The notes: generated by a model not told the origin, from the letters alone. DNA of 40,464 nucleotides from an uncultured Gemmatimonadota bacterium (GCA_964584035.1 CAZOYL010000006.1:1-40464); one strand, 5' to 3'; numbered from the stretch's first letter, positions 1 to 40,464 are shown. Made by a program: numbers and translations.

Positions 1-575
1 CCGCCGATGATGGTGGCCATGAAGGCCTGCGAACCGAACTCCAGAGCATCCAGCATCTCCCATTGCTGCATTTCATCGGTCGGCTTGCCGAACAGGGTCA
101 GACCCAGTCCCCCCTGCTGGACCTCTCCCTCGGATCGATCGGTCAACAGGGCCGCTTCGACGCCCCGCTCACGGATGGAGAAGCTCACCATGACGCCGGC
201 CCGGTAGGATTGGTATCCCCCCAGCGTGGGCGTGGCGATGCCGAACCGGGAGATGCCGAACTCCTCGATCGTGCCGGAGATGATATAGCCGGCTTTCATC
301 GAGTCGAGCAGCGCTTCTCGAGAACAGCCGGAGTCGGGCACGGCATTCTTCAGAGCTGTCCACGCCGATATGGCGGAGTCCGGTTTGACCACCCAATAGC
401 CCGGCACGGCGCTCAACCGTTGTGACAACAACCGCGACAGCCCTGCTCCGACATCCCACCGGCCATCAAAACCGCTGTGGTCCTCAAAGGACAGCACGGC
501 GATGGTATGGTCGGCAAAAGTTGGAGCACAGAGGAATAGGATCAGGACAGCCAGAGAGAAAATATGTTTGCGCAT
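1..575 (-). CDS. CsgG/TolB-N-like exported protein, partial (runs off the left edge)
   Basis: Not in the ORF track because its stop lies outside the window. Manual translation from ATG 575 gives MRKHIFSLAVLILFLCAPTFA|DHTIAVLSFEDHSGFDGRWDVGAGLSRLLSQRL...AGYIISGTIEEFGISRFG...LEFGSQAFMATIIG. Signal peptide plus 'IAVLxF' and 'YIISGTIEEF' resemble the CsgG-like fold. Confidence 0.7.
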   Translation of the reverse strand, partial: MRKHIFSLAVLILFLCAPTFADHTIAVLSFEDHSGFDGRWDVGAGLSRLLSQRLSAVPGYWVVKPDSAISAWTALKNAVPDSGCSREALLDSMKAGYIISGTIEEFGISRFGIATPTLGGYQSYRAGVMVSFSIRERGVEAALLTDRSEGEVQQGGLGLTLFGKPTDEMQQWEMLDALEFGSQAFMATIIG

Positions 576-627
576 ATCCACCAACCGAAGAACAGATAAT
601 AGAACCTTCGAAAAGTTTCCAATAAAG

Positions 628-656
628 AACATAATGATAGCCGTCCAGGAAGTCAA
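628..656 (-). promoter_or_regulatory. putative sigma70 promoter for the CsgG-like gene
   Basis: TTGACT-17 nt-TATGTT on the minus strand, about 50 nt upstream of ATG 575. Confidence 0.5.
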
Positions 657-761
657 TACGATGGCAGAACGACGCGTTTTCCGGTGCAGCCTTCCTGCAC
701 ATCCCACATCCTATCAGCCGATTCTCTTCTGTTCAGCGAAGAATCAGGTTCTTTCTTTGCA

Positions 762-1598
762 CTATATCGACGATGCTGGCTTCGCCTTCGCCGGCTCTGT
801 TCTTATATGCACCACCTGCTGCGGGAAGGGGATCTCGATGCCGTGCTCATCCAGCGTTTCCTTGACCTTACGGGTAAGATCGAAGAACACGTCCCAGTAA
901 TCCTGCCGTTTGACCCAGGCGCGGGCCACCAGGTTGACACTGGAGTCGGCCAGGGCTGTGACGGCCACCATGGCCGCCGGCTCCGGGAGGATGCGATCGT
1001 CGGACCGGACGATGTTCATGATCACATCGAAGGCCTTCTGGATGGGGGCATGGTAACTGATGCCCACCTCTATGCTGATCCGGCGGGTGTCAAAGGCGGT
1101 GAAGTTCTTGATGACGTCGCCGAAGATCTTGCTGTTGGGCACGATGATCTTGACGTTATCGGGAGTGGCCAGGACGGTGGTGAACAGCTTGATATCCTTC
1201 ACCGATCCGGACACACCGGCCGCGTCGATATAGTCATCGACCTTATACGTCCGGAAGGCCAGGATCATCACACCGGCGGCGAAGTTCGACAGGGAACCCT
1301 GCAGAGCGAAGCCGATGGCGAAGGTGGCGGCGCCCAGCACAGCCACCAGGGAGGCCGTCTCCACGCCGAATTTCTGCAGCACGGCAATGATGACGAAGAC
1401 GATGACCAGGGCATAGACCATGCTGCTCGCGAAGGAGACGATCGATTCGTCCGTATTCGCCCTCCGCAGCAGCTTTCTGGCGACCTTTCGCAGTACCCCG
1501 GCGATAATCCGGCCGATGATCAGAATGAGGATGACGCCGATCACCTTCAGGCCGTATTCGGTGGCGAACAGGGTGAGCTTCTCCATGACCGCTTCCAT
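762..1598 (-). CDS. mscS: small-conductance mechanosensitive channel MscS
   Basis: Three TM segments, 'AIGFALQGSLSNFAAGVMIL', 'IIVPNSKI' and the C-terminal 'GIEIPFPQ'. Confidence 0.95.
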   Translation of the reverse strand: MEAVMEKLTLFATEYGLKVIGVILILIIGRIIAGVLRKVARKLLRRANTDESIVSFASSMVYALVIVFVIIAVLQKFGVETASLVAVLGAATFAIGFALQGSLSNFAAGVMILAFRTYKVDDYIDAAGVSGSVKDIKLFTTVLATPDNVKIIVPNSKIFGDVIKNFTAFDTRRISIEVGISYHAPIQKAFDVIMNIVRSDDRILPEPAAMVAVTALADSSVNLVARAWVKRQDYWDVFFDLTRKVKETLDEHGIEIPFPQQVVHIRTEPAKAKPASSI

Positions 1599-1628
1599 AG
1601 CACTCCCTCGTGATTTTTGACTGACCTA

Positions 1629-2084
1629 TCAGGATCCGCTGAGCTGTGAGGTGCAAAAGGCGCAGCGTGTGGCCTTGATGGGTATGGTGGAAAAGCAATG
1701 CGGACAGTCTTTGGTGGTCGGTTCAGCCGGCGGCGCTTCTTCCTTTTTCTTCATCCTGACGAAGTTGCGGACGATCATAAAAACACAGAATGCGATGATC
1801 AGAAAGGTGATGATATGGTTGATGAACATGCCGTAATTGATCGAGACCGCCCCAGCCTCCTTGGCGTCCATCAGGGCAGCATAGGGACCGGCGGTGGCTC
1901 CTTGCTTGAGGACGATGAACAGGTTGGTGAAATCCACGTTGCCCAACAATAAACCGATGGGCGGCATAATGATATCCTCGACCAGGGACTTCACAATGGT
2001 GGCGAAGGCCGCGCCGATAATGATACCCACCGCCATGTCCAGCACGTTTCCGCGCAGGGCGAATTCTTTAAAATCCTTCATCAT
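1629..2084 (-). CDS. mscL: large-conductance mechanosensitive channel MscL with C-terminal CxxC...CxxC ribbon
   Basis: 'FKEFALRGNVLDMAVGIIIGAAF', 'INYGMFIN..ITFLIIAF', tail 'CPHC...RCAFCTS'. Confidence 0.96.
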   Translation of the reverse strand: MMKDFKEFALRGNVLDMAVGIIIGAAFATIVKSLVEDIIMPPIGLLLGNVDFTNLFIVLKQGATAGPYAALMDAKEAGAVSINYGMFINHIITFLIIAFCVFMIVRNFVRMKKKEEAPPAEPTTKDCPHCFSTIPIKATRCAFCTSQLSGS

Positions 2085-2206
2085 GATAATGCCTCCCGGT
2101 TACGGTTCAAACCCGAACTGCAATCACCAGGTAAAGGTTATATAAATGGTGACATCACCTCCTCGCTGGCCGATGACTATTCCCACGGGCCGAATGCCCC
2201 CTGGCG

Positions 2207-3088
2207 TCAGCCCAATTTATAGGTAAATCCCAGTGAGAGGGTTTGCTTGAAACGCCCCCCCTTATCCACTTCCTTGTCGTAGAGAAGCTGGTTGTAAAGA
2301 TTCACCATCAGATACTTGGTGATACCGACGGTCAGGATGTTTTCCCAGTTGACGTCCGGAGATTTCCAGTAATCCGCGTTCGGCTGCCCTTTGAGCTCAT
2401 CCGATTTCGAGGAGAACAGCGCCTGGAAGACGGTCAGCTTGTTGCTAACCGAAATCCTCTCGCCGGCCAGGGGCGATTTCAGCTCGCTGACGAACTCGAT
2501 GCCGCCATCATTGGAGGTCTGCGTCTGGCGTTGGTCCGTATCGACGAGAACGTCGCGATCGACGAACTGCCTCAGCGCGCCGCCCAGGCGGGTCGACCAC
2601 TCCCGCTTGTCCTCTTTCATCAGGTAGCGGATGACACCGAAACTCTCGGTGAATTTCAGGGGATTGAGATAACGGCCCTTCGCCGGATCACTGGCATCCA
2701 GAAACTGGCTCTCCACATGGCCGGCGGCGAAGGGATCCACAAATCCGCCCAGCGTGAAATTGAAAAGCGTCTCAAAATCTATCAGGTCCGTCGATTTCTC
2801 CGGGCTGGCCCAATCCTTCGAATCCGCATCTTGACTGTGCGTTTGCCCGAACGAGAGCTTGAGGGCATTCTTGTTATGAATGAGGGGCTGAAGCTGCTTT
2901 TCGGCCAGCCAATTGGAGTTAAAAGCCCAGGTGATGTTGCCGGCTTCCCCCCCGACCCAATTATTACTGTAGGCCGTCTGAGCCAGGGTCAAATTGACAT
3001 CCGCGGTCAGAGTCCACGGATCCGCCGTGGAGACCGGCGGGCAGCAGCACAGGGCCGCAATGGCGAGAGCAGAAGCGAACCTCTTCAT
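2207..3088 (-). CDS. DUF3078-like outer-membrane beta-barrel protein
   Basis: Signal peptide, 'QTAYSNNWVGG', 'KSTDLIDFE', 'YDKEVD..RFKQTLSLGFTYKL' with an amphipathic terminal strand. Confidence 0.75.
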   Translation of the reverse strand: MKRFASALAIAALCCCPPVSTADPWTLTADVNLTLAQTAYSNNWVGGEAGNITWAFNSNWLAEKQLQPLIHNKNALKLSFGQTHSQDADSKDWASPEKSTDLIDFETLFNFTLGGFVDPFAAGHVESQFLDASDPAKGRYLNPLKFTESFGVIRYLMKEDKREWSTRLGGALRQFVDRDVLVDTDQRQTQTSNDGGIEFVSELKSPLAGERISVSNKLTVFQALFSSKSDELKGQPNADYWKSPDVNWENILTVGITKYLMVNLYNQLLYDKEVDKGGRFKQTLSLGFTYKLG

Positions 3089-3218
3089 GATCGCCTCCCT
3101 TATGAGAGCGTAAAACGGATTGAACGGCCGTCAGAAAGAAACTTGATACAGAGATCGATCATCAAATACTTGGTGATATCGGCCGTGAAATCACTTCCCC
3201 TTTTTTACAAAAAAACGA

Positions 3219-3251
3219 TAAACAAAGGGCGGACACATGGAGTCCGCCCTT
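3219..3251 (-). terminator. intrinsic terminator after the sigma gene
   Basis: Stem AAGGGCGGAC / GTCCGCCCTT (3225-3251) followed by a T-rich run on the minus strand. Confidence 0.7.
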
Positions 3252-3302
3252 GAAACGATAGAAGCGTCCATCTTTTTCCCGCAGCCGGCAAGGAACGGCC
3301 CG

Positions 3303-4133
3303 TTACTCGAGATACGGCCTCAAAGCCCTGCTGCGGGAAATGTGACGAAGCCGCGAGATGGCTTTATTGCGGATCTGGCGTACTCGCTCGCGGGTCAGGT
3401 TCATCCGGTCCCCGATCTCTTCCAGAGTCAGGGAATCATCCCGGTCGATGCCGAAATACAGCCTGATGACCTGCGATTCACGGCCCTCCAGGGTCGACAG
3501 ACTGTTCTTGACCTGAGAGATGAGACTATCCTTCCACAGGCTGCGGTCGGGAGACGGCTGGCTGTCATCCACCAGCAGACTCTTCAGATCCTCCTTGCTG
3601 TCATCTCTCAAAGGCGCATCGAGCGACAGGTAAACCTTCGACAGGGCCAGGGTGCTGGACACGTTCTCCTCTTCCGTGCCCAGCTTTTTGGCCACTTCAT
3701 CACATTTCGGATCCCGGTGCAATTTCTGCTGCAGGCGGCTCGATTCCCGTTGAATCTTATGCAGCTGGCCGATCTTGTTCTGCGGCAGCCGAACGATCCG
3801 CGACTGCTTGGCCAGTGCCGCCAGGATGGCCTGCCGAATCCACCACACGGCATAGGAGATGAACTTGAAACCCTTGGTGCCATCGAAGCGCTTGGCCGCT
3901 TCGATCAGGCCGACATTGCCCTCGGCCACCAGGTCGGCCAGTGAAAGGCCCTGACCCTGGAATTGCCGGGCAACGCTGACCACGAAACGAAGGTTCGCCT
4001 CCACCAGTTTTTTCAGGGCCTCGCGATCTCCGCTTTTGATGCGCCCGGCCAGTTCAGCCTCCTGCTCGGCCGTAATAAGTGGCAGATCCTGCAGATCCCG
4101 CAGATACCGTTCGAAAGCTTTGCGATCATCCAT
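3303..4133 (-). CDS. RpoD/SigA-family sigma-70 factor, short form without region 1.1
   Basis: 'LVEANLRFVVSVA', 'DLVAEGNVGLIEAAKRFD..KGFKFISYAVWWIRQAI', region 4 'TLEEIGDRMNLTRERVRQIR'. Confidence 0.95.
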   Translation of the reverse strand: MDDRKAFERYLRDLQDLPLITAEQEAELAGRIKSGDREALKKLVEANLRFVVSVARQFQGQGLSLADLVAEGNVGLIEAAKRFDGTKGFKFISYAVWWIRQAILAALAKQSRIVRLPQNKIGQLHKIQRESSRLQQKLHRDPKCDEVAKKLGTEEENVSSTLALSKVYLSLDAPLRDDSKEDLKSLLVDDSQPSPDRSLWKDSLISQVKNSLSTLEGRESQVIRLYFGIDRDDSLTLEEIGDRMNLTRERVRQIRNKAISRLRHISRSRALRPYLE

Positions 4134-4250
4134 TGGGACCTCCGCTTCCGAGGCGGTGATAATGACTCCAAATCCATTGACGATTCATCATATCGACTCC
4201 ACATGCATCAATAGTGAACGGTGCAACGGTCACACGCAGCGGCGAGCGTC

Positions 4251-4811
4251 TCAGGTTTCTCGCAGGGCTCGTGTGATATGATATTGCGCCACTTTGGCCA
4301 GATCGGAAGTCCTGTCGAGTTTAATCACCTGGCGCCACATCTCCAGGGCCAGATCCTGTTTTTCCACGTCCTGGTAAAGAAGCCCCAGAAAATAGTATGC
4401 CGCCCCGTCCCGAGGATTGTGATCGATGATCCGGCGATAGAGATCTTCGGCCTGTTCGAAGTGTCCCGATCGGCTGGCGGTAAAGGCCTGGATGTAAAGA
4501 GACCTCGCCGGACGAGGCGCCCCCTTAAGGACACGATCGGCGAGGTGATCGTCGCTCTGGTACATTCCGGGATTTTCAGAACCTGCGCCGGCCGTCCCAT
4601 CCGTTTCCTCCCGGTGAGCGGCTAAGCGGTGCTTCGGGCCGAGCCGACAGGCTTCGATAAAATCGTCCAATGCCGTTCTCTTGAAGCGATAACGGCCGGC
4701 GATACGGTACGTGGTGATGCGATGATGCTTGATATAACGCCGCAGTGTGACAGCGCTAATCCCAAGATAATCAGCAGCTTCTTGTATGGAATACCATTGC
4801 TCCGGAGCCAC
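4251..4811 (-). CDS. excisionase-like HTH (HTH_17/BldC-type) DNA-binding protein with C-terminal TPRs
   Basis: 'YSIQEAADYLGISAVTLRRYIK..RI..YRIAGRYRF' followed by TPR-like 'AYYFLGLLY..ALEMWRQVIKLD'. GTG start with AGGAG RBS. Confidence 0.85.
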   Translation of the reverse strand: MAPEQWYSIQEAADYLGISAVTLRRYIKHHRITTYRIAGRYRFKRTALDDFIEACRLGPKHRLAAHREETDGTAGAGSENPGMYQSDDHLADRVLKGAPRPARSLYIQAFTASRSGHFEQAEDLYRRIIDHNPRDGAAYYFLGLLYQDVEKQDLALEMWRQVIKLDRTSDLAKVAQYHITRALRET

Positions 4812-4862
4812 CGGATATCTCCTGACATCACTATTGATCGTTGTTGATCATTTTTCACCTGC

Positions 4863-4891
4863 ATTATACCGTCCTATCTTCCTTTTGTCAA
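4863..4891 (-). promoter_or_regulatory. consensus sigma70 promoter for the HTH-TPR gene
   Basis: Exact TTGACA-17 nt-TATAAT on the minus strand. Confidence 0.85.
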
Positions 4892-5047
4892 GTCTTTTTT
4901 TGCTCATATTGAATTTTTTTCCTGCATTCCACATCCGGCTGCACCGGGTCCCTGTTCGCCGACCATGGTTCGAAAAGATGTCACCGGCGCCGCTCGACCG
5001 GCGGCCAAGTGCTGGCCTTTGACACCCCTCTCCACGAGAAATAGACA

Positions 5048-5075
5048 TTGACATTCTCGCCACAGAAAGTATCTT
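5048..5075 (+). promoter_or_regulatory. putative sigma70 promoter for the 5307 gene
   Basis: TTGACA-16 nt-TATCTT; implies a leader of about 225 nt. Confidence 0.5.
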
Positions 5076-5306
5076 TCGGAAGGCCGACGACACGTTATGC
5101 TCTTTCGTTTTCGAGTGGACAAGGCCGCCCGTCATCCTGGAGACCTCGCTGAACTATAGAAATCTGTTTGGTTCGATCGAACGAGTCATAGATCGCCGCG
5201 GCATCTGGCGTACGGATTTTACCCGCATCAAGACCATATTCGATAATATGATGCCACTGAACGACAAAGCCATCTTTCAGTATGCCTCTTTTATCAGGAG
5301 GAAACC

Positions 5307-7610
5307 GTGCCGATCAGATGGCTGCTGATCCCGTTCATTCTCCTGGCGCTGACACTCCCTGCCCGTGCTCAGGTAGAGGAATACGCTGTTCAGGTCAGCG
5401 CCGAGGTGCAGGAAGATCCGCCGCGGATCACCTTCTCCTGGCCTTTCGATCCGACGGCCGAACAGTATTACGTCTACAAAAAAACGAAAGCCGATACCTG
5501 CTGGGGAGACCTCATCGCCCGGCTGGATGGCTCGGTCGTGGGATTCGCGGATTCTGAGACCGGCATCGGCCAGGCCTACGAGTATGCCTTTTACAAGAAT
5601 CTGCAGTCCTTTTCCGATACGGTCGTGGTACCCAACGGGACATCGGTTATCTTCACTATCCGAGATTCCTGGGGCGATGGCCTGTGCTGCGATCGCGGCG
5701 TTGGTTCCTACCGAGTGGCCGGCTATGAAACGACCTATGTTAGCGGAGGCGATTTCGGCACCCATGAATCGACCCTCTTTATGGTTGACGGAGGGGATAC
5801 TTCCTCTCAGGATAATATCGTCGTATCGATCACGCTGGATATCTTCGGGGAGGAGACCACCTGGGAGCTGGTGGAATATCCTTCCGGTACCACATTCGCA
5901 TCGGGAGGCCCCTACGAATCGCCAAGATTCGGACACATCTTCGCCGGCATCCACTATCCGCTGACAGAGAACCGGGGCACCGTTCTGCTGCTGGTCGATG
6001 ATGCCCTATCCGACTTATTGTCCGGGGAACTGAACAGGCTTGAAACCGACTTGATCTGTGACGGCTGGCGCGTCAGGCGCCTATACGCCAGCCGGGCCGA
6101 TCCGGTCAGTCTCATCAAAGAACGGATCACCGACGAGAGCGCCGGCGACGAGACCATCACGACCGTGTTTCTATTGGGACACATTCCGGTGCCCTATTCC
6201 GGCAATGTCATGGCCGCTCATTCCGATCATCGCGGCGCCTATCCGGCCGATGTGTATTACGCCGAGCTGGACGGCGACTGGACGGACGACTCGATCACCA
6301 ATACCACGGCCAGCCGGCCGCAGAATCACAATGTGCCCGGTGACGGCAAGTTCGACCAGACCCTGATCCCCTCCGATGTCGATCTGTGCATCGGGCGGGT
6401 GGATCTCATCGATCTGCCGGCCTTCCCGGCCGGCGAGGTGGAACTGTTGCGGCGGTATCTCGACAAGAACCATGCTTTCCGCTGCGGCCTCAATGGCGCT
6501 CAGCGGAGGGGACTGATTGATGACAATGTCGGCGTCTTGTGGGGTTTGGCCATCACCGGCATCGGTCTGCGGAATTTCTCAGCCATGTTCGGAGCCTCCC
6601 AGATTCATCATGTCGATTATTTCAGCACCATGGAAGAGGAAAGCTACCTGTGGTCTCAGGGATGCGGCGGAGGCAGTTATGTATCCTGCAGCGGGGTGGG
6701 CACCACCTATGATTTTGCCTCCGAGACGGTCCGGACGGTCTTCACCATGCTGTACGGCAGCTATTTCGGCGACTGGGACAGCACCAATAATCTTCTGCGG
6801 GCTTCTCTGGCCTCACAGAATTCCGTATTGACCTGCTGTTTCGCCGGTGCCCCGGCCTGGCATTATCATCACATGGCCCTGGGAGAGACTATCGGGTACA
6901 GCGCCAGGCTGACCCAGAATAACGCCTCACTGTACGCCCCGACGGACCGGGCCAGGCAGATCCACATCGCCCTGCTGGGCGATCCCACCCTGCGGATGCA
7001 CGTGGTCCTGCCGCCGTCGCACCTGAACATCGAACCAATCGACCGGATCGCGCGGCTGAGCTGGGTTTCATCCGCGGACATCATCGAGGGCTATCACGTG
7101 TATCGATCCAATGCCCTGCACGGCGATTTTTCACGTCTCACCGTGAACCTCATCGCGGATACGGTTTATGTCGACCCGGCCCCGCTGGATGGAAACAATA
7201 TCTATATGGTCCGGGCGGTGAAGCTGGAGACGACCGCAAGCGGAAGCTATTTCAACCCCAGCCAGGGGATACTGGATTCGGTCTTCATCCCGGCCACCGA
7301 TGTGCAGGAATCAAATAAGACCGGTGCCGATCGATATACCCTGCTGCAAAATTACCCGAATCCCTTCAATGTGTCGACGGCCATCAGATTCTCGCTCGAT
7401 CAGAGGACAGGAGTGAAGCTCAGCGTTTTCAATATTGCCGGCCAATTGGTCACAACGCTCCTGTGCGAACAAAAAGAGCAGGGATCTCATCTGGTAGCAT
7501 GGAATGGACGGGATGAGAGCGGTGCGGCGGTGGGCAGCGGTGTGTATCTTTACCGATTGATCACCGGAGATGGTTTTACGAGCACACGGGCAATGGTGCT
7601 GCTGAGATAA
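5307..7610 (+). CDS. secreted multidomain protein: FN3-like, peptidase C25-like domain, FN3, C-terminal T9SS/FlgD-like sorting domain
   Basis: Signal peptide. 'VFLLGHIPVPYSG', 'PADVYYAELDG', 'IGRVD' and 'LLGDPTLR' match the gingipain-like fold. C-terminus 'QNYPNPFN..T.IRF..WNGRDESG..VGSGVYLYRL..MVLLR'. Confidence 0.8.
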   Translation: MPIRWLLIPFILLALTLPARAQVEEYAVQVSAEVQEDPPRITFSWPFDPTAEQYYVYKKTKADTCWGDLIARLDGSVVGFADSETGIGQAYEYAFYKNLQSFSDTVVVPNGTSVIFTIRDSWGDGLCCDRGVGSYRVAGYETTYVSGGDFGTHESTLFMVDGGDTSSQDNIVVSITLDIFGEETTWELVEYPSGTTFASGGPYESPRFGHIFAGIHYPLTENRGTVLLLVDDALSDLLSGELNRLETDLICDGWRVRRLYASRADPVSLIKERITDESAGDETITTVFLLGHIPVPYSGNVMAAHSDHRGAYPADVYYAELDGDWTDDSITNTTASRPQNHNVPGDGKFDQTLIPSDVDLCIGRVDLIDLPAFPAGEVELLRRYLDKNHAFRCGLNGAQRRGLIDDNVGVLWGLAITGIGLRNFSAMFGASQIHHVDYFSTMEEESYLWSQGCGGGSYVSCSGVGTTYDFASETVRTVFTMLYGSYFGDWDSTNNLLRASLASQNSVLTCCFAGAPAWHYHHMALGETIGYSARLTQNNASLYAPTDRARQIHIALLGDPTLRMHVVLPPSHLNIEPIDRIARLSWVSSADIIEGYHVYRSNALHGDFSRLTVNLIADTVYVDPAPLDGNNIYMVRAVKLETTASGSYFNPSQGILDSVFIPATDVQESNKTGADRYTLLQNYPNPFNVSTAIRFSLDQRTGVKLSVFNIAGQLVTTLLCEQKEQGSHLVAWNGRDESGAAVGSGVYLYRLITGDGFTSTRAMVLLR

Positions 7611-7626
7611 AGTGCCATCCCGGCGG

Positions 7627-7660
7627 AAAAAAAAAGGGGGCAGGTTTTAAACCCGCCCCC
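7627..7660 (-). terminator. intrinsic terminator between convergent genes
   Basis: GGGGGCGGGTTTAAAACCTGCCCCC hairpin followed by T9 on the minus strand. Confidence 0.8.
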
Positions 7661-7688
7661 GTAAGCGTCACGTCCATCCTGTCTCCTC

Positions 7689-8378
7689 TTACTTCCCCTT
7701 CCCGAAAATGACCCCTAAGGACAGCGAGAAATCAGGACTGCTGTAGTTTTTCTCGGCGCCAATACGATTGTTGAAATCCTCCACAAAATGATAACCGGCG
7801 CTTACTCCGAGGATAAAGAGTCTGCTGATCGACAGATCAACGCCTGCACCAAGGCGCGACCCCAGTGCCGTTTCCGAATAGGACTCTCTTCTGGTGTCGG
7901 TTCCCGAGCGAACCTTTGAAGTAAATCCTATATAGGGCCCGACAGATGCCGAGACAAAGGGTCTCATGACATCACCGATGGGTCTCCGGAATGGGCTGTA
8001 TTTCACACCAAACAGCAGAGGGACGACGGTCGATGTTTCCATGAATGTCCTTGAACCATCCACCGATGTGCTCGCATCCACATCGAGTGCGCCTGAAGTA
8101 ATATGAATACTCACCTGTTCTTCAAGCCAGTGGGTATAGGTGATCGATCCGATAAAACCATTGGCCTCACTCTCGGTCGTGGTGCTGCCTGCAGACACCA
8201 TCGTCGCAGAACGGAATTTGCTCAGCAACCCCAGACTCAATTCGATAGCATGTTTGCCACGGATCGAGCAGGCGGAAGATTGGCCGGCAGCTTCCGCCTT
8301 CTCATCGAGCCACACGTTTTGCAATAAAAGTGAGAGCGGAATAATGAGCAAGCACAGAAAGGTTTTACATGTGGTCAT
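7689..8378 (-). CDS. OmpW-like 8-stranded outer-membrane beta-barrel protein
   Basis: Signal peptide, alternating strands, 'VVPLLFGVKY', 'RPFVSASVGPY', 'GAGVDL', terminal 'FSLSLGVIF'. Confidence 0.75.
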   Translation of the reverse strand: MTTCKTFLCLLIIPLSLLLQNVWLDEKAEAAGQSSACSIRGKHAIELSLGLLSKFRSATMVSAGSTTTESEANGFIGSITYTHWLEEQVSIHITSGALDVDASTSVDGSRTFMETSTVVPLLFGVKYSPFRRPIGDVMRPFVSASVGPYIGFTSKVRSGTDTRRESYSETALGSRLGAGVDLSISRLFILGVSAGYHFVEDFNNRIGAEKNYSSPDFSLSLGVIFGKGK

Positions 8379-8616
8379 GACGGATCCTCCTGATATGGTA
8401 ATGACCGGGCAGCAATCACTCGACCTTTTCTTCTATGACATATACGACGGAAAAGTTTCAATTGTTACTAGGAAAAACAGCCATTCAGACGAAGATGTCC
8501 CTCGTGGTGTTCGCTGTTAAAAAGACCTTGATTTCTCACAGCCTGTTGATTTAATTATCATCGGCTTCCGGTTGATCCAGTGCGAATCGGGCGATGACAC
8601 ATTCAGGCGGTCCGAA

Positions 8617-9012
8617 ATGAAAAAGACTCCCGTATCTCTTCTTTTGATCTTATCGGTCTTCATCCTCTTCTGTGCCACCTCTCCGGCCCACCGCTTTACT
8701 CATACCTATTCTGTCCCGCAGGCCCTGCGGTTCGTTCGACAGGCCCTTATAGACCGGGGCTACCGGATCGCTATTTTCGACACCGCTGCCGGGATCATCA
8801 AAACGGAGAGAAAAACGCACACGGCAGAGGATGGACGCCAGGTGAGCTATCAGATCTCGGTCACGGTAGTCACCACCGACGAGCTGCTCATCAAGGTCCT
8901 CCCGGCCTCGGCCCGCCACGCGGCCGATCAGATTCTGGCGCCTATGATCACATCGCTGCAGGCGATGGGCTTCAGGCCGGAACGCCCCGCCGCCTCACCA
9001 CCAAACCTCTAA
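8617..9012 (+). CDS. small exported hypothetical protein
   Basis: ATG 8617 after AGGCGG. Signal peptide MKKTPVSLLLILSVFILFCA; 'GYRIA.FD.AAGIIKTE' suggests an alpha/beta periplasmic fold. Confidence 0.6.
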   Translation: MKKTPVSLLLILSVFILFCATSPAHRFTHTYSVPQALRFVRQALIDRGYRIAIFDTAAGIIKTERKTHTAEDGRQVSYQISVTVVTTDELLIKVLPASARHAADQILAPMITSLQAMGFRPERPAASPPNL

Positions 9013-9054
9013 CCGCCTGGATACCCCGGGATCCGCGGCAGCTCCGCCTGTCTC

Positions 9055-9293
9055 ATGTGGCCTTTCCGCAGAAAAAAGCGGCCTTCCGGGGAGCCGAACA
9101 CCTTCTCGCCCTCCGATCATTCTCCGCCGGACCCGGTTATGGAACCTCTCGTGGTGACCGAGACGCTGGATCTGCACGGCTTTTTCCCCGAGCAGGTCCG
9201 CGATATCGTCACCGATTTTATCGACAACGCCGTGCATCTGGGCCTACGCCGGATATGGGAGGTTGGGGCGCCACCATCGTGTTCCTCAAATAA
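9055..9293 (+). pseudogene. Smr-domain gene with internal deletion and frameshift
   Basis: One frame gives 'TLDLHGFFPEQVRDIVTDFIDNA..GLRRI'; another gives the Smr C-terminus 'GGWGATIVFLK*'. The central IHGKG segment is missing. Confidence 0.8.
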
Positions 9294-9323
9294 AAAAAGC
9301 CGGCGCCTCAACCGGGCGCCGGC
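9292..9323 (-). terminator. intrinsic terminator after the small Rho-N/SAP gene
   Basis: GCCGGCGCC-loop-GGCGCCGGC then T7 on the minus strand. Confidence 0.8.
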
Positions 9324-9359
9324 CGTCATACGGCCCTTCAATACCGAGTGTCGAACCTT

Positions 9360-9548
9360 CTACTCCTTCCCGAGGCAATCCCCTTGCCACAGGCAGTCGT
9401 ATTGATCACAGCCTTTCAGGGCCGTTCCGAAACAGTCGAAGTTTCCCTCGGCACGTTGAATCTGGCGGATGAGGTCGGCCTTTTTGGTTCGGGGTGCAGC
9501 CTTGATCCCCATCTGCTTGGCCATCTTTCTGATCTTAGGCATGGTCAT
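9360..9548 (-). CDS. small Rho-N/SAP-like protein with four-Cys tail
   Basis: 'IRKMAKQMGI..KKADLIRQIQRAEGNFDCFGT...CDQYDCLWQGDCL'; GGAGG RBS. Confidence 0.85.
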   Translation of the reverse strand: MTMPKIRKMAKQMGIKAAPRTKKADLIRQIQRAEGNFDCFGTALKGCDQYDCLWQGDCLGKE

Positions 9549-9624
9549 TTCGGTACCCTCCTCTGGTTATCTCTTTAGCTTCAACCAAATCCTCACATCT
9601 TCCCCATAATCATCTATTATATAA

Positions 9625-10182
9625 TTACTTGATCAATCCAGACATCGCCTTAAACTCCGGTGCATCGGCCGTCGTCAACAGCTCGAACAGGGCCGTCTCG
9701 ACCGTTGAGAGCACCACGCCCTCCCGCCACAGACGCCGCAGGGCGGTCTTCTGATCGGCCTGATTCCGGGAAGAGACAGCGTCGGTCAGCAGATGGACCC
9801 GGAATCCTCCCGAGAGAAGATCGAGGGCCGTCTGCAGGACGCACACATGAGCCTCGATACCCGTCAGGATCACCTGGCCGATTCCTCTCTTCTTCAACAT
9901 CTCGGGCAGCTGTGTCAGACCACAGCAGCTGAACGTCATTTTGACCAGGGGTACGATATCGCCTAAAGCCTCCCTGACCGGCCCGATGGTGGAACCCAGG
10001 CCCTGGGGATACTGCTCGGTGACATGCACCGGTATGTTCAGCAGCCGGCAGCCCTGGACCATGACGACGATCCGGTCGGCCAGATGCTGACGCCGATGCA
10101 TCACCGCCCACAGGCGCTCCTGTACATCGACCACCAGCAGAGCGGCTCGATCCCGGTCCAGCATGGTTGTGCGGCAATCCAT
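9625..10182 (-). CDS. isochorismatase-family hydrolase
   Basis: 'LLVVDVQERL', 'TEQYPQGLGST', 'KMTFSC', 'GIEAHVCVLQTALDL'. Confidence 0.92.
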   Translation of the reverse strand: MDCRTTMLDRDRAALLVVDVQERLWAVMHRRQHLADRIVVMVQGCRLLNIPVHVTEQYPQGLGSTIGPVREALGDIVPLVKMTFSCCGLTQLPEMLKKRGIGQVILTGIEAHVCVLQTALDLLSGGFRVHLLTDAVSSRNQADQKTALRRLWREGVVLSTVETALFELLTTADAPEFKAMSGLIK

Positions 10183-10193
10183 ATGGTCTCCCG

Positions 10194-11738
10194 TCAGGGC
10201 TCATTTCCGGCCAGAGGATAATCCCGCCGAATCCTGATGAACATCATGCCGGCTGTGCTCTTCCAGTCCTGAATTTTACGAACGTATTCCGAGAAAGATT
10301 CATCCACCACCTTGCCGGCCGTCCGTGAGGCGTGGCGAAAGATGGTTCCCCCCTCCCGATCCTTGGCGATGAGGGCCATATGGGAGGAGAAGATACCCTC
10401 GTGTTTGGAAATAATACTGACGATCTCGCCCCCGCGGAGATGCTCTGCCACATCCATCAAGTATTCTTTGGGAATATACTGCACCGTCATGGTCTCCGGC
10501 GGCGGGATCCCTCTGAGGTCGGTGCACCCCATGGTTCCCAAAACCCCGGCCCGGTCTATGGTCTTGGTCATCGACCGGCAGTAGTCACCGCCGATCAGTT
10601 CGGTGGCATCCTCCAGCAGCCAGGCGTTATGGGGCAGCCAATCGGCGATGGTATAGTGATTGCGCGTCTTGAAGCTGATGATGGCGTCGCGGTAGCGGAT
10701 CTTCTGAAGGTTCTGAAAAAATTCCTCGTAGCTTCCGGAGATGGCCATGCTCAGGATCTGTTCGCAGAAGGTCATGCAGTCGACCCGGGCGATATCCACC
10801 AGAGGATCCTTGTCGTAGAGACCGGAGGGGCCCTCGCCCAGACAGAAGATGAGATACGGGGTTTCCCGGGCTACCTCGGAGAGAAACTGGATTCGCTGAT
10901 CCGGGTCGGTCACGGCAGCCGACAGATTGGCCAGCATCATATCCACCTCACTCCAGGTCATCCGGTACACCGGTTTGGCCGTCAGCGTGTAGCGGGAGCG
11001 ATAGCGGGAGCGTATCTCCCCGGCCTGCGGCTCATGGACCAGGTAGACCTGCAGCGGCGACATATTGCTGATCCCGTTTTGAGTGAACACATTATTGACA
11101 TCCTCCTCGAGGCCCACGAACAGGTCGATCCGCCGCGATGTAATGGCGCCGCCCACGTCGTGAGCCAGAAAATATCCATCGTGCTCCTCGCCGCCGGGCA
11201 ACGGGATCCCCTCCGCCCCGGGAATATAGAGCACGCTGCCCAGAGCGATCTGTTCGCGATCCACGGCCACGCTGCGATAGGGAATCAGCTTATAGGGCTC
11301 GACCCGGGAAATATAATCGGCGTTGGCGGCTCCCAGGCCGTAGTCGGCTCCATAGACCACACGGTAGCGAATGCCGTCGGGAGCGCGTCCGGCGAAGTTG
11401 ATCACCCGACCGTCCGACAGCCTGGCGGAACCCTCCAGATCGGCCTTGCGCTTGAATTCCTGAGAAACCCTGGCCACGGTCCGGCCATAGACATCCAGGA
11501 TGGCGTCTGCGGCGGGCCGGCCGGCATAACGATCGTCGGTCTCGTCGGCCAAACAGTAAAATGTCGGGCTGAACGAGCCCAGCAGCCGGTGCCCTTCCCC
11601 GGGCTCCTCAGCCTCCTCCGGAGCGGGCGGAGGTGTTTCCCCGACCTCGGGAACCGGTCTGATCCCCGCGCAACCGGAAAACAGGCACGCGGCTATCGCG
11701 GTCAGAAGGAATGTTCCAATCAGACGGCCGGCGTTCAT
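10194..11738 (-). CDS. lipoprotein fusing a 3D (MltA-type) domain to a DUF1460 (NlpC/P60-like amidase) domain
   Basis: Lipobox LFSGC. 3D motifs 'SVAVD', 'AHDVGGAI', 'RIDLFVG'. DUF1460 motifs 'VDCMTF', 'RNHY..DW', 'SHMAL', 'RHAS'. Confidence 0.85.
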   Translation of the reverse strand: MNAGRLIGTFLLTAIAACLFSGCAGIRPVPEVGETPPPAPEEAEEPGEGHRLLGSFSPTFYCLADETDDRYAGRPAADAILDVYGRTVARVSQEFKRKADLEGSARLSDGRVINFAGRAPDGIRYRVVYGADYGLGAANADYISRVEPYKLIPYRSVAVDREQIALGSVLYIPGAEGIPLPGGEEHDGYFLAHDVGGAITSRRIDLFVGLEEDVNNVFTQNGISNMSPLQVYLVHEPQAGEIRSRYRSRYTLTAKPVYRMTWSEVDMMLANLSAAVTDPDQRIQFLSEVARETPYLIFCLGEGPSGLYDKDPLVDIARVDCMTFCEQILSMAISGSYEEFFQNLQKIRYRDAIISFKTRNHYTIADWLPHNAWLLEDATELIGGDYCRSMTKTIDRAGVLGTMGCTDLRGIPPPETMTVQYIPKEYLMDVAEHLRGGEIVSIISKHEGIFSSHMALIAKDREGGTIFRHASRTAGKVVDESFSEYVRKIQDWKSTAGMMFIRIRRDYPLAGNEP

Positions 11739-11844
11739 AGGCTACCCCCGGTCATTTTGTTCAAAACAGTGCTCCAGCAGTGAAATGTCGATAGGGGATC
11801 GTTTCGTCTTTCGTTCAACCACGGCATGCGTGATGCAAGCTTAC

Positions 11845-11873
11845 AGTATCCGTTGCCGGACGCAAAAAGTCAA
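11845..11873 (-). promoter_or_regulatory. putative sigma70 promoter for the 3D-DUF1460 gene
   Basis: TTGACT-17 nt-GATACT. Confidence 0.45.
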
Positions 11874-11885
11874 GGGAAAAGATGA

Positions 11886-14800
11886 TCAGAATTGCAGGGC
11901 CAGCTTGATGGTCAGATCGTGGCGCAGGGTATTCATGTTCCCCTCCCGGCCCGTGTGGGATATCTGGCTCTGCAGGCGGAAAAGCGCCAGAGGAAAAGGC
12001 CGCAGATCCAGCTTGAGAGCATTGGCCACCACCCGCGACGAGGTTTCGGCCTGCCAGGTTTCGCTCTCGGACAGCGTCCAGGAGAGGTCATCGGTCAGCT
12101 CGACGGCTCCCAAAAGGGCCAGATGGTCCCAACGGCTGGTCAGGCTGAGGCGGGGCGAAAGAGAGGAAAACGTGGTCCTCTGGGCGCCTTCACGAAGGCG
12201 CTCTCTCCACAGGAACAGGGACGTCTTGCTGATCAGTCCCCGGCTCCAGCGGCGCTCCCACCACAGCGAGGGGGCTATGCGCGTCAGTTCGGAAAGGCCG
12301 GATATCTTCATCTGATCGTGAACGAAATTGAACACGTACACCGAGCCGGCCCAGCGATACTCCAGCTTGCCGTCCAACGTCCACAGGCGCTGTTCCAGCA
12401 CACTGTTCACCTGGCGACGGTCCGTGTCCTGACGCTCCAGACCGAAACTGAGGTCGAGGGAGGATGAGGGCCGTATCTCCATGCGGGCCTCTTTGCTCTC
12501 AAATCGGTCAGCAGCCAACACGCTCCGGCCGGAGAAAGCCGACCAATACCTCTTTTGGAATGATAACGCCCGGTCCAGGGCGGAGAGCTGCCCGCTCCAG
12601 CGGTAGAAATAGTTCAGCTCCACGGTCAGGAGGCTGAGAAGGCTCTGCCACCTTCCGGGGTAGATCCGTGTGGTCAGCTGCCGTTGGCGGTCGAGATCGT
12701 AAATGCTGCTGTGCGCCATCCCCGAGGTCACATCCTCACGGGCATTCCCCTCCAGGCGTGTATACAGGGACAATCCCGATAGGCGGTCACAGCTGGCCGT
12801 AAAAATGGCCTCACCGGTTTCCTCGGAGGGCTGATATCCGCCGCCGGAGACATCCGGCTGAACTTCCCGCCGTTCACGGCGAAACGAGGCCGCGGTCTGA
12901 ACATCGGTTATCGGAGAAATATCCAGGCGGAGATAATCACCCTGGCGGACGGCTTTCCGGGAGGCCGGATGATAGGTCGAGTCGGTTCCCTGCTCCCAGG
13001 TGCGGTGCAGGTACGAAGTGATCTTGACAGACTGAACCCGCAGGAGCTCCAGCCACCGTCGGGGAATCTGATATTCCATATCGGCCCTCAGGACCGTCTG
13101 ATCCGGGAACGGAGAAGCACCGCCCTCCAGGCGGCGGCCCAGAGACATCACCACGGCGGGCAGGTCGCTGCGGTTCAAGATCGCGCGGGCCTGATAGTAT
13201 TCCTCCTCCGCGCGGCCTCCATCGTGAATGATGAAACGCTCGTCGGACCAGTCTCCCTCCAGAACGAAGACATTGGCCCATTCATACTGGGCTTCCAAAC
13301 GTGCTTTCCGGATCAATCGGCCCAGGGCCGTCTGCCGCGGGCGCAGGGAGAGAAACTCCTCTCCGTAGTCCTCCATCCGGGCCAGCAGGCGAAGGCCATC
13401 CCGCCGGGCCGAGACCTCTGCGGTGGCGGCTGACGCCCGGGCATCTTGCTGAACACTTCGGGCGACCTCGGAGAAGACCTGGAGATCCATCCCGCCGGGC
13501 CCATCGTCCAGACGCAGCTCTCCGCCGGCCTGCCATAACTGAACGCTGCCCACGCCCGCCTGGGGCTCGTAGTGGACCATGTTCACGGAGGTGGTCAGCG
13601 CATCCGAGGGGCTGAAGGAAAACCCGGCTGAGGCCAGTTTATCCTCGCTTTCCCGGCGGTATTCATATTCCACCTCAATTCTGCTGCCCTGCTCCGCCAG
13701 ACCCTCCTTGAGAAAGAGCACGCTTCCGCTGCGATAATCGACGATATAGTCCTCTCCTCTCCGCAGGCTCCGGCCATCCACCACGACCCTCTCTGATTCG
13801 GAGATCAGATCGCTCCGGGAAAGCTGCAGGGCGGTTGACGATGTCTGATGACGATAGACGATATCATATTCGTGCCCGGGATCTTCCCGGGCATAGACGC
13901 TGTCAGGGAAAGGCCTGTCGGCGGGAAACCAGAGGATGCCGTCGCGGTAATTGACATTCCCGGCGTCCACGGCGCCATCGCCGTCATCGTCCAGCCCGAA
14001 TTCCTCCAGCGGTCTGGAAGTTCCATCCCGGCCGACGATCTCGATCGCCAGCGTATGGGGAAGGATCTCCCTGGCTCCCAGCGCGTATCGGTTGACCAGA
14101 CTGCGATCGGCGCCATCCCCGAATACCAGCACCTCTTTTTGCTCTCCCGGACGGCCCTGTATCCGGAAGGAGGCGGCCATCAGCACGGTCGAGGGGATGG
14201 AGGCCAGCATGTCCAGCAGGCCGTGTTCTTCGTCGAGAACATAATCCTCGACCGGATGCAGAAGATCGAAATCCGCGGTGATTCCGGCCACGGTCAGATC
14301 TTCTGCAGTATTGGGCGTATCGGTGCCCGGCAGGCCGTCATCCAGATAGATCCTGACGCTGCCGGCCTCGATGGGCAGGTCGACCTGATGATCCACCAGC
14401 GAGAAGAACCGCCTGGCGAGATATCGATAGTCCGCCGCCGTTCCGCTGTGATCCTGTGATGAGCCAATGAAGGTATCGGTCTGGAAATCGGTGGTCTGAT
14501 CTCCGCCGGCCAGGGACAGGCTCAGGTGCCGCCTGCCCAACCGCGAGGTTCTTTTTCCGTGCTCCAGTCGGGCTCCCCCGCCGAACAGACCCAGGTTGGG
14601 CAACAGTTCTCCCCGGCCCAGATTCCAGCGGAAGTCCCCCAGGGAGAGCTCCCCCAGAACATCGCTGTCCCCTCCCCGGTAGCGGGCGCCGTACTCGCGA
14701 TCTTCCTGGAAGCGGGTATCGTCGTAAAAAAGATGGGCCGTGCGGTCGCCGCCGAGAGCGGCGGCCAGCACCAGATCCGTGCGCCCACGTGTTTCCTGCT

Positions 14801-16052
14801 CGGATTCCCCACCACCGCCGCCGGATCGGTCGACATCGGTCCGCTTCAACTGGTAGGAGGCTCTGCCCATCAGCCGCATGCTGATATCCTCGGCCGGCCT
14901 GAAGACCGTGCCCTCAGCACCCCCCAGTGAAAAAATTGATGGCTGCGGCCGAATCCCCGAACCTTTCTGCGGCGGGGTGACCGGCTCGGAATACCAGCGG
15001 TCCTCGTCAAGTTTGTAATAATCGATGGCCCTGTCGGAAGTGACGAACAGGATCCTGTTGGCGTAGGCGATGGTTTTCACCTCGTCGGTGCTGAGACCGT
15101 TTTCCACTGTATAGAGCGTCCATGAGCGGGTACCGCGGTGGAACCGGGCCACGCCTGCATCCGTTGTCATCCAGATATCATCCTGGGCCATGACCAGTCC
15201 GTTGATACGGCGGAAAGATAGGCTCAGCAGTTCCTGAAACTCGCGCCACTGATCCAGGGCGGAGTCATAGAAGAAAACGCCCGCATCCGTGGCCAGCCAG
15301 ATGGTGGCGCCGTCCAGAGCCACATCGTTAATCGCGCTCATATCGGGGACGCGGTAGGCATGCCAGGTGCGGGATTCGGGATCGAAGCGCTCCAGGCCGG
15401 CATCGGTCAAAAACCACAGGGCGCCGGCGCCTTCGATGATCCGCCGGGCCCGTGGCGAACGCAGGCCCTGGGCGGTTCCATGGACTTTCCAGGTCTGATA
15501 CTCCCGGTCGAACTCCCAGATCCCGTTGCCGGTGGCCAGCCAGACGGCCTCCTCGTCCAGAGCGATGTCGTTGACAGGGTGCCCGGAAGGCGTTCCCGGA
15601 CCGGTGAAGCGCTCCAGTTCCTCGATGAGAGGATCGTACCGGACCGCCCCTTTATCGGTCCCCACCCAGATATCATCCTCCTCGAAGGCGAAGGACAGGA
15701 TCCTGTTTCCGGGTAATCCTCTGGTGGTATCGAAAACATCCCAGTCAAACAGCCGGACGTCGGCGTTGCAGAATCCCGCCGGCGTGCCCACCCAGAGAAT
15801 GCCATTGTCCAATCCCAACAGTTCCGCGTGCCAGTGACTCAGTCCCTCCCGCGGCGTGATGATCTGCCAGCCATCCTCCCCCAGATCGTATCGATAGAGA
15901 CCTCCCTCGGTGCCTACCCAGACCGCCTCCCCGGAGACGACGATGGGCCAGCGGCGATCCAGCCCGCGGTCCACTTCGGCAGCCCGGCTCGGGGTTCCGG
16001 ACAGCGCACACAGGAGATAAAAAAAGAGGATGGACAGCCGCCACGAGATCAT
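11886..16052 (-). CDS. large outer-membrane protein: N-terminal beta-propeller, SprA-like core and C-terminal beta-barrel
   Basis: Signal peptide; repeated 'W(V/L)(G/A)T..G' propeller blades. SprA-like motifs 'EDYVLDEEHGLL', 'GILWFP...PF', 'SERVVVDGRSLRRGEDYIVDYRSGSVLF'. Amphipathic strands end in 'LALQF'. Confidence 0.7.
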   Translation of the reverse strand: MISWRLSILFFYLLCALSGTPSRAAEVDRGLDRRWPIVVSGEAVWVGTEGGLYRYDLGEDGWQIITPREGLSHWHAELLGLDNGILWVGTPAGFCNADVRLFDWDVFDTTRGLPGNRILSFAFEEDDIWVGTDKGAVRYDPLIEELERFTGPGTPSGHPVNDIALDEEAVWLATGNGIWEFDREYQTWKVHGTAQGLRSPRARRIIEGAGALWFLTDAGLERFDPESRTWHAYRVPDMSAINDVALDGATIWLATDAGVFFYDSALDQWREFQELLSLSFRRINGLVMAQDDIWMTTDAGVARFHRGTRSWTLYTVENGLSTDEVKTIAYANRILFVTSDRAIDYYKLDEDRWYSEPVTPPQKGSGIRPQPSIFSLGGAEGTVFRPAEDISMRLMGRASYQLKRTDVDRSGGGGGESEQETRGRTDLVLAAALGGDRTAHLFYDDTRFQEDREYGARYRGGDSDVLGELSLGDFRWNLGRGELLPNLGLFGGGARLEHGKRTSRLGRRHLSLSLAGGDQTTDFQTDTFIGSSQDHSGTAADYRYLARRFFSLVDHQVDLPIEAGSVRIYLDDGLPGTDTPNTAEDLTVAGITADFDLLHPVEDYVLDEEHGLLDMLASIPSTVLMAASFRIQGRPGEQKEVLVFGDGADRSLVNRYALGAREILPHTLAIEIVGRDGTSRPLEEFGLDDDGDGAVDAGNVNYRDGILWFPADRPFPDSVYAREDPGHEYDIVYRHQTSSTALQLSRSDLISESERVVVDGRSLRRGEDYIVDYRSGSVLFLKEGLAEQGSRIEVEYEYRRESEDKLASAGFSFSPSDALTTSVNMVHYEPQAGVGSVQLWQAGGELRLDDGPGGMDLQVFSEVARSVQQDARASAATAEVSARRDGLRLLARMEDYGEEFLSLRPRQTALGRLIRKARLEAQYEWANVFVLEGDWSDERFIIHDGGRAEEEYYQARAILNRSDLPAVVMSLGRRLEGGASPFPDQTVLRADMEYQIPRRWLELLRVQSVKITSYLHRTWEQGTDSTYHPASRKAVRQGDYLRLDISPITDVQTAASFRRERREVQPDVSGGGYQPSEETGEAIFTASCDRLSGLSLYTRLEGNAREDVTSGMAHSSIYDLDRQRQLTTRIYPGRWQSLLSLLTVELNYFYRWSGQLSALDRALSFQKRYWSAFSGRSVLAADRFESKEARMEIRPSSSLDLSFGLERQDTDRRQVNSVLEQRLWTLDGKLEYRWAGSVYVFNFVHDQMKISGLSELTRIAPSLWWERRWSRGLISKTSLFLWRERLREGAQRTTFSSLSPRLSLTSRWDHLALLGAVELTDDLSWTLSESETWQAETSSRVVANALKLDLRPFPLALFRLQSQISHTGREGNMNTLRHDLTIKLALQF

Positions 16053-16101
16053 GGGGTTCCTCCTCGATACCTTGGAGAGGTGTATTTCCGACAGACGTCA
16101 G

Positions 16102-17658
16102 TTATTCTCCGGGGGGATCTTCCTGCCCGGCGCGCGCCCGGGCGGCCTGTTTTTCCGGAGTCGTATAGCGGCCCTTCAGCAGGCGGTCTTCACCCGCGGC
16201 GCTGACCCGTATGGCCGCCGGGCCGATCACGGGGCAATGATGCTCGCAGACCCCGCAGCCCACACAGATATCGGCGTCGACCACCGGACCGCGCCGCCCC
16301 CTGCCCGACCGTCCTGATCCTCCGACGTAAATAGCGCCATAGGGACACACCTCGTCACAGACCATACAGGCCCGGCCATAGCCCCACTCCAGGCAGCGGG
16401 ACCGTTCTACATGTGCCCGCCCGATCCGGGCATAGCTCTTCTCCTGGAGGGACAGAGATCTGATGGCCTGGGTGGGACAGACCTGTCCGCAGAGATGACA
16501 GCTCCGCTCGCAGGGGCCTTTTCTGGGCACCAGAACCGGCGTCCAGAAACCTCCCGGGCCGGCCTCGCTCAGCGAGGGCTGCAATCCGTTGGTCAGGCAG
16601 ACCTTCATGCATTCGCCGCAGCGCAGGCAGCGATCCAGAAATATTTCTTCAGGCACCGATCCCGGAGGGCGGATGCGTCGCGGCCTGTCCGGCGCCGCCG
16701 ACGGGATGGCGCGAGAGAGGGGAATGGCGGCCAGGCCGGCCAGGGAGGCCAGAACGATACGCCGGCGGTCATGATCGACCTTCTTCGGCTGCGCAATGTT
16801 CCGTCCCATCCGAAAAGAGACCGCTCTGGCCGGACAGACGGCGGCGCAGACCCCGCAGTCGATACACTCACCCGGGAGGGTCGAGGTCTCATCCTCCCGA
16901 ATAGCTCCCATGGAGCAATGCCGGCGGCACAGGCCGCAATGGGTACACAGCTTGTCCGAGACCACTCTCCGGAAGGGAGAGAATCTGGTGATCAATGCCA
17001 GCATGGCCCCCAGGGGACAAAAAGCCCGGCACCAGAAACGGCGCCCCAGCAGCCCCAGGCCCAGGATGGCGAGCAGCAAGATCAGGGGCAGGACCCACAG
17101 GCCAAAGACCGGCTGAGTGAAACCGGCATCGGCCAGGGCCTCCAGCTCCCAGCGTTCGGCCAGAGGGCGGAAGAGGTCCACACCGGCATTGGCCAGCATC
17201 ACGGCGGCCGGGAAGAACACCGCCACCAACCCGCGGGTAAAGATGACCAGGGGGTCGAAAGGCCACAACAGGGAACGGCCGAACAGGGCCAGCACCAGCA
17301 GGAAAATCAGCAGGGCATACTTGGGAAAGCGAGGGATGGAGGCCAGACGAAAAATGCCCAGTCTCAGCCGGCTCAGGATTCCATCGAACAGATCGATGGC
17401 CGTGCCCAGAGGGCAAACGTATCCGCAAAAGAATCTTCCCAGAATAAAGGTCGCCCCCAGAAGCATCAGGGAGAACAGCATCCGGGGGACGATGGTGCGG
17501 CCGGCCAGGAAGGAGACGGCCGCGGCCAGCGGATCGATGCGTAACAGCAAATCCACCGGCAGAGGGTTCTGTAAGGGATAGACGGTCCTGGCGAACAGGA
17601 ACACGAACAAAGCCAGGCATGCTCCCTGCACGATCCTGCGTGAAATCCCCGCCCTCAT
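16102..17658 (-). CDS. membrane polyferredoxin (NapH/MauN-like fused to NapG/MauM-like)
   Basis: TM helices with 'RFFCGYVCPLG' and 'RFWCRAFCPLG', several CxxCxxCxxxC motifs, and 'IRPPGS..FLDRCLRCGECMKVC'. Confidence 0.9.
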   Translation of the reverse strand: MRAGISRRIVQGACLALFVFLFARTVYPLQNPLPVDLLLRIDPLAAAVSFLAGRTIVPRMLFSLMLLGATFILGRFFCGYVCPLGTAIDLFDGILSRLRLGIFRLASIPRFPKYALLIFLLVLALFGRSLLWPFDPLVIFTRGLVAVFFPAAVMLANAGVDLFRPLAERWELEALADAGFTQPVFGLWVLPLILLLAILGLGLLGRRFWCRAFCPLGAMLALITRFSPFRRVVSDKLCTHCGLCRRHCSMGAIREDETSTLPGECIDCGVCAAVCPARAVSFRMGRNIAQPKKVDHDRRRIVLASLAGLAAIPLSRAIPSAAPDRPRRIRPPGSVPEEIFLDRCLRCGECMKVCLTNGLQPSLSEAGPGGFWTPVLVPRKGPCERSCHLCGQVCPTQAIRSLSLQEKSYARIGRAHVERSRCLEWGYGRACMVCDEVCPYGAIYVGGSGRSGRGRRGPVVDADICVGCGVCEHHCPVIGPAAIRVSAAGEDRLLKGRYTTPEKQAARARAGQEDPPGE

Positions 17659-18596
17659 CCCAGGTCGACCTCCTCCAGCCGAATGTTTTCCTGATCCATC
17701 TGACCCAGTCCCAGCGAATAGGCCGCGGCGATATAGGCTACCTGATCAGGAGTCATGGAGCGGTTCATCCAGGGCGCCATTCCGACCACGTGAGCATCCA
17801 CCGCCACCGGGTCCGTGCCGGCCACGATGGTGCCGAGCTCCAGCACCTTGCCCGGACCGCCGGGACCGCCGGTCACCAGAGCCCGGGTGGCGTCGACAAT
17901 GACCAGATCGGGGCGGACCACCGTGGAAAGCTCGGCGATGGCCCGGTGCAGATCGGTGGCCTGATGAAAATAGCCGCGATCCCAGATCAGGCCCATGAGA
18001 TTTTTCATGCCCAGACTGACGCCGGTGGCCGAATGCGATTTGGCCACGGGCAGGTTGATGACCACATCGGCCCGGAGGACCTCTTTGGCCACCTCGATCT
18101 GCTGCAGAGCCTTTCCATCGGGCACGTTCACTGGTTCAAAATACCGCTGTTTGGTGGCCAGAATCAGCTTCACCTCATCCAGATCGGCCAGAGCTTCCTC
18201 AAGACCGGTCTGCTCGAGGCACAATTCCGGAGAACGCAGGGGATGATCGAACACGACGACACGCTCCGCCCCGCACTCCAGGCACATCTCGGCAACCGTC
18301 CTGACCACCTGTGAGCTGGTGGTGGCGCCCCATTCAGGAGGCGCGGAAAAGGAGACATTGGGCTTCAGCAGAACCCGCTGTCCCCGGCCGACAAAACTCT
18401 CCATGCCGCCTAAAAGACCGATGGATTCCCGGACCGCTTCAGCGGTCGGCCCCTTCACCTGAGCGAGCACCGAAAGCGCCGTTTGCTCCTCGGCGGCCTG
18501 CAGCCAGGATGGCAGCAGCGCTCCGCACCCCATGGCGATGCCGGCCGCGGCGCTTTTCTCCAGGAATTTCCGTCTGGTCAGTTCCTTCATCGTCAT
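17655..18596 (-). CDS. Tat-exported DUF362 protein
   Basis: 'TRRKFL' Tat motif; 'VLLKPN', 'INLPVAKSH...SLGMKNLMG', 'GGPGGPG', 'DPVAVD'. Confidence 0.9.
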   Translation of the reverse strand: MTMKELTRRKFLEKSAAAGIAMGCGALLPSWLQAAEEQTALSVLAQVKGPTAEAVRESIGLLGGMESFVGRGQRVLLKPNVSFSAPPEWGATTSSQVVRTVAEMCLECGAERVVVFDHPLRSPELCLEQTGLEEALADLDEVKLILATKQRYFEPVNVPDGKALQQIEVAKEVLRADVVINLPVAKSHSATGVSLGMKNLMGLIWDRGYFHQATDLHRAIAELSTVVRPDLVIVDATRALVTGGPGGPGKVLELGTIVAGTDPVAVDAHVVGMAPWMNRSMTPDQVAYIAAAYSLGLGQMDQENIRLEEVDLG

Positions 18597-18630
18597 GGCC
18601 TCCTTTCAGCATGTCTCGACGGTGTTCATC

Positions 18631-19194
18631 TCACGGTATCTTCTGGGAGATATTCCGGGCGAACAGTTTGACCACGTCGAGGGCCTGATCCTCGCCGCTG
18701 CCGATGTCGATATGGATGAAATACTCCGCCTCATGGAACTCGACGCTGCAACTGAGGGCATACTGTTCCGTCCGCGCCTGAGTTCCGGCGGCCTGGCTGC
18801 CGGTCCAGGGCGTGCCGGTCCCGGACCCGGGATCCTCATACAGATCTCTGGCCTGATCTTCGGTGTCCTGGTCGAAAATCCGCACCGTGAGCACCGCAGT
18901 GGCCCACGATCCGCTGCCCTGATAATCCTGAAAGGCGGCCTCCTGGAAACCGTGCCGAAGATGGATCTCCGCCTCACCGTCGATCGGCTGATAGAGGGCT
19001 TCCCCGACCCATTCCTCCGGATCTCCCTGGGGCGTCCAGCCGCTGATCTCTCCCGATGCGGGCAACAGATCCACCGGATCGAGGATGGTCTGGTCCGGAT
19101 TCGAACCTTTATCCTTCGAACAGCTCCCTAACAACAGCACGATCAGCAGGAGCGTCGGAAGGACGATCGATTTCGGTCGCAATGGCATCATCAC
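18631..19194 (-). CDS. lipoprotein, DUF6599-like
   Basis: Lipobox LLGSC; 'LYQPIDGEAEI.L.HGF....Q.Y', 'VRIFDQ...A..LY'. Lies between two DUF362 genes. Confidence 0.65.
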   Translation of the reverse strand: MMMPLRPKSIVLPTLLLIVLLLGSCSKDKGSNPDQTILDPVDLLPASGEISGWTPQGDPEEWVGEALYQPIDGEAEIHLRHGFQEAAFQDYQGSGSWATAVLTVRIFDQDTEDQARDLYEDPGSGTGTPWTGSQAAGTQARTEQYALSCSVEFHEAEYFIHIDIGSGEDQALDVVKLFARNISQKIP

Positions 19195-19308
19195 CTCTGT
19201 TCATTTGATAAGGGACAATTTGACGCTGTCCTCACACCCGCCGGCGGAAAGCCGGCACAGATTGAAGATATCCACCCCTGTCAAGCACATCCTCTTTCAC
19301 AGAGAGCT

Positions 19309-20478
19309 CTACTTGCCCCGAGCATAACGGTTGACGGCCCACTCCACCTGCAGTGCGGTGGCCAGGCCCTCTTTGTGAAAGCGGATCATTCTGTCCACAT
19401 ACTCCCGTGTGGCCGACGGGATGGGACTGTGTTCCACCAGGTCTATCTCTTCCGGATCAGCGGTGCCTAAAGTATACGGTGCACTGCCAGCTGTATCGAT
19501 GTAACCGGCATTACCCGTCGTGGTACAGCCATTGGCCGCTAGCACATCCCGGCCCACATAATCGGTGGCCACCAGATCGGCGCCCAGGATGACGCCCCCA
19601 TAGGAGATTTGAGGGGACCCGCTGGGACCTCCGGATATGATCCCGACAAGAGAATCTATGATGGAGATTCTATGCTTATCTCCCAGCTCGTCCCTCATCT
19701 CCTGATTGAGATCTGGAAGCTCAGGATCCATATCGCCGTGAGGTAAACCCTCCGGATTGTTGATGGATCCCAAGTGGTTCTTCATACAGAGGGTCACGCC
19801 CGGGCCCCCATGATTTTTCAGTACGGCAAGATTAATGAGATGATCGCAATCTTCAGTGATAATTCTACTGGGGTAGCGCGTGTAGCCGTTGATATCGATG
19901 GGGTGGTTCGTGTCATAATCGTCATCTGTTCCAAAGCAGCGCACCGTGTCTGGATCGGAATCGGTGTATTTTGCGTAGCCGGCGTTCTGTAGTTCGTTGT
20001 TGGTCCGATCCCAGATGATGATGTTGTTGCGCGGGAAATTTCCCCCATCCACCGGTATGCTGGCCAGGCCCTCGGTGACCGCCTGGGCCATGACCGGATG
20101 GCTGGAACAGAAGCGGTTGATGCAATTGACCTTTATGCCAATGACACTGCCGGCGGTGAGCCCCGGAAAGATCTGCCCCCAGGCCAGTCCCGGGGCCTCC
20201 TGTCCGGTGAACTCCATGATCGCCCGATTGATCAGCTCGCCCACGATGCTCGGATCGAAGTTGGAAGCCCCCAGAACGGCATCCGGATGCCGGGCGATGA
20301 CGACCTTGCTGAGTTGCTTCCCGGTATCGATGGCGGAGCGGGCCAATCCCGGAATGGAGCTGGCCACGGCCAGCCCGGCGGTGCCCATTGAGACATCCCT
20401 GATGAACTGCCTTCGGGTGATGGAACCTTTTAATTTCCCATTACTTAGCTTACGTCTTCCGGGCATGGATTGTTTCAT
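19309..20478 (-). CDS. second Tat-exported DUF362 protein with a short extra C-terminal domain
   Basis: 'TRRQFI' Tat motif; 'IGIKVNC', 'IIIWDR', 'INLAVLKNH...TLCMKNHLG', 'GGP', 'DLVATD'. Confidence 0.85.
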   Translation of the reverse strand: MKQSMPGRRKLSNGKLKGSITRRQFIRDVSMGTAGLAVASSIPGLARSAIDTGKQLSKVVIARHPDAVLGASNFDPSIVGELINRAIMEFTGQEAPGLAWGQIFPGLTAGSVIGIKVNCINRFCSSHPVMAQAVTEGLASIPVDGGNFPRNNIIIWDRTNNELQNAGYAKYTDSDPDTVRCFGTDDDYDTNHPIDINGYTRYPSRIITEDCDHLINLAVLKNHGGPGVTLCMKNHLGSINNPEGLPHGDMDPELPDLNQEMRDELGDKHRISIIDSLVGIISGGPSGSPQISYGGVILGADLVATDYVGRDVLAANGCTTTGNAGYIDTAGSAPYTLGTADPEEIDLVEHSPIPSATREYVDRMIRFHKEGLATALQVEWAVNRYARGK

Positions 20479-20532
20479 GAAAGGTCCCTTTCCCTCTTTC
20501 TCGGCCGATGATTCCTTCCATCTTCTGCCTTC

Positions 20533-21423
20533 CTATTTGGTGCTGCCGAGGTTCTTGTCGAACTCGCCGGCGTGGTTGGAATCATCCGATCGTTTGCCGG
20601 TCACATCCACAGCCCGGACCAGGTAGAACCGGTTCACTCCGGGATCTCCCAGCGCGCCATCGACATCCACAAAAAAGGTGTCTCCGGTGACGGCGATTGA
20701 ATCGCCGTTCAACGAAGTGAAGTCTGAAACCGTATCGCGAAAGATAACGTAAGATCCGATGCCCATATCGTCCCAGGGTTCGCTCCAGCAGAGGTAAATA
20801 TGCGAGCCTGCTTTTCCCGCCAATAGATCGTCCACCGCCTCCGGAGGGCTGGAGATGGCGATAAAAAGGGAATCGGCATAGCCGAAGACCTCTCGTACAT
20901 CTCCTCCGACAAGCTGGGCTGCCCAGGAGTATCCGGGAAGACAATGCTGTCCATTGGTCGTACAGCGAACCGCGTAGACGATCTGCAGCGAGCCGCCGGC
21001 CGGATCGAGGATGTGACCGCAGGGGCGGGATCCTAGAGAATCCGGAGGAGCTTCGATGATCCAGCGATGAGATCTGGCCCCCGGGAATATCTGATCGACC
21101 GGGGTGGTCTCATATATGTAGGCCGTATCGGGGAGCAGGATATCATTGACCCGCACCTGCTGCGTGCTGACATCAAAAAAAACAGCCGGAAGGTGATCCG
21201 AAAAATAGATGCTGCGCAGGGAATCGAGCTCGGCATTATTAATGGTCACCGTAACCACCAGTGTATCGGCCGGACCTGCGTGGTCAGGCCCACAGGACCG
21301 GCCGGCCGTGATGCTGACCGTATCCGGAAATACGTGGTCGTCTGCCTGAGAAATCGTTACCAAGAGGAACATGATGAAGAACACCCCACCGTACATCACC
21401 GATCCACGAGAGCATCCGGTCAC
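20533..21423 (-). CDS. exported protein with an Ig-like domain and C-terminal FN3-like domain
   Basis: GTG start with AGGAGG; signal peptide; 'PPEAVDDL..LCWSEP.DD.GI.SYVIFR...YLVRAVD..G..S..SN..GEFD'. Confidence 0.7.
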   Translation of the reverse strand: MTGCSRGSVMYGGVFFIMFLLVTISQADDHVFPDTVSITAGRSCGPDHAGPADTLVVTVTINNAELDSLRSIYFSDHLPAVFFDVSTQQVRVNDILLPDTAYIYETTPVDQIFPGARSHRWIIEAPPDSLGSRPCGHILDPAGGSLQIVYAVRCTTNGQHCLPGYSWAAQLVGGDVREVFGYADSLFIAISSPPEAVDDLLAGKAGSHIYLCWSEPWDDMGIGSYVIFRDTVSDFTSLNGDSIAVTGDTFFVDVDGALGDPGVNRFYLVRAVDVTGKRSDDSNHAGEFDKNLGSTK

Positions 21424-21480
21424 AACAGTGCCTCCTGTGAGAGAACCGACCGTATTCTACCACTTCAGTCGCCTAAACAG

Positions 21481-21509
21481 ATAATAGCATGCTCTGAAAT
21501 GCGTGTCAA
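21481..21509 (-). promoter_or_regulatory. putative sigma70 promoter for the 21423 to 11886 cluster
   Basis: TTGACA-17 nt-TATTAT. Confidence 0.7.
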
Positions 21510-21687
21510 GCAAAGAAAACCGAAAAGTCCTCTCCGGCTCGACACCGGGCCGCCAGGATATGTCCATCTGACCTTATGGTTCAACAGGTTGGAGCAATCG
21601 CTTTTTTCTGGAGTTTTCTCTACCAGGATCATATATTATTGTTGGGAATCCGAGACCACCGGACCACAGGGCATGGCCAAATAGTTT

Positions 21688-21715
21688 TAAACGCCGACCT
21701 CCCCAGAGCGTCCAA
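21688..21715 (+). promoter_or_regulatory. putative autoregulatory ECF promoter
   Basis: TAAAC-16 nt-CGTCCAA directly upstream of the ECF sigma gene; fits the common AAC/CGT ECF pattern. Confidence 0.55.
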
Positions 21716-21718
21716 CAA

Positions 21719-22297
21719 GTGGAGTTCACATTGAACAGAATGGATGCGACCCCAGATAATGAACTGATACATAAATTCCTTGAGGGTGAACAATGGGCTT
21801 TCGATCGTCTTATGAACCGGCACCAGAAAAAGGTTTATCGCATCGCCCTGGGGATGCTGGGGGATCACGACGAGGCTGCCGATGTCGTCCAGGAAGTGTT
21901 CATTCGGGCGTTCCGCTCCTTGAAAACCTTCAAATTCGAATCTCGTTTCAGCACCTGGCTGCACCGCATCACGGTGAATTACAGCATCAGCCGCATCCGC
22001 CATCAACAGATACGGCATCACCTCAGTCTTTCCGAGGTCTCTCACCGGCTGACCTCCAACCTGGGACGACCTGGAAGGGAGCTGGTGCTGAAAGATCTCA
22101 GCGAGGAGATCGAGCAGGCGGTCGCGTCGCTGCCTCCGAAGCAGAGAGCCATTTTCGTCATGCATTACCAGGAAGAGCTGGCTCATAAGGAGATCGCCCG
22201 GATCATGGGCCGTTCCGAAGGAGCCATCAAATCAAGTTATTGTCAGGCCGTCAAGAAACTGAGAAAGAGATTGACCCGCTATGAAGACCTTCGCTGA
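21719..22297 (+). CDS. ECF sigma-70 factor (true start possibly TTG 21731 or ATG 21740)
   Basis: 'AADVVQEVFIRAF..L..F..ESRFSTWLHRITVN', 'LPPKQRAIF...EIARIMG.SEGAIKS'. Confidence 0.95.
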   Translation: MEFTLNRMDATPDNELIHKFLEGEQWAFDRLMNRHQKKVYRIALGMLGDHDEAADVVQEVFIRAFRSLKTFKFESRFSTWLHRITVNYSISRIRHQQIRHHLSLSEVSHRLTSNLGRPGRELVLKDLSEEIEQAVASLPPKQRAIFVMHYQEELAHKEIARIMGRSEGAIKSSYCQAVKKLRKRLTRYEDLR

Positions 22298-23003
22298 CCA
22301 TAAAAAAAGCCGCCGCCCCCGGACCTCGTGCCGCCGCGTACAGGCCGCGCTGGTGGAGTATCTGGAAGGGCAGCTCCCGGCCGGTGAACAGGACAGGATC
22401 ACCGCTCATATGAAGGGCTGCTCCCGCTGCGCGGCCGAGCGGATATCGCTGGAGAAGACGCTCACGATCATGAGCCGCCGGGAATTCCCCGAACCCGACG
22501 AGCGTTTCTGGATGGAGCTCAAAGGGCGGGTCCGGGAGGGCATCCGGGATGACCGGGCGCCCAGTCGCCGGTCAGCTCCGGCGCCGGCCCGAACATGGGC
22601 ACCTGCGGCGATAGTGGCCGCCATGGTGGTTTTTGTTTTCCTGTGGTGGGCGCAACCCCCTCTGCCCCCCGTGCCCGGGCCGGGTCCCATGCTGTCTGAT
22701 TTAGAATTGGAGGGCCGCCAGAGCCTGAAAGCGCTGGGCGATACCTATCAGGATTCAGAGATGATCCTGTTGCCGGATTCGCCCGGAGATTCCCTGGCAT
22801 CACTGCTGGCGGCCGCGCCCCGGCCTTCGGAGACCTTGGAACAGGCTCTCATCGGCGTGAAAATGGCGGAGCAACCCGATCTCTGGGAATCGGTCATCGA
22901 GGAAAAAACCCATTTGTTAAGACCGGTCGACCTTCTGCTCGAGGAGCTGTCCGAAGACCAGTTGAGAACACTGTCGGATCGGCTGGACCGATTATTAGGA
23001 TAG
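22281..23003 (+). CDS. zinc-binding (zf-HC2/ZAS) transmembrane anti-sigma factor
   Basis: 'C...YLEG.L....HMKGCSRC' (HxxxCxxC), one TM helix, overlaps the sigma stop. Confidence 0.88.
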   Translation: MKTFADHKKSRRPRTSCRRVQAALVEYLEGQLPAGEQDRITAHMKGCSRCAAERISLEKTLTIMSRREFPEPDERFWMELKGRVREGIRDDRAPSRRSAPAPARTWAPAAIVAAMVVFVFLWWAQPPLPPVPGPGPMLSDLELEGRQSLKALGDTYQDSEMILLPDSPGDSLASLLAAAPRPSETLEQALIGVKMAEQPDLWESVIEEKTHLLRPVDLLLEELSEDQLRTLSDRLDRLLG

Positions 23004-23044
23004 GAATGAAACAGCGACCACTTGACCTCATCAGGAGGTAAAGT

Positions 23045-23896
23045 ATGATGCGATCGACCCTATTTTCTGTCACAACAATCGGCCTGTGCGGCCTGCTGAT
23101 CCTGTTTGCCTTCCAGACGTCCGATGCATTGAAAGAGGAGGAGAGAGAACAGGTCCGCCGACAGATCAGCACCGTGAAGACCTGGCAGATGATCGAGGAA
23201 CTGGATCTCACCGAAAAGCAGGCTCAGGATCTGTTCCCGGCACAAAAATCCTTCGAAGACAAAAAAGGTGAGCTGACCGGACAGCGCCTGGAGGTTGAAA
23301 CGGAACTCACCCGGCTTCTTGAAGCCAAGGAGAAAAACCGGGGGCTGATCAAGGAAAAGATGGCTCAGCTAAAGAAAATCGATGAGCAGACCAGAACCAA
23401 CGAGGACCGGCTCCACACCAAGCTCTCCAGAATCCTCACGGTAGAGCAACAGGCCAAGTACGAGCTGTTCGAGAAAAAGTTCGACGAACGGCTGCGCCAG
23501 ATGATCCGGGATATTCAGAAGGAGGACCTTCAGAAAAAAGAGCCTTCCGACACTCGCCGAGTGGAACCCGAAAGAGAAAGGAAGGACAGCACTCAAAGGG
23601 ATAGCGCTCAAAGGGACAGTTCCAGAAAAGACGACACCTTAAAAGATAAGGCTCAGAGAGCGCAGCCCGATCGCAGCAAGAAGAATCAGGTCCAGCAGCG
23701 GGAGCAACAGCCGGAGGACAGCGGCCGAACCCCGTCGAGATCCGTCGGTAGCAGAGATTCATCGAGAAGCCGAACCGGGGACCAAGAGAGCGAATCGCAG
23801 AAGAAAGCCCCGCAAAAAAGAGAGTCTACTCAGGAACGGTCATCCCGCCAGCAAGACGAGGACGAGAACAGGTCCTCCCGTTCCGATAACCATTGA
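23045..23896 (+). CDS. periplasmic Spy/CpxP-like helical protein with long charged low-complexity tail
   Basis: Signal peptide; 'LDLTEKQ' and 'ILTVEQQAK' (LTxxQ motifs); R/S/Q/D/E/K-rich C-terminal ~115 aa. Confidence 0.75.
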   Translation: MMRSTLFSVTTIGLCGLLILFAFQTSDALKEEEREQVRRQISTVKTWQMIEELDLTEKQAQDLFPAQKSFEDKKGELTGQRLEVETELTRLLEAKEKNRGLIKEKMAQLKKIDEQTRTNEDRLHTKLSRILTVEQQAKYELFEKKFDERLRQMIRDIQKEDLQKKEPSDTRRVEPERERKDSTQRDSAQRDSSRKDDTLKDKAQRAQPDRSKKNQVQQREQQPEDSGRTPSRSVGSRDSSRSRTGDQESESQKKAPQKRESTQERSSRQQDEDENRSSRSDNH

Positions 23897-23917
23897 TTGC
23901 TCCAGGAGAGGAGGTCG

Positions 23918-24823
23918 ATGGTCATGAAAACCGGACTGGCACAATCGACACTGGCAGCGTTCCTGCTCATCTCATTGATCATCTCCGGCTGTGAGGATGT
24001 CAATCATCATCACGATTACTACTCACCACCCATCCCTTCGGGCGTCTACACCATCACCGGGGACGGCTACGTGGAGATCCTGTGGAGTCCATTGCGCGTC
24101 GATGACCTGGACGGATACCGCATTTACCGCAGCCAATACCCTGCAGGCCGATACTGGCAGATCGGAGACAGCCAGGATAATGAGTTCATCGATGAGAACG
24201 TACACAACGGGGAAACCTATTATTACGCCGTGTCCGCTTATGATTGGCATGGCAACGAGAGTGATCTCAGCTACGAAACCATCCATGATACTCCCCGTCC
24301 TCAGGGATACGATCTGGTCATCTATGACGATGACGCCCTGGCGGGAGTGGATTTTTCAGGATATTACAGCCATATGATCTGGCCCTGGAACGATCCCTAT
24401 GTGGATCTGTACCTTTTGTGGCTCAATGGACGGTATTGCCTGGCCAGCGCGGATGTGGAATATGAGGGAGCCGTCTACGGCACCGACATTCAGTATGCCG
24501 GGTACGTCAATACCCTGGACGAGATCGATTGGGCCCCGGAAAGCGGCTGGTCCACCGATATCGCCGACACGGTCACGCTCTATGAGGGCCACGCCTATGT
24601 CGCCTGGACCTGGGAGAATAATTTCGCTAAATTCCGGGTGCACCACATCGGCTATGATTATGTGATCATCGACTGGGCTTTTCAAATCGACGAGGGCAAT
24701 CCCGAGCTGAAACGTCTTCCCGGGGCAAAAACCCTCACACCCGCTGACCTGAAGACGCCTCGGGCCGTCTCCGAACCGGGAACCATTCCGGGGAACCGTC
24801 CCGGCCGCACTTCGAATCCGTAG
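23918..24823 (+). CDS. FN3-domain lipoprotein
   Basis: ATG 23918 after GAGGAGG; lipobox IISGC; 'GYRIYRS...NGETYYYAVSAYD..GNESDLS'. Confidence 0.8.
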   Translation: MVMKTGLAQSTLAAFLLISLIISGCEDVNHHHDYYSPPIPSGVYTITGDGYVEILWSPLRVDDLDGYRIYRSQYPAGRYWQIGDSQDNEFIDENVHNGETYYYAVSAYDWHGNESDLSYETIHDTPRPQGYDLVIYDDDALAGVDFSGYYSHMIWPWNDPYVDLYLLWLNGRYCLASADVEYEGAVYGTDIQYAGYVNTLDEIDWAPESGWSTDIADTVTLYEGHAYVAWTWENNFAKFRVHHIGYDYVIIDWAFQIDEGNPELKRLPGAKTLTPADLKTPRAVSEPGTIPGNRPGRTSNP

Positions 24824-24855
24824 GAGAAGGTTACTCATAGAAGGGGGCGATAAAG

Positions 24856-26253
24856 ATGAAGAAACTTGTCATGGCACTGATCATGGCGGCCGTTGCAATG
24901 TCCTGGATTTCCAGCGTTGCTGCCTTTGAAGAAATCGGCAACCGTCCTTCTCGGCAGGCACATGTTGAGGTGTGGCTCAACAAGCACAACGGTTCGGTCT
25001 ACCGGCCCGGTCAGGTCGTAAGAGTCTACTTCCAGGCCGACTCGGATTGCTATGTCACCGTATACAATATCGACGCCGAGGGCTTTGTCAATGTGCTCTA
25101 TCCCAAGTACGACGATCAGGCCTGGGTGGAGGGAGAGCAGATCTACGAGATCCCCGATCCCTATGACGACTATGATCTGGTCGTGGATGGGCCCAAGGGC
25201 ATCGAATACGTGGTCGCGGTGGCATCGGAATTCCCGCTAAATCTTCGGGCCGTCTATGATATCGAGGACGGAGTGGACAATGAGTTCTACTGGCCCATGG
25301 GGCGCGTCACCGGCGATCCCCATCTGGCCATCAACGATATCAACGAACGGCTGGCCTGGGGCAATGAGGAATACGAGCCGGAAGGGTATTCCAGCGATGT
25401 CGGCTGGTTCTATGTCCAGGAATGGGTTCCCTATCCGCGGTATATCGTCTATCAATGGTATCCGGAATATATCTACGATCCCTGGTGGGACCCTTACGTC
25501 CACGTCCATATCTGGACCGATTTCTACTGGGATCATTACTGGTGCCGTCCCTGGTGGTGGTGCCGCGGCTGCCAGCCAGTCTATGTTTACTGGTACATCG
25601 ATAGAGATTCCGGCCGCCGCGTGACCTGGAAGGGGGATTACCACAACGATCGTCGAAAACCTGACTGGTATCGCGAAAAACCCGTCAGGCGCAGCGGCGG
25701 TGTCGAGCGACCCTCCCGCGACGACGAGAACGGACGCGGTGCATGGGAGAATCGCCGGCGGTCGCCATGGGGCGATCCGGGCACCGATGCGGAGGAAATC
25801 AGGACAAAAGCTCAGGGCAGAGAATCAGTCGATCTGGAACGGAAACAGCGGGAAGACCGCCAGGACGATACCGGGAGGATCGCTGCCGAGAGGGACGCCA
25901 GAAACAGATCGACCGATCTGAACAGAGAGACCAGATCTGCCAGCCGTTCCCGGCAAGAGATTCGCACTCCGGAGTCGTCGGAGAAAGCCAGGTCTCAGGA
26001 GGCCATCCGCACACGGAGCTCACGGTCCAGCGAGACGAAGAAAGTGGAAAAACAATCCAAACGAAGCTCCACGATCGGTAAAATCTTCGGCGGGGTGGCC
26101 AAGATCTTCACCGGAGACTCCAAGAAGAAAAGCAACAGTTCCTCGAAAAAATCGAAAAGCTCCGATTCCGGGAGCAGCCGTTCGAAGAGCAGCTCCAGCA
26201 GCCAGGACCGCAGTTCTAAAAACAGCTCCAGCAGTGAGAAAAAAACCAAGTGA
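24856..26253 (+). CDS. DUF4384 protein with a Y/W/P-rich segment and basic low-complexity tail
   Basis: Signal peptide; 'VWLNK..VYRPGQ.VRVYF..DCYVTVYNIDAEG.VNVLYP', 'GPKGIEYVVAVAS'. Confidence 0.8.
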   Translation: MKKLVMALIMAAVAMSWISSVAAFEEIGNRPSRQAHVEVWLNKHNGSVYRPGQVVRVYFQADSDCYVTVYNIDAEGFVNVLYPKYDDQAWVEGEQIYEIPDPYDDYDLVVDGPKGIEYVVAVASEFPLNLRAVYDIEDGVDNEFYWPMGRVTGDPHLAINDINERLAWGNEEYEPEGYSSDVGWFYVQEWVPYPRYIVYQWYPEYIYDPWWDPYVHVHIWTDFYWDHYWCRPWWWCRGCQPVYVYWYIDRDSGRRVTWKGDYHNDRRKPDWYREKPVRRSGGVERPSRDDENGRGAWENRRRSPWGDPGTDAEEIRTKAQGRESVDLERKQREDRQDDTGRIAAERDARNRSTDLNRETRSASRSRQEIRTPESSEKARSQEAIRTRSSRSSETKKVEKQSKRSSTIGKIFGGVAKIFTGDSKKKSNSSSKKSKSSDSGSSRSKSSSSSQDRSSKNSSSSEKKTK

Positions 26254-26300
26254 AACCCCCGCATCCGGCATAAGAATCTCCTTCTGTTCGGAGCCTATAA

Positions 26301-26332
26301 GTAAAGGGCCGGCCTGATGGCCGGCCCTTTAC
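26301..26332. terminator. hairpin between convergent genes, likely bidirectional terminator
   Basis: GTAAAGGGCCGGCC-TGAT-GGCCGGCCCTTTAC, a perfect 14-bp stem. Confidence 0.8.
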
Positions 26333-26354
26333 CCGGGCAATATTTTCAGAGAGT

Positions 26355-26747
26355 TTACGCGGGCTGCTGAAAATCCTCGACGATCTTCTTAAGCCCACCC
26401 TTTACGAAAGACACCATGATAGACCGGCCCTTCTTCGATTTCTTCCCCTTCTGCAGGACCAAACCGTAATCATCCCATACCGAATGGTAAAAGACCTGGC
26501 CGATGTCGTAATTTTCGCTCATGTTATACAGCGGCACATTATCGGTATCGACCGTCCCGAGAAACTCCTCATCCAATCCCATCGTCTCTCGGGTCGATGT
26601 GGAAACATAGGGCACATACCCTTCGCAATCAGGACACTGAAGCCAGGTCACCTCTTCGTCCGGCACTTTCCGGATCATATCCATTTTAACGACTCTCTGA
26701 CAGATCGTGCAGAAATGAGATTTTCTCCGTTGCGCACTTGATTTCAC
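26355..26747 (-). CDS. Zn-ribbon plus SH3/Tudor-like hypothetical protein
   Basis: CTIC...CPDC, then 'Y...ENYDIGQVFYHSVWDDYGLV...IMVSF...GLKKIV'. Confidence 0.7.
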   Translation of the reverse strand: MKSSAQRRKSHFCTICQRVVKMDMIRKVPDEEVTWLQCPDCEGYVPYVSTSTRETMGLDEEFLGTVDTDNVPLYNMSENYDIGQVFYHSVWDDYGLVLQKGKKSKKGRSIMVSFVKGGLKKIVEDFQQPA

Positions 26748-26889
26748 AATACCCCCTTTTCCAGGATGTGAGAATATTCCAGCGAAATTGCTCTCGGAAC
26801 CGCTATGACTGGAACGCCGTCACGGAGACATTGCCATGGAAATGTTATCGGAAGATTTCCCCTATGGCCCCACTACAAAGCGCTCCCTT

Positions 26890-27879
26890 CTATTTTCCCT
26901 GGGGCGTGATCATGCGTATGTTCACCACACCTTGTTCTCCGTCGCTCGCCAGCAGATACTTACGCATCTTCGGCAGAATATCCTCCATGGTCTCCAGGTA
27001 CAGCCGGGTCTCGGTCACCTTTCGGTTTTTGACATACTCCCGCATCAGAGAGAGGAAACGCTCGGCCTCTCCCCGGGCTCGATTGCTCCGTTCGGTGCGA
27101 TAGGCTTCTGCCTGTCGAATCATCTGCTGGGACTGTCCGCGCACCTGCGGCAATTTCTGATTCCGATAGCCGTGAGCTTCGTTGATCAGGCGGTTCCGGT
27201 CCTCCCGGGCGCTGGTCACGTCGCGAAAGGCGTAAGCCACCTCCTCGGAGGGACCGATGTCCTGGAAATAGGTCCCGGAAATCTGCAACCCGCAGCCGTA
27301 GCGATCTAAAATTTTCTGTGTTTGATCTTTCAATTTATCCTCTATCAGAAGCTTATCCGTCGTCAATACCTGATCGACGCCCATCGATCCGATGATCGAT
27401 GTCAAACAGGACTCGGCCGCCTTCCGCACCAGCCATTGAGGCTCTTCCATCGAAAATATATAGGCGCTGGGATCCTTGACCCGATATTGAACGATCATCT
27501 GCATATCGATGATGTTCTCGTCACCGGTCAAGACCTGAGTTTCCTCCGGCAGCGGACCGATCCCCTTGACCTTATCGACCATACGGAATCCAACGCTCAT
27601 CACCTTGACCTGTAAGGTCTTGGGGCGATCGACCCGCTCCATAGGCCAGGGCAGATGATAGTGAATGCCGGGCATGACCTGATCATTCACCAGGCGGCCG
27701 AAGCGGCGTACCACACCCTGTTCGTTGGGCTGAACGACGTACACGCCCGAAAGCAGATACAGGAGGAATATGGCCAGGGTTCCAAAGAATACGAGTTTCC
27801 GCCAGGGGGGCCACACCGCCCTGATTTGCTGGAACAGCGTTCTGGAATCGTCGGAGACCGGTTTCAGGTCGGCCGTCAT
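26890..27879 (-). CDS. hflK: HflK (SPFH family)
   Basis: One TM; 'EQGVVRRFG', 'LTGDENIID', 'AFRDVTSARED', 'ARGEAERF', 'VTETRLYLETME'. Confidence 0.92.
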   Translation of the reverse strand: MTADLKPVSDDSRTLFQQIRAVWPPWRKLVFFGTLAIFLLYLLSGVYVVQPNEQGVVRRFGRLVNDQVMPGIHYHLPWPMERVDRPKTLQVKVMSVGFRMVDKVKGIGPLPEETQVLTGDENIIDMQMIVQYRVKDPSAYIFSMEEPQWLVRKAAESCLTSIIGSMGVDQVLTTDKLLIEDKLKDQTQKILDRYGCGLQISGTYFQDIGPSEEVAYAFRDVTSAREDRNRLINEAHGYRNQKLPQVRGQSQQMIRQAEAYRTERSNRARGEAERFLSLMREYVKNRKVTETRLYLETMEDILPKMRKYLLASDGEQGVVNIRMITPQGK

Positions 27880-27881
27880 CG

Positions 27882-28769
27882 CTATTTCCTTACCTTCCCT
27901 TCGGTGAGCAGCTCGAGAAGTTCGGAATCGGTTGATAAAACAATCGTGGTCTTCTCGTTGAGTACCTTTCGGTAGGACTCCAGGGTCCTGACCAATTTAT
28001 AAAACTGCGGATCTTTGTTATGGGCGGCGGAATAGATCTGAGCCGCCTCTGCCTCGCCTTTGCCGATGATCTTTTGTGCTTCTTCATAAGCCTCGGAAAG
28101 AATGGCGCGGCTTTCCTTGTCCGCCTCGGCCCGTACTTTCATGGCCTCTTCTTCACCCTCGGAACGGTATTTTTTGGCCATTCGTTCCCGCTCGGTGCGC
28201 ATACGCTGAAAGACGCTCTCCTTGTTCTGATCGGGAAGGTTCAGCCGTTTCAGGCGCACCTCCAGGATATGAATGCCATATTCCTCGGCGGCTTTTTGAC
28301 GACATTTTTCCGTGACCCCCCCCATAATCTCATCCACTTTGATCTGCTCGGGATCGACGGAGATCAACGCAGAAAGCGGGTAATTCCCCAATGCGGCTCC
28401 CAAGGATGCTGAGGTGATATCGGCCAGGAATATTTCGGCCACCGGACGTTCCTTGACCGCTTCAAGAAATTTCCTCGGCTCGCTGATGCGCCATCCCATA
28501 TAGATATCGACCAGTATATTCTTCTTGTCTTCGGTGAGATACTCCCCGGGCTCCGGATCGAACAGCAGTAATCTCCGGTCAAAACGTCGCAGCGATTGAA
28601 TTGGATCCGGCCATTTGACGTGCAATCCCGCGGATTCAATCACCCGCACCGGCTTGCCGAATTGCGTGATGACGGCAAATTCTGTCTCGTCGATCTGAAA
28701 AAAAATCGAGCCGATGAAAATAATGAAAAAACCTGTTAGCAGGAAACCGAGAATGATCTTTCTTTTCAT
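27882..28769 (-). CDS. hflC: HflC (SPFH family)
   Basis: 'AVITQFGKP', 'LTEDKKNILVD', 'VFQRMRTERER.A..YRSEG', 'DPQFY...RTLESY'. ATGA overlap with the upstream gene. Confidence 0.93.
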   Translation of the reverse strand: MKRKIILGFLLTGFFIIFIGSIFFQIDETEFAVITQFGKPVRVIESAGLHVKWPDPIQSLRRFDRRLLLFDPEPGEYLTEDKKNILVDIYMGWRISEPRKFLEAVKERPVAEIFLADITSASLGAALGNYPLSALISVDPEQIKVDEIMGGVTEKCRQKAAEEYGIHILEVRLKRLNLPDQNKESVFQRMRTERERMAKKYRSEGEEEAMKVRAEADKESRAILSEAYEEAQKIIGKGEAEAAQIYSAAHNKDPQFYKLVRTLESYRKVLNEKTTIVLSTDSELLELLTEGKVRK

Positions 28770-30496
28770 CGTTCCTCCAGCGTGAGAATATCTTCTTTTG
28801 CTCCTTTATCGAAACCTTGATCGTAGCCTTTACTGAAAAATCTCAAATCGACCGGATCATGGGACGCATCCGGTTCGACGATAAATTTCTCCAATTCCGG
28901 CATCATTTCATCCACCATCTCGAGAAACAACCGGATCTCGGTTACGGTTCGAGCCTGCTGATATTTCCGCAGAAGAGCCACAAACCGTTCTGCCTCTCCA
29001 CGGGCCCGATCAATGCGCTCTTTATGATCGGCCTCTGCCTGCCGTATCTGCTCCACAGCCTGACCGCGAGCGATCGGCAGCACTTCGTTCCGGTAGGCGA
29101 GCGCTTCATTGATCAGCCGGTCTTTATCCTCCCGGGCACTGGCGACATCGCGAAAATATTCCACGACCTCGACGGGCGGATGCACATCCTGCAGCTTTAC
29201 GGCGGTGATGCCGATTCCGCAATCGGTTCGCTCCATCGTTTTCTGCAGGCTTTTCTGAATCGTCTGTTCGACGATCATACGACCTCTGGTGAACAGGTCG
29301 TCGAGAGGTTCCGTACCGACAACCTTTCTGATGATCTCCTCGGCTGCCGAGCGCACCAGTTTCTCCGGTTCTTCCACCAGGAGAATAAATTTTTCGATAT
29401 CGATCACCCGGTATTGAACGATGGCATTGATATCGACCAGGTTTTCATCGCCCGTGAACATGACGGATTCTTCGGGCTGCTTGGAGTAGCGGCCCCGCAC
29501 ATGGCGGCTTTCCCATTGATATGATTGCGCATTCCCGGTCGTTATCTCGGCTTGGGTTCGAAAACCGATCTCCAGGCGCCTGATGGCCAGCAGAGATGTT
29601 TTCCGTACCGCCTCAAAGGGCCAAGGCAGGTGGTAGTGCAATCCGGGTTCCTGACCCGCTCGATCCACCAGCCGGCCGAAACGGAAGACCAGAGCATGCT
29701 CTCCCGGTCCCACCCGGTAAAGACCGTTTCCCGCCCAGAGGAAGAATCCCAGAAGCAAGAGACCGATCACGAGAACGCGGCCCCGCAGCTGGAACCAGTC
29801 GATCATCCGCAATGTTTTCCGACGGGAAACCGATTCTCGCTTGGCTCCGGATCGAGTGCCTTCCAATAAGCTCGCCAGCCAGTATTCTTCCAGAAAGGTT
29901 CCCCGTAAAAGAGCCCTGACACCGCCGTATATTACCTCCAGCCCGGTGACGGCGATCAGCAGGGAGATCAAGGCAGCGGCCTGGACGTCCAGGTTCAGGC
30001 CGACCATGGCTCCCACCAAACCGATCAACACTCCGACGGAGGAATACATATCCATTCGCGAGTGGTAACCATCGGCTATCAGGCTGTTGGAATGTTTCTC
30101 CTGTCCAACTTTAATCTTCAGCCTGGCGATGAATCCGGAAACCAGTATGCAGAAGAAAACGCCGATCATGGCGACCGGCAGATGCATCAGTGTCGTGGAT
30201 GATCCCTGAACCGTCCCGGTGAAGATCTCAACGGCGGCTCCCAGTATGAAGAAACCGACCACGACGGCGATCACATCCTCGATCTTCCGGAAAAGGACCG
30301 CTTTTCGTCGGATACCTCGAGCAGCCAGAACGAGACCGCTGAGCACCAGGATCGATACGAAGATATCGGAGAGAGAGTGGATGGCGTCAGCCAGAATGGC
30401 TTTACTGGAGGACCATCGAGCCAGCAGCAGCTTCAGGACCACCAGAATCACATTGGCGATGACGGAAATGATGGCAACGCGAATCTTTAGATTCAT
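28766..30496 (-). CDS. cation diffusion facilitator TM domain fused to HflK
   Basis: N-terminal CDF: 'S.AILADAIHSLSD' and 'SLIADGYHSRMD'. C-terminal HflK: 'MFTGDENLVD', 'VKLQDVHPP', 'FRDVASARED', 'ARGEAERF'. Confidence 0.9.
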   Translation of the reverse strand: MNLKIRVAIISVIANVILVVLKLLLARWSSSKAILADAIHSLSDIFVSILVLSGLVLAARGIRRKAVLFRKIEDVIAVVVGFFILGAAVEIFTGTVQGSSTTLMHLPVAMIGVFFCILVSGFIARLKIKVGQEKHSNSLIADGYHSRMDMYSSVGVLIGLVGAMVGLNLDVQAAALISLLIAVTGLEVIYGGVRALLRGTFLEEYWLASLLEGTRSGAKRESVSRRKTLRMIDWFQLRGRVLVIGLLLLGFFLWAGNGLYRVGPGEHALVFRFGRLVDRAGQEPGLHYHLPWPFEAVRKTSLLAIRRLEIGFRTQAEITTGNAQSYQWESRHVRGRYSKQPEESVMFTGDENLVDINAIVQYRVIDIEKFILLVEEPEKLVRSAAEEIIRKVVGTEPLDDLFTRGRMIVEQTIQKSLQKTMERTDCGIGITAVKLQDVHPPVEVVEYFRDVASAREDKDRLINEALAYRNEVLPIARGQAVEQIRQAEADHKERIDRARGEAERFVALLRKYQQARTVTEIRLFLEMVDEMMPELEKFIVEPDASHDPVDLRFFSKGYDQGFDKGAKEDILTLEER

Positions 30497-30534
30497 AGGC
30501 TGGGAGAAGGGTGGAAAGTGAGACCTTTCATTTT

Positions 30535-30563
30535 ATTGTAACACGAATCTGTAGTGAATGCAA
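30535..30563 (-). promoter_or_regulatory. putative sigma70 promoter of the CDF-hflK/hflC/hflK operon
   Basis: TTGCAT-17 nt-TACAAT in an AT-rich intergenic region. Confidence 0.65.
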
Positions 30564-30651
30564 CAATTTTCTGGTATTTCGAAAATGAATACAAAACACA
30601 TGAGGGCAAATGAGTTGGGTGGGAAGTCCGAAGGTTCTGCAGAAGATCATA

Positions 30652-30703
30652 CAAAAGGACCCCCCACCCCAATCCCCTGGCGGAGTCGGGTGGCAAGGGG
30701 TCC
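30652..30703 (-). terminator. probable terminator after the amylase gene
   Basis: Extended imperfect hairpin GGACCCC..CCACCC...GGGTGG.GGGGTCC followed by TTTT. Confidence 0.55.
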
Positions 30704-30721
30704 CCGGTCACTTTCCTTCGA

Positions 30722-33205
30722 TCAATGCTTCTGTTTTTCCTCAACACGCTGCAACCTGAGAAGATAGCCCCTGCCCGGTTCCAGCTGTAAAAACGGTCGA
30801 TAGCCCATGATGCGCCCCTTGTGCGGAATCTTCAGGATGGCGCATTCTCCCTTCGAGGATTTCTGCAGCAGGTCATGAACCCGATAGCGGCCCGCCTCCA
30901 GAAGCGAATGATTGATCCCGATGGTATAGTCCTCCACGGGCTGGTTCGACAGATTGATGACCACCAATATTGGATCGGCGCCGTCGGCATACCGTAAGTA
31001 GGCGTAGATATCCCCATCGCCGGTCATCAAATCTCCGTAACTGGCCTGCTCCTGATCATCCCGGGCCGTCAGGGCGGGATATTGGGAACGCAGTTCGATG
31101 AGCCGGCGATACCAGTTGAACAGAGAGCCTGGATCCGTCCTCTGATCATAGACCCGCTCCCACTCCATAGGAGCTCGGATGGCCTCATCAGGCGGATTGG
31201 TCCCTGTCATGCCGATCTCCTCGCCGTAATAGATCAGGGGGGTTCCCGGAAGAGTGAGCAACATCAAGGCCGCCAACTTATTGAGTTCTTTATCTTGATC
31301 CAGAGCACTGAGAATACGGTCATTATCATGATTGTTCAAAAAACGACACAGCTGGGCCTGGAGGGGAAAGTCGTCCTTTTCCTTCTTCAAAATCTGGCGC
31401 ACATCGACCTTCTCCCCTCCTGCCATCAATTTCAGCAGAACATAATAGAGGGGATAATCGAATTGCATGTCGAATTCATAATCGAAGTACCCGTAAATGG
31501 TCTCCACATCATCCCAGACCTCTCCCAGGAGAAGAACATCGGGACGCACCTTCTTCAGCTCCTGCCGTAGCTCCTTCCACCAATCGTGCGGCGGGCCCTT
31601 GGCGACATCCAGGCGATATCCATCCACGCCGTCGGAAAAATCGCCATCACCGTTGGGATCCATCCAGAACCTGGCCATCTCCAGCAGCCAATCCCGGAGG
31701 TCTCGGGAATCAAAATTGAATTCCGGCATCCCCTTATAACCGAAGAAGGAATCATATTCGATCTGTTCCGGATCGAGAAACTTGAACCATTCCGAATACT
31801 CCGAGTCGGGATTGCCCAGGGCATCCTGAAAGAAGGGATGACGATCGGAGCAATGATTGATCACCAGATCGAAGATCACCCGGATACCGCGGCGATGGGC
31901 CTCACGGCATAGCGTGAAAAAATCTTCATTGGTGCCGTAGTCCTCCTCGATGGTGAAATAATCGGTGACATCGTATCCGTGATAGGACGGTGATTGGCAA
32001 ACGGGCATCAGCCAGATGGCCCCGGCACCCAGGTCGCTATCGCTGTCCGGATCGCCGTCGTTGAGATAATCCAACCGCTCGATGACGCCCTGAAGGTCAC
32101 CGACACTGTCTCCATCGGAATCATGAAAGCTGCGCACGAAGATCTCGTAGATGACGGTGCGGTCATAATAGTCCGGGGAATCGAAGACGGCCGGCTCACG
32201 ATCCATGGTAAAATCAATCCTGGTGTCGCCTCGCTTTCCGGAGGTGAGCCCCATGGCGGAGATCACCAGGCGAAAGTCCAGATCCGGCAGGTCCTCCGGC
32301 AATGAGGCGCGAAACCGTCCGGTCCGATCCTGGTAGTCATGCTGGAGCACCTGTCCCCCCAGCCGGATCTCAATGCTCCCTGGATCCACCTGATCTTTAT
32401 AACAGCGCAGCTCCCCGGATACCGGCTCGATCTTCCGGGGGCGGGATTTGTCGGTGGGAAAATCCATGACGGCGTATGGCACGCCGGGCTCGGCTACAAA
32501 AACCACGCCGTTATTAAAATTGGATGCGTCGGTCTGCGGGGCATTGGGATCGGTGATCCACTGACCGTCGACGACGAATTTGTACTGATAGGATCTTCCG
32601 GCGCGAAGAGGATACCGGGTGCGCCACAGGCCGTCGCCGTCCTCATCGAACATCGGGGTGGCGCGCATGGACCAGCCGTTGAACTCCCCGGCCAGATAGA
32701 CTGCCCTGGCGCCCTGGGGAGCCCGATGGGAGAACAGGACTCCGCCTTCGACGGGATGCGGAGCCAGCTCATCGTCTTCCGACCAGGGGATATCCGACCG
32801 CGGTGCAGAGACATTTTCGGGAGGATCTATCCCGACATAGACGATCCCGTTATCGAAATTCTCATAGTTGATGCCGGGAGCATGCGGATCGGTGATCCAC
32901 AGACCTCCATCCACCACGAATTTATATTCCCAGCGCCCGCTGGGCAGGGGAACGACCACCGTCCAGATACCGTCGCTGTCCTCATCGGCCATGGGGGTGG
33001 CGGCCACATCCCAGCCGTTGAAATCTCCGGCCAGCATCACCGATCGAACCGGCTCGTCGGGCCGGTAAGAAAACTGTATGCCTCCTTCCACCGGTCGGGG
33101 CGCCAGGGTTGGCTCAGCGACAACCGGTGAGGCCCACAGAAACACGACCAGAAACGGGACGATCAGGAACCGTTGATACGGAAAATGTGCATATGAGCAA
33201 CCCAT
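30722..33205 (-). CDS. exported GH13 alpha-amylase with two N-terminal CBM48-like domains
   Basis: Two 'LAG(D/E)FNGW...YKFVVDG.WITDP' modules; 'SPSYHGYDV', 'DLVINH', 'GYRLDVAK', 'GEVW', 'NHDN'. The ATG overlaps the pullulanase stop (TGATG). Confidence 0.93.
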   Translation of the reverse strand: MGCSYAHFPYQRFLIVPFLVVFLWASPVVAEPTLAPRPVEGGIQFSYRPDEPVRSVMLAGDFNGWDVAATPMADEDSDGIWTVVVPLPSGRWEYKFVVDGGLWITDPHAPGINYENFDNGIVYVGIDPPENVSAPRSDIPWSEDDELAPHPVEGGVLFSHRAPQGARAVYLAGEFNGWSMRATPMFDEDGDGLWRTRYPLRAGRSYQYKFVVDGQWITDPNAPQTDASNFNNGVVFVAEPGVPYAVMDFPTDKSRPRKIEPVSGELRCYKDQVDPGSIEIRLGGQVLQHDYQDRTGRFRASLPEDLPDLDFRLVISAMGLTSGKRGDTRIDFTMDREPAVFDSPDYYDRTVIYEIFVRSFHDSDGDSVGDLQGVIERLDYLNDGDPDSDSDLGAGAIWLMPVCQSPSYHGYDVTDYFTIEEDYGTNEDFFTLCREAHRRGIRVIFDLVINHCSDRHPFFQDALGNPDSEYSEWFKFLDPEQIEYDSFFGYKGMPEFNFDSRDLRDWLLEMARFWMDPNGDGDFSDGVDGYRLDVAKGPPHDWWKELRQELKKVRPDVLLLGEVWDDVETIYGYFDYEFDMQFDYPLYYVLLKLMAGGEKVDVRQILKKEKDDFPLQAQLCRFLNNHDNDRILSALDQDKELNKLAALMLLTLPGTPLIYYGEEIGMTGTNPPDEAIRAPMEWERVYDQRTDPGSLFNWYRRLIELRSQYPALTARDDQEQASYGDLMTGDGDIYAYLRYADGADPILVVINLSNQPVEDYTIGINHSLLEAGRYRVHDLLQKSSKGECAILKIPHKGRIMGYRPFLQLEPGRGYLLRLQRVEEKQKH

Positions 33206-36111
33206 CAATGTTCCTCCAAATGCAGCACCATGGCGCTTCTTCCCGGCACCCTGGCTTTCTTCTCCATTTTCTTCGGTCCGGTGACAACCGGTTCCGGTCC
33301 GGCCTCATCCTCATCCACCACCACGATCCAGCGTCCGGCCGGAAGGGTGAACTGGGCATCCTTCTCATTGGGATTGAACAACAGGATCACCTGTTTCCAG
33401 CCGTCTCCGGCCGCTTCCCCGGTCAGCCGATAGGCGATGCAGCGCGGCGGAACCGGTAGTCCCAGCTGATCGTCGAAGAACTCGAGGTTCTCGACAACCT
33501 CCTGCCGGGACTTCATGCGAAAGACGGGATGCTGTTTTCTCAACGAGATCAAGCCCCGGTAGTACTCGAAGACATCGCGGTGATCCACCTTCCACTGCCA
33601 GCGGATCATATTGACGGCATCCGGCTTATTATAGCTGTTCTCATCTCCGCCTTTGGTCCGCAGCATCTCCTGGCCGGAATGCAGAAAAGGGATCCCCTGA
33701 GAGGTCAACACCAGGACGGCGCCCAGTTTGTCCATCCGGATGCGATCAGCATCATCCACATCGGCCCGGTTCCGGGTGGTCAACAGCAGCCGGTCCCAGA
33801 AGGTATGATTATCATGGCAGGCGGCGTAATTGATGACTTCCAGGGGACTGGCGGCGAAATCATTGATGCTGCCCTGGATGCCTTTCTTGATCCGGTCGAT
33901 GTTGATGCCCGTCTGCACGTAGCCGGGATTGAGGTCGAAGACGCCGCCCTTGATGGCGTCCCGGAAATGATCGCCGAAAACGGCAAAACCCTTTCCCCTC
34001 TGCATGCCCTTGACCGTAGGCGTGATGGGCGTCTGTCCTCCGGTCCAGGGCTCACCGTGAATCAGCAGATGAGGGGCGATGGCCCTCAGCCTCCGGACGA
34101 TCTGTTCCATGGTTTCCAGATCGATGAGTCCCATGAGATCGAAACGGAAACCGTCGACCTTGTATTCTCTGACCCAGTATTCCACCGAGTCGAGGATGAA
34201 TTTCCGCGCCATGGGGGCCTCGGACCGGAACTCGTTGCCCGTTCCGGATCCATTCCAATAGCTGCCGTCTTCCTTCAGGCGATAGTAGTAGCCTGGAGTC
34301 AACCCATTGAAACTGAAGACCTTCGACGGGCTGGTCTCGGCCGTGTGGTTGTAAACCACATCCATGATCACCCTGATGCCCCGGCGGTGAAGAGCATCGA
34401 CCAGCTTTTTGAACTCCTCCACCCGGGCCGGTCCATGAACCTGGGTGGCATACCAGCCGTCGGGAGAGTTGAAGTGTACCGGCATATAGCCCCAGTTATA
34501 CTCCTGGCTCCTTTCGTCGTTCTCGAAATCCTGAACGGGCATGATCTGAACGGCATTGACGCCCAGCTCCACCAGATGGTCCAATCCCGTCCTGACCTCC
34601 GGATGATCGGGCATGACGGTGCCCTCCTCGGCGAGGCCGAGGTACTTTCCCCGGTGCCGGATGCCGGAGTGCTCATCGATGGTGAAATCCCGGATGTGCA
34701 GCTCATAGATGACGGCCTCATCGATCCCAAAACCGGGCCGGTCGGCCACCGGCGTCTCATCGCTCAGGATCATACCGCGGCCGTCATGAGCGGTATTGCA
34801 GCGCGAGTAGGGATCGATGATCTCCCGGCCGGGAATGAATCCGGGGGCGTCACCATCGACCTTGAAGGTATAGTAGAGACCGCCAAGATCCTCGGCCAGG
34901 ACGATCTCCCAGAGTCCCCTGTCGGCCGGAGCCATCTCCACGATCCGGGGGCTTCCGCCCTCGGGCTGCTCATAGAGCAGGGCCGTTAGCCGGGAGGCGG
35001 TGGGAGCGAACGCGCGCAGCGTCGTCCGGCCCTCCGAGATCACGGCGCCCATCGGCCGGTTGGACGTATACTCGGGACCATCCAGAAGCCCGCGGACGGT
35101 CAGTCTTCCGGGGCGGTAACCCTGGGCCTCGATGATGAACCGATCCAGCCGGTCGGCGGCCAGATCGAAGGGCCGGGCCACCCGCAGTTGGATCTCGGAG
35201 CTGGCCGCCGCGGCAGGCGGATGGGCCACCGCCGTCAGGATGGTCACTTCCCGGCCGGAAGCATCCCGAAGGGTGAAGTTCTGTGGAACAATCTGCTCCG
35301 CTTTCATAGACCGGGAAAGGGAAACGGTCACCAGATCGGAAGCATCCACGAATCCCCCGCGCACCCAGGGTGAGATGTCCGGCCGCTCGGCATACAGTTC
35401 CGGATCGCCGCTGACGATCCAGACCTCATCCCCCAGGAAGGGAAACCAGATCCGGTCGGGCGCATCCTTGTCGGCCCAGTTGCCGTATTTGGGCAGGACG
35501 CCGATCTGCCGGCCGTCTCCGTAATTTTCCTTGGTGACCACAAAGACCATGCCGAAATCATCCTGTTGCTCCTCCCGCAGCTCCTGAGAACCGCCATCGG
35601 TCTTGTCGTTCCAGGTCCATAGGGTCCATCCTCCATAATCTCCCTCGGAACGATGGTAATGCACTGTGAACTGCGGCGCGCCCCGATCCTCGGCCAGCGC
35701 CGCTTCCGGCCGCTCGGCGAGCAGCCGGGGATACCCCCCCAGGATCCAGACCTCTGCACCCATGTCCGGGGTCCACATCCGATCCGGGGGATCCTTGCTC
35801 TCCCAGTCGCCGAATTTGGGTAACAGGCCGATGGAGCTCCCGTCGCCATACCGGGAGAGGTCCAGGTGAAACACCAGGCCATCGGCGCCCCGATCGACTG
35901 CCTGGATCTCCTGAGAATCCCCGTCGGCGGCATCGTCCCAGGTCCACAGGGTCCAGCCGTCGTACCGGCCGTCGGATCGCTGGTAATGAACGATCAATGT
36001 CGTTTCGTCAGCCATGGCTCCGCGACTCGATGGGGTCACCAGGATCAGGCAGGATGCCAGCATCAGCCCAAAAATGAAAAAACCTGTAAGGGACGATACG
36101 CCTTTGAACAC
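33205..36111 (-). CDS. pulA: type I pullulanase (GH13) with two N-terminal PUD/CBM41-like domains
   Basis: Two 'VHY.R..G.Y.GWTLWTW' modules; 'YNWGYMP', 'DVVYNH', 'GFRFDLMG', 'GEPW', 'HDN'. Confidence 0.93.
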   Translation of the reverse strand: MFKGVSSLTGFFIFGLMLASCLILVTPSSRGAMADETTLIVHYQRSDGRYDGWTLWTWDDAADGDSQEIQAVDRGADGLVFHLDLSRYGDGSSIGLLPKFGDWESKDPPDRMWTPDMGAEVWILGGYPRLLAERPEAALAEDRGAPQFTVHYHRSEGDYGGWTLWTWNDKTDGGSQELREEQQDDFGMVFVVTKENYGDGRQIGVLPKYGNWADKDAPDRIWFPFLGDEVWIVSGDPELYAERPDISPWVRGGFVDASDLVTVSLSRSMKAEQIVPQNFTLRDASGREVTILTAVAHPPAAAASSEIQLRVARPFDLAADRLDRFIIEAQGYRPGRLTVRGLLDGPEYTSNRPMGAVISEGRTTLRAFAPTASRLTALLYEQPEGGSPRIVEMAPADRGLWEIVLAEDLGGLYYTFKVDGDAPGFIPGREIIDPYSRCNTAHDGRGMILSDETPVADRPGFGIDEAVIYELHIRDFTIDEHSGIRHRGKYLGLAEEGTVMPDHPEVRTGLDHLVELGVNAVQIMPVQDFENDERSQEYNWGYMPVHFNSPDGWYATQVHGPARVEEFKKLVDALHRRGIRVIMDVVYNHTAETSPSKVFSFNGLTPGYYYRLKEDGSYWNGSGTGNEFRSEAPMARKFILDSVEYWVREYKVDGFRFDLMGLIDLETMEQIVRRLRAIAPHLLIHGEPWTGGQTPITPTVKGMQRGKGFAVFGDHFRDAIKGGVFDLNPGYVQTGINIDRIKKGIQGSINDFAASPLEVINYAACHDNHTFWDRLLLTTRNRADVDDADRIRMDKLGAVLVLTSQGIPFLHSGQEMLRTKGGDENSYNKPDAVNMIRWQWKVDHRDVFEYYRGLISLRKQHPVFRMKSRQEVVENLEFFDDQLGLPVPPRCIAYRLTGEAAGDGWKQVILLFNPNEKDAQFTLPAGRWIVVVDEDEAGPEPVVTGPKKMEKKARVPGRSAMVLHLEEH

Positions 36112-36165
36112 GATACCACCCTCCGTAAGAATGTCGCTCCCCGGATCCGTCAGCAGACACCGCCA

Positions 36166-37449
36166 TCACTCCTGGTAACCTTTCCAATCAAAAGAGATAT
36201 ATTGCAGGTCGTGGACTTTTTCGTTTTCCAGCCGTACCCGCAGGTATCCTTCCGGCCAGGTGCTCCCGGCGATGCGGCGATCCCCCTGCCACCACTGACC
36301 GCAGATCGATCCCCCCAGGACAAAGACGGCATCGTGCTGGCTGTCGGCCCAGCGGACAACCTCATAATGATGGTGGTGACCGGCCAGGGCCAGGATGAAA
36401 CGGTGCCCGGCCAGGATCTCGTTGATCACCCGGGAAGCGTTGCTGACCACATGAGTATAGCTGCCGGCCTCGGGTTCGCTGAGATCATAGTGGATGGTCT
36501 GATATTCGCTGTAGCCCTCGAAGGTGTGCACGGCGGTCATGAAAGGAATATGGCCGACCAGGATGACGGGCGTCTCGGGCGGCACGTGAGCCAGGTCCTT
36601 TCTCATCCAGGAGATCTGGTCCGATGACACATTTCCATAATACGTCCTGACCGTATCTCCGTCATCATTGAGCACCCGGGTCAGGCTAATGGTGTTCAAG
36701 ACCATGAAGTGATAGCGCCCCCAGTTGAAGGAGTAATAGTCCGGACCGAGAAGTTCCCGATAGAGTCCGACTCCGTAAAGATCGTCGTCCTCCCTGACGA
36801 TGCAGGGATCGTCCCCCACACCCTCGAGGTAGATGCCGTAGTGCTCGTGATTGCCGATGGCATTGAACAGGGGAAAACTCAGCTCGCCGGCAAGCTCCTG
36901 ATAGAGACCAAACTGCTGTCGACTTTCCGGTTCACAGACCCTGAGGGCATCCATGATCAGATCGCCGCCGCAGATGACCAGATCGATCCCCTGTTGACCG
37001 TTCATATGCGCCACGGCCGCTTTCATTCCCGCCACGGCGTTATACTTCTCCCGGGGTGTCACGTGGGCGTCGGTGAAGAAGAGAAAAGAAACCTGATCAC
37101 AGGCAGGATGCCTGAGCATGGGAAAGTGAATCTCATCGCCATCGCTGTGGCTTCCCAGGTCCTCGAAAAAATCTCCGTTGGAACGATAGTCACCCGGAAG
37201 GCAAACGAACAGCACGCGGGAATCCTGGGATGTCAGCTGGTAGCGTCCCTGGCCATCGGTCCGTACGACCTCGATACCATCCGAAACGATTACGCCGGAG
37301 AGGCCCGGCTCTCGGCCGTCACGCCGGCCATTCTGGTCGGTGTCCTGGAAGACGATGCCGGAGATGGACACTGAAACGGCGTTCGCACCGCGGGCCCCAA
37401 ATGCGATCATCGCGGAGAGAAACAGGTAGCAGATGCCGGAACGAATCAT
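36166..37449 (-). CDS. exported calcineurin-like metallophosphoesterase with N-terminal extension
   Basis: Start placed at ATG 37449 after AGGAAGGGA. 'G.VFQD.DQNG..D..EPGL.GV.VSDG'; motifs DAH, GDL, GNHE, GH, GHHH; 'GQWWQG'. Confidence 0.88.
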   Translation of the reverse strand: MIRSGICYLFLSAMIAFGARGANAVSVSISGIVFQDTDQNGRRDGREPGLSGVIVSDGIEVVRTDGQGRYQLTSQDSRVLFVCLPGDYRSNGDFFEDLGSHSDGDEIHFPMLRHPACDQVSFLFFTDAHVTPREKYNAVAGMKAAVAHMNGQQGIDLVICGGDLIMDALRVCEPESRQQFGLYQELAGELSFPLFNAIGNHEHYGIYLEGVGDDPCIVREDDDLYGVGLYRELLGPDYYSFNWGRYHFMVLNTISLTRVLNDDGDTVRTYYGNVSSDQISWMRKDLAHVPPETPVILVGHIPFMTAVHTFEGYSEYQTIHYDLSEPEAGSYTHVVSNASRVINEILAGHRFILALAGHHHHYEVVRWADSQHDAVFVLGGSICGQWWQGDRRIAGSTWPEGYLRVRLENEKVHDLQYISFDWKGYQE

Positions 37450-37489
37450 GCCGGTTCCCTTCCTGATCATTTCACTCACCAGTCCGGCT

Positions 37490-38548
37490 TCACGGATGGT
37501 GAGGCGGTGGTTTGTGTTTGGCCTTGTGAGGCATCAAAGGTTTCGGTTTCGATCGCGGTTTGTGATTCGGCCGGCGGTGCCGAACCCAGCGGCGATGCTG
37601 AGCCACGGCCCGATGCAGCCTGGGGTGGCGCAGCATGAAGACACTGTGGCGGTGCAGCGCATGGCGCCAGGCCGGCCGGCGGGCCGTCAACAGACGGTGA
37701 TGCCAGACGCTCCGGGCCAGCCAGGGACGCCGTCCCAGATACAGGCGGCGGCTCCAGATGATGCGATGGAACCGGGGGTGACGGGCGGCATACAGACGAT
37801 AACGCCACCAGGTCAGCCACAGGCTGCGGCGGGGGTGCATCCAGCGCCAGTGGCGGTAGATCCGGCCGGCTGCCAGCGGATGCGCACGGAGATAGTGATA
37901 CAGCCGCCAGTAGGCATGATACAGGGGCGGCCGAGCCCGGAGATAAGCGGCGAAGGCGATCAGTCCATCATCATCACCCCGGTAGGTCGGTCCCTCCTGG
38001 CTGCCGAAAAACTCCTCGGCCTCCTCGGCATGAGCCTGCAGGTAGGACATCTGATCGCCGTGTTCATCGAGCATCTCTTCATGCTCGGCGGCCGCCGTCT
38101 CCAGGGCCTCCATGCGCTCGGCCAGTTCCTCATCGGCGGCCAGAAGGCTGTCCATAACGGCCAACTGGTCCAGGGCTTCGGAGTCCGCCGCCGCGGTCTG
38201 CTCGAACTCGGCATAGCGCTGAGCCAGAAGAGTGTCCTCCTCCAGGATCTCGTAGAAGGTGCTCTCCTGAGCGGCCAGCTCCGGATCGGTTCCCAGGGAT
38301 TCCTGATAGGCCAGGTAGCTGTCCTCCAGCTCTTCGTCGCTGGCCAGCAGGGAGTCGATCTCGTCCAGTTCGGCTTGGTATTCCGGGTTCTCCTGGAGCC
38401 AATGCTGGTATTCCTGATCGGTTTCCGGCACAGGATCTTCCGGGTCTGCCGCGGCCGGCAGGGAGATTAAAAAGATGGCCAGACCCAGGACGAGGCACAT
38501 GGCCGGAACCCGACATCGAAAACCGCCAAACCGATCCAATCGCCTCAT
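37490..38548 (-). CDS. exported 17-aa-repeat protein with an acidic half and a basic/aromatic half
   Basis: ATG 38548 after GGGGG; signal peptide ending AAA; high GC at third codon positions in both halves; see findings. Confidence 0.8.
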   Translation of the reverse strand: MRRLDRFGGFRCRVPAMCLVLGLAIFLISLPAAADPEDPVPETDQEYQHWLQENPEYQAELDEIDSLLASDEELEDSYLAYQESLGTDPELAAQESTFYEILEEDTLLAQRYAEFEQTAAADSEALDQLAVMDSLLAADEELAERMEALETAAAEHEEMLDEHGDQMSYLQAHAEEAEEFFGSQEGPTYRGDDDGLIAFAAYLRARPPLYHAYWRLYHYLRAHPLAAGRIYRHWRWMHPRRSLWLTWWRYRLYAARHPRFHRIIWSRRLYLGRRPWLARSVWHHRLLTARRPAWRHALHRHSVFMLRHPRLHRAVAQHRRWVRHRRPNHKPRSKPKPLMPHKAKHKPPPHHP

Positions 38549-38639
38549 GATCGAACCCCCTGTGGTGGAGGGAAGGATGATCATATTCTCCAGGAAACAT
38601 CTTTCTCGACTTTCGAACCGCTTGTTGGCGTTGAATTTC

Positions 38640-38668
38640 AATATATCGTTGGGTGGCGCCTATGTCAA
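38640..38668 (-). promoter_or_regulatory. putative sigma70 promoter for the repeat protein and downstream genes
   Basis: TTGACA-17 nt-TATATT. Confidence 0.7.
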
Positions 38669-38805
38669 GCTAATTCAGGCAGACGGCAAGTGCCGTCAGA
38701 ACGTGAGAGGGGAGCGCGCGAAATCGCAGGCTCTAGCCGGCTCTTCGCACACTCCCCATCACATGGATACATCCATCACACGCTGTCGTTTCAAGCGACC
38801 ATCGA

Positions 38806-38988
38806 TCAGCAGCCGCAGCATCCGCGGCAACCGCCTCTCGGCGCTGTATCGAGGTACTTCTCCGGATTCTTCTCGAAGATCTCCTTGCATCCCGGAGCGC
38901 AGAAGTAGTAAGTTTTACCCTGATAGTCGGTCTGGGCCTTTGCCGTCTTGGGGTCCACGTTCATCTTGCATACCGGATCCACTGCCAT
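38806..38988 (-). CDS. YHS-domain metal-binding protein with Cys-rich tail
   Basis: 'DPVCKMNVD....YQGKTYYFCAPGCKEIF..NPEKY'; tail GGCRGCCGC; GGAGGT RBS. Confidence 0.9.
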   Translation of the reverse strand: MAVDPVCKMNVDPKTAKAQTDYQGKTYYFCAPGCKEIFEKNPEKYLDTAPRGGCRGCCGC

Positions 38989-39099
38989 GTTTCTCACCTC
39001 CCCCAATCATTGAATTGGTCAACAAATTTTCTCGTTTCCGCATCGCGAGACATATCACCGCCTCGACCTGAGGATGCGGGCCGGGTCATTTTCTGCCCT

Positions 39100-40248
39100 T
39101 TATCCCAGGATCGCCTTGAGATCCTCCCGGGCGGTCGTGATGGGCATGATGTTGAAATTCTCCACCAGCACCTTCAACACCGCAGGAGTAACGAAGGCCG
39201 GTAGGCTGGGACCCAGACGGATGTCCCTGATGCCCAGATGCAGCAGGGTCAGCAGAATGCAGACGGCCTTTTGCTCGTACCAGGAGAGGATTATGGACAG
39301 GGGCAGGCCGTTCACATCCGTCTTGAAGGCACTGGCCAGGGCCAGGGCAATCTGGATGGCCGAGTGGGCGTCGTTGCACTGCCCAACGTCCAGGAGCCGC
39401 GGGATACCCCCGATATCGCCGAAATCCAGCTTGTTGAAGCGGTATTTTCCACAGGCCAGGGTCAGGATGATGGTATCCTCGGGCAGGGCCTGGGCGAGCT
39501 CGGTATAGTAGTTCCGCCCGGACTTGGCCCCGTCGCAGCCGCCGATGAGGAAGAAGTGCCTGATGTCGCCGTTCTTGACCGCTGCGACCACCTTATCGGC
39601 CACGCCCAGGACGGCCTGGTGGCCGAATCCGACGGTGATGGTCTTATCGGAACCGTCTTCCGGAAAACCCGGAGCAGCCAGGGCTGCCTCGATAACCTGG
39701 GTGAAGTCCCGGCCGGCGATATGCACCACCCCGGGCCAGGCCACCAGACCGCTGGTGAAGATCCGGCCCAGGTAAGTCTCTCTCGGCTTTTGGATGCAGT
39801 TGGTCGTCATCAGGATGGCCCCGGGAAATTGATCGAACTCGACCCGTTGATCCTGCCAGGCGCCACCGTAATTGCCTGCCAGATGCTCATATTTCTTCAG
39901 CCCCGGATAGCCGTGGGCAGGCAGCATCTCGCCGTGTGTATAGACGTTGATCCCCCGGCCCCGGGTCTGCTTGAGCAGCTCCTCGAGGTCCTTCAAATCG
40001 TGGCCCGAGACCAGAATCGCCTTGCCCTTGAGAGGCTCGATGCGCACCGGAGTGGGAATCGGATCTCCATAGGCGCCGGTGTTGGCCGCATCCAGCAGCT
40101 CCATGACCCTCAAGTTCACCTGGCCGCATTTCAGATTCATGGCCACCAGCTCATCCAGGTTGAGATCATCCCGGGTCAGAAAATCCAGCGCCTCGTGGAA
40201 GTAGGCATAGACCTGATCGTCTTCCTGTCCCAGAATCAGGGCGTGATC
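39100..40248 (-). CDS. hcp: hybrid cluster protein (hydroxylamine reductase), N-terminus missing
   Basis: 'ILVSGHDL', '[12 protein letters not shown]', 'MTTNC', 'GGCDG', 'LACGKYRFN', 'GQCND', 'SWYEQKAV'. Similarity stops at DHALILG and the N-terminal Cys cluster is absent. Confidence 0.92.
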
Positions 40249-40335
40249 GCAAACCTGATGGATCAGTCGCGCGATGCCATCGGTGGCTCGGTACACGGCC
40301 TGCAGAGCGTCGTCGTCGAACAGCGGCGCTCCGCC
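40249..40335 (-). other. fragment resembling the C-terminal lid of an ExeA-like AAA ATPase
   Basis: '[26 protein letters not shown](DHALILG)' resembles ExeA-type 'F..DAL..IY..TGGIPRLIN..CD.AL'. Confidence 0.6.
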
Positions 40336-40350
40336 ACTTTCCGGCCCGCG

Positions 40351-40464
40351 GCCCGCCAGGAGTTGCAGGCCCGGTACGAGCGGCTCACGACGGCCGTCAT
40401 CATCGTCGCCGGACTGGCGGACGGCATCCTCAATCCCTGCGCGTTCACCGTGATCATCTTCTTC
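40351..40464 (+). other. fragment of a CcdA/DsbD-like membrane protein gene
   Basis: Plus-strand translation '[38 protein letters not shown]' contains the DG.NPCAF motif; no start seen. Confidence 0.55.

Follow-up and report, generated by a model that had tools for sequence, protein, structure and literature searches.

HflK–HflC–HflK gene triplets with a metal exporter fused to the first HflK suggest a scaffold dedicated to metal handling

The effect of SPFH cages on the membrane proteins they enclose has long been an open question, because their clients have usually been found by pull-down only. In E. coli the HflK/C cage has a stoichiometry of 12+12. The window analysed here, a stretch of 40,464 nucleotides from an uncultured Gemmatimonadota bacterium, encodes on its minus strand an HflK that is covalently joined to a CDF metal transporter (K1), followed by HflC and a plain second HflK (K2), and so raises the question of what such a module organises. 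The reading favoured here, with a probability of roughly 0.55, is that K1-HflC-K2 constitutes a paralogous SPFH assembly tethering a working divalent-metal exporter on the cytoplasmic N-terminus of K1. The genes and the putative control site are as follows.

28766..30496, minus strand: K1, the CDF::HflK fusion gene, 576 aa (ORF, Pfam, NCBIfam, AF2, Foldseek)
27882..28769, minus strand: HflC of the triplet, 295 aa (TIGR01932, 203.9 bits, cut-off 134.4)
26890..27879, minus strand: K2, the plain second HflK, 329 aa (TIGR01933, 247.3 bits; K2 clade)
30530..30558, minus strand: promoter-like site TTCACT-17-TAAAAT (weak consensus match, 9/12; 34 b upstream of the ATG)

Both junctions were read letter by letter. 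At the first (cgATGAaa) the K1 stop codon TGA falls within the hflC ATG, giving a 4-bp overlap, while the second (TAGcgATG) leaves a gap of 2 bp, so that the three tightly coupled genes described in the initial annotation are borne out by the ORFs. K1 (208.9 bits) and K2 both exceeded the NCBIfam HflK equivalog cut-off of 159.4 bits, and the gene that passes the HflC equivalog cut-off directly adjoins hflK. A triplet was defined in this analysis as an exporter::HflK gene, then hflC, then a plain hflK of the K2 clade, and this arrangement is present in the window. The same annotation had placed a promoter upstream of K1, a claim that could not be sustained, as the region holds four such sites where chance alone would give 3.1. 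Its statement that the operon contains no ftsH was correct; the FtsH-like matches of this genome are on two other contigs, C194 and C80, and each runs off the end of its contig. No metal regulator was found beside the window's operon. An amylase gene lies upstream.

The domains of K1 were assigned from profile matches, an AF2 model and structural comparison.

29903..30496, minus strand: CDF membrane domain, residues 1-198, six helices, without the cytosolic C-terminal domain (Pfam, AF2, Foldseek)
30365..30379, minus strand: site-A motif HSLSD in TM2, residues 40-44, ligands H40 and D44 (motif reading, alignment A1)
30050..30064, minus strand: site-A motif HSRMD in TM5, residues 145-149, ligands H145 and D149 (motif reading, alignment A1)
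29783..29902, minus strand: cytoplasmic linker, residues 199-238, 8 K/R (K/R count; pLDDT <50 at residues 200-231)
29723..29782, minus strand: seventh membrane helix, residues 239-258, HflK's own anchor (AF2, topology reading)
28769..29722, minus strand: HflK-type SPFH domain, coiled coil and C-terminal strands, residues 259-576 (TIGR01933 at 260-543; Foldseek)
29501..29521, minus strand: K1-specific loop YQWESRH, residues 326-332 (absent from K2 and canonical HflK)

Pfam recognised Cation_efflux (PF01545) at residues 9-197 (91 bits, cut-off 26.6) and Band_7 at residues 261-465 (71.8 bits), with no match to ZT_dimer (PF16916) in K1 at E<=0.01. The NCBIfam CDF profile TIGR01297 scored 101.2 bits (cut-off 82.35) and was matched at positions 3-203 of 285 only, indicating that the CDF C-terminal domain is missing. 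In the AF2 model (mean pLDDT 74.5) there are six helices within residues 3-198 and a seventh at residues 239-256; the linker between them (200-231) is of low confidence, and the SPFH fold and a long coiled coil come after the seventh helix. The K1 loops at residues 30-31, 98-105 and 165-168 are free of K/R, compared with the eight in the linker, a distribution which fits a CDF domain with N-in, C-in topology and an SPFH domain in the periplasm. In Foldseek the CDF part aligned with YiiP (8f6h_B, rmsd 3.6 over 201 columns) and the C-terminal 320 residues with E. coli HflK (7vhq_E, E=2.3e-17, 31% identity). K1 therefore combines the profile scores, six helices and TM2/TM5 site-A ligands of a CDF protein, lacking its cytosolic ZT_dimer, with the architecture of an HflK as judged from AF2, Foldseek and the K/R count: an N-in anchor helix, periplasmic SPFH domain, coiled coil and C-terminal strand region. 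These data agree with three points of the initial annotation, namely that both HxxxD motifs are kept, that linker, membrane helix and SPFH domain replace the cytosolic CDF domain, and that six CDF helices plus one more would bring the SPFH domain into the periplasm.

The predicted metal site is conserved. Alignment A1 shows no variation at H40 or D44, and the complete HD-HD quartet is retained in 105 of 114 fusions, with D37 in 113 and D142 in all 114. The loop peculiar to K1 is similarly constrained, W328 and H332 being present in 114/114 fusions and E329 in 110/114. The conservation of the metal-site residues is one of several observations that refute the reading of the fusion as an assembly or read-through artefact, or as a decaying gene, a reading that would draw on the fragmented state of the genome (279 contigs) and can now be set aside. 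Both domains were found in 117 of the 120 homologues listed, in keeping with the survey of the Cation_efflux and Band_7 architecture proposed earlier, and 38 species genomes, spread over several phyla and including two archaeal ones, contain a closed CDF::HflK ORF. The fusion junction is also spanned, from 29397 to 30357, by a contig from an independent assembly (run X1). The fusion is also carried by a complete plasmid of a cultured strain, Aquibium oceanicum B7, the only one of 72,556 plasmid records with a full CDF::HflK. A match on a Tistrella plasmid was rejected as a triplet, being a canonical hflK-hflC pair. Among the loci of the 38 closed ORFs, HflC came next after the fusion in 35/35 that could be assessed and K2 followed HflC in 32/34, the two exceptions being the archaeal loci.

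When compared with YiiP/FieF, the CDF part of K1 shares the six-helix domain and the HxxxD + HxxxD site A and differs in the absence of ZT_dimer. It lies outside every named NCBIfam equivalog, the best being MamB (73.7 bits, far under the cut-off of 350), and the nearest unfused CDFs likewise belong to no named equivalog. Of the best 150 representatives for this part, 76 were of fused length. Forty matches below 500 aa and two longer ones were scanned, and 32 of these 42 were unfused CDFs that keep ZT_dimer, 17 of them with Nitro_FeMo-Co. The E. coli HflK/HflC-FtsH complexes (7VHQ, 7WI3, 9CZ2, 9PAW) share with the triplet the N-in anchor, periplasmic SPFH domain, coiled coil and adjacent hflC. 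The differences are that K1 has a six-helix CDF domain ahead of the anchor helix, that the triplet has two HflK paralogues per one HflC, and that ftsH, hflX and hfq were not seen nearby.

The relationship of these HflKs to the canonical ones was examined in a tree of 115 rows (IQ-TREE quick, SH-aLRT support). All 82 triplet HflK rows formed a clade with a support of 96, and the 25 HflKs of canonical pairs fell outside it, including the copy on contig C24 of the window's own genome; FastTree gave the same split. K1 and K2 of the window lie outside the canonical pair clade. K2 formed a single clade (SH-aLRT 97) that includes the K2 proteins of ATPase loci, and K1 of all three transporter types grouped together (54 rows) with moderate support of 81; several rows of the tree have long branches. 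The canonical hflK on C24 (279.5 bits) is accompanied by hflC, so the triplet is not the sole hflKC of this genome, and a separate hflK/hflC is also present in G002 and G004. The tree and the second pair place the triplet system as a paralogue of canonical HflKC, as the word "paralogous" in the initial annotation had it. G001 and G003 are different, the triplet being the sole hflK above cut-off in these two of five other genomes, with ftsH located elsewhere in both. The Altiarchaeales genome G005 encodes the fusion and HflC with no FtsH above cut-off, an absence that is weak evidence because the genome is only ~1 Mb.

When relatives of K2 longer than itself were sought, every one of the 94 proteins retrieved was a transporter fusion: 88 P-type ATPases, 4 ArsP_1 and 2 CDF. 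The fused ATPases score as the P1B heavy-metal type (TIGR01525, 592 bits, cut-off 346) and the fused ArsP_1 proteins match SO_0444 Cu/Zn efflux (NF033936, 373 bits, cut-off 300). The corresponding search with HflC gave one protein, which contains Band_7 only and no transporter, indicating that within these sequences transporters are carried by K and not by HflC. The ATPase fusion is followed by HflC and K2 in loci L053/L168 and L169, and behind the SO_0444 fusion HflC was next in 21 of 22 assessable metagenome loci, with K2 seen in 18. The ATPase fusions have CPC in TM4 and no CxxC within the first 90 residues (80/80), and are rare in Acidobacteriota, with a full-length copy in 2 of 101 sampled genomes, one of which is the centre genome itself; the unpublished genomes G035 and G060 of that sample were not relied on for any conclusion. 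The K1-HflC-K2 order is common to these triplets and to that of the window, their K2 proteins are orthologous and the K1 of all types group together, whereas the transporter module differs. The CDF and ATPase forms of K1 have a related loop motif, reading YEWNxQH in the latter, and the SO_0444 forms are without the YxWE/N..H loop. Sequence comparison thus identifies one design that recurs with three unrelated exporter families (CDF, P1B and SO_0444), and the triplets with a P1B heavy-metal ATPase or an SO_0444 Cu/Zn exporter on K1 are new here. Databases label these two kinds of fusion merely "HflK" or "Cu+-exporting ATPase".

The neighbourhoods of the CDF triplets are heterogeneous; about 16 Eisenbacteria loci have gyrB-gyrA upstream. 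The gene immediately upstream, in the same orientation, is feoB in 9 of 38 loci, a Tritonobacter locus among them, and the gap is 3-21 b in seven of the nine. On the conjugative plasmid of A. oceanicum B7 the triplet sits amid a copper and envelope-folding island that encodes a parvulin, an HMA P-type ATPase, PCu(A)C, SCO, DsbB, CopC/CopD, Nramp and a two-component system.

Starting from the architecture, topology and conservation demonstrated above, the following arrangement can be proposed. The six CDF helices of K1 would reside in the inner membrane, with the cytoplasmic linker of ~40 residues leading to the HflK anchor helix, and the SPFH domain and coiled coil of K1 would join HflC and plain K2 in the periplasm in a ring or cage like that of HflK/C. 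We infer this co-assembly from gene order and homology to E. coli HflK/C, and we likewise infer the ring geometry, transport direction, metal and FtsH independence of the assembly. The scaffold could keep several exporters together within a single, laterally confined patch of membrane and might stand in for the lost cytosolic CDF domain in holding or regulating the transporter. K2 would occupy HflK positions without a transporter and in this way set the number and spacing of transporters. The metal bound by HD-HD, of the Zn2+ or Fe2+ class, would leave the cytoplasm and emerge on the periplasmic side, either at the assembly or within it, and judged by the neighbours the role would be local envelope metal handling or delivery rather than bulk detoxification. 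Two counterpoints are that the transport direction is assumed from family behaviour and that the CDF part is without the domain that normally mediates dimerisation.

The triplet could alternatively still be an FtsH modulator, with a cage that encloses FtsH and an exporter passenger that is either an FtsH-controlled client or a coupler of proteolysis to metal status. K1, K2 and HflC do pass the HflK/HflC equivalog cut-offs, and the nearest fold is E. coli HflK from FtsH complexes. This reading is nevertheless improbable for the system as a whole: three genomes, the window's own among them, have a separate canonical pair, canonical HflKs fall outside the clade of the triplet HflKs, ftsH was never beside the triplet in the loci read, and the small archaeal genome G005 has no FtsH above cut-off. 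It also leaves unexplained why three different metal exporters, and exporters only, have been fused. In G001 and G003, where no hflK above cut-off was found outside the triplet and ftsH is present, the triplet may serve FtsH as well. The interpretation given initially, a paralogous cage that mixes plain and transporter-bearing HflK and organises a transporter rather than a protease, is accordingly supported as regards paralogy, topology and the pairing of the two HflKs (32/34 loci), and is weakened as regards "rather than a protease" by these two genomes. Of the two grounds for refutation given there, an artefactual fusion and the lack of any other hflKC, neither holds in the window's genome.

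Less probable again is that the system answers to metal scarcity instead of excess, with a transporter that would import or sense metal and a scaffold that would stabilise it when metal is limiting, as has been suggested for the hmtA locus of P. aeruginosa. In the nine loci mentioned, the uptake genes feoAB point the same way as the triplet and almost touch it. In Pseudomonas aeruginosa, PA2434-PA2439 comprises the P1B ATPase gene hmtA and three HflK/HflC-family genes under Zur regulation (PMC4542158, PMC8531726, PMC11761036); PA2437-PA2439 and hmtA (PA2435) are reported to go up 5.6- to 14.4-fold when Zn is depleted (PMC4542158), Zur to shift the PA2439 promoter in EMSA (PMC8531726), and the proteins of the locus to be higher in Zn-depleted cells (PMC11761036). 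As described, this locus resembles the triplet in combining a P1B ATPase with three SPFH genes in one metal-regulated locus, but the genes are separate, HmtA is presented as an importer (PMC4542158), and the likeness to K1, K2 and HflC is drawn from the papers' descriptions. The CDF, P1B and SO_0444 families are moreover known, and named in NCBIfam, as exporters of metal out of the cytoplasm, and induction under scarcity fits equally well with export that supplies envelope metalloproteins. A bolder and rather doubtful version of the assembly is a closed, protein-walled periplasmic chamber, FtsH-free and filled by its own exporters, for private metallation or storage, with the W-E-x-x-H loop as ion receiver. 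Use of this chamber under scarcity is suggested by the co-operonic feoAB and the Zur-regulated Pseudomonas counterpart, and the chamber would be the protein-built equivalent of a magnetosome or ferrosome lumen.

The tethered-exporter reading has partial parallels. In M. tuberculosis PacL1/CtpC effluxosomes a scaffold protein gathers a P1B exporter into foci in the membrane and stabilises it (PMC9374683); as that report describes them, PacL1 is a small DUF1490 protein and not SPFH, the foci are flotillin-independent and there is no covalent fusion. Eukaryotic stomatin cups (9ZD2, AQP1-stomatin; PMC13724742) are SPFH oligomers that enclose a patch of membrane and have channels and transporters as partners; here the partnership is non-covalent and on the cytosolic face, and the cup is a homo-oligomer. 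Literature searches found no paper describing HflK/HflC-SPFH proteins fused to metal transporters, and the words "cation", "transporter" and "ATPase" are all absent from Hinderhofer 2009. In the triplet the client has been built by evolution into a subunit of the scaffold itself, and a single HflK lineage carries three unrelated metal exporters in this way. Since the client is thereby identified, what the scaffold does to it can be measured directly. The recurring three-gene design suggests an unstudied scaffold dedicated to metal handling and, for metal homeostasis, points to a level at which export is organised in space, unrecognised and phylogenetically wide. The unexplained HflK/C-family genes of the Zur regulon in P. 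aeruginosa might be accounted for in the same way, and A. oceanicum B7 with its conjugative plasmid provides a cultured host in which the system is testable.

The region 26890-30496 of the window was wholly occupied by three genes on the minus strand, with the following ORFs.

28766-30496, minus strand, K1, a CDF transporter fused to HflK (CDF::HflK), 576 aa
27882-28769, minus strand, HflC, 295 aa
26890-27879, minus strand, K2, a second, plain HflK, 329 aa

The junctions were read directly from the sequence: K1 and HflC share a 4-bp overlap ('cgATGAaa'), and HflC and K2 are separated by a 2-bp gap ('TAGcgATG'). The Pfam domains of K1 were Cation_efflux at residues 9-197 and Band_7 at 261-465, and the same scan gave no ZT_dimer domain in K1. 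K1 scored above the NCBI cut-offs for both the CDF superfamily and the HflK equivalog, while the products of the following genes scored above the NCBIfam cut-offs for HflC and HflK respectively. The ORFs, junctions and domain matches bear out the three-gene arrangement described in the initial annotation; the promoter that it placed upstream of K1 was a weak consensus match, and the count of such matches was not above chance. The neighbours of the triplet in the window are an amylase and a small four-cysteine protein.

The AF2 model of K1 (mean pLDDT 74.5, pTM 0.42) contained six helices within residues 3-198 and a seventh at 239-256, joined by a low-confidence linker and followed by an SPFH fold, a coiled-coil helix of 70 residues and terminal strands. 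Foldseek matched the C-terminal half to E. coli HflK (7vhq_E, E=2.3e-17, 31% identity) and the N-terminal half to YiiP (8f6h_B, rmsd 3.6 over 201 columns). The K1 loops predicted to face outward contain no lysine or arginine and the linker contains eight, which suggests that the CDF domain finishes on the cytoplasmic side and that helix 7 brings the SPFH domain to the periplasm, the same placement as in HflK.

The fusion is found well beyond the window. Both Pfam domains were present in 117 of the best 120 listed K1 homologues, and a search covering a single genome from each species found near-full-length matches at 39 loci; the ORF is closed at 38. The hosts include Zixibacteria, Eisenbacteria, Tritonobacter, Nitrospiraceae, Hydrogenedentota and Actinomycetota, together with one uncultured archaeon and one Altiarchaeales archaeon; within the phylum of the window, the fusion occurred in 4/4 genomes of its own family and 0/3 of the other, and the positions of the matches link its own family to Zixibacteria SM23_81. 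A complete conjugative plasmid of cultured Aquibium oceanicum B7 (NZ_CP018172.1, triplet at 16552-20197) encodes a CDF::HflK of 515 aa in which both Pfam domains are present, the sole example among 72,556 plasmids. A contig of sequencing run X1 bridged the domain junction (29397-30357), although X1 is possibly the source sample and adds little. The CDF::HflK fusion is real and old. At 27505-27750 the summed contig depth rose about three-fold in all four runs, with loose ends at 27527 and 27703; this conserved HflK stretch is also present in contigs of other organisms.

The gene order is conserved too. When the ORF table was compared with locus lengths, HflC followed the CDF fusion in all 35 loci with enough flanking DNA, and K2 was present after HflC in 32 of 34 assessable loci, the two exceptions (L045 and L050) both being archaeal.

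The same scaffold carries other exporters. All 94 longer relatives of K2 at E<=1e-10 were transporter fusions, with a P-type ATPase in 88, an ArsP_1 domain in four and a CDF in two; NCBIfam assigned the ATPases to the heavy-metal P1B subfamily and placed the ArsP_1 proteins above the cut-off of the SO_0444 Cu/Zn efflux family. Each of the 80 ATPase fusions longer than 900 aa has CPC ahead of DKTGT and lacks CxxC in residues 1-90, and an HMA domain was absent from both of those scanned with Pfam (n=2), so that the fused ATPases, like the fused CDF, are without the usual cytosolic metal-binding domain. The ATPase fusion was followed by HflC and K2 in L053/L168 and in L169. SO_0444 and HflK were joined in 25 ORFs on metagenome contigs, with HflC following in 21 of 22 assessable loci and K2 present in 18; at L095 nothing recognisable lay downstream. 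The triplet design is shared by a set of systems that carry exporters of three kinds. The only longer relative of HflC was P0358 (613 aa), in which Band_7 was the sole domain and which may be a read-through from HflC into HflK; this result weakly suggests that HflK alone among the subunits carries transporters.

At many SO_0444::HflK loci a further HflC-like Band_7 gene lies 1-2 kb upstream of the fusion (L099, L103-L106, L108, L110, L112, L113, L118 and L131; for example L106:1788-2777 and 2880-3914), and in L106 an acetamidase/formamidase-family gene lies between it and the fusion, so the cassette may comprise more than three genes. SO_0444 and HflK are separate adjoining ORFs at L132:1608-3480, and at L111:155-2310 they are broken across several frames; both loci represent the fusion in split or decayed form.

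The relationship of these proteins to canonical HflK was examined in a tree of 115 rows, a random subsample of 241, calculated with IQ-TREE in quick mode with SH-aLRT support only. The K1 rows comprised 29 CDF, 21 ATPase, four SO_0444 and two truncated proteins, the remainder being 26 K2, 25 HflK from canonical pairs and an outgroup of eight HflC. The triplet HflKs formed one clade (SH-aLRT 96) with all canonical pair HflKs outside, and K2 formed a single clade (SH-aLRT 97) that included K2 of the ATPase loci L053 and L068. K1 of every transporter type grouped together (54 rows, support 81, not starred), with both archaeal K1 branching apart; long branches on several rows make the deep placements unsure. 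A FastTree tree that also included the plasmid proteins recovered the same groups, with Aquibium K1 and K2 in their respective groups. As judged from these sequences, the triplet HflKs are paralogous to canonical HflKC, and the simplest reading would be one old duplication giving K1 and K2, with later exchange of transporter modules on K1.

A separate canonical pair is present in the genome of the window, where a second hflK (279.5 bits) adjoins hflC on contig C24; pieces of FtsH were found at two contig ends. Extra canonical pairs also occur in Zixibacteria SM23_81 (G002) and a Hydrogenedentota genome (G004). Two other genomes, G001 (Acidobacteria) and G003, had no hflK above the cut-off besides the triplet, and both encode ftsH elsewhere; in the Altiarchaeales genome G005 (~1 Mb) the FtsH model was matched by AAA domains only. 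The paralogous, transporter-bearing HflK/C assembly proposed in the initial annotation is the best-supported reading. That the proteins co-assemble, and with what geometry, which metal is moved and in which direction, and that FtsH is absent are what we infer beyond this. Induction of the triplet by metal scarcity would favour a supply or compartment role, and induction by excess, detoxification.

Among 114 CDF fusions the site-A quartet (H40, D44, H145 and D149 of K1) was HD-HD in 105, which we take to be the zinc-type arrangement, HD-HN in six and other or gapped in three; D37 was kept in 113 and D142 in all. K1 also contains a loop without counterpart in K2 or canonical HflK, with the sequence 'Y(Q/E)WESRH' where the fused exporter is a CDF and 'YEWNxQH' where it is an ATPase; W328 and H332 are invariant in the CDF fusions (114/114). 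The loop, of low confidence in the AF2 model, may contact the transporter or the exported ion. The best named CDF model for K1 was MamB, with a score far below its cut-off. Fused length was found in 76 of the 150 best representatives matching the CDF part; of 42 matches from these that were scanned (40 below 500 aa and two longer), 32 were unfused CDFs with ZT_dimer, 17 of which added Nitro_FeMo-Co. Such three-domain CDFs (~400 aa) are common among the nearest unfused relatives (P0266, P0271, P0287 and 14 others).

The literature search found no paper on exporter::HflK fusions, the accessible part of Hinderhofer 2009 included. The nearest printed observation, likened by description and not by sequence, is in the available portions of reports on P. 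aeruginosa, where the P1B ATPase gene hmtA (PA2435) shares a locus with three genes, PA2437-PA2439, whose annotation is HflC/HflK family (PMC4542158). Zinc depletion raises hmtA and PA2437-PA2439 (PMC4542158, Table 2), Zur binds the PA2439 promoter (PMC8531726) and the locus proteins increase in Zn-depleted cells (PMC11761036). From the portions available, conceptual relatives are the flotillin-independent PacL1/CtpC metal efflux platforms (PMC9374683), stomatin cups associated with transporters (PMC13724742; title of PDB 9ZD2) and E. coli HflKC, with its FtsH-related and respiration phenotypes (PMC12005517).

The surroundings of the fusion vary. Directly upstream on the same strand, feoB was found in 9 of 38 loci, preceded by feoA in at least four. 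In about 16 Eisenbacteria loci gyrB-gyrA lay upstream, an adjacency that we regard as synteny without information on function. L039 and L041 have a parvulin-type isomerase before the fusion; in Aquibium one lies after the triplet, and the surrounding island there, read from a partial plasmid gene table, also encodes an HMA P-type ATPase, four PCu(A)C, two SCO, CopC, CopD, Nramp, DsbB, thioredoxin-domain proteins and a two-component system. In the window, K2 is followed 143 b downstream, also on the minus strand, by a gene for a 130-aa protein with CxxC...CxxC (26355-26747), which had no Pfam match. A gene with 58% identity occupies the same position after K2 in Zixibacteria SM23_81 (L024:9663-10100), and L014 has a 145-aa ORF in the matching position. 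The genes immediately upstream of the triplet, on its own strand (30722-36111, minus strand), encode two large glycoside hydrolases, namely an amylase in which CBM48/AMPK1_CBM modules are duplicated and a pullulanase that carries PUD domains; no link to the triplet is evident. At 24856-26253 (plus strand) is a 465-aa protein with a DUF4384 domain and, after it, a long low-complexity tail rich in Arg, Ser and Lys.
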